Below are positions 1 to 64,000 of a DNA stretch of 64,000 nucleotides, piece by piece. Location: contig OZ316894.1 in NCBI GenBank assembly GCA_973895155.1, forward strand, positions 9,585,440 to 9,649,439, in the 5' to 3' direction. The position numbers and the translations under genes were made by a program. Source of the stretch: Marsupella aquatica. Its lineage: Eukaryota; Plantae; Marchantiophyta. The notes under the pieces were generated by a model. That model had not been told where the DNA came from. It worked only from the letters and a program-made list of their open reading frames with translations, and made no database searches. How positions within the stretch are numbered: the stretch's first letter is position 1; each line of letters opens with the position of its first letter.

Positions 1-3000
1 AAGAATGACCTCAATTCAATTCAATTCAATCCAGTAAGTGTTTTCAAACGGGTTTTTGGAATGTTTTCATTATTGATCTCAACCCTCACAAAGCATCCCT
101 TAGTAAAGGTACTGCTGGTGGTTAGAATGATGCTTTGAAGATGAACCGACCATGGGCAGGCATCGAGAAGATGTTAAATATGCATCCTTAAGTTAGTCCT
201 GGATGAGTTTGAAACAATTATAGTAGAAAAGGTTCTTGCATGTCAGCTATGCATCCTTAAGTTAGACCTGGATGAGTTTGGAACAACAACAGCAAACGAG
301 GTTCTTGCATGCCATGCAAACCCTGATTAATGCCCAACTCAGAAGAGATAAGAAGGTGCACAGGCCATTGGGGTAACCTCAAGGCTATTCAGAGTTTCTC
401 TCAAGATTTTGAAAGGTCAATACTTCGCGGTCAGAAAAGCACAAATCAAAGTTGTTCACTTTCCCGTTGCCTTGTAAGGTCCCTTTCAAGTCAAATAGCT
501 CACTAACCCTTTCGAATGTGAGAGCCAACATGCACAATTTTCATCATTAACAAGACAAATCCAGTGGTTGTGAATTGATGACTGCCTGAAGTTTTCTCTG
601 AATTTTTAGATTTGAAAGAGTCTACCTTTGTAACGAGCCTAAAATATTACCTTTCCCAACATTACCTTTCCCATCTAAAAACTGTATCTATTGAACAAAA
701 ACTGGAGAGCGTGATACATTTTAAGGATGTCCAAATGCAACTTTTTTTCTTAACCGACCAAAACATGCATATTTTGTCCCAATGGACCTTGGGCACACCA
801 AAGGGACATTTCTTGTCAGAAGTTCTTATAACACAATTTCAGTCCTTACAATGTGAGAAAGTCACTATAAAATGCATGATGTTCTATGGTTGTTGAGTGT
901 CTGACCGCACTGTCAAATGTGTCTGGCTACAACCGCAATTTCACGTGAATCGTTTGCCATGCAGAAAAAAGCACGATACATAGCGTTGCAGTTTGAACTT
1001 TTATACATTGACAACAATGTACACATAGTTAGAGGACTACAATTTAGGGCACAGCGTAGCGAAGGCATATTAATCAAAATGAATATGTGCATCTTGAAAA
1101 AAATAAAATACATTATGCAGAATGTATTCAATCTAAGACCTGCCAAATTGCAAACATAAACTTGGATTGGCCCAATGATAATTGTTGGCCGCTCCTCCAT
1201 TGCTGTTCACACATCTCAAAGGGTACCCAGAGGAGGAACACAAGCAAGAACATGAGTAGGGAAAGCCAGACCAAGAGGCAAAAGAACCTAAATGCAATAA
1301 GAACAAAACAGGCTCCCAACTGAAATTTCATGAGAAGTAGGGCACATTTGAATTTAAAAAATTGTTCACTTTTTTATACAATATCCACATTATCTTTAAA
1401 AAAGCAATGAGATTGGGACATTATGGTACTTGCACGCTTCAATGTGGTTGTGAACTCTTTCCCGGGCTCTTTCCTTGGTAGTTTATATACAATCTTGGGG
1501 GTTTCATTTCCACAAAAATGGCACATCAGTGCACCGAAAGATAGGGTCTTTCTATTGGATCTAAGGAAGGACTTAAGAATTTTTTGGGAAGTCAGAATAT
1601 TAGGGTATTTTGAATCATATTTTCAAAAATTTAAAAATTTCTTGGAATATTCCAAATTTATAGGAATTTTAAATAATAATTCCCTTACATGTTACGGGGT
1701 GTGAGGGCTAAAAAAGTCACATGATGTGATTGGGCACGTGATGGGGAGGCCTCCATATAGTGAGACCCTATAGGATACAACAGCCACACTCAATGTTTAA
1801 ACTCAACCAAGCTGGGAGGCGTCACTACGACGTTGGGGTACTCCAATGCGGTGATAAGATCCGGCATAAGATCTTTCAGTTTAAACACAATAGCCACAAT
1901 GTATTCGACCAAGTTGGGAGGCTTCGCTACGGTTCTTGGGTGCTCCAATGCAACCATAATATATATCTTTCATTATTTTCTAGTTTGAATACATTATAGT
2001 TGCAGTGTATTCAACGAAGCAGGGAGGCCGTTTGGGCATCACTTTGGAGATCACTTTGAAGATCACTTTGGAGAATGGTTTGGAGATCACTAAGGACAGT
2101 TAGTCACAACATTTGAACTAAGGACTGACATTGGAGATATTTTTTCCAACATTTTGTGTGTTGTTTTACAAATCTAAGATTGGACTACTGTCTAAAGTTC
2201 TAATTGAGGCTTGTAGACACTGTTGTGCTAAGCATAATTGTATTGATGGATATGTGACTTAAGTAAAATTTCAGTGTGTGGAGATCTGGTACGAGTGAGT
2301 CTCCATCGGGTAATTGTAACGTGCGAGCAAACAGTAAAATTTTTCCTCACACGAGCAAAAAACAATTCTTGCATGACCCCTATTTTTCTACATGCAACTG
2401 CCTCACTATCAACTACATGGTTGGTGTCATCCCTTTTGGGGACTCACTTTTTGCTAGCGAGCTAGCTAGCCATCTGGAGTCTTAAAAAAAACACAAAAAT
2501 GTAAAAGGAACCAAAAAGCAACTGAAATTTGGAACCATTATTGTCTCGCTATCAAAATCTCCTGTTTGCTCACAACATAGAATACCTCGTCTCTGTCTAA
2601 CTGACAATTTTCTAGCAAAAGCTACACTCAGGGGCCTATGGTCTAGCAAACAGCCTATGGATATATATTGACTGTAGGTGGGCGGCAAGTTTTGAGTTGA
2701 GGCAGCAGGGGATAAGGCAAACAGCGGGCCAAGCAAAGCTAGTGCCATCAACTGTAAATCATAGCTTGCAACCATGGAAACAATGCAGGCTTGAGCATGG
2801 ACACTTCAATCTAGTGCCATCAACCAAAACTTATATCTCGCAACTGTGGCAACACTGCAGGCTTGAGCGTGGACAGTGGAGTCACAACGCTTTAGATCAA
2901 ACTTTTGCTCTCTTTTGTGAAGGTAAAGACATGAGGTCACAAGTCTTCACATTTTTGAATGCTATCTAAGATACATGGATCCACATTGAGCAAGGGTAGC

Positions 3001-3134
3001 CCAGCAATTGCAATCACCACTGCAGCAAATGAGGTTTGGAGGTTCAAACTTCATTAATTGACTAAAATTTGCACAAACTCACATCCCAAAGATAAGAGAC
3101 AAACCTCAAGATCGAGGCTAATCAATGAGATTAA

Positions 3135-3440
3135 CATTGATTAGCCCCGTACCTGGCTGCCTGCTGCCCAATATTTTGGATGTTGGTATCAGGATAATTA
3201 CCCGGAGCAAGTTAATCTGGGCACCAGCTGCCCCTAGTCTGGCTGGTAGAGGAGCTCACCGGGTTGAGGCAGGTCACAGGTTTGAATCCTGCTATGACTA
3301 AGTGTGCTTTTGTCATTCACCCCACCCAAAAGTGGGGATCATTCACACTCTAGCTACACTTAGAAAAAGTGTAAATATGACCAAGAGACGGGCAGCAGGT
3401 GCAGGCAGCGGGCGGCGAAAAGAGTACAGGAGGCTCATTT
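3135..3440 (+). mobile_element. tRNA-like-core dispersed repeat (SINE/MITE-like), copy 1
   Basis: Box A/B-like segments (TGGCTGGTAGA...GGTTTGAATCC) followed by CATTCACCCCACCCAAAAGTGGGGATCATTCA. The same block recurs at ~17565-17850. Ends have GCTGCCC/GGGCAGC-type inverted motifs. Confidence 0.5.
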
Positions 3441-5588
3441 CTAAGACTGGGACAAAAATGGGTAGACATTCACCAAGGGAGTCCCTTTACACATTGAGAC
3501 AAGTGATGTTGCCAGCTGGTCAGATTTCATAAAAGGACAGAACACTTGCATAAGGCCCCATCCCAAATTGGGACCAAATCCCTTTGCACACAGTCAAATC
3601 TAAGAATGAGACCTTGCTCCAAGGTCAAGCTTCATAAATTGACCAAACACTTGCATAAAGCCCTATTCAAAAGTGAGGTTCACCAACTCCACGTGCACAC
3701 AAAAGATGTGAGGAAAAATCTAAGACTGAGACCCATTGCACACAAAAGAAGTGAGGACAAATCTAAGGATGAGAACCAAGGAATATAATAGCCATTCTTG
3801 TAATTGCCCATACAAACGCAGCAGCCAGATGCGCATAAGACATTCTCCGCTATAAACAACGAGTCAGGTTTACCATGGTATGGAAAATCTGTCCAACCTA
3901 TCTGCACATGCCAGGATACACTCATTTTGACATGCATTTACCAAAAAGTATTGCAATAAGTCAGTTCCTCAAGAAATCTGTAGGCGTTAATGAGTGAGTT
4001 CCTTGAGGAGAGACTTGCATTCGTTAGAGAACATCCATCATACAGTAGTAGGCTTAGTTACAACACTAGTCAGATGCAATAGTTTAATATCTCAATATTG
4101 CAGTGGTACATCTTTGCACATCAGAATGTGACAATACACCGTGTTTTAGGACACACCATACCATCATAAACTCAATTATCCTATTTGGATCATATATAGA
4201 GTGTTATTTAATCTTTTACTCATTTTGATGTGCAATTACCAGGATATAATTTTTTCCTTTGCACTTATATTCCTATTTTATGTTTTTGGCCTGTTTGGGG
4301 ATTACCTCCGATTACAGGCTGTATTTTGTTCATTCCAGCAAGATTGTTGTCCATTTTAGCGGTTGTGGGATTGGGTGTTGAGGTACGTGAGTTAACGCAT
4401 CTCATGCCAGTGCTAATCCCATTCATATGTAGAGACTCCTTTGTGTGGGTTTCCGGATGGATTTCCTTGCTGCCAGTCTGTACAAATGAGTTGAGCATCG
4501 AGACTGAAGTAGGCCAGGTCTGTTTGTTTTCAGGATTGTCTACAAGACCAGCTTGAGCTTTTTTCTCAAGTTCACAGCATTCAGCAAGAGAAAGAAAAAT
4601 TGTGCACATTCCAAACTCTGCTTCAAATAAAGATTGCTTCAAAATAGTTCAACTCCAAATCACTCAGAGGTTGACAAGGGAAAATTGTTGCTTGAGTTCT
4701 GCCCTATGTAAACTTTGATTTCTTGATTAGATTAGATGAAATACATGGTGATAACACGGCCCTAATTAATTGCAAAACATATAGAATTTTGTCCCAATGG
4801 ATTTTGTCAGTTAGCAACTAAGTAAAGAACATTCAAGTGCATGGATGCAAGGGCGCATTGATGATTTTGAGTGAGTCTTTGTAATTGTTTCTCAGTAGTT
4901 GAATGAGGCACAATCCCGGGAATTTGGTTATTTACATTGAAGTTCAGTTCATGATCAAATTGTTCGTCAGCATAGATGCTTACCTTCAATCTCAGCAGCA
5001 AGGTACGTCTATTTCTTGATCAGGCTTTGTTCCTTTTTATTGAGCTCAGCTTCGTTCAGCTTCATCCACCTAAGCATCCAGGTGCATTCCTGATCAAGTT
5101 CCGCTCAATTTCCTTACCTTTAGCTCAGAGTTTCATCCATAGTGGCTTCTGCAAGGGCTGATGTACAAAGAATGTAAACTTTCCAATGTAAACTTTCCTT
5201 CCAAGGAAAGTACATCCAAAATGAGATTTGAGAGCTGGCTAGATGAGTTACTCTCCTTGCCAGGGCACAGTCCATCAGGGACCTGTTGCTCAGTGTGTCA
5301 GTCCATCCGACCATTGCTATCCCTTGCTCCAATTTATATGTCGCAACCTATACAAATGAAATTTCAACGCACCTGATTTGCCAAAACACTCCTCATGTTA
5401 GAATCAATATGCCCAAGAGTTCTCAATAAACTGCCAGTGCCCACTAAGCTGTGGGAGGACAAATTAAACCTGGATCCATCTTGTTAAGACTCATTTTGAC
5501 TAATGACTTAATACCAAGGTTTACACGTTTTTATTTCTTTGTCCAATGTGCACAGGCAAAAATGTCTCCTGTATTCAAAGCCAAGAAA

Positions 5589-5767
5589 AGACTTAATGGG
5601 ACCCCTGTGGTATCTCCTGGACTTAACAGTCCAGCAAGTTGCCATGAAGACTTAACACGACCGACTTAACAGGACCCTGTGTGCACATCTTGCCCAGGTC
5701 TTGATGGCATCTTACTCACAAAGGTCTGGTTAAATCCAGGAGATATCAGAGGGGTCCTGTTAAGTCT
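5589..5767. repeat. Small inverted-repeat element (MITE-like foldback)
   Basis: AGACTTAATGGGACCCCTGTGGTATCTCCTGGACTTAAC is ~85% reverse-complementary to GTTAAATCCAGGAGATATCAGAGGGGTCCTGTTAAGTCT. Confidence 0.6.
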
Positions 5768-7099
5768 GAAGTCCATCCAAAGATCACTACCATAGAGAAG
5801 ATCATGTCATTTAAAGCATAAATAATTACTGAAATTTAAGTGCCTCATTTTAGGCTGCGTTTAAAAGCTTACAAAAAGGTAATAATGGATATCTAAAAAT
5901 GTATTCAGCTTTTTTATGCAAACAATTAGAGGGTCTGTCAATTTGCATACTTTCCTAAGTGACAATTCTTTAAAATTAAAATTTGGATAAATTATTTGGG
6001 ACATTGGCAAACACTATAGCTTGAGATATAAAAAGATTCAGGTTTCGCCTCGGCATGCGCGAACCTGATAATCCCAAGGGTAGTATATATATCAAACTGT
6101 CAAAAAAAGGAGCTGAACCTGGAGACAGTATCTCATTGGACTAAAACCCAATCAAGGGAGAACAAAAAAGAGGCCCAAAAGGAGTCACTTTGACTCGTTC
6201 ATGAAAGTATTTTAAAACTCTCATAGCAAATTGTGATAAGGTATTATATATGTATTGACTGACAGTTAAGTGAAAAGGGAAAAGTACATTGTCGCTTTAT
6301 GATACCCAAACGGCAGTGCATTTGTCCACATCTGTACCCGGACATTCCCACGATTGTACTGTACTAGAGTACTACCAGGTTACTAACTTAGCATACGTCA
6401 CTCCATGTCAACATTTTTGGGAACTTTTAATGCTTGATGATGAGCATGTTTTAAAATATTCTAGAATCAAAGAATATAGTAAGAGGGACGCTGTCGACAT
6501 TATTGTCACATGGTTAATTAAGGCCTTTTCATTGGCAAACACTGTGCTATTAAAAAAGGCCAAAGACGTCCAGTGAAGAAAAAAGCAAAAGAGATCCAAA
6601 TTTTGATGACGGATCATTAAAAAGTACAATGCAAAGGAAAATAATGCTCCCATGGACCCCATGGTTGGTCTTTCGAAACTCTCATGGAACACATTTACTA
6701 AAATTTGTGTTTAATTGTAAGAATTTTGATATTCATAAATTTAAATATTTTTTAGTTTTGGGGATGCTCTTTTTGTCTTTTGGCAGTTTGAAACATAATT
6801 ACTCTTTTTGTCTTTTGGCAGTTTCAAACATAATAATAGAACACAAACTCTAAACACGAGGCAAATGCAACCCCCTAAAACTAGAAAGTAAAAAGGAAAA
6901 AATTGAGCTACCACTCCAATAGTGTGGTGAGTCAATGGTGTACATCTAGTGTAATAACTAAATTGAGCTTGAGAGCGTTGTAATATCCCTAACATTGGCT
7001 GATAAAAGTGCATTATCAAAACAAATAGTGATGGTCCAATAAAACCTGATAATGTCCTGAGTTACTCTATAGCAAAGAAGAGTAAGCTTGTGCAGCATG

Positions 7100-7750
7100 T
7101 TTTGCCTCCTTTATCATTGTTGCCCATGCCATTGTTACCCTTGCCCCTCTAGTTGCTATGCTGATGATATCCTGGCACAAAGGGTTGACCACCACAACAT
7201 CAGCCAAGGTATGTTAGTCATCATGGACCATAAAAGGATTGTCAGGTTCTTGTCCTGGTAATTGTTATGGTGGAGTATTAGGCAAATGGAGCACCTGTCA
7301 CCTCCTGTTGCAACTTGTACCAAATTCCCGGAGAGAACTAAAGCAGTAGCATCTCTCATTAATAATTATGGTCTCACCCCCTGTATGGCACCAAAGAAGA
7401 TGGACCCTTGTGGCATCACAAGGCTTCCGACATGTGCAAGAAGTAAGTAAGCTTACAAGAAGTGGATCATGATGTAAGGTCCCCATACAAAGATGTATGG
7501 GTGTTGAGAACTCATCTAAAGACCTCCTTAGATGAGGAATGGCAGAATTGGCCTGGAGCCACCATTTCCACACTTCCCTCCTGAAGAAAGAATTTGAGCT
7601 TGGACACTAAGATGAGAACAAAGAACTAGGACCTAAAAGAGAGGCAAAAGTCTCTTAAATGGAGAGATCAAAAGGTGAAAATGATCAAAAGAAAGGTGCG
7701 AAGTGTCCACCCACTTACAGGTCATATTTGATTGGGGACTATAAACATTT
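7100..7750 (-). pseudogene. Decayed fragment of the CRE-like non-LTR retrotransposon family (zinc-knuckle/REL region)
   Basis: ORF 7298-7573 (WLQANSAIPHLR...SCTCRKPCDATRVHLLWCHTGGETI) matches the element at 21040-21240 (WLQANPVIPHLR...SCTCGKPCDATGVHLLWYTLGGETI). Boundaries are approximate. Confidence 0.75.
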
Positions 7751-10700
7751 TTACTGAAGTTTCGGATGCTCAGGGTTTCATCAAATTTAACTTCAGTAAC
7801 ATTATGCCTAATTCCATGCACAAGCTTGGATGTTCGGACACATAGATTTGTTTCCTTTTTCAATACTGAGCAGTCATTGTTTAGCGAACATTCACTAGAT
7901 CCTTACTCCTGAATATGAAGCCCAGATGGACCTTCAGGTTTTTCAAAATGCTCCCATAGATTTGTGCATGAAACCTTGAGCATCCGTGCAGAGTGAAATT
8001 TTGGCATGGGCGCTGGTTTACTGACCACCCAAGTTGCAAATGTTCATGTTTTGCAAGAACCACAGATTCTTTCACTGAGACCCGGCCCGTAGCAATAAGG
8101 TCACGGAAAGTAGTCATAAATTGGTTTGAGACACCCTGATAAAATGGGCTGGACCACAATAAAAGAAAACCTGGAGAAGACCAAAGAGCCAAAAAGTTCT
8201 TTGTTGCATTTTTGTCTGAATTTCTATTTGGCTTTATTTGGCATAAAGTATTATTCGCAATAAAGTTTCCAGGGTATTGCCCCGTTTCAAACAAATATAA
8301 TAAAATATCTCACCCCTAGAGAATTAAAACAATCCTTAAAAAATTAAAGCTACCCTGAGCTAAGGGACACAAAGTTGAAAAGGGTGTGGCAGGTCGTTGG
8401 CGTGTCGTAGTGCAGTCTGGTACCGTCGTCGTGCCCGAGTTAGTACGATGGTCGTAGTGCGAGTTAGTACAGTTCAGCTGACCGGAGTACACCTCTGGAT
8501 CGTCGTTAGTATCCCGGGACGTGCACAGGACCAGTATCCCGGTGATGTCTTCCCGGCATATATCAACGGCAGATCTCGCACCGGACCGTGGGGTTGACAC
8601 TACACCGTCGATGATGTCCGCCGTTGAGTTGGCTGAAGTGGGTAACGGCGATTGTGGAGAATCCCGGGAACGAGATGAACGAAGGACATTGACAGTACAA
8701 TGCTCGTATTTCGGAAGAGTACTGTAAAAGTCTATATGGGTCCCCAGTGAAGCCTTTCCTCCACATTCTCGTCGTGGAGGTCCGGCGATGAAGGATTTGC
8801 CGGATCACGTATCGAGCGAGTTCAATTGCTTCGCTGGTCGATGACTGAATCACACGTACTTGCTGATTTGTAGTTAACGGAGTTCAGATTCATTCGCTGA
8901 TTACGGAGGAAGGCTGAATTGCGCATCATTCTTTTGACAGGAATGGGGCTTCAATTCTCTCTAGACGGAAGAATTGAAGGAGAGCTCGCGTTGCAGAAGG
9001 AAGAAGTCAAGGAGAGAATTGAAGGAGAGATCGTGTTGCAACGGGATGGGATCATTTGGGTTGAGAAGGGAGGGTCTGGAGAGGAGTTCGCCGACTGATG
9101 AATAATGTGAATGGGAAATGTGATGATGATATCAGGGATATAGTCGAGTGTAGCGAACAGCGGGCAGCAGGTGTCGGAGTGCCAACCATGTGAGCTTGAA
9201 TGGATGCTCTCTTGATTTGCTGAGCTGCGTTGAGTTATTCTAATCTTAGGAGAGCGCCACTTCAAGATCACATTGTTAGCACCTTCCGCAGGAGGTCCCC
9301 CTAGCTTGAGAAGGCGAGGATCCAGCATCGCGCTGCGCACTGCCGCACTAGCGGAATTGGTAAACGGGGTTGAATGTACCAGGCACTTGTATCGCATCCG
9401 TAGTGCCGAATTACTCACAGTGCAGATGGTCCGAGAAATGTGAGCACTGTCAATTACAATAAGACGGGAGGTATCGGCAAGAAAATGTGGTCATCCCTAC
9501 GTTTGGATTTAGATTTGTTTGCGACTCGTTTCACAGTTTTCTCGCCGTTGGAAGCCTGCATCATTTGCAACGTTGTGGTGTTCTTGCCCCTTTCTTCTGT
9601 CTCGTCAAATCACTTACTGAGGCTACGAGTCCTTTTGCTGCCGTCAATTGGATGTTTGGAGTGAGTTGTGACTCGCTTACGGAGTGATTTGCATTCGCTG
9701 TCTAACTGTCGTGCTGTGCTTCAGCGTGTAAGTTGCCACAGAGCCTTGGACTCTCGAGTCATTTGCATCAACAGTCAGCTTGAGGTGAGTGGGAAAGTGA
9801 GGCGAGGGAGAGATTCTCTCAGTGAAACGTATTCAGATGGACGATGTAGGGAGAACTAGCTAGGGAGAGGTGCGGCATGACAAGGACAGGAGCAGATTTG
9901 GTCTGTTTCTGTCAATCTCATGCACTGCCTCTTCCCTGGCTCGCTCGCTCTTCTTATTGCCTCTTTGAACATAATTTTGCTGAATCTCACTCATAGCAAT
10001 ACATTCCTCGTTTTTATACATCACTACGATGTATTTAGAAATTTCTGCAACTTAATTGCTTGGACTGTGCAAGATGTGAGTCCAGTCCTCTGTCAACTGT
10101 TCGGAGGGCAAACGAACAACTAAATTTATTGAAGTACTTTGTCCGCCCTTAACCTTTCCCTGTGATCCAGTTTGAGCTCAAAATCTGACGACCCCTTCGG
10201 GTGCGGTACACAAATGTTGCATCGGCAAATCGGAAGAAGAGCATTGCTTGAGTGGGAAATGTTTTAGTGCCCGACTTGAAGTTCACTCTCCAGATCTGGA
10301 GTGATGATCCAGTTCAGTAATAGTATGGGGCTTCACAGTTCAATTTGGCCAGTGAATATGGATTTCAACCTTCACGGACCTGTTTTGTCAATTAAATTAG
10401 AAAAGCTCGGCAAAAGTCCATGGAGGATTGCTGTACCTCTGGCTTGGGCATTTGTATCTGCAAAACGTCGCTGCCTAAATTCAACTGAGAAGCCTCTTAC
10501 TAGTATTGACATTCAATCCGAAAACTTGCTTCCAAAATTAATGTAAGGTTCTAATTAGAATATACATGTCCGTGGGCCCCAAGTATACATCATTCCGAGT
10601 TATGTCGTCCATCTTTACTGTTTTCGGCAAAGATTGATTTGCATGCGGATCGAGATGTTAATTGTCGGGTGCCGGCTTGTTTGCCAAGTTGCACTTATTC

Positions 10701-12407
10701 ACAGGCATCTTGGATTAAAACGTGCATCGTGGGCACGAACCATTGCTCGTTGATAACATTTTCTCGTGAAGTATGACGAAGAGTCGACTTAGGTGGTGGA
10801 CCGGAGCCAAGGAAGGAAAGTTATGCACGTTCTCTGAAAGTGCCAGGGTATCGTGAGTGTAGTGTACATCACGGTCGGTAGGATGAGCATGTCTCTCCGC
10901 GTCCTAAATTGGGCCCGCAAAAGCGCTGTTTTTCGAGAGCTTAGACCATCAAAACTTGCGTCATTGTATCTAGTACAGTCATCAATTTAAGCTACCGTAG
11001 TACTTAGCTGAGATCGTTACCCATGGCTTTCTGTCGAGCCAGGAGCCCCAAGGTTAGAAAGGGTAGCAGAAGTCCTTCAAAAGTGCACAGAACGTACATA
11101 ATGTAGTGGTCTTTCCAATTTGAATATACGTCGGCTTCATTATTTTGGAGCTGCATTGATTCATGGATTGTTTGAGCATTGAGAACTGTTGTTACTCTTC
11201 GCAATGTCAGTAGGTTTTCACAACATCACCGGGGAATATTTGCACTCAGAAGACGCACAATGACTCTTGCACATAGCATTCTTTTTTACATGGACCTGCA
11301 GACGTTTATTGTTATGCTTCCCAATTTTGGAACGGCCAATTCTGTACTCGCCGTTGTCTGAATTTGTTTCTGCGAAAGATCACTTGGGTAATCTCTCGTA
11401 GCATTGACAAAACCTCAGTTCAAGCACAGGTAGGCATCCTCCAAGATGAATGCTATTCAACTTGACTGCTAAAAGCTTTAGGATTGATAATTTATTCTTA
11501 CAAACAGGGACAGTCCGGTATCAACTGTGTGCTACCGTGCTTGGCAGCGGACTGGTAACCCTGGAACACCAACCGATATCTCTGGCCTTGCCCAGCTAGA
11601 ACAAGGGTCTACTAACATGACATTGCGCAGACCCAGCCAAAACCTTTTCTGTAGTCAACAAGTAAAAATGACACCTCTGATGACTCTAAGCTACACCCTC
11701 GTTCAAACTGTGTGAAGCACATGACCAATCCTTGCCCTGTGCAACATTTGATCCTTGGGCTAAACTTGGAAACTGTCCTTGATATCTCAAACTCCCACGA
11801 CAGCTGTAGGATTCATCTTACAGGCTTCATTTACTTTATTCGGAAAATCCACATGAGAGAAAATCCCAAAAACCTACCGAACACATGGTCATCGATCAAG
11901 TAGTTATCTTACAGCTTATAAACGAATATACAAATGTTCGGATGTCATGGCGATCTTTATCGATATAGAATTGGTATTCTAAAAGGACGCTCCTGAAGAA
12001 TGAGCTAACGTTGAAGATCATTGGATCTTCGACAGGCCGAGCTGCATTCAATTCCAGGATACTTCAAGCATTCGCCATTTTCTCTCCCCAGAGCGATACC
12101 TGACCCCTTTTGGTCAAGCAGTGGAGCAAAGCAGGCTGTACGCCACTGCTATGCTCCACCATAGAACTCAGCTGGAAGGCCTCGATATACGAGAAACACG
12201 GAAGATGGTGAACCTTCTATCTAGATCTCAAGTATACACATCTTAAGTAACGTAATGAAGTGGAGGTTGTTTGCAAGTCAATGCTCAGACTGGGCCAACT
12301 ACAACTTGTAGCAGCTTAGGCAAAGGTGGGGGCTAGATTGTGTCAGAACTCCCCGACTCAGTCGACGTAGGTTCTAACCATAATTTTCCCTGGTGTTGTG
12401 AAAAGCT

Positions 12408-15281
12408 CTATGGAACTGATGGAACGGTGCCAGTAAACTTGTTGCCTCTCAAGTTGAGAAACACCATGCCCGGCTTGACGATGTCAGCTGGAACTGTTCC
12501 GTCCAGCCTGTTGTACGAAAGATCCAAGTAGAAAACATTTTTCAAAGCGCGGACGAACGACTCAGGAATAGGACCGAACAGCTTGTTGTAGCTTGCATCG
12601 AGAGTGCCCACGACGGACGAAAATGTCGATGTAGGAAGCTTCTTATTGAAATGATTTCTGGAGAAGTTAGCCTGCGCAAACGCCAGTTACACATACGAGG
12701 TTTAGAATCCTGCAACACAAATTAAATTAGTCTCGAGCAATCAAACGATCACCAGCCGGAATAAAAAAGTTGTGATATATACTCGCCTGGAAGAGAACAG
12801 GGAGCTGCAGGAAGGCAACCGGCAGAGCCCCGTCGATCTTGTTCATCGAGATATCAAAGTTATTGAGATTGGTCAGTAACGCCAACCACGACGGAAATGG
12901 TCCCGTAAACAGGTTGTTGTTGAGGGAAAGGGTCTCAATCAATAGTTTAGCGGGCAGATCCTTGGGAGTGGCCGTGGGAGATAAGCCGGTGAGCCGATTG
13001 GACGACAGATCAACGTAAACCGCTGATAAAAGGGACAGTGGAAATGCCCCCGAGAAGAAGTTGTTGTTGGCGAAGAATTCCTGTTCGCTCATAAAATACG
13101 CAGAAAAATGAAATTCGTTAGAATAAAAGGTTTATGGTGATCGAGATACTGAAGGAATAGATATATTCTCGAGCTTTCTGAGCTTGAAATCGCAATTCTT
13201 CATTTTCATGAAAGATAATGACCATGGACTAACTGCAGTATTTACAACGTAATTACCCACCCCTATGTTTCCCAGATTGTTGGGGAGAGAGCAGCTCAAA
13301 TAGTTGTTCGCGATATCGATGCTGAGCTGGTTAGCAGCGGGCACATTCCCGAACTCCGAGGGAAAGCAACCCGTGAGACGATTGTTGAGGAGCTGCAGCG
13401 TTTGGAGCATAGGAAGCTTGGCAAGTTCTTTAGGAATCGGACCCGACAATTTGTTGGTGTCCAGATCCAGGTACACTAGATGTGGAAAAGATCCCAACTG
13501 GGGAGGGATCAGTCCTTCAAGTTGGTTCTGAGACAGGCTGAGGGAAATCAGGTTCGTCAGCTGGCTCAGCACGGGCGGAATTGGCCCGGACAGCTGATTC
13601 TCGCTGAGCAGCAGAAATTGAAGGTTTGACAACCTCCTCAGAGTGACCGGGATCGGACCAGAGAACAGATTATTAGAAAGATCCAGCACAGTCAGCGTTC
13701 GTAGAGCACCAAAGATTGGTGGAATCTCACCTGCAGGACAATTCAGAACCACTGTCAAGGACTACATAATTCAGCAATGGCACATCATTGGCATCCGATC
13801 GAATATTCAGAGCCGGAGGTCCTGGAGTCAGGCGAGGTGAGTTAAGATAGCGCACCTGAGAGCCGATTCGCACCGGCGCCAAATGTGGAGATGCTCGTCC
13901 ATCGGTAGATACACGACGGGATGCCCCCGGTGAGGGAGTTCACAGAAATGTCCAGACTCACGATCTTCACCAGATTGCAAAGTTCCGCGGGGATTGAGCC
14001 GCCGAAACCCGAATTGAGGGTGAGTGTGACAAGATTGGTGAGCTGCCCCCACGACGGTGGGATGGGCCCGGTGAAGTTATCGCCGCCGAGAATGAGGGAT
14101 GTCAGCAGCGAGAGCTTGCCCACTGATGAAGGGGCCGGTCCGTTGAAGAAGACGTTCGTCAACGTTAGAGTCGTTAACTTGACAAGGTTGCCCAACGTTC
14201 CACCAACTACGCCTGAATAGCTGCGGGGTCGAGATCCGACAGAAGCTCAGAATTCCAGTCCATGGTCAGAAGTTTACACAAAAATCTCTATCCATCGACC
14301 AAGCGATCAAACTTAACAGGCTCAAACTTCCGTCGGATTGAGCCACTGAGTAAAATTATAAGATGCAACTCACGGTGCAATTCCACTACCCTTGAAACTG
14401 AAAGAAATCGACCAGTAGAAATTTTCACTATAAATAATGTGAACACCAATGTGGATTTCATCATCAGTACGTCTATTTGGAGATACTCCTAGTGGGTGTG
14501 TTTCGGGCGCCAATATCGTCTACCGATTCCATAGCAGCTTTTGAATTAATTGATGGATGGAAAAGTCTGCAGGGAGGAGAAGAAGCGCCTGAAGCTAGGC
14601 CTAGATTAGGAAGGCTCGGATTAGCAATCCCACCTCCCCGACTGCTGTACACGATTCAATGTGGACTAATTGGTTTGAACTATACAACATTGCCCCAATC
14701 CACAACTTTCCAACGGAGAATACTTAGACGCACTTTCATTACCAACTACTGGATTCTCCCTCGAATTTACTCTTGCAAGCAATGTGCTCAATCCTTTGAG
14801 GACGCTTAGTTTGAAGGATGTAGAATCCGACGGAAAATGTGCGTAGCATTCTAAGAACTGCAGCAATAGCTTAACTTTCGTCGCTCGACCGTCTAGATCT
14901 ACCTCAGCACAGCACCACATTTAAACCAAGTGAACTTGCAACGGACAAAGTCAGACAATGGACGTACGAAAGATTTCGGGTAGGAGGAAAGCCTCGGTTG
15001 ATAGAAGGTGCTTGGACCACCAGCCTCTGAACTCGGCCCAACGACGAGCACGTCACGCCCAACCACGAGCAGCAGTCGGACCGAGTCGTCCAAGTCGAGA
15101 AGATACCACCCGGATCGACGAACCCCGCCTTGAACGCAAGCAGCGCCGCGCTATCGCCCGAGTCACACCTCACCGCCGCCGAAGCCCCATGAATGCTGCT
15201 CGCCAGCGAGAGAGAGAACACCAGCAGCGCCACCGTCAAAGTAGTCGACCTCAATCCCGCAGCTCCCCTCAGACTCGACAT
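12408..15281 (-). CDS. Secreted extracellular LRR protein (PGIP/DRT100/RLP-like, no kinase domain)
   Basis: Signal peptide, LRRNT cap (CDSGDSAALLAFK...WTTRSDCCSWLGVTC) and many plant LxxLxLxxNxLxGxIP repeats. Exons approx 15281-14968, 14220-13856, 13730-13261, 13080-12787, 12671-12408. Confidence 0.88.
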
Positions 15282-16036
15282 TGTCGATCGACCTGCCTGG
15301 GACCGAGCTCGAGCCGAGCCCAAATTAATCAATGTCGTTTCGAACAACATGCTCTAACAGCTGCGGCTAGCTACAGACGTGGTCGAATCGATCAATAACA
15401 CATGAATGGCATCGATCGATCAGCTACCCAGCTTCGAAATCAATGCTGCACACTCAATTCGCTTCGTAACTTCGTGACTTCGTGACTGGGATCGACTGTA
15501 AAGCAAGCGTTAGCTACTACAATTCGGGCGTCTTGAAATGAATATATACCAGGCTGTTGATCGGTGGTGATCGAGTGCAGGCTAGATCAAGGGTGCTACT
15601 GTGAAATCAAGTACTCGATCTCTCGGCATTGATCTCTCGGAAGGAGTCCAGGCACTGCAGCGTAAATACAACCGAGCCCAGTGGGCCGCCATGGTGGAAA
15701 TCGTGGGCCAGTCATGGGCTCTCGACGACCTGGACCTGGACCTGGACCCGAGCCTACGGAGCGGCAATTGTAAACTCAAATCCTGCTCAGTCGTGCGTGC
15801 TGTGGTGTTCCATTTCTCCCGCCCTGAATTTCTCCCCTGAACTCCCTCCTCATTTATTTTCAGTCGCTGCTTTCTCGCAATTCATTCCCATATATTGTTC
15901 ACAAATTCTCGTCTGTAGCTCTAGCTCTCGTTGACGCGCAATAGTCTACAGTTCGTTGACTCACACGGAACAAGAGTATAAGACTTACTGTTTTTTTAGT
16001 TAGTTTTAGACCACTGGACGAAACTGAAATCTCCAA

Positions 16037-16765
16037 ACCAACTGGCTTTGGTCAGTTGAGGATGAGCCTAGAACCGAGAGATCCCAGGTTCAATACTCCC
16101 TCCACATATAAGGGGTGTGGAGGGTATGTGTGTGTGTGGAGGGTATGTGTGTGTGTGGGAGTATTGATTATCTCCTCAGCCCTGGTTACTCACTTTGGGT
16201 TCTGGTTTAATACTCTCTCTCTCCTGGTCTGGGTCCCTGTCGGATCCCTGGGTATTGTCCCCTTGTGGCTGCCCTACATAGAAATGCATGCTCCAAAGCA
16301 GGACGTCTATCCTCTGTTGGATGGGCCTGCTTTCGGTTTTCAAGGCAAAAAGAAACTGAATCTCCAAAGTTTTTTTTTGGCTTTGAAATCAAAAGCTAAC
16401 CCTCCAAGAGAGGATAGGAGTTTAGGATAGAAGATAAACTCCTAACCATGCACTTCTGTAGGGTAGGTCATACCCACACCAGGAGGGAGAGAGGGTTAAA
16501 CCTTGGATGATAACCTATCCAAGAGAGTATAGACGATAGACTCCTAAGCATGCACCTCTCTAGGGTAGTCTGCAAGGGGTCATACCCACAACAGGAGGGA
16601 GAGAGGGTTAAACCAGAGCCATGGACCAGCCAGGGCTGAGGAGAATCCAGGAGTGCGCCTCACCCACGCACCCACCCACACACACTCCACAACCCTTGCT
16701 TGCAGGCGGGGATTGAACCTGGGACCTCTCAGTTCTAGGCTAATCGAGTGAAAATTAGGAGGACA

Positions 16766-16806
<41 letters not shown>

Positions 16807-16881
16807 ACCCTTGCTTGCTGAGGGGCATTGAACTTGGGACCTCTCTGTTCTAGGCTAATCCCCTGACCAAAGCCAATTGGT
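16037..16881. mobile_element. Inverted pair of tRNA-like SINE-type units with (CA)n tract
   Basis: 16037-16230 (+) is reverse-complementary to 16590-16745 and 16805-16881. Box-B-like GGTTCAAT(A/C)C, (CA)n at ~16767-16804, internal direct repeat 16438-16503 / 16539-16615. Confidence 0.6.
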
Positions 16882-17564
16882 CAAACCGCAAGGTTTTACG
16901 GCTATGGATTTTTACAACTGGTTGATTCTCCACCTGTGATTCGCTTAGTTTTGAGTTTGCATTTGCCACCTTCTTTTGTGTTTGGTGTTGTCTTCTCTTG
17001 ACCTCTTTTGATCTTACTCTAAAGTACTTTGTTTGGACGAGATAAAGAATTTTGTCCTCTTTTGTTTTACAAGTTGCCAAACTCACAGAGATTTGGGTTT
17101 TTGTTGCATTTGAAGGACTCTACTGTAGATGGCCTGTGAGTTCCCAAGGAGAAACCTAGACAGTCCTAAAGTCAGATTTCTGAAACGAAATACCTCAATA
17201 CACCAAATGTAAGGTACTTGAAACTAAGTATTGGATAGAGAGGAACTAAGTTTGCTAGGGGTGGTGGATATTTTGTGATTTTTCCTCATATGAAATTGCT
17301 AGTGGGAAACTGGGTTCTCTCCAAAATTCCCCCCCCCCCCCCCATAAGGATTCTTTGATTTATTTTCAAGCCGTGAAGACCTGAAGTTTCTACTTGGGAT
17401 CTGTGCACTGTCAACCAGAAGTTTCCGCCATCCACAGTCATACAACTCAAAGTACGTCCTGCGGCAAAAGAAAAATTTACTTCTACTCTATAAATTCTCT
17501 TCCTCACCCTTGCGTACTATTAAGGACGAAAGGCAATCTCGAGGGCAATCAATGTGGATTAGCA

Positions 17565-17850
17565 TTGATTACCCCATAAGTGCTGCCCGCTGCCCGCATG
17601 TGCTGTATCTGATTTCAGTTTAAGTACCTGGCGTGAATGTACCTCATCACGAATTGAGGAAGGGCTCAATGGTAGCCCAGATCAGTTGGGGAGTTGGAGG
17701 TCCCGGGTTCAAACCCTGCTGTATGTCAAGAATGCTTTTTAGCATTCACCCCACCCAAAAAGTGGGGATCATTCATGCTAGTAAAATTCGAAAAAAATGT
17801 GAGCGGGGCGGGCAGTAGGCGCAGGCAGGTGTACCCGAGGCTCTTAATGA
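17565..17850 (+). mobile_element. tRNA-like-core dispersed repeat (SINE/MITE-like), copy 2
   Basis: GGCTCAATGGTAG...GGTTCAAACCC then CATTCACCCCACCCAAAAAGTGGGGATCATTCA, homologous to 3135-3440. Confidence 0.5.
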
Positions 17851-19687
17851 GCCTCGAGATTGTCTTTCGTGGTGAATTGCGTACTCCACCCCCAGGAAAT
17901 TTAATGGAGGGCTTCAAGTTTTAGTAAGAACCCCCTAATGGGTTCATATGGGAGTATCACATCCCTCCATACCATGATAAACTTTTTTATTTTCTTTAAG
18001 TCAATGACTGCACACCTTAGATTACCACATATTGATGCGTGATTAGGGGCAGGGGGTTTAGCTTTTGGTTCCTTGGCTTTTCTTACCTTGTGCTTTTGTC
18101 CTGGTTCTTTTGGTTTGTGGCTCTTTGTTTTTTCTCCCTTGATTGGGTTTCTTGCCTGAGGGTTTTGTCTCCCGGTTGGGTGGGTGCTCTTTATTTTTTG
18201 GCATATTAGGCAGGGGGGTTCATATGAAAAGAAAAGAAAAAAAGTATTTCCCTCACAACGGGACAAAATTTTCTGTGTCCTGACAGGGTAGTGAACTAGT
18301 GATACTCCTCATGAATACCCCAGTTGACCTGGGTCCAGACTTTAATTAGTTTGAGGTGGCTTTAGTCATTACTGCCCACATGGCAATTTCCGTCCTGTAC
18401 TCCTGTAAGTGTATTGTCTACATGGCAAGGTAAAGTAGGTTTGCCGTCCACACTGAAGAGTTACTTTATAGTGTACTGACACCTTCGTGTGGCTGTTCAC
18501 GATGGTTTGACTATCTACATTATGCCACCCTTCAGAAAAACATAATTGCTTCGCTATCTTATTGTCCATGTCCAAATGACAAACAGGCTTTTCAGTCTAT
18601 ACATTCTGTGCCACGAGTCAGAGAAACATAATGGCGTCCTTATCCTATTGTCGTGTCCAAAACTCCAAATGACAAGGCTTTGGAGAAGGCTGGCTTTTGA
18701 ATCGACACTTTTCTTTACATATATGATATATATGTTAACGTCAATGGTTGGTAGCAATCTTGATTTATTGCCTGGGTCCCACTATTAAATGCAGCCGTAA
18801 TTTATTTATTACGATCCAGTGTATCCCACTCTTGGATATTGGCCTATTGGGGGTCTTTCCAGCTGAAGAAAAACGAGTGATCTCCAAATTTTGTGTGCAA
18901 AGGAAACTTGACTTTTCTGTGTGCAAAAAGGTTTTATAAACTGGCGATGGGGCAAAGGTCGGTGACGTATGAACCATGAGCTAGGACCTTTCTTGCAGCA
19001 CTGCACACACGGCGTCGACTATTAACAAGCAAACTCTGCATTTATGTGCATCCATGCATACAGTAAAAAGCATTCTGAAATGTCTAGACTGCACATATCC
19101 TCATGTCTTGACCTTTTGTGCATCTCCCAATAACGGCTAGCATGGATTAGCTGGTCCCAAAGGACAACAATAAATGAGTTCATGCATTGAATGGCTGGAC
19201 CAATGCAGCAATTAATGAGCTTCTTGTTGGGATACAATCTCCAACTGAATGTCCTCTTCTCCCTCGGGTGATGTTTATGTATAGTATGAAGAGCTACAAT
19301 GTTCCTAACTAGGGTTAGATAAGTAACCCTGGTGACTTAATTATTGTGTCATAACACTTCTCGTTTTCTAGAGTTCTCGTTTCTTAACCCAATCTGGACC
19401 ATTGATGGACGTTTCAATCTCAGATCTGGACCGTTGATAGACCTCAGGGGGTCGATCAAGTAACAAGTTTCATTTTGGGGGTCCATCAAGAAAATACCTC
19501 AGTAAAAACATTTTAAAAAGTCAGGTCCAACCCCACTCTGACTATGGAACTTTATCAGGATTTCAGGAACCAGGTTTTTTTGGTTGCTGAATATGTATCT
19601 GGAAGAGATTATAGAGTGGTTGACTCATTCCTAACTTTGTTGATGGGTGTTCAAGACATGTATATGTAATAAGTTACACACTTCAGT

Positions 19688-22000
19688 TTGCTATTGGGGA
19701 GGTTTTTCTTCGTCTTGTGTCTCGTACACTTTCATCGCAATATCGCTCTGCACTTTCGGATCATCTCTCTCCACATCAGTTTGCAGTGGACGTTCCTGGC
19801 TGTTGTGAGACAATTATTGGGGGTATTCGCGCGTGCTACCTTGGACCTCCACCCTGATTGGGTTTTCCTCCAGGTTGATGTCTCTAACGCTTTCAATACG
19901 GTTTCTCGGGCAGCCATTTTTCGTGCTTTGAGGGCGGCGGATCCAGACATCCAGTCCCTTATCCCCTTTGTCCGTTATTTTTATGGACTTGAGGCCCCGC
20001 TCTTCTATAGTCATCACACCTCTACTGGATTGTATACCACTCTTTCTTCTCCTGAAGGTACACTTCAAGGTGACCCTTTGGGTGGGCCTCTTTTTGCCAT
20101 TGCCTATTTTACAGCTTTACGGGAAGCTACCCCGGCCCACCCCCAGTGTATCTTCCCCTCCCTTTCATATGACACTCACATCATTGATCCCCCTGCCGCA
20201 GTTGCTTCTGCCCTTGCCACTCTTTCTACCCATTTGATGGGTCTCGGTTTACGGGTTCAGCCTATGAAGAGTCGTGCTTGGAGTCCAGTTGGGTTACCCT
20301 CTGATCTTGCGCTAGCTTCCCTGGGTTCTTAAGTCCAGCCGACGGTCTTCGGGTCCTTGGCTCCCCAATCGGTACCGCCTCCTTTTGCTCATCTCTCATC
20401 GTTGACGCTCTACAGGCGGCCTTAGCCCCTACTCCTATGCTCCCTAAGTTAGCAGATTCTTAGGCTGCATTTGGGATGTTGTTGAGGTGCGTCCACCCTC
20501 GTGCGTCTTATTTGACTAGGATGCATCCCCCTATCGAGGATCTTTGTCTCCACCTTCGAGCATTTGATGTCTCCATTCGAGAGACTATGGCCTCTCTTTT
20601 AGGGCCGGGTACATTGCTCTCATCTCAGTGGCTTCATCGACAGCTCAGTCTTCCTATTTCTCAGGGCGTGTTTGGGTTTACTCCCATTGAGCGCCTTGCA
20701 CCTTTGGCCTATTTGGGCGCGTGGGCGGCCGCCTTCTCATTGTTGGCAGATGGTTTCCTTATTGAGGACCGACCTTTTTTATTTTCATCTCTCACGGAGG
20801 TAGAGGAGGGTTCCCTCCCATTTCAGGTTCATTTGCGCGCAGCAAGGTCATCATTACCAGATCCCGTCCGAGCTGCGTTACCTTCATTTCAAGAGTTTTT
20901 ATCCTTGGACCCCGTCCATCTTCAGGCAGACCTTGTTGGGCATATGCACGCTTTCACCCTCTTCAGCATCCTCACTGAGGCACCTGACATGGACCAAGCT
21001 TGGATTCTTTCTTCCGAAGGAAAGGGCGCAGGAGGATGGCTTCAGGCCAATCCAGTTATTCCTCATCTTCGGATGTCTTCAGCAGAGTTCTCGACAGCCA
21101 TGCGTCTTCGTATGGGGCTGCCCCCACCCACTTCTTGTTGGTTTTACCTCCTTCTTGCACTTGTGGGAAGCCTTGTGATGCCACAGGTGTCCATCTTCTT
21201 TGGTACACTTTGGGCGGCGAAACCATTTTTGTTCACGATGATATGAGAGATGCGATTGCTCAGGTTCTCTCTAGCTCTTTGGTCAGCGTGCGGCGGGAGG
21301 TGGTGCTCGAGTTACCTGGTCCTCCATCACAGCGGTTGCAGGTGGATCTTACTATGGTCTGTGAGGGTCAATGTACTTTGGCTGATGTAGTAGTGGAAAA
21401 CCCATTGCGCCAAGACATCATTGGGACAGCGGCAACAACAGCAACGGCAGCGGCATCACGAGCGGCAACAACGAAGGAGGCCAAATATGTTGCCCGAGCT
21501 TCATGTGATAGCTTCCTCCCCCTTTCTCTTAAGATATTTAGGCATCTCCACCATCAATTCAACGGGCTTCTTCAAAAAGTTGCTCGGGATGTTCATGGTC
21601 GGATGGGTCCCACCGGACCCCCACTATTTGTTTTGACCACGCACTTTTGCCAACGCATTTGAGTCACCTTATAGCATGCTCAAGCTCGGGCCATCCATCG
21701 TTGATCTCTGACAATGGGTGCTAGTGTGCCTCCGCAGAGGCTAGCCCCCCTAGAGGACATTCCAGTCCCACTTGCTGATTTAGTTTCGACACTTGATGTG
21801 GACCATTAGCTATTAACCACATTAGCTAGGAATGATAAGGACCTTGGTCCATTTGCGGTCATTTTAGTTCCCCTTTCTTGGTTCTTAGAGGTTTCCTTTT
21901 GCTCACTTCTTTTGCATTTGGTTTTGCCCACTTGGGACCTCTTTTGTTTCTTCTTTTGTACTCTGTTTGGCCCTTTTCTGTAAAAAGTTTGTGTATATTT
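19688..22000 (+). mobile_element. 5'-truncated, inactivated non-LTR retrotransposon (RT plus CCHC plus restriction-like endonuclease; CRE-like)
   Basis: RT motifs AIGEVFLRLVSR, HQFAV..PG..E, DVSNAFNTVSR, GTLQGDPLGGPLF. C-terminal CTCGKPCDATGVHL and DLTM...DVVV...KEAKY...FLPL. Several in-frame stops and frameshifts. Possible TSD ACTTCAGT at 19680-19687 and 22001-22008. Confidence 0.85.
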
Positions 22001-24599
22001 ACTTCAGTACTTAACTCCTTAGTGAGTTTGCTTATGGGACTTCAAGATTTCAATCTAGGGTTGTTAGATGCTAATATCTACTATTTAGTGAAACTATCCC
22101 ATGGGGGTTGGGGCAGGTCATGATATGGGGCAGCTTTCCAATTGGACATGATAAATACTTCTGTGAACTAATAACTCACTTCTATCACTAACTTGTTCAG
22201 CATTTAAGATTGTTCTGTAGCTCCTTTGGATTATAGTGATTATTGACTGGAAACTGGAACATCGGTTCCCATCAGGAATCAAAAAAAGTTTGTGTGTTAC
22301 TAGAGGCATCTGAACCCCACTTTTGGAAGATTATGTGTGTAAACTCTCCTCAGATCAAAAGAACTTTTGAGTGTAACAAGAGGCGTCTGAACCCCACTTT
22401 TGGGGCGGGTGTGTGTTAAAAAGCTCTCGGTGAGTTTTGAACCCGACACCTTAGTCGTGCGCTACCAGTAGCCCATAGACTGCACGATGCTCTTAAGCGC
22501 CTTCTTTAGTTATTTAGTCTCAGTGTGCGGGAAACTACCGGCTACCGGCAGCTACCTACTAGTGGAACAGGCGCAATGCTACTGCATTTAATGTGAAACC
22601 TGTAATTTATAGAAGGAAATAACTAATAGGTATGTGAACTTAAAAAAGACATTGACAGGCAGTTAAAGCCCAGATGGACTGATACACCTGTCCAAAAGTA
22701 CATTGTCAAAATACCATATCATTATATCTGGTCAATTTTGTCCAAAAGGTATCATTTGCTAAATCAATATTGATTGCAGGTTCCATTGTATTCTCTTTAA
22801 TGTACTCTTGTTAGAGTATTGCCCCATTGCTTCCTTATCTCTTTCTTATGGTAATTGAAATTATCTGTAGACTAAGCACTTCACATTTTACTTCGAGCAC
22901 CTCAAGTAGTTTATTCAATGGTACAAAACAAAATGAACTCAATTTTACGCAAGAATATTTCTATCTCTGTAATAGATCAAGAAAACCCCACGGAAGAGGG
23001 TACCAAGTAGCACAATGACCCATGAACCAAAGTGGAACAATTCCCACCTGGAAACTAGGGGTAAACTTGATTTCCATAGAGCATTGTTATTGTTACTGGA
23101 GTGTAGTAATTTTTGTTGTTGCCAAGCCAAAATAAATAAATAAATTGCAAAAGCCTGATTGCTATAAAATCATATTCTTCATAAAGTTTTGCACTTGTTA
23201 TAATGAGGGATTTGACTAATTTTGGTATTGCAAAGCTACCTGAGATTTTAATCTAAGGGAATATTGTTGAGAATTTTTTCAGAGAGCTCTCCTCTTGTTA
23301 TAAAGAGAGCTTGGAGTAAATTTTCTGTCACGGTGCTCAAAGAAATCATATTTTTCAAATAACGTTGTTCAAATAACATGAGTGATAGTGGCCAAAAGCT
23401 GCACAACCTCAGGATGCTCTAACAATAGGAACCTAGAATTCTGTTTGCCATTTAATTCAATGCTCTTCTTGAGAGCCTTTACTTCATTTTCGTTCATCAT
23501 TTCATCCCGCTGAGAATCATACCAAATCTAAGTGATGGAACAGGCCAGAATTTGCATATACTGACTATTGGGTTTTAATGTCTCGTCTGCAAAATTAATC
23601 TCTGAAGCGAAAGAAATCAGGAAACACGCGTATACAAACTGCTTAGAGAAAAGTCTTACTCCATCCTATAATAAATGCACAGACGTGACAGTGGACAAAT
23701 GGCTGTTTTTAGTGATTTCATGCAGAGATTAGTTCCGATTCTAGCAAATGACGACCACAAACCTGACGATGATTGAAAAGAAGGGACAACTCGAAAATCA
23801 CCCATCAAAAGAGGCTTAGATGCCACAGAAATTCACACGAAAGCATAGTCAATCTTTCTAGACTAGAGCAATTTCAATCGAAGTGCTAATCTCTGGAAAG
23901 GAATGGACCATCAAAGATACCAAACTAGCTCTGAAACCAAGGCTTGAGATGAGAATGTCGAAGGCTTCATAATTCAATGGATCTTCCTTGTACAGTCGAA
24001 GCTGCAGATTCACTCCAAAGGCGTGCAGAGACTACTAGGAAACAAAAATCTGTCGGAATTCCAGAGAACGCATCGAGGGACAAATTCTCTCCAAGGAGGG
24101 CCATTGATCCTCGATGGCAAAGGGGTGATATTGTTATTGGGGATGACCCAATAACAACATCTTCCTCTGTCGTCTTCAATCCAATTAGTACGAAGCACTT
24201 CTTACAGCACCGGAGATTCTTCCTCTCAACTCTCTGGCAATCTAAGGTCCATCAAAGCTGCTAACAATTATCGCACGAACAGTTAACTTGCAGTCGAACA
24301 ATTCGGCGAAAGCGTGAATGCCCAATCGACACCGAGAACTCTCCAACAAGTCTCGAAGGATTCCAAATGAACCAAGCTACCCTGGGTTTCGCTCACTCGG
24401 AACCGGATACTACACACAGAAAAGCTCATACCAGACCCATGAGTCATAGAGCTACTGCGGGAAAGAAACAGAAGGGTGTCCTTTGTGCCACACAATCTCG
24501 TTTTCGTCACTCTGTCAAACATGGTAAGTCTCTTTCGCACAGCTGTTTTGGTCGAGAAATTGCACTATTGTTAAAAGCTCGTACTCCACTGCCGCAACA

Positions 24600-25770
24600 T
24601 GGATTTCGCTCACTCAGAGAGCTGGATAGTACACATAGAAAAGTTCATATCAGACCATGAGTTAGAGCAACTGGGGGAAATCTCGTTTTCGTCACTACCG
24701 TGGCCCCTCTTGGACCAAGATAGTTTCTTTCGTACACCTGTTTAGGTCCCGAGATTGCAGTATTGCTAAAAGCTCTTCCTCCACTGCTACCGCTGCCAGC
24801 ACTAGGACTACAGAGTCCACAGGTCCAAACGCGGCAAACGAATGTGAATGCAGATGAGTCCATGAATTTTTATCAACATAGTGTACATGAACAGTCATAT
24901 GATGGAATTTTCCTTTTGCCATAAAGACAATTCCACGCTTCCTCTGCAAGTTAGCTTCAAAAAGTTCCCGCTTCAAAAAGTTCCATGGTTCTGTAATCGT
25001 CTCTGACCGGATTGTGTACTTCCACTGTGTTTGCATCGTATGTAGTCTTGAAGGTGAATATTGAGTCTGTCATCCATGAGAACCCGCTTCCTCAGGTTAC
25101 GATGTTCTGGATCATAAATTCTCCCATCCTGAACGAAAAGGTCCCCGCCTTTTCCAAACTCTCCAAGTCGGTAGGCAAAGACGTCATGGGCTTGTTCCGA
25201 GTCCAAGTATTTTCTTTGGTGTCATAAGCCTCCGATCCACGAACATCCTTGAGACTATTCGTAACCCCCGAATACATAAATCTTCCAATTTGCAGCACTG
25301 GCGCATCCAAAATTCACTTTGGCCCCAGCATACTTGCACACAGTTTCCATTGCCTTTGCCCGGCTCAATCCAGTTCGAAGGCAGCCCCATCCTCCTTTCA
25401 CAATTTTCCTCACATGATAGGTATTTGCATTAATCCATATAGCATAATCTGGCGGTGGAGCAATCTCGTAGCAAACATTCTCTCTCACGGAATACAGGGC
25501 AATCGCTTCTTTCGATCCACGACGAGTGAGAGCAAACGATTCTGTTAACAAAGGGCGGACTCCTGCATCATAGACCCGGTAACTTCGAACTGTATGAACC
25601 CAGGCAAGGCTTACTATTGCTGAGGATTGGAAAACTGTCCATGGCAACTTCAGAGTTATGTTATGCAAGGTAAATCTCGTTCGGTTCGGAAGTCCCGGTA
25701 AAAGTTGCTCGCCATGCTCCTCTGTGCTGTGGATAGAGTCATTCGCTCCATTGCCTGTCATTCGCTCCAT
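24600..25770 (-). pseudogene. F-box/kelch-repeat pseudogene
   Basis: F-box start LLPGLPN and kelch motifs (FGCASAANWKIYVFGG; SEAYDTKENTWT...PM) are split over several reading frames. The 3' part is tandemly duplicated at ~24385-24595. Confidence 0.75.
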
Positions 25771-27017
25771 TGCCTAGACTGCCGAATAACCTCCGGAAGA
25801 ATGATGACCACTGAGAGCTGAACCGGCCCAGCACAATCGCCCCTTTGAGCCCGAGCTCGGGTAACGGAAGAGACAAGTAGAGAACCTGTTGTACGTATCG
25901 GATGCTTGGAACTCTGTGATTGACGCCACCATGCAACCAATATTTCTATCTAGCTCTAGGCGCAAGCAAACGAGCTTGGAATTGAGAAAATCATCCCCGA
26001 CTGTCAAGTTCCCACTCCTACCAGATTTCCCACCAACATAGCATGAAAAGGATTGGGATTGGAGATTGCACCAGTGTAATGCGGGATATCAAAGCGGAGG
26101 AGAAGCAATACAAAAACGCTTATAACGGGAGAGTGCCTACCAATTTATTGAATCAAACAAATCTGATAACGGAATACCGCTGTCCTGTAGTTACAACTTT
26201 AAGAAGGGGCTTTAAATGCGCCAGAATCCTACGCTTCGTGATCAAGTTCCAGAAACGTCCTAGACCAAAGATCATTTCAGTTTTGGGGATATTGCTGTTA
26301 TCAACGCTCATTCAGGTTCTACAATTACCATGTGACCGTGGGAGGTCCGGCACGTAGAGAGGCATCAGCTATCTGGGTGGTCCGTTGCTCGGAGAGGGAT
26401 TGTGATCATGAATCTAGTTGAGCTAAAACAAAACCAAGCCATGTCACACTTAAGCAATTTTTGCCACTCTTAATAACACAGATGAGAAGGTTAATCGAGA
26501 CATCACCAACCGAGAGTGTGACCCGCCAAGAGCATATGTAGTTCAAGTGCCATATTCCAAATTGAAGTAGTCATCCACGCACTATGATGTGCAAGTACAT
26601 ATTTGAGGAATTCCGCGCGGTGATTATAACAATAGCAGCCGACTATAATTATGTTACCTCAGACAGTGGTCACAACTACAATGCCTATATTTACAGAGGA
26701 AAATGAGCAATTATGCCACGCAAATCCACACAACCTCTAATCATCTCGGGTGCACACGGCATTGAAACTGACTACGTTGGAAATTTCAGGATGGTGTTAC
26801 ACCCGGCCTATTAAAATGGCCTCCGCAAAAGATAGACCTTTGCGTCATGAGTCACTAGAGCAGTGCTTCCCGTCTTGCCACTATGTGGCGCAGCTGTCCG
26901 CCTCATCTGCTGCTCTGATGAATGCTTGCGATGCTGGGGCAAACAGTTGATGAGGTGAGGCGGAAGTTGATGGCCCTTCGGAAGATTATTTTGATGTGGC
27001 AGCTTCTCCAGATTTGT

Positions 27018-30000
27018 TCAGGTCCCGATCATCTGGCGTCTGATTTCTAGCTGGCATGACTTACCCGGTTTAAGAATCTCCACCTTCATGCCCTCCAGAT
27101 TTTCGCACATACTACTGCCAACAAAGCTACTTCCCGTCTGTAGAAACTCAAGCCCTTCAATTACCACATTATCTTTATCTTCTGCCTCGTTGGGAAGGGT
27201 CTTCTCGACAAGAGTTACCGTCTCCACCGCACCAGAGTTGAGTTCCTCATCATTCAAACTAAGGGACGCCAACTCCTGAATAGAAGCATCACCATTGTCT
27301 GGATGTTCAATTTGTACCCCTTTTAAGACATGTGGAGAATCCAGCTGGAAAATCTCTGAATTGACTCCGAGCGATTTTGTTGAATGTGAATTGCTGCTAA
27401 CCATGTCATCTGAAACAGCTTGTACCTGCAGAGGGCAAGTAGTCACTTCTCCGGAGAAAATAACCTAATAACAACCGTATTTGGAACAGAGAATTGCGAA
27501 TGGCTAGCTTCACAACGATAAACCACCCGCCATATTGACAGCCAATTCAAATTTGCAACTTCGTTTCATCAAGCGAAGACTCTGCAAGGAATAACATGAC
27601 TACTACGTCATCCAAAGGTTCAAGTCCGACAATCACGCAGAAGTATCGTCATCCTTTTATCTACATTTTGCTACAACATGCATCGCTTCTGAAAAACAAG
27701 AACTCACCCTCGCCAATGTCAAGTCAGCACCACTGCTAGTGAGAATACTAACAAGTTGATCAAAGTTTTCTGGAGTAGGACGGTAATGTCCACTGTGCGC
27801 CTCCATAAGCTGCGCGAGTCCGAGCACTTTTTTCAGAAACTGCCTTAAAACAGAGTTCAGCCACAATTTGTAGCAGATTACAGGAACTCGGGAGAATTTT
27901 AACCAGAGGCCACTCCATTGATCACTGCCTACTACTTAACTACCGACTAGGAAAAAGCGAATCAGCAAATGATCTCAGAGAACTCATACAATACTGTAGA
28001 TTGAAAAGAAATGGAAACCAGTTGGCCCAACAAGATTAGGATTTGGTCAAGTGCGGCAGAGGACTCTAGAGGAGGAGATCCACCCCAAAGGCGTGCTGCG
28101 TTTAATAGAGTTCGACCGAAAGTATCGATTGTGACACATACCTGAATCGTGCCGTCCTTCACAAGAAGTCGTCCTGCCGCTGTTGTGGCACCTCCAGCCA
28201 GAAAGCTTGAATGCTGAAAGGTTCCTTTCTCCTTCTATATAAAATCCAAAACAAGAACATTGTCTCACTGTCTAACTTAAAACGATCATCATTTTTCACG
28301 GAAAATGCTTTAGAAAGATCTCAGAAATATAACTCGTAAAATAAATAATTTCGAAAGGGATTTGGATGTCATCAACTTAAACAACAACTCGTCTGTTCCC
28401 TATACGTGTAACTAGGAGTGGTGCGAACTCTTTAAGACGCCTACAGAAAGCAGGCATCATGCTCAACTAGTCACCAGCTGGTATCTCTTTATAATAATTA
28501 AAATGAACGGCACATGTTACAAACCTTGCCCACATAAAGTTTGCCGGTGGTGCTCATGACAAATATCCATTTTTCACCTTTCGTAGTGTTGACTGGCTCT
28601 TGTGACATTTTGTTAATGAGTTTCCCGTTCTCGATTACCACTTCAAACCACAATCTCTCGTTCTGCGAGGACATGTCAAGGATATGTCAGCAGACTGAGT
28701 ACCCATTACTGTCTTCACAAGAACACACATGTATTTTACTTGTGTTATGCCATTTACATAGCAGACAATTCAGACAGACAAGGACCCTGACCCATAGCTA
28801 ATGCAATAAGAACGGAAAAATGCATTTATCATTTGCCAGTCATATTAATTCAAGAGAGTGGAGAATGAAATCAGATTGGGTAGGGTGAGAGGAACGCACA
28901 GGACTCAGATACCTAATAAGCTCTCTTTGCAACTTTGATCTCTTACAGCGCTCTATTTCTAAATTCTTGCCCTCTCCAATATCAAGCCTGCACACAAAAA
29001 GGTACACATTGTCATTCCCCTCCACTCATCTTGCAATGCTTGCTGGAAAATCATCAAGATGTAAAACACCAAGCCCAACAAGTTAAATTCAAAAGTAAAT
29101 ATCGTTTCCAAAACATTGAGCGTGGATTCTCAGCTAAATGAAAGGAAACTGAGCAACTCGGTATCGTGGATGTTACGAGAAAAGGCACTTAGAGTAAACG
29201 ATTCACACAATCCCTTAACCTTAGCACAACCGCGCAACTCAAGTTCAATGCACTTCCTCTTACCCTGCAATTTGGGTACTTGAGACAGAGTATTGGGTAC
29301 GCACCAGTAGAAGAATGGCTCCTGAGTTTGACTATTGCACCAAGCTTCATAATAGAAGTTGAGATTGTGACCATATCGATGTTTCGGATCTATCTGCATC
29401 CCAAGAGGACAACCATTTCAATTTCCCTTTACAAGAACTGTCTCTCGCCCATGCTGGCCTAGGGCTCCTTCGTAGACCATTAAAAGCCTATGGCTGAAGT
29501 CGTACTTATTGATTGTCTAGTACAGAGTGGGAACATTACTTTCAACTTAAATCGAGGTACAGAAGGCAAAATCGTTACAAATCAGCTATAAACAATTTAT
29601 ATGCATTCATCTAAGCGAACGGCTGCGATACATAGCGAGTTCCTCGTCAATAGTCGAGCTGACTCCAGAACTGAGGACTATTGGAAAGCATAAAATTAAT
29701 CCAGAACTCACCGCTTCAAGCCAATGCTGGAGAGATAATTTACGGGCCTTCTCATTCTTAGACAATCCTTTCCCAACCTGCGTAAACGATTGTCATAAAA
29801 CGCTAAGAAGATCTAATCCTGTGTTCAAGAGCGATCAAAAGTAATATCTTAAGGATTGAACACACTGCAGACATTCCCGACGAGTTACACAAAGAAGAGG
29901 ATAAGATGGAATACCTTGGCGGCTTTCTTTTTCAGCCTCAACCACCGTTGCGCTGCGTTTTGAGGAGTATTGAAGGCATAAAAATTGGATGAATTGTACT

Positions 30001-30655
30001 GCAGTATCGCACCGTCTACAACATTCCACCTGCAAGTCACACCGGCGGAGATCAAATATGTTACTTAAATTTCAAAGCTGTTGGTTACAATCTAGCAACT
30101 CTAGAAGTGATGCGACACAAGAAGCAGCTTACCGGACAGATCTCACAATTGGACATTACAATTGCTACGAGTGAATTTTTCAATTGTCGTTCCGGACTGG
30201 TGCTTTGCATGGAGGAGGATGGGACAGGGGAGCTTCCATTTCACAATACCCAGCTAACAAACATTAACCTAAAGTTCCAAGGGGCTTGGTGTGGCGTGAG
30301 CGGAAAACCACCAGTATCACATACCCCGAGGGTAATGAACAGAACTACGTTCCAAATGAATAACACTGAGTTCATCATGACCCAGGAGTGGCGAAGAATA
30401 GATACATCCACGGAAAGCCTACCAGCCAAACTTGTGCGCAATCGTTGCTGCGTCGGCAAGATTCCTTCGAGCTCGGTGGCCCCTAAATACTCTTTGCACT
30501 TCGACAGCCGCCGTTTCGCTCCTAATCATTTCTTCATCCAGCACTCCATCCAAATTCGTGGCCGACTTGCCTTTCGCAGTGTCATCAATCCCAGCCGGTG
30601 CACCCATCATCACCGTTTCTCCGGGACAGTTCTCTATCGCAACCATGTCGATCAT
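27018..30655 (-). CDS. IQ-motif calmodulin-binding protein (IQM family)
   Basis: IQ motif [20 protein letters not shown], plus IQM hallmarks [41 protein letters not shown] and HSGHYRPT across multiple GT-AG exons. The 3' end is uncertain. Confidence 0.9.
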
Positions 30656-31962
30656 AAGGATACCTAGATCCACAACTACCTGATGACCACTTCTTCAGAT
30701 CCCGCAAGGAACAATCCGAATTCACAACACCAGAGGTCTCCGACTAAAATATCATCACCTTCCGCCTTCCCTTCCCAAATCAATTCACCGCAACTTTCGA
30801 ACCAAAATCACAAGTGTCATTCCAACCCATCTCCCATTATATCCGGAAACACATCCAAACCCAGCCGAAGCTCTAGTTTCTAGCCCCTTCGCTCTCCCTC
30901 GACCGCGTCATCCTCGCTGCAGACGGTTTCCAGAGACCACTCCTCTCGCAGCTTGCATGCACGGAAGCAGCAGCATGAACGTCAACGACGGCACCTCCGT
31001 CCTGAAAGGACATCCAGCGCGTCAGACCTGCAACTCAGTCTGGGTGCGATGTGCATGAAACTCAACACCACGCCAACAACCTCTATTGTACGTGCTGATG
31101 ATGATGACTACAACATCGTCACAATCACAGGCAGACGTCGAGGAATCACTTGTGAAAGCAACCAAAGGCGCTCTGATTCGAACCACAGAAAATCTGCTCT
31201 CTCTAGTTGTTTCCCCTATTTTATTCTCCGCACATTAAAGAACTGATATGCTGCTCGGCTCCTACCTACGACCTTAAAGACTTAGAAGTACAGTAGCTTA
31301 AAGGCCCAGTGTACTAAGAGGCCACGCGCTTCTCTGCCGTTTCTTCCCACAGCAGACAGCATCCGCGTGATTCGCAGCTCATATTCTCTCTGTTTCTCTC
31401 TCTTTCACTCTCCATTTGAAGAGTCCTCTGCTGACCTAGTCGATTCCGTGGCCCACGGATTGATGCCGGGAGAATCTCCTCCGCCCCTCCTCTCTCGGCG
31501 AAGGCGGGGGAGCGGATCAACAGCCGCTCGTGCTGGCAGCAGAATTGCCGGCAGGGTGCGTGATGAATTGGATACGGGCACTGTCTGCACTATTACAGCT
31601 ACTACTGCAGGGTACGAATCGAGTCGAGTCGAGTCAAGTCGAGGTGAGCAGAGGAGTCTGAGGAGAGGAGAACAATAAAAAAAAATGGTGCAGTACCTCA
31701 GAGACTCAGAGACTCAGACTGATGATGCGCCATCGCTCCGATTGCTGTACAGCCGATTGAAGGCAGTCGAACGAGAGGATCACGGGACTCCTCGCCATTT
31801 CATTCGAGCATTTCGGCACAAACTGAACAGAACTTCTCCGCACTCTCCTCTCCTTCTCTCCTCTGCTTGGGTTTTCTTCTGAGTGCCCAGGGCGCAGGGC
31901 GAGCTTCACGAGGGAGAGGGCAGGGAGAGCGTGTCAGCACATGATTTGTCTCGTAAAAGAGT

Positions 31963-32250
31963 AGATTTTTTTGTACCTCGTTGGCGCTCAGTAGTGACCT
32001 CATCACTGTGTACTTATTATGCTTAGGATTCACTCCACTGACTCCATTCAAATTGACATGATTGTCAAGAGGAACGGCTTTATTACAGTCTCAAAGAGTC
32101 AAAGCTAAGGCTTCACAAGGGATTTTTTTTTTACCTCGTTGGGGCTCAGTAGTCAAGCTGAGTACTGTGTACCATAATGCTGGGGATTCACTCCATTCAA
32201 ATTGCCATGATTGTCAAGAGTAACGGCTTTATTATAGTCTCAAAGTTAAG
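31963..32250. repeat. ~150-bp tandem duplication
   Basis: GATTTTTT..TACCTCGTTGG..CTCAGTAGT...ACTCCATTCAAATTG.CATGATTGTCAAGAG..ACGGCTTTATTA occurs twice. Confidence 0.75.
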
Positions 32251-34214
32251 GCTTTCATCAGAGAGACTATTAGACTATTCCTTGGAAAGTCATTCTCTGA
32301 TCTTGTGTTGCTAGTCTATGTGATGCCCTGTAAAACATGCTCGTTCTCGCCTGCATGCTGCCCTGATGAACCTCAAACTCGTCATTCTCTAAGTGTCAAG
32401 TTGTCTGAACCCCACTAGTTTTTTGATGGGGATGTTCATATAAAAGAGAAGGCTCCAACATAATTCAAACCCGGGACCTCCCACCCCCCACCTCAAGCAC
32501 TCTACCATTATACCAAAGTCTCCTGGAAGAAATTACTAGCCAATTTTTGGTATCTGGATTGTTATCTTTGCACAGGGTTTGGGCATCGGGGTACCGTAGC
32601 CCTGAATAAGGCTTTAATGGGGCGTCTCAAAGCTTCTAAACTATAGATCATGGCATTTGGTTTAAAGGAATGGTCATAACTTTTTGCAAGAATTAAGAAA
32701 AATAAATTTGGTTTTTTTGTTTTGTATACCAACCTCTACGGTAACCAATAGTAATGGGATGAGACCAATCCTTGTGGGTAAAATTTATGGACTATAAAAT
32801 TCATAGACAATAACTTTTGTGTCCATAACCCGTACGTAACTAGGGAGTTAAGGTACATCAAATTGTCAGCATTGAGACTCCCTCATAGAGTTTCAGAACT
32901 TCATAGTTAAGGACAACTTTTGGCCATGAACAAATGGCCATAGCTTTTTCAGAGGTTAGATTATTTACAATTTCCTTTTTATTAGCCCTCTAGAGTGACC
33001 TATGGTCATGGGTGTATGACCAACAAATGGCCATAGATTTTTTACAGGTTAGCTTATATGAACATTTTCCTTTTTTATTTTCCTCTACAGTGACTTGTGG
33101 TCATGGGCATATGACCAGTCTAAAAAGATCATAAATTTGGTACTCCACAACTTTTTCTATCAGGAATAAGCATCAAATTTTGAGGTTTGAGATCCCCTTC
33201 TTTACCTCATTGGCGCTTAGGCATTGTACTGTTATTCTTGGCACTCACTCCTTTCAATCGAACACTACAGTCAACCGTGTAGAAGTGCAATGTGGATAGG
33301 TGCATTCCGGTTAGTTGTAACCGCACATACATAAAAGTGACAATTAATGGGATACTTTGAAGGAACAACACTCACTAATATGAAACAACACAATCAAATT
33401 TTTTTGTGGTCAGGAAGTCTGTTAAATTTGTGGGCACTTGCCATGTAGCACAGTCCACCGTGTGTTGTTACTAACTTGTTTATGTGTAATAACGTATCAT
33501 CAGGAGTGCATTCAGTGGTGGTTACGTGCAGGTTGGCCTTGTGTCAATAGTCTCCTAATGTTAGGGAGTATCCCGTGTAGACCCATCATGCTCTTCTGCA
33601 GGATAGGGCCAGTGCCCGTAATCTGGCCAGGGGGTGAGTTTGACTGGCACAGAGACTTTTCGATGAGGTCCTGATTTGGTCCTATAACATCAAGGCTGCA
33701 TTGGGGGAAACTGCCCATAGGGAAATGGCAAAATCTTGTGACACAAGTCTGAGTACTAGGCTTAGGGAGTGTCACACATTTTTTGGCCGTGTCCCTCCAA
33801 ACCTACTCCCGGACTGCCATGAGACTGCCCACATGCTATATTTTGAGATCTCCCTTTTGAGCCATTTCGTTTGTAAATGCACCAAAAATGCAGATGACAT
33901 TTGTGCAGGTTGACCATCACTAAACTATAAAAGTAGTGCCACTAAAAGGCAAACACATAAGTGAATTCTTTGATAAGTACAATAAGCAAGTACATAAAGT
34001 AGTTTGTATGTACTGATCCTAGTTGAATTTCCAATATGAGGACTCAAGGTATTGAGCCCAATATGTGTGACCAGACAACACAATGAAGAATTGCTTAGGC
34101 TATTTCCCATGACCTTACTGGTAGTACAGACAGTGCAATATGGAGGAAGTGCATAAATGATGTCATGTGCACTTAGTGCATTCTGTGGATGAGTGCTGGC
34201 TGGTCTTGTTTTCC

Positions 34215-34440
34215 CGGGTCACTGTAGTGATTCCCTTTCCCCAAAGTTTGCCCCTTTCCCCAAAGTTTGGCACTCACGCAAGTCACTCTTTTGGAACTTG
34301 GCACTCACTCCTTGAATAAACACTGTAGTTTTTCCCTTTCCCCAAATTTTGGCACTCATTGCTTTGGAGATTGGCACTCACTGCTAACTGCTTTGAATTG
34401 AAGACTGTAGTGATTGCCTTTCCCCAAATTTTGGCAATCA
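34215..34440. repeat. Degenerate short tandem repeat
   Basis: Recurring CCCTTTCCCCAAA(G/T)TTTGGCACTCA and CACTGTAGT units. Confidence 0.6.
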
Positions 34441-37129
34441 CTGCTGTGGAAAATTGAATGGGCATGTACTGTACTGATTCCTCTGTCTTTTTTGCCTTGA
34501 AAAAATTCAATGAATTTCATTCAAACTGATTCCTCTTTCTCCCAAATTTGATTTGTAAGTTGGAACCTAGAAAGCACTACAATGCCAAATCCAACCCCCC
34601 TCCCCCTTCGCTGAGAAAGGGTTTGCTGTGGTCCATCCAGGCTGCAAGTGTGTATGGCAGCCTCTGGACAACATAGAAGTCCATCCAGATTTCAATTTGA
34701 TTCTCTTATCCCAATTTCTGAGTTGGAAATTGAAAGTTTTCCAATAACTGCATGTGAAAAGACAGCCAAGATATACACAGTATTTAAAAATGAAATCAAA
34801 GTATGAAGGGAGTAATGACATACTTGGCAACGCTACTGAGGGTGGCCCTACTCTAATGTGCTCTTAGGGGAGGCAAATTAGAAGACCAGGGAACCTACAT
34901 GAACTAGCACAGGCTCAGTCAAACTGGTGTGCAAGACATTCACAGATTCACTATTTGAAAGGAAATTTTAGAGGGTATTTATTTGAAAAGATATGAGAAA
35001 TGTAAACCAGGGTTTTAACCACTTGCAAGCGGGTTGAGGGACTTGCTTAAAGGTGCTTTCAACTTAGGACAACAGAAAAGAAAAACAGTATTGTGATGGG
35101 GTGGAAGCTTATCTCACATATTAAAATCATTACTGTAGTGACACTTTTCTCAAAACGCATACGCCTGGGTTGTTTTGTTGCCTTTTAGCCCTCGTGCATT
35201 CCTACAGTGGTAGGAGGAGTTATATCACTTTGCACAATGACAAAAATGCCAAAAGGGGAGACAAGTCCCAAAGGCAAAGCTACCCAATAAAGGGAGGGAA
35301 AAGGGAAAAGGCCCCCAGGTCTAACAAGCCAAGGAGTACCCCACAACCAAAAAGGGACACAAATCCAAAGATCCCACTACTAAATGGCCTAGAAAACTAA
35401 TAACACCTTACTGGGCATAGAACTGAAAAGCCTAATAAAGCTCTGGAATAAACCAGACAAAGAAGAAGGAGGAGCCACCAGAGCCAGCGATGAAAGGGCC
35501 ACGGTAAAAGCCAGGCCCAAGTTAGAGGGGTCTGCCTGAGGGACCTGACAGGGCCAGCGCCGCAAATCAGTCTGTGGCAGAATCCTCAGCACTACCAGTG
35601 GCACCCACCCACCGAGCCAGCAGCAAACACCTCACAAAGACCAAAGATACCACACAAAGCCCAAGGAGAAAGAAGGGGGAGGAGGGCCGGCACCCTGCAC
35701 GGCCACAACCTTCCCACTGAATCAAAGCCATAGGCTTATCTCACATCTAAGAAGCATTACTGAATACTGAAGTGATACTTTCTCAAAATGCATACGTTTG
35801 GGGTCATATGCTTTTGCCTTTTAGCTCTTCAGTTATGCACTCCTACTGTAGGAGATGTGGGACCTGTAGTGATACAGTTCAAAGTAAAAGTATGAAGTCA
35901 AGTATCACTTTTAAACGTATCACTTCATGGAACATTACTTTGGCATTTTCTTAATAGAAGAGGCCTTCTTTCCTCTCAGCACTGCTTTTTATTTATTAAT
36001 TTTAAGCAAGGCACCACTGCTCGTTATATTGTAGTGAATCTTGGGCTTTAACTTTCACTGGGATTAAAGAAGTCTAGCAAGACAACCAACCAAACAAGAT
36101 TGTAATGAACCCCAAAGTAAGGAGCACCATGTTCGGCCTACTCCCCTAAAGTGTAGATGCTCTTTGTCTCTCTCCATGACTTCTATTGTGTAAAGGGGTG
36201 ACCCACATCACGATGTTGAGCAAGCATCCCTCTAACGCATGAACATTGTAATTACCATAGTGTCAAAAATGCCTGTTGTTTGCATGTGATCTTTTGTCGT
36301 GAAGAATTAAAATTTAAGTTAGACTATTTGGAGGCAGGTGACGAGTTCCACACTGAGCTATATTCTAGGCCCTGATCTGAAGAATCCACGGTCAGATTTT
36401 GAGAATCACTAGCTACATATATAAGAAGATTCATTACATAAGTACTTTGGGCGGTGCAGCCCCTGCACCCCTAGCCAAGTTTCACTCAACCAAAGTCATC
36501 AACCAGTTTGCATGACTTCAAGGGGTTCAGAGTCACATACAGAATCATCCATGAGATTCCATAGTTTACAAAGGATCTAGCTCTTGAAAGTTTCGTTGGG
36601 TAACATTTGACTATTCAAGTAAAGGACTAAGAATATCAATTGTACAATCGGCATCTTAATTGGTCCCATACTATTGTGGCATTTCTTGTGTTGTTCCTTG
36701 CCAACATGTTTATCAAGTTCAGGTTCTGGCAGAATGATGATAGATGGTTATAGTTGTGTCGGCCACATAGTCTCATTGAAAGGTCTGAAAATAACCTGGT
36801 ATCTCAAATACCCTACCTTCAAAGTGGCAAGATTTTGGGGTCCTTGGGGAGAGTCAAAACCTCAACTTCATCAACCTCCACCAAATTAGGTGCCTGCAAA
36901 AAAATGATTATCATATGAACTATCTTTGGAGATGAGCTACTTTGGTGGTCTAAAGAGGTCAGCCAGATTTGGCTAATACATTGGACTCTTTTTGTCCCTT
37001 GAATTGTTTGTCCTAAACTTCCATTCTGGTGTTGACTTTGATTTGCAAGAGGCAAAGTCAGAAACTGATACTCAGATGGACCACAACGTATGAGCATGCA
37101 ACATTGAGTTGGAGCATCAACTTCCGAAT

Positions 37130-37350
37130 TTGCACCATGGACCATATATAGGACCAGCCGGTTTCATAGGACCGTCACTATGTGTTTTGACTATGCACTT
37201 TGGTCTGTCTATTAGAATGGCTAGTCATCATGCTCAAGCTCAAGCAATCATAAATCTCTAACAGTGGGTACTAGTGTGCCTCAAAGAAGGCGTGCCCCCT
37301 TAGAGTACACCCATGTCCCACAACAGTTGTGAGGACACTACTGTAGATGT
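37130..37350 (+). pseudogene. 3'-end relic of the CRE-like retrotransposon
   Basis: CATGCTCAAGCTC...TCTCT.ACA.TGGGT.CTAGTGTGCCTC matches 21630-21780. Confidence 0.55.
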
Positions 37351-38326
37351 GGATCCTTAGGTCCAACTTGCATGTCATGGGTCCCTTGTTTTGCAGTCCT
37401 CAACTTCACACATGGCATAAACGTTTCATTGAGAGTACTCTGGAGATACCCCAGTGTCCAGGCTTATGCCAAGATAAAAACTGTAGAACCAAAGGCAAGG
37501 GCCCAAAACTTTCTGGACCTTATAGGTCCAGCCCATCCTTTCAATGTTAGATAAAACAAGTGTCCTGAGTAATTTGTAATGGACAACAACGAGTGAGAAG
37601 CTTTGCTTTACCAGACATTCTCAATTCGCCACGAACGAAGAATGAGATTGCAAGAATCGAACTTAACTTCTCAAGAATTTGAAGTATGCCGCTCGTTTGT
37701 TACCACGTTACTGCTCTTGTTCGGTTTCGACACGGTAGAGTCTAGAATTCCTATATACGAAAGATCTCTTGCATTACATGCTCACTTCGCCACGAACAAA
37801 AGAACGAGACTGTAATCTCATTTGTAGAAAAAGTTTCAACAATAGCATATTAGTGGTGAAGATGTTCAACCAGTCTGGAAGAGAACCTGACTATCTACTT
37901 TGGCATTTAAGCCTCAACTGCAGCTCTACAGTCCCCTGGCTCTCGTCGTCAACGTGTGGCGTGCCCTTCCAGAAGCACTCTAACTTATGTAGATTTGTCG
38001 ATACAATGATTTAGAATAAGGGGGTCGTAGACTTGGAGGGAAGTTGCCCTCTCCAGACATCACATTCGAAGCCGGAACAGAAGCCTTCCACTGAGATGTA
38101 CGAGAAATTCAACAGGCACCACGACCGCCTTAGACTAGGAGGGGAAGTTACCCACTCCAGACATGGGAATTACATTCAATGCCGGAACAGCCTTCCACTG
38201 ACATGTACGAGAAATTCAACAGGAACCACAACCACTCCTTGGGAGCTATATGAGATCCAAAAGGAAATTTGGCCCCATGGCACGAGATTGGGATCGTTCA
38301 AGAACAATTGTAGATTAACACCATAA

Positions 38327-38485
38327 TTGGCGGGTTGCAACAGCTGAGTTACACACCACAGCACAAACATGCTGAGTTACAGACCACAGCACAAACATTG
38401 GCGGGTGCAATAGCTGAGATGCACACCACAGCACGGACGTTGGCGGGTTGCAATAGCTGAGTTACACACCACAGCGCAAACATGG
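38327..38485. repeat. Tandem minisatellite
   Basis: Repeated TTGGCGGGTTGCAA.AGCTGAGTTACACACCACAGCACAAACAT units. Confidence 0.75.
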
Positions 38486-38647
38486 CCGGAAATCTAAATG
38501 ATGGGCGAGTTGTGCAACTAACAACTACCATCTACTGTAAGGCGGATCCACAGTAACATAGACGTTATCGAACACAAGAAGCACACTGCATTTTCAATTA
38601 ATGCTCTAAAGAAACCACGAAGCAGTTAACATAGTGAACAGATCACA

Positions 38648-39727
38648 CTATGTGCAGGCAGTGCCTGCAGCGATGGACTCCACATTCTTGGTCTGGAAGG
38701 CGAGGGCCTGGGCCTTCGCTGCCTCCGCAGAAACCAAAGCAGCATTGAACAGCGCAACGACCTTCATGTGGGAAATTTCGAACGCTCCTCGAATGTAAGA
38801 GTTGAGCAGGGAGGTTAACGCAGAGCTCAACAGCTCGTCGAAAGGATCAGTTCCATACTTCATCAATCCCTGCAATATTGTAGTTTGCCCGAACGTCTTC
38901 GTGGCCTGTTCCCCAAATGCATCTCCAACAGTCGACTCGACTGTGAAGAAACTTGGCCACATGTAAGTATGCTCGATCCAGTAGGCAGGACTGCACCCGG
39001 CTCCACCAGCCACAAAAGGCACTCCGGTGCTTGGGTAGGGCATCGTGGTAAATTGGCCAGATGTCCCTTGCTGAGGATACAGAGATTCCTGCTGAGAATA
39101 CTTAGACTGTGCGTAGTAACCTTGCTCGTATCTGTGAAGTAAATCGGTCTGCTGATTTGAGTCCTGATAAACCAAACTGTCGGTCGTAGTGGTGGGCTCC
39201 TGCGAAGCTCCAGCGTAAGTGGACTTCGGGTGATAGCCTTTCTTGTATCGACCTTTTACGGGATCAAACGTGAACTCGTCAGGCTGACTATCTGGCACTG
39301 GGTAATAACCATGCTCGTACCTGTGGGCCAAGTCATCCTGATCTGCATTTGTCTGCTCATCTGAGGTCTGAGAAACCAAACTGACTCCGTTCGTGGTCTT
39401 CTGCACACCTCCAGCATATTCAGAGTTCGGGAAATAGCCCAGCTTGTATCGACCTTCTTCGCGATCCATCGTGTACTCGTCGGGCTCATTATCTGGCTGG
39501 TTTCCAGTCGTATACTCCGTCTTCTCTGTGGTCGGGGTGGTAGTGGCATACTCTGGAGGGAGATGAGTGGTCGTCTCTGCAGGATCCTTCGAAGTGACGT
39601 TCAATTTGTCGTCGGTTTGATAGTATGAAGTCGCCGAAAACTTTTCGTGAGTTGTCGCTTCAGCCGTCAGAGCTGAATCTCCCAGGACGAAAACCATCAA
39701 CGCCAATGCAATCCACCTCCGACCCAT
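38648..39727 (-). CDS. Protodermal factor 1 (PDF1)-like secreted cell-wall protein
   Basis: Signal peptide MGRRWIALALMVFVLGDSALTAEA and a PDF1-type C-terminal domain (GCSPAYWIEH...WP...TVGDAFG...LLNSY...FNAALVSAEAAKAQALAFQTKN). Single exon with an internal Tyr-rich duplication. Confidence 0.8.
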   Translation of the reverse strand: MGRRWIALALMVFVLGDSALTAEATTHEKFSATSYYQTDDKLNVTSKDPAETTTHLPPEYATTTPTTEKTEYTTGNQPDNEPDEYTMDREEGRYKLGYFPNSEYAGGVQKTTNGVSLVSQTSDEQTNADQDDLAHRYEHGYYPVPDSQPDEFTFDPVKGRYKKGYHPKSTYAGASQEPTTTTDSLVYQDSNQQTDLLHRYEQGYYAQSKYSQQESLYPQQGTSGQFTTMPYPSTGVPFVAGGAGCSPAYWIEHTYMWPSFFTVESTVGDAFGEQATKTFGQTTILQGLMKYGTDPFDELLSSALTSLLNSYIRGAFEISHMKVVALFNAALVSAEAAKAQALAFQTKNVESIAAGTACT

Positions 39728-40118
39728 ACTGGCAGCTTGGCCCACAGGACCAATATTCTGGCACGCTTCCTGGCGTCCGCTTCTCCTGTGTGCAGCGTGC
39801 TTGCTCACTCTACAGACCCAATAATCTGAAATGCTTCCAGACCTCCTCTGCTCCTGCGTGCATCTTTAGCATGGACTTTGAGCTGCGTGGGGTGTAGCTT
39901 TAGCGTGAGTGGGATGCAGCTGTGAGCTTGTAGTGAGCTGAGCCGCTCGGCGCGATCTCCACAACCCACTCGGATCAGACAAGTCTCCGACAGAATAGGT
40001 CGAGTGCGCGGGGGACCCGCAAACTTTGCTTTCAGCCCGCAGTTCTCGCCGTTGGCGCAGCTTGGAGTCAACCAATCTGTCTTGTCTTCTTCTTCCTGAG
40101 ACAAGCTCCGCAAGAGCC

Positions 40119-41507
40119 ATGGCGGAAGAACAGCGAAACGGAGGGGCGAGTCAAGGGCGTCACAACCATGGAGGAGTCCCACCAGTAAGCCTTTACGGGA
40201 AACGTAAGAAAGCACAAGGTATGAAGGTTACAATTTTGCATTCTCTTCCATTGAATGCTGTAACCACACTGCAGCTCAGAAAATCTACTGTTCTCGCCGT
40301 CTTGATCTGTCTATACGTCCTCCTCGTGCATGCTGCTCCCGCTCCCACGGGCGCTACAAGCACAAATGCCATAGTCTCAATTGACTCCCGACTTACATAC
40401 CTTCTACCCGCGGGATTCGTTGGCAACCTCACCCTGAATTTCATCGACACAGTGACCAGCGATGGCACCATCGCGGGATCGTTCTCAGCCGCGAAGAAGG
40501 CACCGTTCATCTCCTACGATCCCGAGTTTCTGCAGATAATCGGCGAAACTCCAAACTCGCCACAGCTCATCGCGCATAGAGACGAGCTCTTCGCCGACGA
40601 GGCAGGCGTTTGGGTCCCGGAAAAGAACCAGGTCTGGTTCACGAGTTTCACGGTGAATGACGCCAGCAATCTCTCGATCCTCGACCTCGGCACGTCGAAG
40701 ATCTTCAGGCCGAACACCAGCATTCCAGTCGTCACTCCAAATGGCGGATACTACTTCGAGGGCAAGGTTTACTTCACCGGCCAAGGCACCACCCCGGTGG
40801 AGCCCTGCATTTACGCCATCGACATCCACACCTATGAGACGACGATTGTCATCAATTCCTACTTCGGTCTCCGCTTCGGGGGTCCCAACGACGTGACCTG
40901 GGCCAGGAGGAAGAGTGGAGATGGTAAGAAGAGCTTCATGTTCTTCACTGATGAACCGGAATCGTATATCTACGCTGGTGGTCTGCCCCCGGTGCTCCCC
41001 AATGCCGTCTGGAGGTATGATCCGCAGGACGAGAGCATTGTCCCTGTCATAAGCCGAGCAGACATCCTCGCCCCGAACGGTGTGGCTGTGAATGCGGATA
41101 GCTCGAAGCTGTATGTGACCGATACGCCATTTGCTAACGTGTATTTGCCCGCCGACACGCCGAGCTCGGGATCCACGGCCATCTTCTCCTTCGACCTCGA
41201 CGACGATGGCTTCCCGGTGAACAAGCGAATGCTCGGGATATCGAGAAGTGGCATTCCAGATGGCATCAAGGTCGACGACGCAGGAAGGATATGGACTGGG
41301 GAGGGCGAAGGGATTGTGGTGCGGAATTCGAGAGGCAAGGTCCTCGGTGTCTTCAACTCCGAGTTCTTTCTGGAGAATTATCAGAATGAACCTGCCATAG
41401 CGAATTTCGCACTTGTCGATGACACGCTCGTTGTGCTGGCTATGCAGAGGGTCTGGACATTGAAGCTGGCCCAGAGGGTCGTTTCTCCTGATAGGTATCG
41501 AATGTGA
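40119..41507 (+). CDS. SMP-30/gluconolactonase/LRE-family beta-propeller hydrolase, probably secreted
   Basis: Motifs EAGVWVP, PNGG, GGPNDV, FFTD, PNGVAVNADSSKLYVTDT, IPDGIKVDDAGRIW and a hydrophobic N-terminal segment. Possible in-frame 90-bp intron 40184-40273; alternative ATG at 40221. Confidence 0.88.
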   Translation: MAEEQRNGGASQGRHNHGGVPPVSLYGKRKKAQGMKVTILHSLPLNAVTTLQLRKSTVLAVLICLYVLLVHAAPAPTGATSTNAIVSIDSRLTYLLPAGFVGNLTLNFIDTVTSDGTIAGSFSAAKKAPFISYDPEFLQIIGETPNSPQLIAHRDELFADEAGVWVPEKNQVWFTSFTVNDASNLSILDLGTSKIFRPNTSIPVVTPNGGYYFEGKVYFTGQGTTPVEPCIYAIDIHTYETTIVINSYFGLRFGGPNDVTWARRKSGDGKKSFMFFTDEPESYIYAGGLPPVLPNAVWRYDPQDESIVPVISRADILAPNGVAVNADSSKLYVTDTPFANVYLPADTPSSGSTAIFSFDLDDDGFPVNKRMLGISRSGIPDGIKVDDAGRIWTGEGEGIVVRNSRGKVLGVFNSEFFLENYQNEPAIANFALVDDTLVVLAMQRVWTLKLAQRVVSPDRYRM

Positions 41508-41544
41508 AGGGAGTTCTGATTTGAGGCGTACTAGAATGCCTGTG

Positions 41545-41920
41545 TTTGGAAGATGCATCAATGAATCGTGTTCGGGAGATTTATGTCCAACTTTTGTGGC
41601 AGCAGTCATGATGGACATTTGACCACTCATCCCTCGGTTCCCAACAGATACTTCAATCTGGTGGGTTTGCAAGATGAAATGCATCAATGAATTGTGTTCA
41701 GGAGATTAATGTCCAACTTTTATGGCAGCAGTCATGATGGACAGTTGACCTCCCAATCCCTCATTTCCAATCAGATACTTCAAATTGGTGTGTTTGCAAG
41801 TTAAGATGCATCAATGAATCGTGTTCGGAAGATTAATGTCCAACTTTTATGGCAGCAGCCGTTGATCTCCCAATCCCTCGTTTCCAATCAGATACTTCAA
41901 TTTGGTTGGTTTGCAAGTTC
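41545..41920. repeat. Three-copy ~130-bp tandem repeat downstream of the lactonase
   Basis: ATGCATCAATGAAT.GTGTTC...ATGTCCAACTTTT.TGGCAGCAG...CAGATACTTCAA...TTTGCAAG x3. Confidence 0.85.
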
Positions 41921-42719
41921 TGGGGCTCACAGAGGGAGGGACACAGGGTGCATTCTTCTGGATTTATTGGCACAGGAGGGACTGTCAAAAAGAGGCAGCA
42001 CCTCCTACTGTGGCTCAACTGATAAGACACATCAAAATTTGAGCCTTGACTAGTTGCCAAGAAAGGAAATCATGTGCCAAATCACCGCTTGTAAGGTGAA
42101 TAATGTCTACCAACAAGCGGCATCCATGCAATTTTCGGTATCGGATTGTTGCCATGTAAGGCTATCATTTGCCAAATCAACACTTGAAAGGCCAATCAAA
42201 TGGCGTCCATGCAAACTCCTGTATCTATGTGTTGCCTGTCAAGGAACTCGATCAGACACCAAGTGGCCCCTCGTCTGGTGCATGATGTCTATTATCAGGT
42301 TGGCGTCAGTCCTCTGTATCCACAGTGCCCACGTACAGATTGAGTTTCATCGAAGGGATGATTGGAATTTTCAGCTATACCGCATACTGGAATGATGAAC
42401 TCTTCTGTCTAAAGTGAACGTCCAGACATCCCTCTTTACATAAACAATGTACAGTGAGATCTGGGTGCGAGGAGCAGAAAATTTGAAACCGCTGATCTCG
42501 TCCATACAGGATACCAAATGGTAGAATGCTCGGATTCCACCGGATGTATGATGACCACAGGCTGGCGTACAGTATCCACGGATCCCACGGCAGTAAGAGC
42601 CGTGGACTACCCTGAATGCCCGGTTTAATCTGACGGGCACCTTGACGCCTTGTCGGGCACGTCAAATCGTCAAATGACGGCCCGAAAACACGCAATTTGA
42701 CGTATATTCCTGAAGATTC

Positions 42720-43320
42720 TCCCGAACGAACCCCGACTTCCCCGGACCTTTCGCGAACACCTCCCGAGCACCCCGGACCTGAACCCGAACTCCCCCTGAC
42801 CCGAACCCGGACTCCCGGGCCCTTCCCGGACCCTCCCCGGACCCTCCCGGGCCTTTCCCGAAACCTCGCCGGACCCTCCCCCGAACACTCCCCGGACTCT
42901 CGGGCCTTTCCCGGACCCTCCCCGGACCCCCACCCGAACCCTCCCCGGACCCCCACCCGAACCCTGCCCGGACCCTTCCGGGGCCGGCCGGGGTAAAGGT
43001 GGCCCGGGGGACGGGATTCGGGGAACCGGGGACGGGGGGCATTCGGGGAAGAGGATTCGGGGAACCGGGGAAGGGGGGGCGGGAAAGGGGGGCCGGGATT
43101 CGGGGATTTGGGGAACGGGGTTCGGGGAACGGGGTTTGGGGAACGAGGTAGGGGGTTCGGGGAACGGGGTTTGGGGAACGAGGTAGGGGGTTCGGGGAAG
43201 GGGGTTCGGGTAGGGGGTTCGGGGATGCGGGGAACGGGGTTCGGGGAACGGGGTGCGGGGTTCGGGGAACGGGGTGCGGGGTTCGGGGACGGGGCTCGGG
43301 AATTGGTGGCCGGGGAAGAG
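42720..43320. repeat. Left subterminal GC-rich repeat field
   Basis: C-rich CCCG(A/G)ACC units (42720-42975) switch to G-rich GGGGTTCGGGGAAC units (42980-43320). Confidence 0.85.
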
Positions 43321-43529
43321 TTAGAGGCGGGATTAGGGTTAGGGGCGCGAGATTAGGGTTAAGGGAGGCGCAATTAGGGTTAGGATCAAAGATTAAGAGT
43401 TTTAAGAGAGGATAAGAAGTAGATGATTTAGTATAAGTAGGAATAACTAATTCATTTCACTAATCCAAAGTCTCATTGTGTTTCTCTCTCTTGTGGTTTA
43501 GCATTAGGGAGAGATCGGAGGGATACATT

Positions 43530-43885
43530 GGAACTCTTGTACGCGCATGCTTTGAGCTCGGCTCGGTCTGCGATAATTCGTACGAGAAGTTCCTTATATC
43601 GCCTTAACAACTTTGCATCATTGTTTTGTTTGAAAGTGAACTACTTGCGAGTAAAGAGATACCCATGTGCATATGCTTAGAGCTTTGGCTCGGTCTATGA
43701 CATTTCATATGGGTATCACGATTTCTCATACATATGTTCACTTCAAAGATAAACTATTGTGAAGTTATAGATATTACATAACATAGGTTGAAGTAGGGAT
43801 GTTGACAAATATAAGAATTTGGGAAACTTTCCTGCGCATGCTTTGAGCTTAGGCCCAGTCTGCGATAATTCAGGAAAGTAACCCA
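43530..43885 (+). promoter_or_regulatory. Three tandem conserved stem-loops upstream of the transposase ATG
   Basis: Core CGCATGCTTTGAGC-loop-GCTCGGTCTGCGATA inside different closing stems at 43530-43593, 43658-43717 and 43820-43885, with compensatory substitutions. Confidence 0.75.
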
Positions 43886-43960
43886 TTGTACTATATTTGT
43901 TATATTCACAAAATCAAAAGAATCAACCCTTTTATTTTTTTACCATTGAGAGTCGTAACA

Positions 43961-46863
43961 ATGTCCGATGAAGAGGATTCGCATGAAACTGGATATCATT
44001 CCACTACTCCCAGGCCTGGTCCAACTCGTGTGCAAGAACACCCTTCAAAACAATCTCCAGTGTGGAGATATTTTGAACGATGTGATGCGCCTTCAACATG
44101 TCATGATGTCAATCGTATCTATCGAAGATGCAAGTATTGTTTAACATACGTTACTCATCATGCAACACGAGCAAAGGCGCATTTGATGGGAAACATCCAA
44201 AAAGGGGATGCGCCCCCTTGCATGCAACTCTATGGTGTCGTCGATTTGGATGCCATCAACATTATGTACAATGTGATAAAGGTTCCACCGACCTTAAACT
44301 ACAAACGACGAGATGGAAGTCATATCTTGCGGGATGTGAGAGGTCGTAGGCCAAGCGTTGGAAGTTCATATTCGCAAGCATCCACACGAGGGTCAAACTA
44401 TGTTGACATGGATGATACACATGTAAGGGAAGGAGATAGGCCAGTAAATCTTCCTAACCCAATTATGGATGCCTATCAAATTCCAAATAGAACAAATTTG
44501 GATAAGCTTTGGGCGAAAGCTTTCTACACCAATGGTATTCCATTCAATGTTTCAAATAATCCTTTTTTTCGAGAAGCAGTCATAGAGACTTCAAAAGGGA
44601 TTGTCAATGGTTATTCTCTACCTACGATGCGAAGTTTGCGATTGAAATTATTGGAAGACAGTAAGGAGGATCTCACAAAGGACATGACGCAAACTTTAAA
44701 GGAGGCAAAACCTTATGGGTATTCTCTTTCTTCAGATGGATGGGAAAACGTCCGAAGAGAACCTTTGATGAATGTCATGTTGTTGACTTCTAAAGGTGAC
44801 TTCTTCTTGGATAGTTGGAATGCTGCGCAAGCTGACAAGAAAGATGGGAAATATCTTGGCGACATGTGGTTGAAATACATTGAGGATATTGGTGCAGATC
44901 ATATTATTCAAATTGTAACTGATGGAGCACCCGCAAATCGCGTAGCAGGTTGTGAGGTAGTCATGAAAAAGTATCCTCATGTCACTTGGAGCTGGTGTGC
45001 TGCCCACGTGTTTAATTTGCTGCTAGAGGATATGTGTGGTCACAAGCGTGTAGTGGTAGATGATGTTGGACAGAATCCATTCCAAAAGATTTTTAAACGG
45101 TTGAGGTGGATAGTAAAAGCAGTTTCATCATCGCAAAAGCTTTCTGCAATATTTGCAAGAAAATCTCCTGACAAAAAACTGTTGAATCCAAATGCAACTA
45201 GATTTGCGACCAATTTCCTAATGGCACAAAGAGCGTTGGAGCTAAGAGGAGCTTTACAACAGATGGTCATTGATGATAATTGGCAGTCTTATCGTGATAG
45301 ACTTCCATTGCGACCAAAATCAGCTGGACACATGACGAGGGGAAAGGCAGACGAACTTAAAATGTGGATACAGCAAGATACATTTTGGGTTGAAGTGAAG
45401 GATACAGTTAAATTCTTTACTCTGTTGGTCAAGATGTTGCGAGAATTTGATGGTGATTCTCCGCAATCAGGTTGGTTGTATTGGAGTTTGAAAAGAGGGA
45501 TTGATGTTTTGAAAGCAAGCATGGAGGATTGTCCATTGGTAACAGAGGTATTGAAACCGAAGATACTAAAAGTGTATTTGGATCGAAAAAAATCTCTTAC
45601 CACTGATTTCATGCTAGCGGCAGCATATCTCAATCCCCAAATGTTTTTTGATGAGGACATAGATGTCGCTGGAGATCCAGAACTCTACAGGGTTTCAGTG
45701 AATACATTGCTAGATATTCAGAACAACAGGTGAAGGAGGGGATCAACCATGATCGCGACGTCAGAGAACTTATTTCTGCCATCCACAGTCAAGCCATTGA
45801 CGCCCAAAAAAAAAATCCCAACACATCAATAGCGATGGGAGCCGCCCAATCAAGTATAGGTAATGTCAGTCCAGCAGAGTGGTGGCATGCGTATGGTGCA
45901 GATTATAAACATTTGAGAATCCTGGCGCGAAGAATCTTACACCAAAAAGTGTGCGCATCAGCTTGCGAGCGAAACTGGAGTTCGTATGGATTTATACATT
46001 CCAAAAGTCGCAATCGATTGACAAATGATCGAGCAAAAGATTTGGTGTTTGTATTTACAAACATGAGGGTAGAGAAAGGGCTCACAAATGTTCGAAACCC
46101 GCATACGTTTATATATGAACGTTATGACCAAAGAAGAAGAACAAATGATGGACCTAGACCTATCTCCATGGAGTTGTGCAGCAATGAAGAGTACGATGCA
46201 ACACGTGCGGCTCTTGGTGAAGAAGATGTCGAAGATTATGATACAATTGATGATGCTGATGAATTGCTACACGGATTTTCACTGGATAAGGATAGTGAGT
46301 TCTTGACTCGTATTCCACCAGATACAGACATCACTGCTGCAGAGGAATGGGAGAATGAAATGGATTTGGAGATGTATCCTACAATTGATGAATCGCAAAT
46401 CCAAGACGAGGAAGATGCATCACTGGACAGAAACTTTGTGATGCCTTCCCAACCAAGGTCACCTTGGTCGAACTTTGCGAATGATGTTGACACAAGCAGA
46501 CCATATTTCAACGAGCAACGCACAGGCACAGCAGGGCATCCGACGAATGGAAGGACATCAACCTTTTTTCATGGATACAATCATGAAGGTCAAACTTCAA
46601 ACGACCCACATGCAAACTGGCAACACCATGCAGGTCCACCCTTGAATGCGTATGCAGGGCCAAGTGTCATGAATCCATATACGTCGAACAGGCCTATTGG
46701 CCTTGGTGGGTTTCGAGGAATATCATCATTTCAAGAAACATCGCACAATGTTCAGTCACACAATCGTGATCCACTCAGTTGGGGCGACAAACAAGACGAG
46801 TGGAATGCGCTTTTGTGCAAAAATCTTAACAACAATGCACGAAATTTCTCTTCACAGCCTTGA
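43961..46863 (+). CDS. hAT transposase (BED zinc finger, DUF659-type RNase H core, hAT dimerisation domain), one frameshift
   Basis: BED finger (SPVWRYF..CKYC..KAHL), catalytic D (SDGW), D (VTDGA), CAAH, TRFAT, then WW..YG and CERNWS (E). An apparent 1-bp deletion near 45683-45690 splits it into ORFs 43886-45733 and 45730-46863. Confidence 0.92.
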
Positions 46864-47104
46864 AGCATCTTTTCATTAGGATAATATCAAGTGTTGCTAC
46901 TCTTATATTGTCGTATCTGACATAGACAAAATTATAAACAATTATATTTTTTGTAACATGATTGTATTGTCTTGCAGTGTGTTTATTATTGTACAATGAT
47001 TGAATAATTTATTTGTATTTGCATTTGAGAATGCCATAGAGACACACCAACGCAACATGTTTTCCAAATCTCCAACACTGACTATTTCAAAGTACCTTGT
47101 TGTT

Positions 47105-48430
47105 GGCCATAGCAGCCGTAGTCCATACTAGCCCCCTCCATTAATTGGTTAGTTCATTTCACTATGCGAAGATTTAGTCCAGCAATAGAGCACCGTCATA
47201 TTCAATAATAATGAGGTCGAGAGGACCTCATTATTGGACCTGAGAATGTCATTGCTTGAATAAACCTTCTCGTAATAAAATAAACTTAGTTGAACTTGAA
47301 GTTGTAATGAGGGCCCATTTTTGGGGTGGGTGAATGTCGTTGACCGTAGCAGCTGCACTACTTGAAGTTGGGCAGAGTTTATATGACTATGAGAGAAGTT
47401 GTGAAATGAACACATCGCCTACATAATCAGTAACCTTCTCATAATCATATAAACCCCGTTCAACTTGAAGTTGTAATGAGGGCCCATTGGTGGCCAAGGA
47501 GAGCAATGTCATGATGATGATCAGACACGGTCACGGGGATTCCGCAAGATCGGTCACCAAATTGATATGCAGACGCAAAATACAATCACCAATTTCAAGT
47601 CAAAGTTCACCCGTTTATATCCTCTCCTGTCCGAATTCCAATTCGAGCTTGGACACCCTCTCGTCAGCAGGTCTCCACCCTTTCAGTTGCTCCTCACGCG
47701 AACCTCTGGATTCCTCAAACACTATGAATGATGCATTGAAATAAAATAGGTTCGAGGATTCTAGAGACTGCTATCTTGGTTTGCGTGAAGAGCAACTGCA
47801 ATGGTGGAGACCAGCTGACGAGAGGATGTCCAAGCTCGAATTGGAATTCAGAAAGGAGAGGATATAAACATGCAATTGTGCGAATTAATGTCATAGGCCG
47901 TAGTAGCCGTACTCCAGTAATTGGTCAGTTCATTTCATTATCAGAAGATTTATTCAAGCAACGGAGCACGAACATATTCAATAATAACAAAGTCAGGAGG
48001 ACCTGAAATATTGACCTGAGAGTGCCATTGCTTGAATAAACCTTCTCATAATGAAAAAAACTCTGTTCAACTTCAAGTTCTAATCAGGGCCCATTTTTGG
48101 GGTAGGCAAATGTAGAGGCGTTGGCCTCGGTTTGCATGCGCATGAATGTCATTGGTCGTAGCAGCTACGCTACTTGAAGTTGAACAGAGTTTATTTGAGT
48201 ACGAGAGAAGTTGTGAAACCAACGGATCGATGACATACTCAGTAATTTTTTGCTCGAAGGACCTGAAAATTTGACCTGAGAGTGCATTTGCTTTCAGAAC
48301 TTCTCTCGTACTCAAATAAACTCCGTTCAACTTCAAGTTGTAATGAGGGCCCATTTTTGCGGTGGGCAAAGGAGTAGGCGTTGGCCTCGGTTCGCATGTG
48401 CATGAATGTCATTGGCCGTAGCAGCAATAG
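47105..48430. ncRNA. Cluster of five pre-miRNA-like foldbacks (putative small-RNA precursor array)
   Basis: Arm pairs 47151-47186/47251-47286, 47360-47400/47432-47471, 47613-47704/47778-47869, 47927-47961/48028-48062 and 48172-48222/48288-48338. Four units share a scaffold ending ...AACTT(G/C)AAGTT.TAAT.AGGGCCCATT. Expression is not demonstrated. Confidence 0.65.
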
Positions 48431-48930
48431 CGGAAAAAATTATGAAAGACAGGAAAAGTGAGTGGACTTAGGTATACATCCTTCTACAAAATCATTCTCA
48501 ACTTGGGCGGCTAAAACCATTGCGATGTTGACTTTGTTGAACTCATTGTGCTACACGATCTCCTTTTGGAAATGATTTCAGAGAAGGATCAGTACCTGAG
48601 TCCACTGTGCTACCGTCTCTCATCACGTCTATTTTCCTCATACTTGTCCAAAAATATGATTGTGAGCCCGACAATATGCTTCCAAAACCTATGGCTGATT
48701 GGAGGATGGAATATTCTTACGAAAATACACATTCTCCAAAAGGCGACGCCATGCCCCCAATGAAAAATATATGTACTCATCGAGATATGCAATGTAATGT
48801 CACTCCAAAATCTCTTTACCAATTACAAGTTGAAAATAATTGTCAAAGAGGATATGCCGCTTCTATTTTAACAAAATGTCTCTAATAGTAACTACATGAA
48901 AATAACATCAAAATGTAGAGACTATTGGTT

Positions 48931-50928
48931 TTAGTTCCTTTTGTTGTTATTGTCAACAGCTTCTGTTTTCACCTCTGCCTGTTGTTGACGTCGTCGATGG
49001 CGCTGAATGGATCGTTGCAAATTTTGCTCATCTATTGATGGCTGGTTGGCTGCCGCATATTGTTTCCACTCATCGAGTCGACCACTGAATAACAACCTGT
49101 CAAATTCCCCATCTGACAAATTATATTCATTGATTGTGAAATGTTCAATGGGAGTTTCATCTATTTGCATCGCCGGTATAGTATCTTCAGTCATATCTTC
49201 AGTGTTTTGTTGAGTCTCCATTGATGGCATTTGCTTCAACAATCCTCGTTGCTCATACTCGCGTTCATGAAATGGTGTGCGACACCAACATTTTCGGCTT
49301 TTCTTCAACCATTTAGACAAGCAAGCATGATGCCATATATGACCGCAGGTTCCCAACATGGAAACAGATTCAGGGCCCCAAGGATATAGGCACCAAGTAC
49401 ACTTGTCATCCTTTTCACGAACAAATGCTGCCATAGTTTCATCATTTTTCCACTTATCAAAAAACCTATCAATACCTTCCGCGTCAACCTCCACATCTGG
49501 AAAAAGGTTGCTGTGCCCTGTAGGATCTATGATTTGCATGTTAACAAAATTTGGCGGCGATAATTCACCTTGCCCTTTGTTTGACCTCATCCCCAAAGCA
49601 CCATTGTTAAATTCTTGCACCTCTTCGTGAAGATTTGATATGATGATTGCTTGCATTGCAAGTTCACTTTTAAGATCATTAATGATCTTGTCCTTCTCCT
49701 CAAGTCGTGCCAGTTCATTGCATTGACGCTCTTTTTCAGCAAGTTGTTTTGTCAGCTTATTGATTTCTTCCATCTTGTCAAACAATTGACACTTGTACAA
49801 CATCACTTCCGAATTGGTCGTCGGCTCGTTCTGCTTCTTCTCAAGTGATCTCATCTTTATATCAGCTTGTTGCAATTGTGACTTGAACTTTTCGATGCTG
49901 CCACATTCACATAGCTCCACTACATACTTCGTGCGGAGATTTGTCTCAATCACCTCTGCAACATCTGCCCCCAAGCTCTTGCATATGTTGTGCAGGTTGA
50001 ACTTATCCTTGTTAGCATCAGTAACATTGTTGTTCTTTGCATGTGGAGTTCTACTCCCAACACCTACAAGGATTGGTTTTTTGGTGTGCGTTGACTCCAC
50101 ATTGGTTGGTGGTGCTGCACGGTCAGGCATGGAGACTCGAGGAAGTACAGCCGCTTTCCCCTTCTCATGCGCATATCCCTCCCCAGTGTCATCTAGCTTT
50201 CTTTTGGATCCCTTGTTGGAAGTCTCCATTGAAGGGTCCTTTGCAATAGTTGTATTCCTATTCGTTGCAATCGCAACCACTGATGGATGCACCTGATGAG
50301 TCAGCTTGCCAGCACTGTTTTCCCAACGGTAATCCACCTTCCACTTGAGAATGAATTCAGCAATCAGACATCGGATAAAAGGAGGGTAAACGGAACTCAT
50401 TTTCGTTTGGGCTTTGTGTGGAGCAAACTCTCGATATCGTTGCTGCCAATGTGATTTAACACCTGCATGTGTTACTTTGGACATGGTGAATTTTTCTTGC
50501 GCCCATGATCTTGTTGCCCAAAGATCCGGATCGTGAAAAACTTGTTGTGCTAATGGCCAAAAGTCTTTCTTTGGCATCAACATCTCCAATTCCTTTGCAT
50601 TCATGGCCCATTCGTCATGGGGAGGATTTACATTGGGCGTTAATATACTCCATTCATCCTTCATACCCTCATCTTCCCATCTTCTTGTGTTTGGCGTCGG
50701 TGTTCCATCAACCTTGGGTTTAGCCTCATAGTGAATGCCAATGGTTGTAAGATTATCCAACACATTATTACGAAGAGCTTCATCGTCACAATAGGATCCT
50801 TGACCATCTTGCATGGTAAGATGTTGTGTTGTGAACTCTTTGTCTTCATCATCAGAAGACAATTCCCATCGTCCCATGTTTGCGATGTGTACAAAAGGTC
50901 TGCGATATTTGACAATGTACAAACACAT
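48931..50928 (-). CDS. Transposon cargo: coiled-coil plus RING-H2 protein (putative E3 ubiquitin ligase)
   Basis: Uninterrupted 665-aa ORF (second ATG at 50877), heptad-rich middle region, and CTWC-x14-CGHIWHHAC-x10-CWC ligand pattern. Confidence 0.82.
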   Translation of the reverse strand: MCLYIVKYRRPFVHIANMGRWELSSDDEDKEFTTQHLTMQDGQGSYCDDEALRNNVLDNLTTIGIHYEAKPKVDGTPTPNTRRWEDEGMKDEWSILTPNVNPPHDEWAMNAKELEMLMPKKDFWPLAQQVFHDPDLWATRSWAQEKFTMSKVTHAGVKSHWQQRYREFAPHKAQTKMSSVYPPFIRCLIAEFILKWKVDYRWENSAGKLTHQVHPSVVAIATNRNTTIAKDPSMETSNKGSKRKLDDTGEGYAHEKGKAAVLPRVSMPDRAAPPTNVESTHTKKPILVGVGSRTPHAKNNNVTDANKDKFNLHNICKSLGADVAEVIETNLRTKYVVELCECGSIEKFKSQLQQADIKMRSLEKKQNEPTTNSEVMLYKCQLFDKMEEINKLTKQLAEKERQCNELARLEEKDKIINDLKSELAMQAIIISNLHEEVQEFNNGALGMRSNKGQGELSPPNFVNMQIIDPTGHSNLFPDVEVDAEGIDRFFDKWKNDETMAAFVREKDDKCTWCLYPWGPESVSMLGTCGHIWHHACLSKWLKKSRKCWCRTPFHEREYEQRGLLKQMPSMETQQNTEDMTEDTIPAMQIDETPIEHFTINEYNLSDGEFDRLLFSGRLDEWKQYAAANQPSIDEQNLQRSIQRHRRRQQQAEVKTEAVDNNNKRN

Positions 50929-51064
50929 TTAGCACAATTTTGGGCATTCACGACAAAGTTTGATAGAATATTATCAACAAAATGCAGAACATTGTAATTG
51001 ACATACAATGAATAAACATATAATCGTTAAGGTGACCTTTACAAAATTGTGTAAACCCTAATCT

Positions 51065-52720
51065 CTAATCTCTAAGATATGGACTGTTGTGCAAATGCAA
51101 TGTGCAATCTGGAAACGTTCGAACTATCTTCAAACTCCAAAAAGCACAATCCATTCTTTTCTTGGCATCCGTGGCCATCATTTCACGGATTATGATATCC
51201 AATTTGGGGCCATGCACTTGTGCACTCCAACCCCTCCCCAAAAACCGTGAACCCTTAGACATTCCATCCCAATTCTCTGTCAACAATGTCTCAAAAATAT
51301 TCCCCAAAGCATATATATCGGTACTTTCACTAAACTCGACAGGGGTAGGTTGAACAAGCTCCGGAGCCAACTGTGGAAATTGTTTTTGGTATGTTGCTGC
51401 TTTTTCTGTTGCTGTGGGCCACATCCGATTAGCTGGTAATTTGCACTGTGATTTATGCTTAGACAAGCCAAAATCACATAAACCAACATACACCTTAATA
51501 GCCACATCGTGCTCGTGATCGAAATGAAGAAGGATGTTTCCAAAGTGAAGATCACAATGAAATCGATCATGCTCATGCAAGTATTGCAGTGTCTCCAGCA
51601 AAGCCAAGGCGATTCCCAACCGGTTCTCCAACAAGAGTTTCTTCTCCGAAATAAACTTGAAATCAAGGTCCGTCGTGATCTGTGCCTTCCCCTTGCTCTT
51701 TGACGATATGCCGCACTTATCAATAAAGCTACCCAAGTCACCTCCATTATAGTGATCGTAAATAAGTTTTGGCGGATCCTCAATAGTCAACGCAAGAGCT
51801 CCAACGATTCCCTTATGATTCAGTCCTCCCATAAGCACTTCTTGTAATGCGTCAGTTCGTCTCTTATGCTTGTCTCCATCCTTGAACCGCTTTGCGACTA
51901 AGGTCACGTTGACGGGAATGAGAGGACAATGTAATATACGACAAGTGTATACCTCTCCTTGGATTCCTTTCCCAATGCGACGTGTGTTGTGCACCTGCTC
52001 AGGTTTAAGAAAATGGATACTCCTAACCTCTGGAACTACACGCGATGGACGTGTTCCTTTTCGAGCACTTTTGATGCTGACATCCCCAAAGTGCACAATC
52101 TCGTTAGCATATTTGACATTGCTATCAGATTTTGCCATTGCCAACTCCTTACTCCACTTCACTAGCAATTCTCTCTTGTGTGTGTACATCCCGGGGTTTC
52201 CAAGCAATGTAGTGTCACCCTCTTCCACTTTGGCTGCCAAATTATCCCAAACATGCTTCTCCAAGTTGAGTGCCAAATTTTCCAGAAATCCTCCCGGTTT
52301 CTCAGTTTCATCTTCAAATGACTTCATTTGCTCTCGTGTGAAATTGTCTTCCTTTTGTACACTTTCCCGCATACAACGGGTTATCTCACCAAGAAAGTTT
52401 TTGTATCCTTTCTCTCCGTGTCTTGTGAACTCCCTCTCGAACCCGTCCACCCCATACTGTTTCGGTTGAGTGTAGCGATAAAGTATCTCTTTCCATATCG
52501 ACACTACCACATTGTGTCGAACTTGTTTTGCCTCTTCGTTTGCCCCCTTCCGTTTTCGTTTCCCGGCCACTTTGCTAGAATTCCTAGCATGTTCGAGAGT
52601 GTTTCGAGCGTTCTTCAATGCATCCAGAGCAACAAGATTCGGCTCATATCCCTCATTCACATGTTTTGTGATCATCTCCAACACTTGCCTATACTCTAAA
52701 CTAAAATTTTCGATGACCAT
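51065..52720 (-). CDS. Transposon cargo: protein kinase (TKL-like, non-RD) with N-terminal helical extension
   Basis: Uninterrupted 551-aa ORF with GKGIQG loop, VAK lysine, alphaC Glu, HCDLHFGNIL, DFG, APE and DIYALG. Basic KRKRK patch near the N-terminus. Confidence 0.9.
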   Translation of the reverse strand: MVIENFSLEYRQVLEMITKHVNEGYEPNLVALDALKNARNTLEHARNSSKVAGKRKRKGANEEAKQVRHNVVVSIWKEILYRYTQPKQYGVDGFEREFTRHGEKGYKNFLGEITRCMRESVQKEDNFTREQMKSFEDETEKPGGFLENLALNLEKHVWDNLAAKVEEGDTTLLGNPGMYTHKRELLVKWSKELAMAKSDSNVKYANEIVHFGDVSIKSARKGTRPSRVVPEVRSIHFLKPEQVHNTRRIGKGIQGEVYTCRILHCPLIPVNVTLVAKRFKDGDKHKRRTDALQEVLMGGLNHKGIVGALALTIEDPPKLIYDHYNGGDLGSFIDKCGISSKSKGKAQITTDLDFKFISEKKLLLENRLGIALALLETLQYLHEHDRFHCDLHFGNILLHFDHEHDVAIKVYVGLCDFGLSKHKSQCKLPANRMWPTATEKAATYQKQFPQLAPELVQPTPVEFSESTDIYALGNIFETLLTENWDGMSKGSRFLGRGWSAQVHGPKLDIIIREMMATDAKKRMDCAFWSLKIVRTFPDCTLHLHNSPYLRD

Positions 52721-52933
52721 GTTTTCCCTTCACAAAAGGAATATGTGAGGGAGGAACAAGATCTTACCGGGATTTAAATAAAATCCTTCCAATAAGGATT
52801 CAACGACCAACCTGAAAATTACAAGTCGTATTGTTATTATCTTTTCCCGGTTTATTTCTCCCATGCATTATGTATTTTTATTGCACACATGATTTTAATT
52901 ACCTTTCTATATACAACAATAAAAGAGAAAGAC

Positions 52934-53283
52934 AACACTTGTGAAATATCGCAGACCGAGTGGACGCTCAAAGCATGCGCACAAAAGTGTTCTTTTCTTT
53001 CAAAGTTGTTATATTCCTGCTTCGACATATGTGATTTGGTGTCTATAACTTAACACTCATTTGTATTTCAAGTAAAAACATTCTCGGCGAATCGTGGTAT
53101 CCATGCAAAGTATCGCAGACCGAGCCGAAACTCTAAGCATGCGTACATGGATTCCTCTATCTCCGCAAATGTTTTACTTAATGAACAAAGGAGACTAAAT
53201 TGTTAAGGTGATATTAAGAAATTCTTGTACGGAGTATCGCAAACCGAACCGAGGCTCAAAGCGTGCGCGTACAAGTGTTTCTT
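52934..53283 (-). promoter_or_regulatory. Three tandem conserved stem-loops upstream of the kinase ATG
   Basis: Reverse-complement copies of the same core at 52934-52991, 53096-53155 and 53216-53283, each with its own closing stem. Confidence 0.75.
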
Positions 53284-53411
53284 TATATCCCTCCATTTGG
53301 CTCTAAGGTTAAGGTTTAAAACACAAAAAAAACTTAAAAAATCACAAAACAAAACACAAACAAATAAAAACAAACCAAAAATCAAAAATAAAAACCAAAA
53401 CCAAACACTTA

Positions 53412-54115
53412 CCTCCTCCTCCTCCTCTTCTCTTCCTCCTCCTCCTCCTCTCCTCCTCCTCCTCCTCTCCTCTCCTCTCCTCCTCCTCTTCCTCCTCTCC
53501 TCCTCTCCTCCTTTCTGCAAAACCAAAAATGAGGAGGGAGAGGAGGGATCTCCTCCTTTTATCCTCTCCCGAGCCCCCGACCCTTTCCCGGCCGGCCCCA
53601 TCCTCCAACCCTAAATCGCGAAACCCTAATTCTTCGAGCCTCAATCCCGAACCCCGAACTTCCAAACCCCGAACCGGACCCCGAACCCCGAACCGGACCC
53701 CGAACCCCGATCCCCACCCGGACCCACCCCGGCCTCCCGGACCCGAACCCCACCCGGACCCCACCCCGAACCCCCACCGAGCGCCTCCGCCCCGGGCCCG
53801 GACCCCACCCGAACCCCCCGTACCTCCCGAACCCGAACCCCTCGGACCCGGACCCGAACCCCACCCGGAACCCCACCCGAACCCCCCGCACCTCCTCCTC
53901 CCGGACCCGAGCCGCACCCGGACCCCACCCCGAACCCCCACCGAGCGGACCCGAACCCCACCCGGACCCCACCCCGAGCCCCCACCGAGCGCCTCCGCCC
54001 CGGACCCGGACCCGATTAGTCACCCGGACCCCCACCCGAACCTCCTCCCGAACCTCCTCCCGAACCCGAACCCCGAACCGGACGTTTCCTTTCCCGGACT
54101 GCTTCCGAACCCGGG
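53412..54115. repeat. Right subterminal repeats: (CCT)n tract and C-rich CCCG(A/G)ACCCC units
   Basis: CCT/CT microsatellite at 53412-53510, then dense CCCGAACCCC / CCCGGACCCC repeats at 53570-54115. Confidence 0.85.
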
Positions 54116-54826
54116 TGCCGGGTTGTCAATTTGCCGCTCTCAAACGCCCAGTTTGACGGGCAAGGTCAAACCGGGCCTGAATGCGTGATCTGCACCTCAT
54201 AAAGGAGAAGGATCATATAAAACATCCATTGTTTGTAAATAGAAGCCTCTCAAGAAATAACAGGCTTGTGTGGGCGAAAAGGAGAGCAAGTTATAGCAGA
54301 GAGACAAGGGATAGATGTATGCTGTGGAAATCCTATTGATTCCAATGAGCATCGGAGAAATTGTTCTCTGTATGCACGGAGTAGAAGTTTTGAGCCACAG
54401 CACTGAGGAACACCAAACTGTGAGGCACATGCTGTCGAATCTGAATAAACGCATTTAACAAAGTGCAGAATATACTGTAGCTTTGTAACGGCAAAGGAAG
54501 GGTTCAGAAGGAAAGTCATACAAATGTGAGTACTAAAGCCTTAAATTTTGGCAAAAGGAGAGCAATGGAGAGCTTTCAATGACGTGTCAAACAGTGTGCG
54601 ATCTACGCTTTCTGCAAATATATTCAATTGTTAAAAACTCCACTCATGCACTTTAGTGTTGGAAGCTTGGTTACACTATCAGGTGAAATACCTCACATGC
54701 ATCAGTCAGCTAGTGAGTCTACAGTAGTTTTAATGATTGTAGTACCGTAGAATAGTTGGAGACCATATCATGGAATTTCTTCTAATTTATGGATACAAGT
54801 TTGCTGCGAAAGTGGAGCACAAGATT

Positions 54827-54995
54827 TTGGCAGAGTGAGATGGCGTACGAAGGAACTTTGTTGAGTCGTGCTGGGCAAACTCTTGGCAGAGTGAGATGGC
54901 GTACAAAGGAACTTTGTTGAGTCGTGCTTGGCAAACTCTTGGCAGATTGAGATGGCTTACATAGGAACTTTGTTGAGTCGTCCTGGGCAAACTCC
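54827..54995. repeat. Three-copy ~56-bp tandem repeat
   Basis: TTGGCAGA.TGAGATGGC.TAC..AGGAACTTTGTTGAGTCGT.CT.GGCAAACTC x3. Confidence 0.85.
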
Positions 54996-56233
54996 CAGTG
55001 CAGACCACGTCAAGTAGACTACTAGTGGTTTGTTTTATTGAATTAGGTCCTAGTGTCTGGCTCTGGACATTTACATTAGTTTCATTCGTCATTAATGGTT
55101 TCTGTTGTTTTGCGCTAGCTCTATTTCACAGCAACAATTTTGACAAAGCTGGTCCGATTCATATAACCGTGCAAGCATCTGTCCAGAAATCTTCCTTAGA
55201 AGAGCCCGTGGATTAGGGCTTTCTGTGCAATGCTCCAATTCTTTCGTGTTCGGTACTTCACATCCAGCAAGCCATGTAAGCCCCTGTCCCCTGTCCCCTG
55301 TCGTTCCACCTGGCGAGAAATCCTACCTGCTGGCCTCTGTAGAGTTTTTGCACTTAATTTCCTCTCATTGTAGCAGTCCACTTAAGAGCGGTGAAGAACA
55401 TTATGGGTGTGAATGAAGATGCTCTAGCCATAACAGAGGCTAAGCTACCCTACACTTCACTGACTGAGATATGGTGAAGGTTCGGTTCCCTTTAAGTGGT
55501 TCACTTCCATATTTTTACTTTCAAAGTTTAGACGCTGCATATGTCATGATTGCACTATACAGTACTGGACGAGAGGACGAGAGGACCAGTGAATGTTTGT
55601 AGTTTCTGTCCGCAAATTTTTCAAATGGAGGTGTATTCAAGGTCTTGTCTCGGGCCGAATAGGGTGCTGTCAAGACATAAAGATCTGTGTGATCATACTT
55701 TAGGTTGCCATCAAGACTCACACTTTAGGTTGCCATCAAGACACACGACAGTATTTGACGTTTGTGACTCAGGAGAAGACAAGTGGTATAGGTCCCAATT
55801 ACGTACTTCCCTGAGGAAAGACAACAGAACAAATACTGCAGCATGTCCCACCAACTCTAAAGCACAACTCCAACAAAAGGCTTTGTCGACAGTTCCAATC
55901 GCGCGTGCAGCCTTATTAAAAAAATTCGTTTAGGGTACGTTTCAGATTTATCGTTTAGGCACTTGTGTTTAGGCATTGAAAGGGGACATATTGAATCATT
56001 CGCACAATGGAAAACATGAACCCAATACGAGCCACAGGGGAAAAAGTAGGGAAAATGAAAATGAAGGAGTGGTACTTCAGGAAGGGTACTTGCCAATTGC
56101 GGAATACTACTTCTAATCCAAAACAAACATGGAAAACCAAATGGAAAACTGTCGATAGTGCAGAACCGAAATCGTATAAACCAAAACCTTATAGACAGGT
56201 ATCATTTACATTGAGAGTGTTTCTCAAACATGA

Positions 56234-57660
56234 TCACTTGCCGGCTCGAAAAGCTGCGACAATCCTGCTTGTGATGTCTTTTCCAAATAGCCTTGGAAGG
56301 TTAGCAGACAGATCAACCTCCACACCTTTCTCCTTAATTTCCGTGTCTCGCTTCGCCATTTCATCCGTATTCTGCACTGGGAGACCCCGATAACGGAAAC
56401 TATCAAGCCAGACTTGGAGCGCTTGGGTGACTCCTGGATGTACCACGTTTGTAATTTGTTCATCCAAGAGACCTCCTGGTACCTCAGTGTTGTTACTGAC
56501 TCTGAAAACCGCAGCGGTGGGGGAAACCACACTTCTGACAAAGAGAACAGGGGATACGTAAGGCTTGGCGTCTGGGGCATTTTCAAAAATCTGCCTCACC
56601 TTGTCCAATTCTGTGTCTTCATAGAAGCGTTTCAGATAAGCTGAATCCAATACCAGGTCTTTCCGAGGAAGATGGTCCAGGACCACTACAAGAACAGGAC
56701 CGCTAAGGATGAATTCGAAGAGGAAATGTGGGGAGTCTGACTCTGTGCCGAGCATGATCACCACAGTTCCAATGTCTAGGGTCCCAAAAGGAAGAGTCGC
56801 GTGAAGCCAGGATTCAAGCGTAAAATCTACCTGTCACAACATAGCAAGGGCAGGTGTAGTTTCAGTATGCTGTCGTCGTTCAAGGGGACGGCAAGCTGAC
56901 GGCAGAATTCAGGCATTAGATTTTCCAGTCTGGGTATAGATTTTCCAGTCTGGGTAGCACATGTGTGTACTATCATGTTTATAAATGATAAGAAGAGTAG
57001 GAAGACTTGAGATATTCCCAAAACTGCTAACGAGTTGCGACAGTTCGAACGAATCAACAGATGCCTTAAGGTTTGAATTCCATCCTTCTACCTAATCTGA
57101 AATCGAGCTCTGAATTCGACTACAACGAGCATGCTGATGCTGAGAGGGAGCTCATTCAATGGAGTCTAGGCGATACAATTCTCACTCCTCACGAAAAGCG
57201 GACGAAGATGAAAGGAAGACTATTTTACCTTGGAATCCTTTCCAGCTCGCAGACTGACGGAGCCTTCAGCGTTCCCTTCCGCACTTTTAAAGTACCTCAC
57301 GTCACTGGGTGTTTGGCTGGCGTGGAGGTAGGGTCCAAGATCCTTGTCCAGAGTCTCTGCAATCTCTGTCAGCAATTTCTGAGCTGATTCCGGAAAGAAT
57401 GGGAACAGAGCTCCGTCCGTACTCGACGTGGCAGCAGCCAGCACTGATTGTCGTCGCCCTTCATCATTCCATAGTCTTGGGCTCGGACCAATCGGTTGCC
57501 TCAGACCTGAACCTCTTCTTCTTGTAGGTGAAGAGAATTGTGCGACCAAACTACAAGAAGGTTGGCATGCGCCATGCTCGGCGCCATGAGGAATACGAGC
57601 AACCGGGCGGACATCGAACAGGGCTGACAATAGACATGCAGGCAGGATGGATAACGACAT
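56234..57660 (-). CDS. RCCR: Red chlorophyll catabolite reductase
   Basis: Transit-peptide-like N-terminus, then TPSDVRYFKS..G.AEGSVSLRAG, VDFTLESWLH, PHFLFEF, LDHLPRKDLVL..YLKRFYEDT and PYVSPVLFVRSVVSPTA. Two exons: 57660-57229 and 56830-56234. Confidence 0.9.
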
Positions 57661-57937
57661 GCCGCTCAGCAACCCAGGACTTGATCTGCACCTCCCTGCA
57701 GCTGTGCAGGATATGCCAATTCCACAGAGCAGCAGATTCAACCCAACGAGAACCGGGGACGAAATACGGGAAGCTTGATGATGACAAAAGGTAGTAAGCA
57801 CGTTTTGTTTCCTTGCTCACGCAACTTCCTTGTTCATGCAAGTACCACTGTAACAGAAAATTCCTGAGCAGAGTTTACTTTATCCATGTATTCGGTTTGC
57901 TGCGAACCCTAAGTCAGTCACGATCTTCGGTAATGCA

Positions 57938-58286
57938 GCAAATTCGCTTTAGTCGAAGAAGTGGATGCTATTTTGACGAAGGCAGCAAACTTAAAAACAT
58001 GTCCTGTATACACTTTTCCCAGTTACCCGTTTTCCTGCATCCTATATACATCAAGACAAATTCGCTTTAGTCGAAGAAGTGGTGATTTTGAAGAAGGCAG
58101 CAAACTTGAAACATGTCCTGTATACACTTTCTCAGTGACCCGTTTTCCTGCATCCTATATACATCAAGACAAATTCGCTTTAGTCGAAGAAGTGGTGCAA
58201 TTTTGAAGAAGGCAGCAAACTTGAAACATGTCCTGTGTACACTATTCCCAGTGACCCTTTTTCCTGCATCCTATATTCATCAAGAC
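57938..58286. repeat. Three-copy ~120-bp tandem repeat upstream of RCCR
   Basis: CAAATTCGCTTTAGTCGAAGAAGTGG...GAAGGCAGCAAACTT.AAACATGTCCTGT...CCTGCATCCTATAT.CATCAAGAC x3. Confidence 0.88.
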
Positions 58287-59995
58287 TAGGCTTAATTAAG
58301 CCTACTTTGGGGTCTACAACTCTGTTAACTATGCACCATGACAAACTTCGGAAGTATCACATCGATGGAAGGGATCGTCTACTCTACGAGATCTGCATGC
58401 GAACCTCAAAATTCACGAGTGTTCAGAACGATATCAGCGCACGTAGCTGACTCATGGAACAAAAAGGTTTACATTCAGTACGTAATTTCCCACAGTATCG
58501 AAACGGTGGTCAACCAATCCAGGTTGCAAAACCAGAAATGCTCACGAAGGAATCGCAATATTTCGTGGTTGGTTCTTGATCACTTCTCACAGACATCCAC
58601 TTCCAACCGCCAGCTCCGCGGAGAAAAGATCAGTTGGAAAAGAGTGGTATGTAGTAACCGGTTGAGAGATTTGTTCATTTTTCGGTGACTTTCAGCAAAA
58701 TTTTGCAAGTCAGGTTTAAAAGTACCAGACACGGTATGCTACATTCCTTCTCAGCTGAAGCACCAGCATAGCTATGGTAGGGCGGAGTGTGTACTGTGGC
58801 CCTTCAGTACATTATCAGACTGGACGAACTGAAAACTTGATTAGAGTCGAGACATTGAAATGAGAGCAAGCCGAGGATTCGGACTCTGCTGTGATTCTGG
58901 GCGAAAATTAAGTTCCTCAATCTAGATAACGGTCCCAATCACTGTGACACCAGACACCCTGTTCATTCGTTTTCGCCAGCCTCCATTGTTCTACTTGTGT
59001 CTCTTTCATGCGGTTCCTACATCTCCTCCAAAAATGCCAAGTCTATTACTTCAGAACAATACATTGTAGGACCTCACGTTCCATCCAAATTGCTATCAGG
59101 GCAGGATGCAAGCCTTTTAACCAGAATATGCGTTCCTGTTTCAATTGACTGCCTCAGACAAGTACCAGCGATTCCAAAACAAATGACGCCTCACAACTTT
59201 GCCCCTTCATTCATGGCCTATAGAAAATAATCTGCATCCATTTTGTGGAGATCTCAATCAGTTCCTCCCACTCCAAGCACCCGTGGTAGCAAATTGCTGA
59301 CATTTGCCCAGACCTATCTCCCATACTGACAGATCAAAATACTTTAATGAGAGCTTCTTTTCTCCATTTGACTGAAAAATGTTAGAAAGAATTCAGTCAA
59401 ATAGCACCCCACGCACAGCAAGTTTCCCCTGGCGGAAGTACATGAAGTGTGCCATTTCGATCTCCTCTCATCCTCCGAGTGCACAGGATCTATGCCATAA
59501 AATTGAGCTCCATCTACAGACTCTGCTCTATGCCATAAATGTGTTCCAATGCAATTAGAAACACATTTCACCACGTCACAGTACCCTTGGACAGAGAAGT
59601 GGCCACCACATCTGTTAGTTGTGAACCTCTTAGCATATTTATCCGTCAGATTCTCACCAGTCGGCGACTTCAGGAGCAAGCCACTGTAAATGTTTAAATT
59701 CCAAGGATGAATTTATTCTCATAATTCCACAGTAATGACCATGAACAATTTGCTTCTTCATTCCATTCCTAAGATTAAAAGGGGTAGATACAAGGAGCTC
59801 ACTTTCCGATTCCAGATAGAATCAGCTGCCCAATTTAAACACAAAAGTATCTCCTCCAGCAGGAATTTTGCTGACAGCCTACACAGGGATGCGATGTCTT
59901 TCAAGTTCAAAAGAGGTAGCAGCAGGGATGTCCATCGCAAATGAAGACGGTAGCAAAAGCGGAACTTTTGCACTTTTGACAATCTAATTCCATAA

Positions 59996-62785
59996 TTACA
60001 TGTAAAGACCCTCTGGTACACCTTCCTTCTTCTTATACATCACTTTCTCCTTAGCCTTCTTGAAGTCGGGTTGAGTCACCTGGATAGCCACACACAAAAC
60101 GTTTAGCTTGTACAAGTTTAACGCAGCCTCCAGAGAACTAGATCACTTTAGTATACGTAGGTCTAGCACTCCACAATGCACGACCTGAGTATGAACAGTG
60201 ACTAACTACGGGTGATCATCCCCGAAGGACATAGGATGCTCAAAGAGTCACACACCTTCATCCGGCGTTCTCTTAGAGCCAAAAGCCCAGCTTCAGTGCA
60301 GATAGCTTTGATGTCTGCTCCTGAGAACTCATCCTTTGTCATCACAAACTCTTCTAAATTTACATCATCGGATAGAGTCATTCGAGAAGTGTGTATCTGC
60401 ATAGCCAAGGAAATCATGGAAAGCTTTAGACAACTGAAATTTTCTGTCCCTCATTCCACTACAGAAATCAGGCGGTCAGTAGAGTGCGTCTGCCGAATGA
60501 TGACGGATAATGGATCTCAACATGAATTTCAAGAGTCGGACAATTATGAATAGATCTGAAAAATAAAAATGAGCCTATAAGGGCAATCAGGAACATTCTA
60601 TAGCATGATTGTAATGACAAACTTTAATGTGTCTATTTCCAGAAAGCATCTCGTCCAGTGTTCATTAGTTGGCATTGAAGAGGGGAGTAACAAACCTGGA
60701 AAATACGGCGTCTTGTCTTGATATCAGGAAGAGGGAATTCTATCTTTCGATCAATTCTTCCAGGTCTTAAAAGAGCAGGGTCTAAACTCTCGATTCGGTT
60801 AGTAGCTAGAATGACCTTCACGTCACCCCGTGCATCAAATCCATCGAGCTGATTTAGCAACTCCAACATAGTTCTCTGGATTTCCCTTTCACCTCCAGAA
60901 TGGGCATCATACCTATACAAAATAAAATCCCCAAAGGGAATTACAGCAAGCTCAGCTTCAGCAAAGTTTATATGATGAACTCCACCCACACTATATTTTT
61001 CCTACGTGAAACAAACATTACACTTGCCCTCAAGGAAATTAAAGGCATTTGCTTCTTTAAAGCAAACTCTAAACGTCTTTTGAAAGCCAACAACGGACAC
61101 TAGAACGAGGACTATCGTAGATACTCAAGTACTCTGGCCAAGGGCCACTCTATCCGACGGGTAACAAAAGGCATTGCTTCTTTCCTGATTGCATACTGTG
61201 CATCAGAAACTCGCGGCCAGAGACCTTATGCTCTCGACAGATGGAACTAAAGTAGATGCTAGTATAAAAATGCAATATAAATAAAAAACGCATCAAGAAC
61301 ACAAACCATTCTTAAACCCTGGCTAATGTATCCAACAACCTTATAAGCAGCTCGTTTCTAAATGAGTCCGTGATAATGCAGAGATATACCTCTTAGTACC
61401 GATGGCATCAATTTCGTCAATAAAGACAATTGAAGGTGACAGTTCATCAGCAACCCGGAATAACTCCCTAACGAGCTTAGGGCCATCTCCCAAATACTTC
61501 TGGATGAGCTCACTTCCAACAACACGGAGGAAAGTAGCTGATGTGGAGTTCGCAACAGCCTGAAAAACGTATGAAGATTTAGACTAAAGACGACAAACTC
61601 CTCGTAGAGACGAGAACACGTTGATACACTGCATATAACAAACCAGACATATGCCCAATTGCTTTAGTACATACCTTGGCGAGAAGTGTTTTCCCAGTTC
61701 CCGGCTCCCCGTAGAGAATCACTCCCTTCGGAGGCTTAATACCAATATCCTCATAAAGTTCCGGGTGTGTCAGTGGAAGCTCTACTGCCTCCTTTATTTC
61801 TTGAATTTGTGGATCTAACCCTCCAATGTCTGCGTAGGACTCAAGCGGTGCCTTTTCCACTTTCATGACTGAAACCATAGGATCGACTTCATCTTGTAGC
61901 AGACCAACCACAGAGAGGACCTGTCACAACGACATGCCAGGATTCTCATTTCTGACCACAAATCTCAATTCCATGCTGCCATGAAAAGCAGACCCTGGAT
62001 GCTTCTTAACATACGACAAATTATACAAAAACCCTAATCTCAACAAACCAAGCGCTTGAACGAGCATGCTACAGTGAACAAAAGACTTCAAAACTACTCC
62101 TGCAAACTCTTCGCTACTCCAACAGAATTTGGAGTAATTTAGACCCACACTAAATATGCAGCTTTGCGACATCTGGGCACAAACCCTTGTTAGGCAACTG
62201 TGAATTTTAGCATTCCAGTATAATTTGGGCATCGTAGACGAAAAGCAAATGAAAAACGGGGAAATGACTGGCCGGTAACAACGTTCTAAACCATAAAATT
62301 CACCATACCTTGTTATGCATGAGGATAGCACAGCCAGGCTCCAACTGATCCTTGTCCACGAACGAGAGAATGTTTACGTAATACTCTGGACCCACGGATG
62401 ATGACACAATGGCATGGTTTTCGTCAATTATCTCCTCAAGATTCCCAACGCTCATGGGAGAGCCGCGAAGATCGTCGACCTTGGAGCGATCCTCCTCATT
62501 TTTGTCCTCCTGCGGCTTCAACCGTTCCTGATTGGTGACAAATTCCTCCTCCATCAACAGATAATCCTTCACCCGCTCCAGCTTCAGAAGCCTGAGCTTA
62601 CACTTCGAAACAGGAGTCACCACAGGCAACCGAGCAGCTGCCTCTGGACCTTTCTGCTTACGCTGCTTCCTCCCCACACGCGTCGGTGGTGCCGCCGGCT
62701 CATACTTCTTCTCCTTCTTCTCCTCCGCCTTCTTGTCACCTGGAGGCCCCGACCTCGGTAACCCTCCTGACTGCCCCTGCCCCAT
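59996..62785 (-). CDS. RPT2: 26S proteasome regulatory AAA-ATPase subunit 4
   Basis: MGQGQSGG N-terminus, Walker [31 protein letters not shown] and C-terminal [12 protein letters not shown]. Six exons approx 62785-62309, 61920-61674, 61559-61390, 60911-60695, 60397-60256, 60079-59996. Confidence 0.97.
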
Positions 62786-63639
62786 CTCTGTTACCTCAAC
62801 GATCCGCCTTTTTGCTTCACAAACTCCCGAGCGAAGTTAGGACTCCCCCTAACAAAATTGTTGTCCGTCCGTCCGCAGGCAGAAATCGCATGGGACAAGG
62901 GGAAAAACCGGGCAAGGAGAAAAACCCTAATGTTTTCAGTTGCCTATTAAACCATAATAACGCGAGTCCAGATTGCCCCAGAGACGGTCAGTCAAGTGAC
63001 CTGCAGGAGCCATCATTGCCGAAATTTTAGCACGCAAAATTGAAGATCACTGGATGCTCAAAAAGCACGTGCACAGACAGTGTTCATAAAGCCAATATTT
63101 CCGTGCTGAGCCTTGGAAAAATGCCTGACCCAAACGTAGTGGCGAGCGAAAACGAGACAGCGCGTTAGTAGAGCTCAGATTTCTTTGCCCGGGAGCTTGA
63201 GACAATGCTTCGACCTAATTGCAAACGACTTAAATGAACGAGACAAGACTGTTCATAGTTTAGAGCAAAAGATTGCTGCACAGAGCTTGGACAAATTGCT
63301 TCAACCTAACCCACTGTGGTTGCGAACGAATTCACGAATCGAGCATGCTTCGACCTAATTGCGACCGGCTTGAGTGAGCGAGACAGAGCATATATTTCTT
63401 CAAACCAAAAATTGCTGCGCAAAGCTCTGAAGAAGCGCTTCAATCTCACCTCCTGTGATTGCGAACGAATTGGCGAATTGGCGAATTGGCGAATCGAACG
63501 AGCGCTCTGCTCGCAAAGAAGGAGCGCGAGAACGAGAGAGAGCACGACGAGAAACGCAACACTACTGCACCAAAACAACAATAGCAACGAGAGAAAACGC
63601 TACTGCACTATCAAATGCGTTCGCTCCACTTCTTCGCCT

Positions 63640-63915
63640 CCTCCTCGCAGGACCTCTCTCGGACGGTTTACGTGTATACGTGCTCAGTTCGCCCCCTCCT
63701 TCCCAGATAGTACACTAGTTACAAACGAAACGTCTCCTCCTCGCACGACCTCTCTGGGACGCTTTACGTGAATACGTGCTCAGTTCGTCCCCTCCTGCCC
63801 AGATAGTACATTAGTCACAAAAGAATCGTGTCCTTGTCGAAGGACCTCTCTCGGACGGTTTACGTGTATACGTGCTCAGTTCGTCCCCTCCTGCCCAGAT
63901 AGTACACTAGTTACA
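63640..63915. repeat. Three-copy ~95-bp tandem repeat upstream of RPT2
   Basis: GACCTCTCT.GGACG.TTTACGTG.ATACGTGCTCAGTTCG.CCCCTCCT.CCCAGATAGTACA.TAGT.ACAA x3. Confidence 0.88.
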
Positions 63916-64000
63916 ATAGAAGGCACGAAAGTTGTGTCATGCCTTTCATTATTTTTCTTTGGAATTTTCTCAGATGGTTTTAAACTAGGGTCATATTCCA

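Follow-up and report, generated by a model that had tools for sequence, protein, structure and literature searches.

An 11.6-kb hAT element (positions 42619..54175) lies within the 64-kb window, the whole stretch of DNA analysed here, and belongs among the DNA transposons that carry accessory genes, in this case in a plant. We consider it likely that its kinase gene, its RING-H2 gene and a leader hairpin repeated three times have long been accessories of transposons, and very probable that the cargo is selected and acts at the level of the element. The strongest clue is the covarying leader hairpin, absent from the sequence-only reading that preceded this analysis, which accompanies the kinase in a second type of transposon as well. 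Literature searches, with subscription journals and Repbase Reports outside their coverage, found no description of the element.

Inspection of the sequence confirmed both ends and gene content. The left target-site duplication (TSD), CCTGAATG (42611..42618), stands directly outside a perfect 8-bp terminal inverted repeat (TIR), CCCGGTTT (42619..42626, plus strand); the right TIR, its reverse complement (54168..54175, minus strand), is directly followed by the second CCTGAATG (54176..54183). The TIR match covers these 8 bp and none beyond, and the left and right 16-mers formed by TSD and end each occur once in the window. A 9-bp TSD was rejected because the termini would become asymmetric. GC-rich subterminal repeats (CCCG[GA]ACC) with a cluster of the telo-box-like TTAGGGTT occupy 42680..43390, and GC-rich repeats with telo-boxes recur at 53600..54110; CCCG[GA]ACC matches 49 times inside the element versus 0 in the remaining window. 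The element shares with the plant hATs Ac, Tam3 and Tag1 an 8-bp TSD, a short TIR with subterminal repeat arrays, and a DDE transposase with CxxH and a dimerisation domain. Plant hAT TIRs usually begin with TA or CA, whereas the termini here start with CCCGG, unlike the (T/C)A of the Ac/Tam3 type. Eight base pairs is the usual TSD size of hATs (PMC12730594). Depletion of CpG and CHG in the element resembles the host background, so that there is no clear sign of the element having durably escaped methylation.

The sequence-only reading had described an 8-bp TSD with defined termini, a plus-strand transposase converging on minus-strand kinase and RING-H2 genes, a foldback array between them and matching structured leaders on both sides, and all of these were borne out. 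Its account of the genes held in part: the kinase and RING genes are single open frames, but a frameshift near 45690 in the transposase gene (43961..46863, plus strand) had been overlooked. This DUF659-type hAT transposase matches DUF659 (E 1.8e-30) and Dimer_Tnp_hAT (E 5e-11), both above the Pfam cut-off, with motif residues D259, D321 and CxxH at 346–349, and the E in CERNWS of the second frame. In the studied copy a stop at 45733 closes the 590-aa frame and a different frame encodes the dimerisation domain, so that the uninterrupted transposase frame of an autonomous copy is missing. Contigs totalling 278 of 291 depth units in read run X1 carry one extra base at 45689/45690; most transposase copies in these reads keep the frame at this site. 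An intron was ruled out as the cause of the break because no splice pair fits and other copies have the extra base.

Both cargo genes are intronless. The kinase (551 aa; 51065..52720, minus strand) matches Pkinase (E 1e-15; Pkinase/PK_Tyr_Ser-Thr type) and is a non-RD kinase with an intact catalytic set (G250 loop, K277, E294, HCD390xxxxN395, DFG416 and APE452); it also has a helical N-terminal domain of no recognised fold and a basic KRKRK motif. The RING-H2 protein (648 aa; 48931..50877, minus strand) combines a conserved N-terminal domain without known identity, a predicted coiled coil (long helices at residues 304–424, moderate pLDDT in the structure model) and a RING-H2 variant (C-x2-C...C-x-H-x2-H-x2-C...C-x-C, residues 493–532) whose zf-RING_2 match (E 7e-6) is slightly short of the Pfam cut-off. 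The start conserved among its relatives is 50877, not the first ATG at 50928. Structure models of the kinase and the RING protein were poor (mean pLDDT 51 and 38, respectively), and neither Foldseek nor VIA-align returned a usable match (best Z 6.4, generic helices). Neither N-terminal domain had a usable match in Atlas, and a PDB sequence search returned only generic kinases (E about 1e-8).

Read depth in run X1 indicates that the cargo is likely part of a young multicopy family. A flank contig (41500–42645) had a depth of 15.8 and 0 differences and stopped 27 bases inside the element, while contigs within it reached depths of 243 (43270–44089), 214 (46232–47832), 229 (48028–48876) and 184 (52324–53311) and differed from the studied copy at 1–4 positions. 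Leader, hairpin, RING-end and kinase contigs lay at 12–15 times the flank depth, the cargo being as deep as the transposase side; the element is therefore likely a copy of a young liverwort hAT family of ~12–15 copies, with contig depth an approximate guide to copy number. As no single contig covers the whole element, we infer from the even depth and from pairwise bridges that the other copies share its gene order. More distant transposase and RING relatives (83–86%) were present in X1 at depth 16–19, and matches at about 80–98% to parts of the leader, transposase, RING and kinase came from run X5, labelled as another organism. Near-identical 151-base pieces at low depth in run X6 were set aside as likely carry-over, and summed depths from run X3 were excluded from copy-number use.

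Full-length relatives of the kinase and the RING protein, at 47–70% identity, have retained every catalytic or zinc residue, and both proteins belong to compact families. Against the related kinases of loci L001 and L002, the kinase shows pS of 0.70–0.72 and pN of 0.26–0.34, which by sequence comparison places it under purifying selection. Among the 40 contig rows listed, seven of nine cargo differences are synonymous (p about 0.001 versus 25% expected). A kinase profile search of 1.84 billion proteins gave 19 at E<=1e-30, followed by divergent non-RD kinases at ~1e-23. In a quick, midpoint-rooted tree, 41 of 74 rows, mostly HCD/HND and including the studied kinase, formed a group (SH-aLRT 98) apart from most HRD kinases. 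For both proteins the closest named family members belong to the liverwort Calypogeia fissa and are scattered there, nine kinase relatives lying on eight different scaffolds; the relatives seen there are mostly fragments, with P0172 (547 aa) alone at full length. One C. fissa scaffold bears both P0194, a RING fragment, and P0025, a kinase fragment, but at 46.8 Mb it is too large for them to be taken as a linked pair. Viral and prokaryotic collections yielded no kinase locus, and one relative was counted without a locus.

These results bear directly on passive capture, by which the cargo would be recent host sequence of Pack type, or a second element nested inside a plain hAT. Gene capture by a DUF659 hAT is documented, with histone H3 in Pseudocercospora (PMC6710886), and the transposase of the studied copy is broken. 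The cargo, however, does not consist of host gene fragments but of full-length, intronless frames conserved end to end at 47–70% identity; no close host donor emerged from two large sequence searches (the host genome itself lying outside them); depth in X1 is even across the element; and the kinase leader is paralogous to the transposase leader and continuous with the right subterminal repeats. We regard passive capture as largely refuted and highly improbable. The integrated, selected cargo proposed by the sequence-only reading is instead supported by depth, conserved full-length relatives, synonymous differences far exceeding non-synonymous ones and the lack of a host donor in those searches.

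The transposase leader (43497..43960, plus strand) contains three copies of a structured motif (43524–43599, 43650–43726 and 43815–43891) and a candidate 3′ splice site at 43501. The kinase leader (52721..53412, minus strand), which runs directly into the right subterminal repeats, likewise contains three (53211–53287, 53087–53163 and 52923–52999), with a predicted 5′ UTR intron at 53412–53303. Over 413 aligned bases the two are 72% identical (score 314 versus 39 for the best of 100 shuffles), identifying them at sequence level as paralogues, and they are rich in upstream ATGs (8–11). Eight related copies of the motif fold alike as a hairpin in the sense direction, with 87% of cells pairing, and 12 of 22 pairs are altered on both sides (0 of 500 shuffles; 3–5 pairs in slid controls). 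Six copies are in the element's leaders and none elsewhere in the window; the motif was otherwise seen only in L001. It has no Rfam counterpart, and the leader pattern was absent from the viral and prokaryotic collections searched. Directly upstream of the RING start, a 14-nt stretch (50897..50910, minus strand) is complementary to hairpin copy 3 of the kinase leader, a length equalled by 3 of 2,000 shuffles.

L001, a 5.8-kb contig, encodes a kinase 47% identical to the studied one and, ahead of it, this same leader with matching spacing: motif copies are spaced 123/164 before the L001 kinase, 124/164 before the studied kinase and ~126/165 before the transposase. The neighbouring gene encodes a DUF6729 protein in which D, D, DxxH and E motifs are present, and BLAST showed no similarity between it and the studied transposase. 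These motifs are compatible with the DDE/DxxH pattern of Dada, a superfamily described as having a DDE with DxxH, inserting into small-RNA genes and leaving a 6–7-bp TSD (PMC3706591), the ends of the contig being out of view. Since the same leader and spacing precede a kinase beside an unrelated transposase, kinase and leader likely travel as a module between transposon types, judging from this one contig. L001 has no RING gene in view and, with 10 nt as its best match, lacks the 14-nt antisense stretch, which implies that the module does not always include the RING gene and the central hairpins.

The same locus weighs on two other accounts of the cargo. The kinase and RING E3 could be a payload that serves the plant in defence or stress signalling, host selection keeping the loaded transposon; the enzymes are intact and under purifying selection, and non-RD kinases are linked to plant immunity. 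Yet the relatives are dispersed, mostly fragmentary or, in L001, adjoin a transposase, and the leader common to kinase and transposase points to joint control with transposition, which makes a host-beneficial payload quite unlikely. Slightly less probable still is a toxin–antidote drive, one of two roles suggested by the sequence-only reading, whereby the kinase, the RING protein or a hairpin RNA would poison spores or gametes without the element while another part protected carriers. The anatomy would suit it, an enzyme pair and hairpins in a selfish element of what is likely a haploid-dominant plant, but the L001 kinase has no visible RING partner, ~12–15 dispersed copies fit transposition better than a single-locus drive, and neither protein matches a toxin family in Pfam.

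Between the transposase and RING genes lie five stable, imperfect stem-loops (47135..48345, minus strand). H1 (47135–47305), H2 (47352–47476), H4 (47915–48085) and H5 (48165–48345) form one paralogous family with matched changes on both arms (5 double-change pairs in a 20-pair main stem), and H3 (47608–47872; 92-nt arms, dG about −175) forms a separate family. All five fold better than shuffled sequence (z −3.5 to −22.8; 60 shuffles each), and slightly better on the minus strand (5/5). Self-targeting was dropped as an explanation since no site in the element scored better than background, and a coding origin since 50 frame pieces gave one weak Pfam match (E 0.047, below cut-off). The region matched none of 196 fetched proteins and had only sub-threshold miRNA matches in Rfam.

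Such hairpins could be part of a general anti-silencing system, in line with the manipulation of host silencing suggested by the sequence-only reading, in which they would yield miRNA-like RNAs against host silencing genes, the RING protein and kinase would degrade or inhibit silencing proteins, and the leader hairpins would be ordinary expression elements. The paired changes in the paralogous stems and the long arms of H3 fit this account, and miR820 (PMC3459959) and VANC and KIU (PMC13317346) provide precedents. On the other hand, no target in the 64-kb window and two loci rose above background, the best plant-style scores being 3.5–4.5 over 27 scattered matches, and the hairpins have neither a gathering-score match in Rfam nor a significant Pfam match. 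We judge general anti-silencing possible but rather unlikely.

Our preferred reading, which we advance tentatively, is leader-specific self-activation of the element. Two converging transcription units would begin in the GC-rich subterminal regions, with leader hairpins in spliced 5′ UTRs whose 8–11 upstream ATGs would keep expression blocked until something lifts the block. Transcripts bearing the hairpins would be bound or acted on by a protein that the element encodes, most probably the kinase, and this recognition would allow the element's genes to be expressed despite host silencing; the RING protein, produced from the kinase unit, would act as an E3 ligase, and the central hairpins may give rise to small RNAs against host or rival-element transcripts. 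TAR/Tat and the CaMV leader/TAV, where a transactivator lifts a block to expression in the leader, offer an analogy. More speculatively, and in our view with a rather low chance of being right, liverwort DNA transposons might share a portable Tat/TAR-like switch in which a non-RD kinase reads a triple leader RNA hairpin and licenses expression; in this hAT lineage the transposase would have come under that switch too, joined by an E3 ligase and a cluster of small-RNA hairpins directed at host defence.

The ways in which transposons counter silencing are an open question, for which plants have supplied few worked-out cases (VANC, miR820), and the element offers a compact, young and testable one from an early-diverging land-plant lineage. 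Within defined ends it brings together two enzymes whose families are uncharacterised, an RNA motif that covaries and a cluster of hairpins. If the link between leader and kinase is true, a cut-and-paste transposon would contain a transactivation switch like those of viruses, one that might serve as an orthogonal expression tool. Our results also suggest that transposon genes account for many of the ‘lineage-specific’ kinases and RING proteins annotated in bryophytes.

Among known systems, the plant hATs Ac, Tam3 and Tag1 are 3–5 kb long and encode a transposase only. VANDAL elements of Arabidopsis, with VANC and KIU, are Mutator elements rather than hATs, and VANC is described as recognising a DNA motif and causing hypomethylation (PMC13317346), whereas the motif here covaries as a single-strand hairpin and the Pfam domains of the cargo are kinase and RING only, with no VANC-type protein; element-specific arrays of non-coding motifs may nonetheless make the two alike in how they work. 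The rice CACTA transposon with miR820 also holds a hairpin precursor, but one miRNA with a proven target, OsDRM2 (PMC3459959), against five predicted hairpins of two families. The DUF659 hAT of Pseudocercospora fijiensis shares an 8-bp TSD, a length of about 10 kb and a cargo gene, but is reported to have captured a housekeeping gene, histone H3, and to be RIP-inactivated with a 20-bp TIR (PMC6710886), unlike the conserved cargo here, for which no donor was found. ToxhAT (14 kb) is likewise a large hAT with a protein cargo, in its case ToxA, a virulence payload benefiting the host fungus (PMC12506042). The TET/JBP-carrying DNA transposons, especially IS3EU with its alpha-kinase and hAT7 (PMC12730594), also have dedicated accessory enzyme genes. 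These are fungal and carry an alpha-kinase and TET, compared with a conventional-fold non-RD kinase and a RING-H2 protein in a land plant, and the sections of that account drawn on here describe no structured leader or hairpin cluster. In these fungal transposons, as in our element, kinase and transposase genes face opposite ways and flank a further cargo gene, and cargo has passed between superfamilies, as the kinase and leader appear to have done at one locus, L001.

The element spans 42619-54175 (11,557 bp), and the exact ends proposed for it in the sequence-only reading were confirmed: an 8-bp direct repeat, CCTGAATG, flanks it and its termini form an 8-bp inverted repeat, CCCGGTTT. Its GC-rich subterminal arrays contain 49 copies of CCCG[GA]ACC, while the remaining 52 kb of the window contain none. 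Pfam assigns DUF659 and Dimer_Tnp_hAT domains to the plus strand; the minus strand encodes a protein kinase domain and one that resembles RING-H2. One study (PMC6710886) assigns DUF659 elements that have 8-bp TSDs to the hATs. By its TSD, ends and transposase, the element belongs to the hAT superfamily, albeit with atypical terminal bases and a transposase frame that is broken in this copy.

Gene content marks the surroundings as land-plant DNA, with an RCC reductase gene, an exon of a proteasome ATPase and LRR genes in the window. At 0.6 kb to the right of the element, a 56-bp unit is repeated three times in tandem (54820-54994; 87–92% alike). On the other side, 1.1 kb from the insertion, a single open frame (40119-41507, minus strand; 462 aa, GC 0.55) encodes an SMP-30/gluconolactonase domain; its intronless, microbial-style look gives the impression of a possible horizontally acquired gene. 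A predicted secreted 359-aa protein with internal repeats (38648-39727, minus strand) matched no Pfam family above the cut-off, and we take its C-terminal region to resemble protodermal-factor-type proteins. Two overlapping frames at 20476-21662 (plus strand) resemble the degenerate 3′ portion of a non-LTR retrotransposon, a likeness without Pfam support.

The transposase (43961-46863) has its domains on the plus strand, as had been proposed, but not in one continuous frame: this terminates at 45733, and the dimerisation domain and catalytic-E motif sit in a different frame. Contigs of the DNA sequencing run X1 totalling 278 of 291 depth units have an extra base at 45689/45690, and two further runs, X3 and X5, likewise hold contigs with one more base there. 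Hence either this copy is broken or its assembly slipped at a short run of G, and the frame there is intact in most copies.

Contigs from four of the seven listed runs were compared with 41500-53330. The X1 left-flank contig (9.8 kb, no differences, depth 15.8) breaks off 27 bases into the element, the pattern anticipated when a single end adjoins many flanks. Four much deeper X1 contigs, with 1–4 differences each from the element, cover the transposase leader (depth 243), the transposase end and hairpins (214), the hairpins to near the RING stop (229), and the kinase start and leader (184). The cargo, previously suggested to be an integral part of the element, is thus probably present in further copies, and the depth ratio suggests approximately 12–15 near-identical ones; this count is an estimate, because depth does not translate strictly into copies, the element is not covered end to end by any contig and X1 is possibly the window's own source. 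Single-depth X1 contigs share 83–86% identity with the transposase and RING, while X5, labelled as another organism, contains unlinked leader, transposase, RING and kinase pieces at about 80–98%. Among the 40 listed of 2,519 difference rows, seven of nine differences in the cargo genes and 7 of 13 in the first transposase frame are synonymous.

The kinase (51065-52720, minus strand) retains the glycine loop, K277, E294, HCD390-N395, DFG and APE. Its relatives (540–636 aa) are 47–70% identical along their whole length, including the N-terminal domain, and the RING protein also has a full-length relative; the element is accordingly not of Pack-type, and passive capture of the cargo is very improbable. 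Against two DNA relatives, pN (0.26–0.34) is below pS (0.70–0.72, near saturation), in line with the selection on the kinase that had been predicted. That the cargo is maintained through a benefit to the host is nonetheless unlikely. Searching 1.84 billion proteins with a kinase profile returned 19 matches with E≤1e-30 (65 with E≤1e-10); once fragments of the family itself are set aside, the best remaining proteins reach ~1e-23. The 20 matches looked up include nine named proteins from the liverwort Calypogeia fissa (8 scaffolds), the source of the nearest named relatives of both the kinase and the RING protein, and one from Riccia fluitans; the C. fissa affinity makes a liverwort host likely. 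In a quick, midpoint-rooted tree of 74 kinase domains, which omitted all short fragments and another 26 'other' rows, the kinase belongs to a 41-member group made up mostly of HCD/HND kinases (SH-aLRT 98). The proteins P0050-P0161 form a broad non-RD group (HCD/HND, D[FW]G) with helical N-terminal regions, possibly a large transposon-borne bryophyte kinase group.

Matching structured leaders had been noted on both sides of the element, and the ~420 bases preceding the transposase (leader 43497-43960, plus strand) and the kinase (52721-53412, minus strand) indeed share 72% identity. Each leader holds three copies of a foldable motif: two stems, outer and inner, separated by a 6-nt bulge on the 3′ side, then a UU bulge and a short terminal hairpin. 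Across eight copies, 87% of cells are paired and both sides changed in 12 of 22 pairs (0/500 shuffles as high; 3–5 pairs in slid controls), although these numbers are biased upward since the structure derives from folds of the same, related sequences. G-U pairs are common in the fold, which points to the sense strand. An Rfam search of the leaders gave no match. Each leader contains 8–11 upstream ATGs. In the kinase leader, an intron with good donor and acceptor is predicted to end directly ahead of the first hairpin, and 14 nt complementary to hairpin copy 3 are found immediately upstream of the RING start (3/2000 shuffles). Telo-box-like TTAGGGTT motifs lie upstream of all three genes in the sense direction (43330-43390, 51053-51062 and 53607-53630); this placement suggests that the RING gene may also possess its own short promoter.

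A covariance model of the motif matched only both leaders and L001, one of two loci (L001 and L002) found in one metagenome scan; L002 is short, with an internal stop. The L001 kinase is 47% identical to that of the element and its leader 66% identical over 494 bases, with copy spacing of 123/164 versus 124/164. Directly behind this kinase, on the same strand, lies a DUF6729 gene (2527-5521) split between two frames, plausibly by a short intron, and carrying D, D, DxxH and E motifs; by BLAST it is unrelated to the element's transposase. By these motifs L001 is a candidate kinase-carrying Dada-like element, and, judging from this one contig, the kinase and leader likely move together between transposon types.

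The kinase is the only protein seen to accompany the hairpin leader in both backbones, and in each the leader stands ahead of it. Because the leader is also duplicated onto the hAT transposase, its reader would control the transposition genes. We therefore regard the leader hairpins as best read as a self-recognition switch, in which the kinase would act upon leader-bearing transcripts, allowing their expression, and the RING protein and central hairpins would add counter-defence; we hold this reading tentatively, at somewhat less than even confidence.

The RING protein (48931-50877, minus strand; 648 aa from the conserved start) is 59% identical to its full-length relative, and its N-terminal domain is conserved among relatives. 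All eight zinc ligands are retained wherever relatives cover them, the last pair being an unusual C-x-C, and E3 activity is predicted from the domain, which scores slightly below the Pfam cut-off. Five central hairpins (47135-48345) are all far above shuffled sequences in stability, with a modest folding advantage on the minus strand, where they follow RING; H1, H2, H4 and H5 are paralogues with changes matched on both arms. 'Small-RNA-like' is a fair label, with small-RNA output putative; searches for a target, coding origin or Rfam family found none. As an alternative to the self-recognition switch, a general anti-silencing role exerted by small RNAs and by protein degradation is rather unlikely, and a toxin–antidote role, also raised earlier, is decidedly unlikely.

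In the literature searched, mostly outside subscription journals and Repbase Reports, we found no plant hAT with a kinase, RING and structured leader. New at this locus are a near-intact young family, defined ends and a covarying leader. The element is not a VANDAL, although by analogy it may work like one. The closest architecture is that of fungal IS3EU/hAT7 elements with accessory enzymes, and fungal TET/JBP genes pass between transposon types (PMC12730594), as the kinase and leader likely do here.

Follow-up and report, generated by a model that had tools for sequence, protein, structure and literature searches.

Plants have few known structured cis-regulatory RNAs. A 2025 screen of 130 plant genomes identified 16 candidates, with a mean of 0.625 significantly covarying pairs each, and the accessible part of its text mentions neither transposons nor liverworts (PMC12218528). 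The plant motifs DEAD, 45ABC and GRP7&8 are structured RNAs near splice sites that are proposed or shown to be bound by protein and to steer exon use (PMC12218528). Likewise P5SM, in the plant TFIIIA pre-mRNA, is a structured RNA by splice sites that binds protein and steers the use of its own exon, L5 binding driving exon skipping (PMC3378873). For plant hAT elements, the structured RNAs that we found described are 3' ENEs; these ENE and dENE structures, which include that of the rice hAT element TWIFB1, are conserved (PMC13541005). The maize DNA transposon MuDR has two convergent genes driven from both ends, which are alternatively spliced (PMC3440606). The arginine sandwich motif of HIV-1 and HIV-2 TAR and of 7SK has a pyrimidine bulge with an invariant U below a G-C and an A-U pair (PMC6189040), and the tandem hairpins that HIV-2 TAR forms in a 5' leader have dinucleotide bulges, UU and UA (PMC1474061). 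The features named are those shared, or proposed to be shared, with the locus described here.

This locus lies in a 64,000-nt stretch of DNA from Marsupella aquatica, the whole of which is referred to as the window, and consists of two cassettes of three hairpins within an hAT transposon. We put a probability of about 0.5 on the reading that the hairpins are an array of RNA docking sites for a protein and that both genes are co-regulated through it, by way of splicing or translation of the leader exon.

A single hAT element contains both cassettes

All six hairpins are contained in one hAT element of 11.6 kb (42619-54175), flanked by an 8-bp target-site duplication (CCTGAATG, 42611-42618 and 54176-54183). 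Together with this duplication, short terminal inverted repeats (CCCGGTTT, 42619-42626, and the same sequence on the minus strand at 54168-54175) and a transposase with a C-terminal dimerisation domain assign the element to the hAT group. The possibility of two separate hAT elements was ruled out by the single target duplication and the gene content, so one transposon holds all six copies. GC-rich subterminal repeats lie inside the termini, of CCCGAACC type and in both orientations at the left end (42720-43320) and at 53640-54090 at the right; the left repeats flip from C-rich to G-rich near 42980, and the right ones keep a single orientation. Further in there are TAGGGTT motifs, three on the plus strand at 43334-43381 and two on the minus strand at 53607-53628, which we take to be telo-box-like, promoter-type elements.

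The transposase (43961-46863, plus strand) occupies two frames with a frameshift near 45690, and its domain matches (DUF659, E 2e-30; Dimer_Tnp_hAT, E 6e-11) are spread over both. It converges with a protein kinase gene (551 aa, 51065-52720, minus strand) and then a gene for a RING-finger/coiled-coil protein (648 aa, 48931-50877, minus strand). For both the transposase and the RING protein, the nearest named homologues belong to Calypogeia fissa, which makes a leafy liverwort the likely host. The kinase gene is intact, retains the HCD and DFG motifs and has eight intact-looking homologues at 48-73% identity; diverged homologues exist for the RING/coiled-coil gene as they do for the kinase gene. 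A helical N-terminal region of the kinase has no assigned family. Structure models were weak (pLDDT 51 and 38), and fold searches matched kinase domains only, the N-terminal region lying outside the matches. Between the kinase and RING genes there are a telo-box-like motif (51060) and acceptor-like sites (51037 and 50900).

A separate cluster of four related long hairpins is found between the convergent genes (47140-48350), together with a 92-bp inverted repeat of 91% identity (47613-47869, z -20.8). The four hairpins fold equally well or better on the minus strand, match nothing else in the window and gave sub-threshold Rfam matches only; they look like pre-miRNA-type or foldback hairpins within the hAT element.

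Outside the element, a coding-like sequence occurs twice in the window in inverted orientation, at 6965-7672 and 20563-21687; these copies lie some 13 kb from each other and have diverged (71-82%), and two frames tested at 20464-21659 gave no Pfam match. There is a weak reverse-transcriptase match at 19673-20329, and short inverted repeats of tRNA-like wording at 16061-16745, 17668-17709 and 32468-32509 are possibly SINE or MITE ends. Host gene fragments resemble SMP-30/gluconolactonase (39999-41507, plus strand) and a leucine-rich repeat protein (13132-13761, minus strand). Short tandem arrays are present at 41553-41897 (126-nt unit), 54820-54994 (56 nt), 57971-58313 (114 nt) and 63634-63921 (96 nt).

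Six hairpins share a fixed head on a variable stem

The sequence-only reading of this DNA had described three hairpins ahead of the transposase and implied six copies in all. The three are present on the plus strand: L1 (43535-43587, with its core at 43544-43572, a 6-nt bulge at 43573-43578 and a lower stem extending to approximately 43518-43601), L2 (43658-43717) and L3 (43826-43879). The remaining copies are on the minus strand: R1 (53275-53224), R2 (53152-53099) and R3 (52985-52938). The description of the motif as lying upstream of the transposase is correct for the left set and too narrow for the motif as a whole, since the right set precedes the convergent kinase gene, with the RING gene downstream of it. 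The left cassette (L1-L3, 43535-43879) and the right cassette (R1-R3, 53275-52938) are homologous hairpin for hairpin, spacers included, with 72% identity over 359 nt, which is the best-kept long match between the two ends of the element.

In each hairpin a stem of free sequence, in which pairing is kept, carries a fixed head of about 36 nt. The head is made up, in order, of four base pairs (CRYA/URYG), a pyrimidine mismatch (U-C), the pairs G-U, C-G and U-G, a U-N bulge, a GAGC/GCUC stem and the loop, and has a 6-nt AYAHUY bulge on its 3' side. The lower stem (P1) is variable, with 6-12 contiguous pairs. Loops are 3-4 nt long and different in all six copies; R2 has UUCG, from which most of the others differ by one or two changes. 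L2, which sits atop a long irregular stem, has CAUA/UAUG and a UA bulge; R2 shares the UA bulge, and L3 has U-A in place of U-G. It had been claimed that P1 arms differ between copies and yet pair, that the second copy carries the CAUA/UAUG double change and that the third converts U-G to U-A, and each of these is found in the sequence. An A-C mismatch in the top stem of L3, absent from most related copies, and a C-A closing pair in R3 had been overlooked.

Both cassettes are unusually stable (z -5.7 for the left, -4.6 for the right), no shuffled sequence being equally so. A pattern derived from the six copies matched six times in the window and never in 100 shuffles; as it was fitted to these copies, this shows only that the window has no further ones. 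A covariance model of the six, which the sequence-only reading had proposed, scored them at 73-80 bits and nothing else in the window above 15 bits.

Pairing is under selection in both cassettes

In the alignment of the six copies 96.7% of cells are paired, and 11 of 20 pairs show a double change, a level reached in 0 of 500 shuffles. Nine of these 11 pairs sit in P1, where copies 1, 2 and 3 may have separate stems and not homologous columns, and within the head only two pairs change on both sides, both in one single copy. Because so much of the signal came from a possibly non-homologous lower stem, a stricter cross-cassette test was run, in which one cassette was folded alone, pairs with a probability above 0.9 were kept, and the other cassette was scored against them. 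When the left fold was placed on the right cassette, 45 of 69 pairs were the same, 6 were kept with a one-sided change, 10 had changed on both sides, 6 were broken and 2 gapped. Random placement of the same 33 substitutions gave on average 1.95 double changes (at most 7 in 20000 trials) and 18.7 broken pairs, and none of the 20000 was as extreme. The reciprocal test, with 73 pairs, found 9 double changes against 2.3 expected (p 0.0001) and 11 broken pairs against 21.8 (p 0.0007). The heads are more conserved than the remainder of the cassette (75/90 versus 184/276, p 0.002), and this extends to their unpaired positions. We conclude that the hairpins are a real, selected RNA structure, and that the evidence for pairing is unusually clear for a plant motif.

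Related copies, which cover the stretch wholly or partly, were found in seven public sequencing runs from four organisms; only contigs at least 80% alike were compared, which favours conserved heads. Runs X1, X3 and X5 (from organisms A, B and C) have contigs that span the cassette, in many variant copies, and in run X6 coverage is limited to 3 of 30 bins, which fall in the transposase. Head variants among the rows listed (40 of 174) comprise a loop change at 43684, a bulge change at 43701 and 43855 C>T, the last of which restores the A-U pair missing in L3. In a second alignment, listed for the centre of the stretch, X2, X3 and X7 share a G>A change at 43692 by which U-G becomes U-A, and the other changes listed affect the loop, its closing pair or the 6-nt bulge. 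One X7 copy combines a UG bulge with A-U for the first G-U and U-A for U-G; in an X5 copy (record 21) the lower stem is new and its pairing is kept, the arms being matched by record coordinates. Two changes, 43874 G>C and 43589 G>C, would each break a pair unless the partner co-changes, the partner positions not being among the 40 of 174 rows listed, and the loop-closing pair is opened in one X2 contig.

The hairpins probably act as RNA

On the gene-sense strand the alignment contains 17 G-U cells and 2 A-C cells, which points to sense-strand RNA. The same core was recovered in all six copies with RNA folding parameters and in about three of six with DNA parameters, and the complement of each cassette is less stable than the sense strand by 12-13 kcal/mol; taken singly, L3 and R1 fold slightly better in antisense. 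The double changes, the G-U bias and the folds under RNA parameters bear out the earlier preference for a single-stranded structure over a plain double-stranded binding site, and it is likely that the hairpins fold as RNA in the 5' leaders of two convergent transcription units.

These data also weigh on the foremost of the alternatives, in itself unlikely, which is that the cassettes are a remnant of a long terminal duplication with a role in transposition, their hairpins being recognised in single-stranded DNA or end-derived RNA by the transposase or a helper when the ends pair. The cassettes are inverted and start 916 nt (left) and 900 nt (right) from their element ends, and this near-equal spacing fits an end-related role equally well; the long end-to-end match also speaks for it. 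However, simple duplication of one end also explains the spacing, and the one-strand excess of G-U, the UUCG-type loop and the poor fold with DNA parameters favour RNA. Moreover, hAT transposases bind GC-rich subterminal repeats, and repeats of that kind are already present.

Both cassettes would be transcribed in 5' leaders

Splice sites were predicted by scoring with an approximate matrix. Just before the left cassette a branch-point-like CTAAT, a pyrimidine tract and an acceptor-like AG (43501) are predicted at 43457-43501 on the plus strand (99th percentile with this matrix). The right cassette is preceded on the minus strand by a predicted U-rich intron (53303-53412; donor 53412, acceptor 53333 or 53303), of which the donor is the window's only AG/GTAAGT; the U tract in this leader is 73% U. 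An acceptor-like site is therefore predicted ahead of each cassette. As an alternative reading of the left leader, a TATA-like TATAAATA in a relative, about 90 nt ahead of the cassette, would put the start of transcription near 43460. On either reading both cassettes would be in 5' leader RNA, a position from which a cis-regulatory role is plausible.

Past the right cassette there are a predicted 91-nt intron (52812-52902, minus strand; donor 52902, acceptor 52812) and a strong predicted acceptor at 52907, and on these predictions the cassette could be skipped or included as an exon of about 400 nt. No donor inside the element was scored for the left leader, and the same approximate matrix found only weak GAG acceptors after the cassette, so exon skipping suits the right leader better than the left. 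By the standard of P5SM, whose exon is bounded by splice sites and reduces expression when included, the right cassette has a predicted acceptor and donor and the left an acceptor only, as scored with the approximate matrix. The left cassette appears, on prediction, to share an exon with the transposase start.

Each cassette region has eight upstream AUGs. A minimal upstream reading frame (AUG-CUU-UGA, in L1, L3 and R3) was considered and rejected, as the frame continues in L2 and R2, R1 carries ACG, and the AUG is missing from the X7 variant; none of the 35 homologous proteins searched had a translated leader.

Since a fixed head stands on a stem of free sequence, in three copies and in both leaders, the hairpins are best read as an array of docking sites through which one factor would serve both units; a recognition site mounted on a scaffold would be expected to combine head and stem in this way. 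The sequence itself shows the copies, their positions, the pair-keeping changes and the strand bias; transcription, splice-site use, protein binding and a direction of control are inferred, as follows. The cassettes would fold in the 5' leader RNAs of both convergent units, and a protein would dock on the hairpin heads, three copies per leader perhaps giving avidity or a threshold. The bound protein would then decide, in the manner of L5 on P5SM, whether the AUG-rich leader exon is spliced out or translated through. Splicing and translation were chosen as the level of control because an included cassette loads the mRNA with upstream AUGs and stable stems. The binder itself is slightly more likely to be encoded by the element than to come from the host.

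The same logic of a bound protein could instead act at another step of RNA metabolism, namely nuclear export, localisation, stabilisation, or internal ribosome entry or shunting past the upstream AUGs. This second alternative, which we consider doubtful, draws on the long irregular stems under the heads and on the number of upstream AUGs, which together would block scanning, as well as on the exon that the left cassette seemingly shares with the transposase start; it leaves the splice sites flanking the right cassette unexplained.

Candidate binders and the resemblance to TAR

No RNA-binding domain was assigned in any protein of the element, nor did atlas searches yield a named lead. Basic sequence is present in the kinase, as a conserved patch that we take to be a nuclear localisation signal, and in the RING protein, as the arginine-rich stretch RSIQRHRRRQ.

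Such proteins would be the partners in a third alternative, that a plant DNA transposon has evolved a circuit like that of Tat and TAR; we regard it as improbable. The U-N bulge under GA/UC would form a U.A-U triple and bind an arginine-rich protein of the element on nascent RNA, the kinase by its helical, basic N-terminal region or else the RING protein, and a recruited kinase (a host CDK or the element's own) would switch on both units by elongation or by escape from silencing. The sequence precondition for the triple, as defined for TAR (PMC6189040), is present in full or nearly so: the U that opens the bulge and the G-C pair directly over it are invariant (6/6 each), and the A-U pair stands in 5/6. 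Most relatives have the missing A-U pair restored, and at the second bulge position U and A occur, with G in X7. TAR itself uses U23.A27-U38 and G26 (PMC6189040), and the tandem hairpins of HIV-2 TAR have UU and UA bulges (PMC1474061). Against this, the match amounts to a 4-bp stem and one U and may be due to chance, and the remaining parts of the head, among them the 6-nt bulge, are equally conserved and have no counterpart in TAR. The arginine-rich stretch is missing from both homologues of the RING protein, which end earlier or differ there, and the kinase patch presumably serves nuclear import. The conserved apical loop of TAR has a cyclin T1 role, and the loop of the present hairpins is variable. 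Where TAR has a Watson-Crick sandwich pair before the bulge, five of six copies here have a U-G wobble and one has U-A; where its apical loop is a conserved 6 nt (PMC1474061), the loops here are 3-4 nt and all six differ. With a wobble under the bulge and an unconserved loop, the hairpin is not a TAR, although it may still bind like one. Such a circuit, if true, would amount to RNA-tethered, self-amplifying control or escape from silencing.

Far less probable is a role as transposon-encoded, miRNA-like small-RNA precursors. Long imperfect stems below each head, and the separate cluster of long hairpins in the element, would suit such precursors. Plant miRNA precursors have a conserved 21-nt duplex without large asymmetric bulges, whereas the conserved part here is proximal to the loop and spans asymmetric bulges of 2 nt and 6 nt, and the long stems, where any mature duplex would lie, are the variable part.

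Equally remote is the absence of any function. Template switching, able to yield paired changes without selection, or conversion would then have kept the arms of duplicated quasi-palindromes complementary, in a copy whose transposase is frameshifted and which has private mismatches. Repair of this sort, however, would remove G-U pairs, both bulges and the U-C mismatch, and it is these features that vary least among the copies; unpaired head positions are conserved too.

Database searches and comparison with known systems

None of the heads matched Rfam 15 (ribozymes, snoRNAs, SECIS, IRE, riboswitches and miRNAs) at E values up to 10, in agreement with the view that the motif is outside the known Rfam families; three sub-threshold matches of 10-18 bits touched the spacer or the L3 stem only. 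Pattern scans returned 50 matches (0 and 2 in viral collections, 39 in JGI metagenomes, 9 in GTDB), none of which is a true copy. The full 4-bp P2 was present in 0 of the 48 JGI and GTDB matches and in 6/6 window copies, both viral matches were without the lower head, and the best covariance-model score among pattern matches was 21 bits, against 73-80 for the window copies. The scanned collections are poor in plant DNA, so that these results are no evidence of absence from plants. Protein-based locus scans of viral contigs found nothing. The head sequence is not in the one supplement file of the plant screen that was available, nor is the motif among the motif names seen for that screen (PMC12218528), and no published description of it was found in the literature searched, a limited coverage with subscription papers mostly outside.

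Compared with TAR and 7SK, the hairpins have an added conserved lower head and the 6-nt bulge, belong to a plant DNA transposon and match no Rfam family. The ENEs capture poly(A) with U-rich internal loops and are situated behind the transposase gene (PMC13541005), whereas the present hairpins lie 5' of the genes and have no U-rich loop. MuDR is a Mutator element with long conserved terminal inverted repeats, for which no structured leader array is noted in the text available (PMC3440606); here the element is an hAT transposon whose second unit carries a kinase and a RING gene. P5SM is a 5S rRNA mimic in a poison exon within the TFIIIA coding region (PMC3378873), whereas these hairpins have no likeness to 5S rRNA, accompany transposase and kinase genes and stand in a mobile element, in the 5' leader, three copies per leader.

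A repeated motif with strong covariation, present in both leaders of an hAT element that carries kinase and RING genes, points to a cut-and-paste transposon with a control circuit at the RNA level. The motif is small, modular and directly testable and, if its binder is encoded by the element, the two would be a plant-native RNA-protein pair and a possible tethering tool. The motif itself is new; structured cis elements in leaders are a kind already known.

Follow-up and report, generated by a model that had tools for sequence, protein, structure and literature searches.

A hAT DNA transposon of the liverwort Marsupella aquatica holds, in the gap between the convergent 3' ends of its transposase gene (plus strand) and of a RING-finger cargo gene (minus strand), an array of four paralogous fold-back units (A, B, D and E), a fifth start consisting of a leader only, and an unrelated hairpin (M). 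We propose, with a probability of about one half, that this array is a polycistronic miRNA-like precursor yielding several different guides that act in trans. The window analyzed here is a stretch of 64,000 nucleotides of genomic DNA, and all coordinates refer to it.

Results

A hAT transposon with cargo genes

The element spans 11.6 kb (42619-54175) and is bounded by terminal inverted repeats (TIRs) and by a perfect 8-bp target-site duplication, CCTGAATG, an 8-mer found on the plus strand only at 42611 and 54176, where its left (42611-42618) and right (54176-54183) copies lie. Both inverted ends start with CCCGGTTT. The left end (42619-43960, plus strand) comprises the TIR (CCCGGTTT...), GC-rich subterminal repeats and promoter-proximal repeats, and the right end (52721-54175, minus strand) comprises promoter-proximal repeats, GC-rich subterminal repeats and the right TIR. 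A repeat of about 40 nt is present in three copies upstream of the transposase (43517-43872) and in three inverted copies upstream of the kinase (52942-53294); a 10-mer from it recurs at 48126 in the trailer of unit D (4 matches against 0.15 expected, for a pattern picked post hoc), and the motif common to this trailer and to the promoter-proximal repeats at both ends is possibly a shared binding site. Short TIRs with an 8-bp duplication, together with hAT transposase domains, place the element in the hAT superfamily. The preliminary description had taken the hairpins to be carried by a transposon, and the TIRs, the duplication and the transposase do enclose them.

The transposase (43961-46863, plus strand) contains a DUF659 domain (Pfam, E 2e-30) and a hAT dimerization domain (Dimer_Tnp_hAT, E 5.9e-11), and is spread over two frames with a change near 45690 (45640-45740), a place where two homologues (P0041 and P0042) have a single ORF. 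The uninterrupted frame of an autonomous hAT copy is absent from this copy, the break being either a mutation in it or an assembly error. The element resembles hAT transposons of the Ac/Tam3 type in its short TIRs, 8-bp target duplication, subterminal repeats and DUF659 and hAT dimerization domains, but departs from them in its length of 11.6 kb, its two opposite-strand cargo genes, its hairpin array and its transposase split over two frames.

One cargo gene (48931-50877, minus strand) encodes a 648-aa protein with an N-terminal domain, a coiled coil and a RING-type finger, the last called from a zf-RING_2 match (E 6.9e-06) slightly below the curated cut-off. The other (51065-52720, minus strand) encodes a 551-aa protein kinase. 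The nearest named relatives of the transposase come from the liverwort Calypogeia fissa (75-81% identity), as does that of the RING protein (50%), whereas named flowering-plant transposases share 22-35% identity with this one. Since the kinase has eight homologues at 48-73% and the RING protein has 19 matches among cluster representatives, the cargo is a family trait. The N-terminal domain of the RING protein (about residues 75-210) is conserved and modelled at pLDDT 70-90 within the protein, and poorly (pLDDT 45) when modelled by itself; it has no Pfam or Foldseek match. For the RING protein, Foldseek gave nothing at E 0.001, VIA-align only generic coiled coils (Z < 7) and the Atlas search no usable match. 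No VANC-like Pfam match was found in the element's proteins. By alignment, no relatives of the RING protein were present among 129 pattern matches in metagenome contigs, and 116 such matches in viral contigs included none of the kinase. The openly accessible literature yielded no account of the element, and a search for bryophyte DNA transposons with kinase and RING cargo found none; as far as this search goes, the large cargo-bearing hAT family is undescribed.

To the left of the element, one uninterrupted frame of 502 aa (39999-41507), in which an SMP-30/gluconolactonase domain is encoded, looks like an intronless, possibly foreign-derived gene, and is followed by three 127-bp repeats (41550-41919). 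A 405-aa minus-strand frame (38648-39865) has a signal-peptide-like start and internal repeats, with no significant Pfam match and a C-terminal domain that presumably resembles plant protodermal-factor proteins. The window also contains a degenerate non-LTR retrotransposon reverse-transcriptase region (19673-21771; RVT_1, E 0.00014) with an inverted partial copy (6965-7672), a receptor-kinase-like leucine-rich-repeat exon on the minus strand (13132-13761), and three-copy tandem repeats at 54827-54994 (56 bp), 57939-58286 (113 bp) and 63638-63921 (96 bp).

Five hairpins between convergent genes

Four related units and a truncated start near 48405 had been reported from this stretch, and all are present in place, as are the four 3' arms quoted for them, each of which occurs once (at 47265, 47434, 48041 and 48300). 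Unit A (47100-47330) has arms at 47151-47186 and 47251-47286, with 28 Watson-Crick and 4 G-U pairs over 36 positions on the minus strand; unit B (47333-47490), with a short loop, has arms at 47360-47397 and 47434-47471; and unit D (47887-48100) has arms at 47927-47964 and 48025-48062. The probable strand of all three is minus. Unit E (48145-48360), also assigned to the minus strand, folds equally well on both, and its arms (48172-48222 and 48288-48338) place the core on a 15-bp lower stem. The pairing previously given for E, 48 of 51, was reproduced, and that for D, 31 of 35, holds for the first 35 nt and becomes 33 of 38 Watson-Crick pairs over the whole arm. The leader motif of the fifth unit (48405-48425), to which no strand is assigned, has no hairpin behind it. 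The preliminary description was right about the four units but overlooked the strongest hairpin of the array, M, which lies in its middle (47613-47869, strand uncertain, tentatively minus) with arms at 47613-47704 and 47778-47869, 84 Watson-Crick pairs in 92 positions and a stem unrelated to those of A, B, D and E.

A trailer motif common to the units occurs four times in the 64-kb window against 0.02 expected, and the leader motif, with at most three mismatches, occurs four times against 0.00 expected, in B, D, E and the 48405 start; the leader of A is more diverged and is visible in the alignment. Unit B looks chimeric, with an E-like 5' arm, a 3' arm that begins like those of A and D, and a deleted loop, and the 3' arm of D can also pair with the 5' arm of E. 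AT-rich tracts resembling 3' UTRs separate the array from the stop codons of the transposase and the RING gene. Units B (47331-47420) and E (48146-48405) have an ATG at their start and similar short plus-strand peptides; this peptide is not conserved, D having an early stop.

Each unit folds back on itself, as claimed earlier. When both strands were compared with dinucleotide shuffles, the minus-strand stems lay far beyond chance: z was -5.5 for A, -4.9 for B, -6.6 for D and -12.4 for E, against -2.3, -2.8, -6.3 and -10.1 on the plus strand, and -19 to -21 for M. In sliding folds over the element all windows with z below -4.5 fall in the array, and of the nine inverted-repeat pairs of at least 40 nt in the 64-kb window the three with short spacers all lie within it. 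When the 1.37-kb array is folded as a single RNA, all five hairpins are predicted to form locally, with mean pair probabilities per stem of 0.78-0.98 on the minus strand against 0.15-0.91 on the plus strand.

The hairpins have dimensions described for plant miRNA precursors. On the minus strand, the core duplexes of A, B, D and E, examined in three assumed 19-bp registers per unit, contain 0-2 mismatches, 0-3 G-U pairs and no bulge per register, within the limit of five mismatched nucleotides in Table 1 of PMC12594335, and the stems of all five hairpins are gapless over 36-92 positions, in agreement with another structural criterion of that table. Arm-to-arm spans of 136 (A), 112 (B), 257 (M), 136 (D) and 167 nt (E) lie within the 50-300 nt given for hairpins in Table 2 of the same source. 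In small-RNA reads, Table 1 asks for one 20-24-nt miRNA/miRNA* duplex with 2-nt 3' overhangs, supported by 10 reads or more at a precision of 75% or higher. The stem is extended downward in B and E only, whereas A and D extend toward the loop, with no lower stem and a 14-16-bp upper stem. A 15-bp lower stem under the core, as in E, is the spacing for base-to-loop cutting by a Dicer-like enzyme, and a long, nearly perfect stem like that of M is more typical of loci giving mixed siRNAs. A scan of the window with Rfam 15 gave no match at the gathering threshold; matches below it were to generic long-stem MIR models, the best being MIR7533 on M (80.7 bits against 230), a score driven by the long stem.

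Compensated change in the stems

The preliminary description held that the partner arm changes with the core while pairing is kept, and the alignment of the four units A, B, D and E (36 pairs, 130 cells) bears this out. In it 92.3% of the 130 cells pair, RNAalifold recovers the core helix, and nine of the 36 pairs have changed on both sides among the paralogues, a number matched by none of 500 shuffles and by slid controls only to the extent of 0-3, with controls that ignore the relatedness of the units and a structure derived from the same four sequences. Seven of the nine double-changed pairs separate unit E, with its single wobble among 51 pairs, from the rest, and these seven could represent one or two copying events. 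DNA-level copying of arm onto arm explains the double changes of E as well as RNA selection does. Copying between inverted arms can occur at the DNA level by template switching or gene conversion; our search for literature on a mechanism of arm-to-arm copying found none.

The contrast between a constant scaffold and a variable stem survived only as a trend, as core variability is not significantly above that of the scaffold and not above that of the loop. In the four units, 10 of 39 columns vary in the 3' scaffold, 9 of 22 in the core on each arm and 28 of 63 in the loop, and a count by hand gave 7/22 for the core against 4/31 for the scaffold (p = 0.17). In ordinary MIRNA paralogues the mature region is better conserved than the loop, a pattern that the four units do not display (9/22 per core arm against 28/63). 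The variable stem columns have no codon periodicity by eye and thus give no sign that the stems track a conserved coding motif.

In unit A, four C-A mismatches of the plus strand become G-U on the minus strand, as had been noticed, against one of the opposite kind. Across the units this lean toward the minus strand is significant when cells are counted (16 against 5, p = 0.027) but not when wobble sites shared by paralogues are merged into independent sites (11 against 5, p = 0.21). Wobble mismatches number 21 and all other mismatches 12.

Modules in other copies

Four DNA-contig runs with two organism labels contain 83-92% of the region's words, the best of them perhaps from the same source as the window, and among the eight public runs listed no RNA run matched the array region. 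In all four, the depth of near-identical contigs exceeds that of variant contigs roughly tenfold, a sign of probably several recent copies but no measure of copy number. Contigs joining distant parts of the array (47814 to 47135 in two runs, 48293 to 47432, 48501 to 47599 and 47862 to 48402) make it appear that other copies carry the modules in different orders, each side of a joint being a match of 24-64 letters at 80% likeness, and in other copies the arms of M adjoin the array scaffold. Differences between contigs and window were taken from 40 of 138 difference rows; the window's letters at 47585, 47850 and 47904 are unlike those of nearly all contigs, and with the letter that is usual at 47850, M regains a pair. 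Opposite-strand joints were left out of the covariation counts, as were paired variants within M, because a contig from one arm can align to the other.

In three further runs of low depth, a 151-nt contig with another organism label spans unit E with six differences, all on the loop side (48231-48290), and none in 80 letters of the lower stem (p about 0.01 if differences fell at random); at a depth of 2.1, this contig may be a single read. Another contig in these low-depth runs folds back on a D-like unit. Scaffold patterns had no match in viral contigs and none in metagenome contigs.

Candidate targets and sources

No good site for the arm-derived 21-mers was found in the rest of the element, and none beyond chance in the 64-kb window. 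Self-targeting was rejected as chance: among 20 arm and strand sets the best penalty was 4.0, for a plus-strand arm of unit A matched to the left subterminal region, and 100 trials with shuffled arms got as far as 4.5. The target scan also returned short stretches at 3316-3337 and 22391-22416 that resemble the end of the array trailer and are probably chance or another repeat. A literature search for six 12-letter stem motifs gave only an unrelated match.

Several origins were considered and set aside. Derivation of the units from the element's kinase fails because the peptide likeness of B and E to the window's kinase is matched by 21 of 150 shuffles, and the best of the homologues tried by 5 of 150, with no DNA similarity. 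That the stems are aimed at a conserved DNA-methyltransferase motif is unsupported, resting on a loose likeness of five residues in one unit without codon periodicity. Those open frames of M that were compared with Pfam and PDB gave no match, against the idea of a captured coding fragment, and the flanks of M (47612 and 47870) have by eye no direct repeat, that is, no target-site duplication of its own such as a MITE would have. A scan for bacterial promoters, irrelevant for a plant, remained at chance level.

Discussion

In the reading that we favor, a minus-strand RNA, probably formed by read-through from the RING cargo gene, would span the array and fold into five separate hairpins, from which a Dicer-like enzyme would release different guides of 21-24 nt, to be loaded into Argonaute. 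As no good self-target was found, these guides would act on host genes rather than on the element itself. Tandem duplication, together with shuffling and the copying of one arm onto the other, is the probable origin of the units and would renew the guide sequences while the stems stay paired. In Marchantia, pre-miRNAs are often located within UTRs of protein genes, with 36 of 95 in known genes (PMC9291395), which fits read-through from a RING gene whose stop codon, on the minus strand, precedes stem E by about 590 nt.

This reading has partial precedents. Rice miR820, which is carried by CACTA elements and represses OsDRM2 (PMC3459959), resembles the array in being a miRNA-like fold-back structure inside a class II plant transposon, multiplied with it; here the putative precursor lies within a hAT rather than a CACTA element, in a liverwort rather than in rice, alongside kinase and RING cargo, and comprises five tandem hairpins of two unrelated stem types with differing stems where miR820 has one. 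The miR820 fold-back targets a host gene, whereas for the array no target-gene homology was found when the frames of M were compared with Pfam and PDB and the 64-kb window was scanned. The array shares with plant polycistronic MIRNA clusters (PMC9291395, PMC2812943, PMC4860694) several hairpins in about 1.3 kb that form independently in one predicted RNA and a mixture of related and unrelated hairpins, but differs in lying within a transposon, in a presumed mature region that is not its best-conserved part and in having no Rfam match at the gathering threshold; for Marchantia, the review PMC9291395 gives only one polycistronic miRNA locus. With structural features in the range of plant MIRNAs but without the conservation of the mature region that is typical of them, the array cannot be filed as a MIRNA cluster. 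Transposon-encoded anti-silencing is known from VANDAL elements with VANC and from an Athila6-derived siRNA against UBP1b (PMC6719617); as described there, VANDAL elements likewise carry accessory cargo beyond the transposase and internal repeated motifs, whereas in the present element that cargo comprises hairpins besides a kinase and a coiled-coil/RING protein, with no VANC-like Pfam match.

The fold-backs might instead be a by-product, rebuilt between convergent genes by duplication, deletion and arm-to-arm copying with no selected RNA, an account that we regard as possible though doubtful. Pairing in E (48/51) and M (84/92) is almost purely Watson-Crick, as expected after recent copying, and the chimeric look of B, the module orders that appear to differ between copies, a core no more conserved than the loop and a strand bias that is not significant per site are all consistent with such an origin. 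Yet four units of two diverged types are all still paired in 92% of cells, wobbles exceed other mismatches and lean to one strand, the single cross-organism contig has no difference within the lower stem, and the dimensions of the stems are miRNA-like. Function is, moreover, compatible with arm-to-arm copying, by which guides could plausibly be renewed and the stem kept.

Transcription of the hairpins could also end in imprecise dicing, giving mixed 21-24-nt siRNAs rather than defined miRNAs; these would act mainly on the element family itself, where the array region would be methylated or silenced in a self-limiting manner. The 92-bp near-perfect stem of M invites this explanation, as do the position of the array between two convergent 3' ends, where both strands may be transcribed, and the related modules in many contigs of the same runs, which would offer many matching loci; we nevertheless consider it unlikely, for A, B and D contain mismatches and G-U pairs, as is typical for miRNA duplexes, and the element offers no good site for the arm 21-mers, at a best penalty of 4.0 against 4.5 for shuffled arms. 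Very unlikely, in our estimation, is a role in cis alone, in which the fold-backs would end or insulate the convergent transposase and RING transcripts or stabilize the RING mRNA and produce no functional guides. The placement of the array exactly between the two 3' ends would suit it, along with a plus-strand T5 run behind three of the four units and the 10-mer that the trailer of D has in common with the promoter-proximal repeats at both element ends, but the 3'-UTR-like tracts already lie between the stop codons and the array, and five long stems with diverging sequences would exceed the need. Runs of T that interrupt E on the plus strand and D on the minus strand misfit a uniform Pol III unit, and the idea of Pol III units was rejected on the same ground.

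A bolder version of the proposed guide-producing precursor, which we think quite unlikely, is that this liverwort hAT family carries a counter-defence kit of kinase, RING E3 ligase and modular miRNA cassette that tracks host silencing genes in an arms race, its guides renewed by shuffling and arm-to-arm copying in a reused scaffold.

A review of 2019 (PMC6719617) counted no more than three anti-silencing systems encoded by transposons, miR820 among them and all from flowering plants, and the RNA case among DNA transposons in that count was a single miRNA. If our proposal is true, a DNA transposon, a multi-copy hAT, maintains its own diversified small-RNA cluster in a liverwort, and a selfish element would possess a multi-guide gene-silencing kit. 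Some viruses maintain diversified small-RNA clusters of their own. Should no RNA be made, the array would be of minor interest, yet a large cargo-bearing hAT family would still be undescribed. Because copies of the element appear to differ in both the order and the sequence of their modules, the family would allow a direct test of whether compensated stems result from RNA selection or from DNA-level copying, and it could show new miRNAs arising.

Follow-up and report, generated by a model that had tools for sequence, protein, structure and literature searches.

A cargo-bearing hAT transposon holds a hairpin array between convergent genes

The window, that is, the whole 64-kb stretch of DNA that was analysed, contains an 11.6-kb hAT transposon (42619–54175), recognized by its target-site duplication, its terminal inverted repeats and its transposase. 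The 8-bp target-site duplication flanks the element at 42611–42618 and 54176–54183, and this 8-mer occurs only these two times on the plus strand of the window. At its ends, the element displays 8-bp perfect terminal inverted repeats together with GC-rich subterminal repeat arrays, and it also contains a pair of inverted blocks (43517–43872 and 52942–53294) that are 72% identical. The transposase is encoded on the plus strand in two overlapping frames (43961–46863), in which both the DUF659 (E 1.8e-30) and the Dimer_Tnp_hAT (E 5.9e-11) domains were detected above the curated Pfam cut-offs. The transposase frame is broken by a frameshift near 45655–45733, whose cause may be mutation, misassembly or the presence of a small intron; as it stands in the sequence, this copy has no intact frame of the kind that an autonomous element would have. 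About 1.1 kb to the left of the transposon lies a long uninterrupted ORF (39999–41507) with an SMP-30/gluconolactonase (SGL) domain.

Apart from the transposase, the element carries two cargo ORFs on the minus strand. The first (48931–50928) encodes 665 aa, the C-terminal part of which gives a weak match to RING-H2 (E 6.9e-6, slightly below the curated cut-off), and the second (51065–52729) encodes 554 aa with a protein kinase domain (E 1.9e-16). The gap between the convergent transposase and RING/kinase ORFs is filled by an array of hairpins; read on the minus strand, the RING ORF comes upstream of this array. Among 7068 candidates, two relatives of the RING ORF were identified, one being a Calypogeia fissa protein of 50% identity, which itself has no Pfam match, and the other showing 51% identity. 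The Calypogeia relative suggests that the RING cargo belongs to a TE-borne family that liverworts share. When the RING protein was used to look for related elements in metagenome and viral contigs, 34 and 78 pattern matches were obtained, none of which was confirmed. An exact look-up of five proteins of the window found none of the five.

The hairpins flanking H3 carry compensatory changes

The hairpin zone extends over ~1.5 kb and comprises six hairpins of three sequence kinds, namely the foldback H3, which is the subject of this study, and five others. Four of these are mutually paralogous and are assigned to the minus strand: H1 (47151–47286, within array unit 1, ~47117–47329), H2 (47357–47474, unit 2, ~47338–47498), H4 (47927–48062, unit 4, ~47892–48105) and H5 (48172–48338, unit 5, ~48150–48365). 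A sixth, weaker hairpin, H6 (48432–48640), is placed between the array and the RING ORF and lies outside this four-unit family, scoring 9.6 bits against the four-unit covariance model, and its folding is significant on both strands (z −4.5 on the minus and −6.2 on the plus strand).

Covariation was assessed in a minus-strand alignment of H1, H2, H4 and H5, with a structure derived from the same four related sequences. In this alignment, changes on both sides were found in 7 of the 30 predicted pairs, and 94.9% of the 117 cells were paired, which was matched by none of the 500 shuffles; slid controls gave 0–2 pairs changed on both sides. Since the four flanking hairpins carry compensatory changes, the array looks as if it is maintained as a structure. 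These changes concern the sister hairpins and not H3 itself, and arm-to-arm gene conversion is an alternative cause of them. The hairpins might act at the level of DNA or transcription, as cruciforms or as terminators or barriers between the convergent transposase and RING/kinase transcripts, with their pairing kept by gene conversion, and not serve as small-RNA precursors. Such conversion would yield compensatory changes as well, and the array sits exactly between two convergent ORFs. However, hairpins with loops of 42–73 nt and stems that are imperfect are more in keeping with RNA precursors than with cruciforms, and the excess of G:U pairs on the minus strand, though marginal, is not expected from conversion. 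We regard a role of this kind as unlikely.

The strand bias was examined through the folding energies and the wobble-type mismatches. H1 to H5 all fold better on the minus strand, whereas H6 folds better on the plus strand. Wobble-type mismatches favoured the minus over the plus strand by 22:7 in the wider gapped windows and by 15 to 4 in the ungapped cores (p = 0.019). Once the columns common to the paralogous units were merged, the ratio became 7:2, and the addition of H3, which alone gives 3:1 (p = 0.63), brought it to 10:3 (p = 0.09). Because the merged G:U excess is non-significant and H6 favours the plus strand, the minus-strand transcript is a lean and not a result.

Beside each of the four units, an unpaired stretch of ~24 nt (47300–47329, 47470–47498, 48080–48105 and 48340–48365) is among their most conserved parts and could possibly serve as a processing or promoter signal. 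An 11-bp near-palindrome accompanies this stretch and is found in both orientations among the units.

Geometry, folding and setting of the H3 foldback

The original prediction described a foldback with arms of ~92 bp and ~90% reverse complementarity, and its coordinates proved exact. The left arm (47613–47704; 92 nt, 53% GC) and the right arm (47778–47869; 92 nt, 48% GC) are complementary at 84 of 92 positions (91%) and are separated by 73 nt, making H3 the top local inverted repeat of the window (blastn E 5e-55). The additional pairing that had been proposed for the loop is also present. In the inner part (47704–47777), a 17-bp stem is formed between 47704–47720 and 47750–47766, with 14 of 17 pairs being Watson–Crick, beyond a one-sided 12-nt bulge at ~47767–47778, and ends in an AT-rich terminal loop. 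Folding of the 301-nt H3 region yielded −174.5 kcal/mol (z = −22.5), and none of 100 dinucleotide shuffles was equally stable. On the minus strand, 87 of the 92 stem positions are paired, including an unbroken run of 39 bp, compared with 85 of 92 on the plus strand.

Plant miRNA precursors are stable foldbacks of less than ~300 nt with a well-paired duplex region. With an overall length of 257 nt, 103–106 bp and an MFEI of 1.43–1.50, H3 has the size and pairing of such a precursor. No known miRNA family was recognized in Rfam, where the best match, MIR2599, reached 33.4 bits against a gathering score of 120 and is a generic hairpin match. Seven matches to snoRNA and other Rfam families up to E 10 all fell below their gathering scores, and no tRNA or tmRNA genes were found.

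H3 had also been described as more GC-rich than the flanking units, and this was borne out, as its arms (53% and 48%) exceed both these units (38–43%) and the ORFs of the element (42–44%). That H3 is unrelated to the four units held for the most part. A profile of the four units, scanned over the window with nhmmer, gave no match to H3 up to E 50, and the four-unit covariance model assigned 14 bits to H3 as against 140–239 bits to the members of the family. Nevertheless, H3 and the helix base of H2 have identical sequence in the outermost 8 bp of H3, and when H3 was aligned loosely and colinearly with units 1 and 4, the scores were equalled in 8 and 11 of 1000 shuffles, respectively (two of eight comparisons). 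In a post hoc comparison with the stem bases of the units, the left end of H3 fell in the top 202 of 17,806 background windows (top 1.1%) and the right end in the top 1397 (top 7.8%).

H3 is located within a 374-bp block (47513–47886) that consists of a 100-nt spacer, H3 and a 17-nt tail. An 8-bp direct repeat (47505–47512 and 47887–47894) stands at the two borders of this foreign block, and its 8-mer doubles as the start motif of the units in the array. What lies here may be an insertion that made a target duplication, or else a unit in which the interior has been exchanged. The 100-nt spacer aligns weakly to the reverse complement of H6 (2 of 200 shuffles; 1 of 40 tests).

Alternatively, H3 may be a neutral passenger, either an inverted duplication of recent date or a small insertion resembling a MITE that landed in the array, with no function of its own and any small RNAs being a by-product. 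The eight differences between the arms, four transitions and four transversions, fit a recent origin, and the direct repeat bounding the block would fit an insertion. MITEs, of the Stowaway, Tourist, hAT and Mutator types, have long inverted arms and a target duplication; H3 shares with them a size of ~260 bp and the long inverted arms but differs in having GC-rich arms, a single copy in the window (none other was found by blastn in the 64 kb) and no clear target duplication where the arms end. Regarding the refuting case, in which the arm would be a high-copy MITE with its own target-site duplication, no duplication of 8–11 bp, as in the hAT and Mutator types, was observed at the arm ends, where the abutting direct repeat is at most 2 bp; what was found is TA/TATA 3–7 bp inside the ends. 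Tc1/mariner-type elements prefer to insert at TA, and an insertion of this type would account for the TA and TATA seen a little way in from the end of either arm. However, the palindrome itself forces such symmetry, and the reading would need 3–5 further chance pairs outside. Moreover, the 374-bp block lacks inverted ends, and the hairpin lies within a 1.5-kb zone that already holds five others. Two other local inverted repeats that are unrelated to the array (5589–5767, 69% identity; 16061–16745, 72% identity) show that such structures arise elsewhere in the window, and the target searches of the window and the protein collections described below were negative, both in keeping with a passenger. 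In Arabidopsis halleri, about one in two new miRNA genes is TE-derived, especially from MITEs, according to the excerpted text of 10.1101/2024.07.25.605110. On balance, we consider a functionless H3 rather unlikely.

Coding potential and protein searches

A coding-like character had been proposed for H3, and the evidence for it proved weak. When applied to 105 held-out 90-nt segments, a codon model trained on eight ORFs of the window put the true frame at the top in 65 of them, with true-frame scores averaging 3.0 (sd 3.8). The purine-rich, open frame A (47745–47864, plus strand) scored 2.9 and 4.2 for the two arms, values typical of true frames. However, a frame with two stops scored as high as frame A or higher. 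In the opposite frame B, five of the eight arm differences fall at third positions, four of them silent, and upstream of the arm, too, the frame runs on for a good distance without a stop (76 codons from 47501), yet its codon score is negative. The evidence for a coding-derived H3 is inconsistent and weak.

Protein searches were similarly sparing in matches. In Pfam, none of the 10 H3 frames matched, and the 63 frames of the array gave no match at the curated level and a single sub-threshold one, which lies outside H3. Word searches of 5.8 billion proteins returned no match for frame A and 52 candidates for frame B, none of them at E 10 or better. The sole match to frame A in a HMMER search of 1.84 billion proteins was a repetitive bindin, in which a stretch of 34% identity recurs in 12 repeats, and it was dismissed as spurious. 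Three H3 frames gave nothing significant against the PDB, one H5 frame gave no match there, and neither of two Atlas queries returned a usable match. On this evidence, frame A is unlikely to encode a conserved protein domain, and the same applies with less force to frame B. The large protein searches covered these two frames, and the other four were compared with Pfam and in one PDB search; the results bear on conserved domains and not on UTRs, introns, fast-evolving linkers or lineage-specific TEs. Separately, a nearby proteasome gene matched PDB chain 8amz_I, from a plant structure, at E 6e-80, better than human chains. Together with the Calypogeia relative of the RING ORF, this match points to a plant host, likely a liverwort.

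Searches for a donor or target of H3

At the DNA level, blastn of the H3 region against the window yielded only chance matches of 12–24 nt, and neither blastn nor tblastx revealed a target or donor there. When all arm 21-mers of the five hairpins were compared on both strands with the rest of the window, the lowest penalty was 4.0 and 13 of the 21-mers had a best penalty of 4.5 or less; we read these values as probable background. An exact DNA pattern gave zero matches in metagenome contigs, and a second pattern gave none either. A 17-mer was encountered at seven viral loci, none of which extends beyond 19 nt, and a 20-mer at two prokaryotic loci, close to the chance expectation in 596 Gb, extends to 43 and 38 gapped bases; both were set aside. 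A 20-nt match at 7588–7607, in a retroelement-like remnant, extends to ~37 gapped bases (blastn E 0.25) and was attributed to chance; it was equalled in 4 and 1 of 200 local shuffles but had been picked from 128 kb. Two decayed fragments, at 7084–7603 and 19673–21662, are related to each other, with 68% identity across 536 bp, and resemble remnants of non-LTR retrotransposons.

Within the element itself, the best window match of the left arm falls in the RING ORF (49760–49850; 2 of 2000 shuffles for the ORF and 3 of 60 window-wide). This match would accord with a self- or TE-directed brake resembling Mu killer or Aha-miR52, in which H3 derives from a relative of the element's genes and limits its own or a competing family. 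However, the match is gapped, far too loose for small-RNA targeting and one of 40 comparisons, and the right arm, at 91% identity, does not share it (1081 of 2000 shuffles). The hhalign probability was 0.4, and no array frame among 89 segments matches the profile of the RING, kinase or transposase. The RING ORF was accordingly rejected as the source of the left arm, and we hold a brake of this kind to be quite improbable.

Taken together, the original proposal of an inverted duplication of a captured fragment, able to feed small-RNA production, is supported as to the foreign sequence and the geometry of a Dicer-like substrate, while its source in a host gene or a TE, its transcription and dicing and its target are putative, all of the donor searches above having been negative.

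H3 as a candidate small-RNA precursor and its relation to known systems

In view of these features, we favour, with roughly even confidence, the reading that H3 is a young, long small-RNA precursor inserted into a transposon-borne hairpin cluster and would work like rice miR820. H3 would be an inverted duplication of ~105 bases foreign to their neighbours, set among four hairpins within the hAT element, and would represent the youngest and longest member of the cluster. The array would be read as one RNA, probably a minus-strand transcript, with the RING ORF upstream of it. Dicer-like enzymes would then cut the H3 stem into several 21–24-nt siRNAs, and not into one precise miRNA, and these would silence the source locus in trans, outside the window, to the presumed benefit of the element.

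In rice, miR820 resides within CACTA elements and has a foldback similar to the target, OsDRM2, as described in the excerpted text of PMC3459959. Like miR820, H3 is a foldback carried by a DNA transposon at some distance from the element's termini, which would spread with the element, and its long arms would keep similarity to the donor locus (PMC3459959, same excerpt). Here, in contrast to what that excerpt describes, a hAT element of what is probably a liverwort serves as the carrier, six hairpins of three kinds are present instead of one, and the searches for a donor or target were negative. No homology to a silencing gene was seen in Pfam, the PDB or the protein collections, and H3 is at most a candidate member of the miR820 kind. 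We think it rather improbable that the target is a host silencing gene, as it is for miR820; a target in some other host gene, or in a different TE family, is no less probable.

H3 also resembles the young inverted-duplication miRNA/siRNA loci of the Allen model, in having a near-perfect stem (84 of 92) from which several siRNAs are expected at first, but differs from them in lying inside a mobile element and a pre-existing hairpin array, with no donor found in our searches (compared with the excerpted text of 10.1101/2024.07.25.605110). With maize Mu killer (PMC3440606) and the hAT-derived Aha-miR52 (10.1101/2024.07.25.605110), it shares a TE-associated inverted duplication that gives a hairpin RNA. 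As these reports describe them, both are hairpins of a TE's own sequence that silence that TE, whereas H3 has no convincing match to the transposase, cargo or ends of its element; an origin of the arms in the transposase or ends, as in Mu killer, was found neither by blastn or tblastx nor by shuffles or profiles. As in Pack-MULEs, Helitrons and Sireviruses, a foreign fragment is carried inside a TE and might give siRNAs against its donor gene, but the captured fragments of those elements are not described as hairpins in the excerpted text (10.1101/777037), whereas H3 is a self-folding inverted duplication.

Small RNAs that are encoded by TEs and direct the host's own silencing against it are exemplified by miR820 (PMC3459959) and by the Athila siRNAs against UBP1b (PMC8616336), and polycistronic miRNA loci are rare in Marchantia, with one locus (PMC9291395), according to excerpts of these reports. 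Among the literature matches listed, which were judged by title and the start of the abstract and came mostly from outside subscription journals, none described a hAT-borne multi-hairpin cluster in a bryophyte.

A more ambitious reading sees in the array a small-RNA arsenal, modular and polycistronic, that is borne by a hAT family of liverworts. In it, a tandemly amplified hairpin scaffold with H3 as a swapped-in guide would be aimed at several host genome-defence genes, beside the RING and kinase cargo. This reading appears unlikely to us; if true, miR820 would have a counterpart in another superfamily and another plant lineage, one that has several targets and can be reprogrammed. More generally, a transposon that combines a structurally conserved hairpin cluster with a fresh long insert would show modular small-RNA counter-defence, and H3 would offer a young precursor whose target could be read directly from the host transcriptome. 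What makes the locus of interest is mainly where it sits, in a cluster of covarying hairpins within a hAT element that bears cargo. Should H3 be neutral, the single finding would be ordinary, and the sister hairpins would still be worth testing.

Repeats of another type are also present in the window, where three-copy tandem repeats with units of 56–127 bp were observed at 41553–41919, 54820–54994, 57939–58286 and 63635–63921.

Follow-up and report, generated by a model that had tools for sequence, protein, structure and literature searches.

To our knowledge, canonical hAT transposons encode a transposase only. Accessory genes in DNA transposons are nevertheless already known. The element-encoded VANC protein of the Arabidopsis VANDAL MULEs is described as an anti-silencing factor (PMC5735166), and TnpA of Spm is presented as a sequence-specific DNA-binding regulator (bioRxiv 10.64898/2026.08.24.746577). 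A rice CACTA element carries miR820, a validated microRNA that targets OsDRM2 (PMC3459959). The plant transposon counter-defences that we found in print are DNA-binding proteins (VANC and TnpA) and one microRNA (miR820). For the fungal TET/JBP DNA transposons, such as IS3EU with its alpha-kinase, counter-silencing is proposed, which is untested there (Kojima 2025, PMC12730594).

Here we analysed a 64,000-nucleotide stretch of the genome of the liverwort Marsupella aquatica (the window), in which a non-RD protein kinase gene lies inside a multicopy hAT element together with a RING-H2 ORF and a cluster of microRNA-like hairpins (Table 1). We consider it highly probable that the kinase is a functional gene borne by the element. 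Like plant hATs of the Ac/Tam3 type, the element is flanked by an 8-bp target-site duplication, ends in short terminal inverted repeats, is repetitive in its subterminal regions and encodes a transposase with DUF659 and hAT dimerisation domains. It departs from them in its length of 11.6 kb and in its additional cargo, namely two more intact ORFs and the hairpins, which would be transcribed from a second, paralogous end module in the direction of the transposase.

The locus shares with IS3EU the intact enzyme accessory genes, the opposite orientations of transposase and kinase with another cargo gene between them, and an apparent movement of cargo between transposon lineages. In contrast to IS3EU, the host here is a plant, the transposon is a hAT, the kinase is a conventional ePK-fold non-RD kinase instead of an alpha-kinase, and the accompanying cargo is a RING ORF and hairpins instead of TET. 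Like VANC and TnpA, the kinase is an element-encoded accessory protein in an element with short repeated motifs in its non-coding parts; unlike these sequence-specific DNA-binding regulators, it is an enzyme with no detected similarity to them, the superfamily is a different one, and a Pfam scan of the cargo proteins found no VANC-like family. The hairpins recall miR820 in being microRNA-type structures inside a DNA transposon, and differ in being six in number, predicted, and known from sequence alone.

A literature search, with Repbase entries and subscription papers outside its scope, found no description of the element or of the kinase family, and no hAT with a kinase, a RING protein and hairpins together. 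The word kinase has no occurrence in the main-text passages of an Arabidopsis transposon-product atlas (PMC13547354), a MULE survey (PMC6446971) and the TnpA preprint (10.64898/2026.08.24.746577).

Table 1 Positions of the element, its genes and its repeats in the window.
Feature	Position	Strand	Remarks
hAT DNA transposon, 11,557 bp, multicopy	42619-54175		target-site duplication and terminal inverted repeats
Target-site duplication, left copy, 8 bp	42611-42618	+	identical to 54176-54183
Target-site duplication, right copy, 8 bp	54176-54183	+	identical to 42611-42618
Left terminal inverted repeat	42619-42626	+	8 bp perfect; 11/13 of the first 13 match
Right terminal inverted repeat	54168-54175	-	pairs with the left end
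GC-rich subterminal short repeats, left	42700-43320		families D1-D4
GC-rich subterminal short repeats, right	53620-54110 (approximate limits)		families D3, D4, D6
Promoter-like module upstream of transposase	43517-43872	+	three copies of a ~40-nt motif; paralogous to the kinase module
hAT transposase, two frames in the present copy	43961-46863	+	break near 45689; DUF659 E 2e-30; Dimer_Tnp_hAT E 5.9e-11
Six long pre-microRNA-like hairpins, H1-H6	47130-48615		z -3.4 to -21, 30 shuffles each
RING-H2 ORF, 665 aa	48931-50928	-	uncharacterised N-terminal part, likely coiled coil; RING-H2 at residues 507-547
Non-RD protein kinase gene (main finding)	51065-52720	-	one open frame, 551 aa
HCDLHFGN catalytic loop of the kinase	51536-51559	-	residues 388-395
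All-helical N-terminal domain of the kinase	52109-52720	-	residues 1-204, includes basic patch 54-58; AlphaFold2 mean pLDDT 78
Promoter-like module upstream of kinase	52942-53294	-	paralogous to 43517-43872

Results

The kinase gene lies in a multicopy hAT element

The terminal inverted repeats of the element start unlike the usual hAT consensus. Its transposase, of the DDE type with a dimerisation domain at the C-terminal side, carries a CxxH motif. A W..F/C/C/H/H pattern may correspond to an N-terminal BED zinc finger, although Pfam zf-BED gave no match. Beyond the dimerisation domain, the protein continues in a long tail that is acidic and rich in Ser/Thr; the first transposase frame has no sequence match in the PDB. 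The transposase is read inward on the plus strand and the kinase and RING ORF inward on the minus strand, such that transposase and kinase face each other with the RING-H2 ORF and the six hairpins between them.

Six of the seven listed read runs contain the stretch wholly or partly, and runs X1, X5, X6 and X7 were compared with positions 41800-53300. In X1, possibly the source sample, the contig of the unique left flank has a depth of 15.8 and ends 27 nt inside the element. Depths of 243, 213, 229 and 183 were found for four contigs of the element, which carry 1-4 substitutions over lengths of 820-1604 nt; the value of 183 belongs to the contig over the 5' part of the kinase. These per-contig depths suggest about 12-15 recent, near-identical (>99%) copies of the element; the estimate uses each contig separately, as summed depth is not a copy number. 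Since the majority form in X1 (depth 211 of 291) has one extra base at the transposase break, most copies probably keep the transposase in one frame there. The same run also contains a more diverged subfamily at a depth of 16-19.

A family about 90% identical is present in X7, where the kinase contig shows 47 differences in 452 nt without gaps and its depth of 147 is similar to that of the transposase 5' contig (153). X5 contains relatives at about 80-98% identity across transposase, RING ORF and kinase, and X6 gave a few low-depth near-identical pieces together with diverged transposase contigs, from which nothing was concluded. Neither an empty site nor a second flank of the element was seen in this comparison, and no contig outside the window was found to join kinase and transposase. 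As an aside, runs X2 and X7 bear the same species label; X2 has 0.80 of the element's words, and X7 almost none but the ~90% family at high depth, which may reflect subfamily turnover or a labelling difference. An earlier note on this DNA, made from the sequence alone, had taken the kinase to be part of a mobile element, and the target-site duplication, the terminal repeats and the read depths around the kinase bear this out.

A non-RD kinase predicted to be catalytically intact

The gene appears to be intronless, as judged from its single open frame and from full-length collinear homologs. The kinase domain comprises residues 244-475 (Pfam PK_Tyr_Ser-Thr, E 1.9e-16; Pkinase, E 1.3e-15), with the Gly loop at residues 249-257, the VAIK lysine at Lys277, the alphaC glutamate at Glu294, the DFG motif at residues 416-418 and the APE motif at 452-454. 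In the catalytic loop, Cys replaces the Arg of RD kinases and His the usual Lys, exactly as the earlier note had read it, and the remaining catalytic residues are present. The residues for catalytic competence (VAIK Lys, alphaC Glu, HxD Asp and Asn, DFG and APE) are complete in the query and kept across its family, and the product is predicted to be a catalytically intact protein kinase.

The best PDB profile matches, namely Roco4, ROR1, DDR, FLT3, KIT, CTR1 and BRAF, are weak (E about 1e-8 to 1e-5), and the kinase is, by its sequence, best described as a divergent member of the TKL/TK side. Roco4 of Dictyostelium, CTR1, BRAF, DDR and KIT resemble it in the fold of the N-lobe, but are RD kinases with other domains, matched at E about 1e-8 and, in the structural comparison, at 16-22% identity, and none has the N-terminal domain. 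The full-length AlphaFold model is poor (pLDDT 51), fold searches with it returned a generic TK/TKL likeness, and in the Atlas the features of the full protein matched generic kinases of many different taxa.

The N-terminal extension had been called unrecognisable, and indeed its ~240 aa, with a KRKRK patch at residues 54-58 (nt 52547-52561), have no match in a Pfam scan. Structure prediction gave a helical domain (Table 1) without supplying a relative for it: Foldseek returned nothing at E 0.001 from the PDB or BFVD, the best VIA-align match (Z 5.2) was not usable, and Atlas gave none. A search with a profile of the domain recovered the core family (among them P0183, which clusters with P0031) and missed the outer clade members. 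The predicted domain is so far without a structural match, which does not in itself prove a new fold.

Non-RD kinases are enriched in immunity, and a link to innate-immune receptor kinases had been raised for this protein. The link gained no support, as Pfam detected no receptor-kinase ectodomain before the kinase domain, where the charged helical domain is found instead.

The kinase family is conserved and lies apart from RD kinases

Eight homologs at E 1e-132 or better span most or large parts of the kinase, and a wider search gave 17 homologs. The relatives are 46-83% identical and keep the whole architecture and the catalytic residues. Alignment A6 has 20 rows, counting the query and three pairs of near-duplicates. 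Of its rows that cover the catalytic loop, 18/18 read H-[C/A]-D-[L/M/F]-H-x-x-N, with Cys in 16 and Ala in 2. The Arg before the catalytic Asp is therefore missing throughout, and the non-RD status proposed earlier is confirmed. Given the eight homologs at this level and the invariant loop, the ORF is more than a chance open frame. Lys277 and Glu294 are each kept in 16/16 covering rows, the DFG Asp in 14/16 (Asn in the other 2) and the APE Glu in 12/14, and the basic patch is a Lys/Arg-rich stretch in 10/10.

Between the kinase and that of the metagenome locus L001, dN is 0.44 and dS is saturated (~4.5); for L002 the values are 0.32 and 2.6. By these comparisons, the kinase has diverged under purifying selection. 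The translated range of L002 carries two stops and is probably a broken copy. These stops, and the Asn in the DFG motif of 2/16 rows, indicate that some copies of the kinase are dead.

In a profile search against 1.84 billion proteins, 1117 matches reached E 0.001; at 1e-10 there were 64, and at 1e-30 there were 18. The best 150 of the 1117 include 144 new proteins, and the catalytic loop was found in 109, 83 of them non-RD and 26 RD. No close canonical kinase is among these best 150 matches, where RD kinases begin only at E about 1e-14. A FastTree phylogeny was built from 72 kinase domains, five of which were chosen manually and the others for sufficient length to either side of a single loop; with 263 columns, long branches and a midpoint root, it is weak in its deep part. 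The query falls in a 9-row family (0.998) within a clade of 44 rows (0.917), every one of them non-RD, and all RD kinases of the tree lie outside this clade.

The Calypogeia fragments sit in the core family, and the three named Calypogeia relatives are partial proteins; Calypogeia fissa provides the nearest named relatives of both the kinase and the RING ORF, which by itself would point to a leafy liverwort as the probable host. Looking up 20 outer clusters gave three further names, of which Riccia fluitans and Adiantum nelumboides lie inside the clade and Gigaspora margarita (P0087) outside. No non-kinase Pfam domain was found in the 25 outer members scanned, and a pattern scan of viral contigs and prokaryote genomes found no relatives. 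The kinase thus seems to belong to a non-RD radiation that is so far from seed-free plants, as its named members (Calypogeia, Riccia and Adiantum) suggest.

The earlier note had considered a possible non-plant origin and had called DLHxGN loops typical of expanded fungal TKL-like kinases. A fungal origin did not find support, as the named clade members come from two liverworts, one leafy and one thalloid, and from a fern, with the Gigaspora match outside. With this single named fungal match and a deep tree that is weak, the sequences neither support nor exclude such an origin. A literature search for the literal string DLHxGN gave nothing. Separately, we observed a larger non-RD radiation (proteins P0053-P0171) with H[N/C]DL[H/S]xxN loops and a [W/Y][W/N]NGG hinge.

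Paralogous modules precede the transposase and the kinase

The modules upstream of the transposase and of the kinase, each ~360 nt, are 72% identical over 359 nt (E 7e-47), and each contains three copies of one motif. As a pair, they amount to inverted repeats, long and imperfect, that are internal to the two ends of the element. We infer from this likeness that they may serve as a shared promoter and that kinase and transposase would be co-expressed.

A related module (L001:1-330; 69% over 149 nt, E 5e-11) precedes the 47%-identical kinase of L001, and a repeat spacing of about 123-124/164 nt is common to the modules of the element and that of L001. There, the genes next to the kinase are first a DUF6729 ORF (E 2e-11) and then an unrecognised 657-aa ORF (L001:2527-5521 for the two together), and within the 3.6 kb available there is neither a RING gene nor a hAT transposase. 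Comparison of the 657-aa ORF with the hAT transposase showed no similarity, and the PDB gave no match for it; with its acidic and His motifs it looks transposase-like by eye. The L001 contig is too short for element ends, and L001 may represent a transposon of another type with a kinase of this family as cargo. As read from these sequences, kinase and module do occur with other neighbours, and the cargo set around the kinase is therefore not fixed.

The RING-H2 ORF and the hairpin cluster

The RING ORF, adjacent to the kinase gene on the same strand, is predicted to encode a ubiquitin ligase. Its zf-RING_2 match (E 6.9e-6) is just under the curated cut-off. Homologs point to Met18 as its start; two were found, at 50-51% identity, one of them (50%) from Calypogeia fissa, and an intact RING is absent from both as annotated.

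The hairpin cluster sits between the 3' ends of the transposase and the RING ORF. H1+H2 and H4+H5 form a ~780-810-bp tandem duplication. On the better strand, H3, H4 and H5 reach MFEI values of -1.09 to -1.42 with z of -7 to -21, and by predicted folding they are stable single-stem hairpins, as plant MIRNA precursors would be; the values for H1, H2 and H6 are less marked (MFEI -0.80 to -0.84). In an overlapping fold scan of 1276 windows, MFEI was below -0.85 in 3/37 windows inside the hairpin gap versus 3/1231 outside, and the two lowest values were both inside. A non-overlapping scan found no window below -0.85, probably because its windows cut the hairpins. Since five of the six fold better on the minus strand, there is a weak hint that the hairpins follow the RING gene. 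Compensatory pairs are few (2/36 for H5 versus H2 and 0/32 for H4 versus H1), a weak signal, and Rfam gave sub-threshold miRNA matches and no hairpin match at the gathering score. Coverage of the hairpin region is poor in both X7 and X5, so the hairpins appear to be less conserved than the genes.

Two roles for the hairpins were considered and set aside. As self-targeting RNAs, they found no target within the element: the best site, in the transposase, scores 4.5, which by our own expectation is no better than chance, and the site was discounted. As host-gene fragments, their arms gave a Pfam match in 0/17 translated frames, and PDB searches returned nothing meaningful.

Other genes of the window

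The host genes flanking the element are plant-like and interrupted. On the minus strand, a red chlorophyll catabolite reductase (56234-57816) and a 26S proteasome AAA ATPase (60633-62836) occur in pieces consistent with introns, and an LRR ORF lies at 13132-13761. An intronless SMP-30/gluconolactonase-like gene (39999-41507, plus strand) has a GC content of 0.55, a GC3 of 0.66 and a CpG o/e near 1, unlike its surroundings, and is a possible horizontal acquisition. The intronless ORF at 38648-39865 (minus strand) is Pfam-negative and has a hydrophobic signal-like stretch and Tyr/Gly-rich internal repeats; its product looks like a secreted cell-wall protein. Positions 6965-7672 and 19673-21687 carry a reverse-transcriptase fragment (RVT_1, E 1.4e-4) and partial copies in inverted orientation, at a distance of about 13-14 kb, and read as remnants of a decayed retroelement.

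Discussion

Together, our results suggest that the element carries a toolkit of its own, comprising kinase, RING protein and hairpins, that likely helps it to evade host silencing. The kinase has stayed intact through saturating synonymous change, inside a recently amplifying element and behind the transposase's module, and the simplest reading of this is that it serves the element. We give about an even chance to the fuller reading, in which the kinase is a conserved accessory gene, likely kept for the benefit of the element, that probably acts by weakening host silencing in the nucleus, which would allow the element to transpose.

We then propose a model for how such a kinase could act. The two terminal modules would act as promoters and turn on kinase and transposase together, in convergent orientation. 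The basic patch would send the kinase to the nucleus. A non-RD kinase likely needs no phosphorylation of the activation loop, and the enzyme would probably be active without it. The helical N-terminal domain would choose a host chromatin or silencing protein, and phosphorylation would inactivate this protein or prime it for the neighbouring RING protein, while the hairpins might give rise to small RNAs against host transcripts. Counter-silencing is favoured here by analogy with VANC, miR820 and the TET/alpha-kinase cargo. The cargo itself points to no silencing protein as target, and every step past a conserved cargo gene is one that we infer.

The co-expression suggested by the shared upstream module would also suit a kinase without any host target, one that phosphorylates the transposase or the RING protein and thereby times or limits transposition, and the long acidic Ser/Thr-rich tail of the transposase speaks for it as well. 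We regard this as rather unlikely, since the L001 kinase has the same module with other neighbours, which fits an exchangeable host-directed accessory gene better. The arrangement at L001 also bears on a toxin-antidote or spore-killing module, in which a constitutively active kinase would harm cells or spores lacking the element and the RING protein or the hairpins would neutralise it in carriers. Kinase-domain spore killers are known on fungal mobile elements, the kinase here is non-RD and its gene is adjacent to the RING gene on one strand, and a haploid-dominant host would suit drive at the level of spores. However, no RING gene is next to the L001 kinase, neither the kinase mRNA nor the RING mRNA contains a match to the hairpins, and many dispersed copies would blunt drive, and we hold such a module to be improbable, more so than regulation of the element's own machinery.

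A kinase that serves the host, acting in the cytoplasm of seed-free plants in defence or stress and merely being spread by the transposon, would accord with the wide non-RD radiation to which Calypogeia, Riccia and Adiantum contribute, and with the enrichment of non-RD kinases in immunity. Yet the kinase shares its upstream module with the transposase and follows the copy number of the element in two runs, Pfam finds no receptor or sensor family in it, and the three named Calypogeia relatives are partial, as decaying transposon copies would be. We put this at the same low probability as the toxin-antidote module. We rate it as far less probable still that an ordinary host kinase was recently captured, be it as a retrocopy or as a neutral passenger. 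The intronless gene would fit such a capture, and gene capture by DNA transposons is common, as described for Pack-MULEs (PMC6446971). But homologs at 46-83% identity keep the architecture and the catalytic residues with dN far below dS, there is no close canonical kinase among the best 150 of 1117 matches, and RD kinases lie outside the clade. This largely refutes the capture reading, and a recent retrocopy, the outcome that would have undone the earlier reading, is ruled against by the relatives and by the tree.

Returning to a conserved accessory gene kept for the element, it is tempting to speculate that the kinase belongs to an ancient, so far undescribed radiation of transposon-borne non-RD kinases in seed-free land plants, which moved among transposon lineages together with their promoter module. 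At this locus, kinase, ubiquitin ligase and microRNA polycistron would then form a three-part counter-defence cassette that acts against host silencing through protein as well as RNA, and in which anti-silencing by a signalling enzyme would be unlike VANC, TnpA or TET. We regard this wider picture as tentative and rather doubtful.

A recently amplified element with a kinase predicted to be catalytically intact, a RING protein and hairpins would add signalling and protein degradation to the arms race between transposons and their hosts, and the substrate of the kinase would mark a weak spot in bryophyte silencing. Transposon cargo may also account for some of the kinase expansions that are annotated as lineage-specific in liverworts and ferns.

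Follow-up and report, generated by a model that had tools for sequence, protein, structure and literature searches.

A sixfold structured RNA motif with internal partner sites in a three-gene hAT transposon of Marsupella aquatica: a proposed switch

The 64,000-nucleotide stretch of Marsupella aquatica DNA analysed here (the window) contains two mirrored blocks of three hairpins, one ahead of a transposase gene and the other ahead of a protein kinase gene that faces it. This arrangement raises the question of why the same structured leader stands before two genes of one locus, and what its hairpins do. The initial annotation regarded the blocks as a duplicated and diverged 5′ untranslated region by which the transposase and its cargo are co-regulated, and took this as a sign of their long co-evolution. 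In this study, the structure, conservation and possible pairing partners of the hairpins were investigated, together with the element that carries them. The sequence evidence indicates a new RNA motif in a three-gene hAT element, with internal partner sites that are statistically strong; a mechanism by which these parts may act is proposed.

A hAT element with three genes

The element is delimited by an exact 8-bp target site duplication (42611-42618 = 54176-54183), of which no further copy occurs in the 64-kb window, and by exact 8-bp terminal inverted repeats at 42619 and 54175. Its subterminal repeats are GC-rich and mirrored between the two ends at 72% over 145 nt. The ends and the transposase domains identify it as a hAT element; the features of MuDR/Mutator elements (a 9-bp duplication, long similar terminal inverted repeats and a MULE transposase) were not found in it. 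The transposase lies on the forward strand and faces the kinase and RING genes on the reverse strand. The features are as follows:

42611..42618 (+), left 8-bp target site duplication, identical to 54176-54183
42619..54175, hAT (DUF659) transposon of 11,557 bp, recognised by terminal inverted repeats, transposase domains and GC-rich subterminal repeats
43961..46863 (+), hAT transposase with DUF659 and C-terminal dimerisation domain (Pfam)
47130..48345, five long hairpins resembling plant microRNA precursors, four of them homologous units
48931..50877 (−), RING-finger gene, its start codon at 50877 agreeing with the first methionine of the homologues
51065..52720 (−), protein kinase gene with intact catalytic motifs and a helical N-terminal region of about 240 aa
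54176..54183 (+), right 8-bp target site duplication, identical to the left one

The transposase was matched by the Pfam families PF04937 (E 2e-30) and PF05699 (E 6e-11). Its reading frame is shifted near 45689-45690, where contigs in all four sequencing runs have one extra base in the variant rows listed; the frameshift near 45690 is therefore probably peculiar to the present copy or its assembly. In the variant rows listed, the window also departs from related contigs at 52912 and 43728. The kinase has eight homologues at 48-73% identity and 19 clusters at E ≤1e-30; its structure model is poor (pLDDT 52), with weak kinase-domain matches only. The N-terminal region of about 240 aa had no match in Pfam or the Atlas. 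This region (51968-52720, −) is kept within the family; it has a basic patch and may be the part that binds RNA. Queries with the kinase and the transposase against viral contigs returned no related locus. Homologues of the RING protein were found at about 50%; its N-terminal domain (50250-50660, −) is tryptophan-rich and conserved, with no Pfam match. The named homologues of the transposase (75%) and the RING protein (50%) are Calypogeia fissa proteins only, and are located on different contigs.

In typical hAT elements, the transposase is the sole encoded protein, and a three-gene hAT element is unusual. The present element resembles plant DUF659-type hAT elements in its 8-bp duplication, short terminal inverted repeats, subterminal repeats, and DUF659 and dimerisation domains, and is set apart from them by its length of 11.6 kb, by intact genes for a kinase and a RING protein, by structured leaders that mirror each other and by a hairpin cluster in its interior. 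In the literature listings consulted (mostly open papers), no hAT element carrying both a kinase and a RING gene was found described. In a test for Pack-type cargo, i.e., a host gene fragment carried by an element, both the kinase and RING open reading frames were whole and had family homologues. The cargo looks like an accessory gene family rather than a captured fragment. The region 42000-53350 was also compared with contigs of unspecified kind from four sequencing runs of two studies (the listings covered 15 of the 92 joints and 40 of the 2571 variant rows). Related contigs were numerous in these runs, and in run X1 339 of 671 were less than 90% alike; the element therefore appears to belong to a family with many copies and diverged branches, contigs giving no copy number.

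The five middle hairpins lie between the transposase and RING genes, and the reverse strand folds equally well or better in 5/5. In the hairpin at 47613-47869, the 92-nt arms are 91% complementary (about −180 kcal/mol). These hairpins are candidates for transposon-encoded small RNAs against host genes. Elsewhere in the window, an inverted repeat pair (7084-7672 and 20563-21501, 68% over 536 nt) possibly represents the ends of another element, and the present one is flanked by tandem repeats (unit length 56-127 nt) at 41553-41919, 54820-54994, 57939-58313 and 63635-63921.

The mirrored leaders and their hairpins

The hairpins of the left (L) and right (R) leaders and the predicted introns of the right leader are listed below.

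43517..43606 (+), hairpin L1 with basal stem, core 43544-43578, from fold and covariation
43656..43717 (+), hairpin L2, core 43670-43704, with two compensatory core changes and one private bulge base
43800..43908 (+), hairpin L3 with basal stem, core 43835-43870, from fold
52909..53015 (−), hairpin R3 with basal stem (52934-52991 in the initial annotation), weakest of the six
53080..53170 (−), hairpin R2 with basal stem (previously 53096-53155), from fold
53205..53293 (−), hairpin R1 with basal stem (previously 53216-53283), U-C mismatch swapped to C-U
53303..53412 (−), predicted first intron of the right leader, from sequence only
52812..52902 (−), predicted second intron of the right leader (donor 52902, acceptor 52812), likewise

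The three reverse-oriented copies had been placed correctly and in the same order as the left set. The UA bulge and the UUCG loop of copy 2 are present, the loop being closed by U-G, not C-G, and so are the acceptor-like AGs at 43501 and 53303 and the GTAAGT donor at 53412. The similarity quoted earlier as that of a spacer belongs mostly to the 3′ arm of the longer basal stem of hairpin 1. The left and right leaders are 72% identical over 359 nt (E 1e-44), with a local alignment score of 459 compared with 170 ± 9 (maximum 197) in 200 shuffles. Identity between the sides was 86/106 (81%) in the apical cores and 89/136 (65%) in the linkers (Fisher p=0.009), and 97/145 (67%) in the basal stems, which do not differ from the linkers (p=0.80). 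The expectation that stems would match better than spacers was thus borne out for the apical cores, which beat the linkers, and failed for the basal stems. The initial interpretation is supported in part: alignment and covariation favour a duplicated, diverged leader under selection for structure, while its place in a mature 5′ untranslated region and the co-regulation of the genes are predictions. A long association of cargo and element is plausible, the linkers having drifted to 65% and the kinase and RING homologues standing at 48-73% and about 50%.

Each leader contains eight upstream AUGs and has a fold energy of about −123 kcal/mol. A conserved upstream peptide was considered and rejected; the upstream open reading frames differ between the sides, except for Met-Leu-stop in three of the six hairpins and one frame in copy 2. 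The right leader block is bounded by the acceptor at 53303 and the donor at 52902 and could be skipped. Telo-box-like motifs were observed at 43334-43381 and 53607-53628, upstream of the predicted acceptors at both ends.

The same architecture was found in 6/6 hairpins. Above a basal stem whose sequence is free come a 6-nt bulge in the 3′ strand, 4 bp and a pyrimidine mismatch; the upper part consists of 3 bp, a 2-nt bulge in the 5′ strand and a short stem with its cap. All six copies retain the pyrimidine mismatch, one G-U pair and bulges of exactly 2 and 6 nt, and the basal stems drift. Counted with their basal stems, the hairpins measure about 90-110 nt and have z-scores of −3.1 to −5.6; for R3, the core has z −0.86 and the extended hairpin z −3.55, with an opening cost of 6.8 kcal/mol. 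In the covariation analysis, whose structure was derived from the same six paralogues of one element, 97.4% of 114 cells were paired, two-sided changes occurred in 10/19 pairs, and 0/500 shuffles were as good. In the basal stems, pairing is kept despite unrelated sequence, with two-sided changes in 8/8 pairs. The transcribed-sense strand folds better than the antisense strand in 6/6 hairpins.

A covariance model found exactly six copies in the window at 75-81 bits, the next best hit scoring 15; the six match by construction. A search of the region 42000-55000 against Rfam 15 gave 15 matches at E ≤5, all far below the gathering score and none centred on the hairpins. The six hairpins are one conserved structured RNA motif, present at both ends of the element and without an Rfam family. 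The motif was found undescribed in the literature listings consulted, again mostly of open papers. The U-bulge may resemble retroviral TAR-type pockets, and the arms may resemble helix 34 of 18S rRNA. Pattern scans of metagenome, viral and prokaryote sequences had returned 3, 7 and 36 loci; these were rejected as chance matches, 0/46 holding the hairpin (best 20.6 bits; all 46 were scored with the hairpin model and 10 were folded).

Sites complementary to the 3′ arms and predicted long-range folds

The 64-kb window was scanned for complements of the hairpin arms of at least 14 bp with at most one G-U pair. Two were obtained for the 3′ arms, both inside the element:

50897..50915 (−), complement of the R3 3′ arm, 14 exact plus 4 bp, containing the acceptor-like AG at 50900
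47887..47900 (+), complement of the L2 3′ arm, 14 bp with one G-U, fitting the three private bases of L2

Inside the element, 0.007 such sites are expected, and two were reached in 0/300 shuffles; the complement was found post hoc, and the six copies all come from one element. The 3′ arm is in part complementary to a generic plant acceptor, and the shuffle test is therefore somewhat optimistic. The 5′ arms had no complement of at least 14 bp in the same scan, and four of the six hairpins were without a 14-bp site.

In both cases, site and hairpin share a strand, and the site, which lies downstream of the first gene, spans the 6-nt bulge as well as the upper stem. After opening costs, the net energy is −11.9 kcal/mol for the R3 site and −8.3 kcal/mol for the L2 site, each being the best partner of its hairpin, and both sites set an AG against identical arm positions. 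The exact 14-bp match of R3 (50897-50910, −) lies 20-33 nt upstream of the RING start, and the AG at 50900 is the sole U-rich YAG found between the kinase stop and the RING start. An 11-nt core of the 3′ arm recurs a fourth time, reversed, at 50897-50907 (0.01 expected); within the window, this core is restricted to the element, where several non-coding parts contain it. Relatives of the L2 site at 47333, 48145 and 48405 all head repeat units of the middle region and pair less well. A weaker site at 50878-50894 (−), abutting the RING start, pairs best with the R1 arm variant (9 bp exact; net +4 kcal/mol).

In 4/4 runs, an island at 50899-50937 was kept by a divergent contig in which the flanking 169 and 127 nt were unaligned, among the joints listed. 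The conserved island ends two bases before the helix does, and a branch point plus acceptor could by themselves account for it. In a divergent contig that retains the R3 5′ arm, the 3′ arm was unaligned. Judged by sequence, the complementary sites suggest a circuit internal to the element.

R3 is the weakest hairpin, and none lies closer to the donor at 52902. For the 2.45-kb unspliced RNA 53302-50850, the fold prediction has R3 open and forming 18 bp with the RING site (p ~0.84), so that the kinase frame is looped out. The same pairing was predicted in four of seven other boundary choices (5/8 unspliced folds overall) and lost in three; it was also lost once the intron 52902-52812 was removed. 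The hairpin and long-range folds are therefore nearly equal in predicted energy, and the prediction is fragile. When intact hairpins and the RING leader were folded as two strands, by a method that cannot model closed-loop pairing, the gain was 0 to −3.4 kcal/mol. In the fold of the left 4.4-kb RNA, L2 stays a hairpin and the long pairing was not predicted.

A proposed splicing switch and competing readings

We tentatively favour the reading that the six hairpins act as a riboswitch-like splicing switch by which either kinase or RING output would be selected, and consider it somewhat short of an even chance. Promoters in each element end would transcribe inward. In the unspliced right-hand RNA, R3 would exist either as a hairpin or paired with the RING acceptor 2 kb away, with the AG masked. 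When R3 is open, the RING AG would be hidden, the near acceptor at 52812 would be used and the kinase would be made. A factor that recognises the fixed bulge geometry would keep R3 closed and leave the acceptor at 50900 free, and the leader would splice past the kinase to the RING gene. This factor would most likely be a protein, possibly encoded by the element. The remaining hairpin copies would serve as extra binding sites, the transposase and kinase leaders sensing the same factor, and the left-hand counterpart would consist of L2 and the sites heading the middle hairpin units. Such a switch would explain the frozen bulge geometry together with the arm complement, and it is favoured by a structure with covariation, two strand- and variant-matched complements and the predicted masking of the sole U-rich YAG. 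Against it stand the left-hand fold, in which L2 stays a hairpin, the loss of the right-hand pairing in some folds and the four hairpins that lack a 14-bp site. The RING gene may have its own promoter, which would also count against the switch: a telo-box-like motif at 51054-51060 directly follows the kinase stop (telo-box at 51060) and may mark a third promoter region, for RING.

That the hairpins are small-RNA precursors is an unlikely reading that we nevertheless rank next. Two clusters would be processed by Dicer-like cuts, releasing 3′-arm guides that silence the RING RNA and the middle units in trans; the cutting would also cleave the transposase and kinase leaders. The R3 21-mer meets the RING site with a penalty of 2-3, the best in the 128 kb scanned, yet the other five guides score at least 5.5 at either site and none better than 5 anywhere scanned. 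The would-be guide is most conserved over its first 14 nt and begins with U in 5/6 copies, the basal stems are long and in tandem, and a second precursor-like cluster lies inside the element. Against this, the duplex has 6-nt and 2-nt bulges in 6/6 hairpins, so that a 21-nt guide pairs with a 16-17-nt partner; plant microRNA criteria specify a 20-24-nt duplex with at most three asymmetric bulged bases, and the hairpins fall outside them. If 50900 is a true acceptor, the site would moreover be mostly spliced out. A leader position would fit such precursors, which in liverworts are often found in untranslated regions and introns; in Marchantia, 36 of 95 genic pre-miRNAs are in untranslated regions and 51 in introns (PMC9291395).

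The remaining readings dispense with pairing between arm and site. The hairpins may be operators only, as the initial annotation implied, that is, protein-binding sites that set translation or leader-exon inclusion for transposase and kinase jointly, with the matches incidental or splice-site sequence. The fixed arms, wobble pairs and bulge sizes would fit this, triple copies suit cooperative binding, and the right block has borders like those of a cassette exon and contains upstream AUGs. Two strand-matched and variant-matched 14-bp complements (0/300 shuffles) would then be left to chance, and we regard this reading as improbable. Still more so is a relic, in which two related left ends would have been combined into the element, and the hairpins or the 11-nt core would act as DNA or not at all; a DNA-level role within it, e.g., as a site for the transposase or an anti-silencing protein, is given the same low weight. 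The mirror does extend over the GC-rich subterminal repeats (the 72% over 145 nt), and the core motif is confined, within the window, to several non-coding parts of the element. A relic is opposed by basal stems that still pair with unrelated sequence (the 8/8 two-sided changes), by the better folding of the sense strand in all six hairpins and by the compensatory nature of the L2 core changes. An origin from two left ends is compatible with the other readings. Base pairing between a leader arm and an internal site, which the switch and the small-RNA reading share, is probable.

The proposed switch can be compared with known systems. Among plant RNAs that control splicing, the TPP riboswitch of THIC, the P5SM of TFIIIA and the 45ABC of RBP45 are conserved structures that mask or free a splice site upon binding of a ligand or protein (bioRxiv 10.1101/2025.11.25.690383). 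The present switch would work alike and belongs to none of them, having no Rfam match, six copies and a partner site 2-4 kb away inside a transposon. Rice miR820, which arises from CACTA transposon hairpins and has a co-evolving complementary target in a host methyltransferase gene, sets the precedent for transposon hairpins of this sort (PMC3459959). In the present case, the complementary sites belong to the transposon that carries the hairpins, and the duplex is not shaped like that of a microRNA. A bryophyte DCL1a transcript contains an autoregulatory microRNA, as cited in PMC11799827. In maize MuDR (mudrA/mudrB), the ends hold the promoters of the transposase and a helper gene (PMC10401008). 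The likeness would lie in the two-ended promoter layout, the inward promoters of the present element being inferred; MuDR, however, belongs to the Mutator elements, whose duplications are 9 bp, and its long terminal inverted repeats are similar, whereas the present mirror is a structured-RNA leader, 65-81% alike across its parts, that lies 0.9 kb inside the ends.

Few structured RNAs controlling splicing are known in plants (bioRxiv 10.1101/2025.11.25.690383). The motif described here appears to be new, and partner sites are predicted for it. To a superfamily thought to hold little beyond the transposase, the element adds precursor-like hairpins and genes for a kinase and a RING protein, and these three are candidates for counter-silencing in bryophytes. 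The full picture, a three-gene hAT family with an RNA logic circuit in which the sixfold motif senses a factor and pairs with acceptors over 2-4 kb, is a possibility that we hold with slightly more doubt than the switch itself. If true, the output would toggle between transposase or kinase on the one hand and a RING ligase or the small-RNA hairpin cluster on the other, and a riboswitch-like splicing switch would be encoded by a eukaryotic DNA transposon. The finding bears on the timing of transposase and helper genes in plant DNA transposons.
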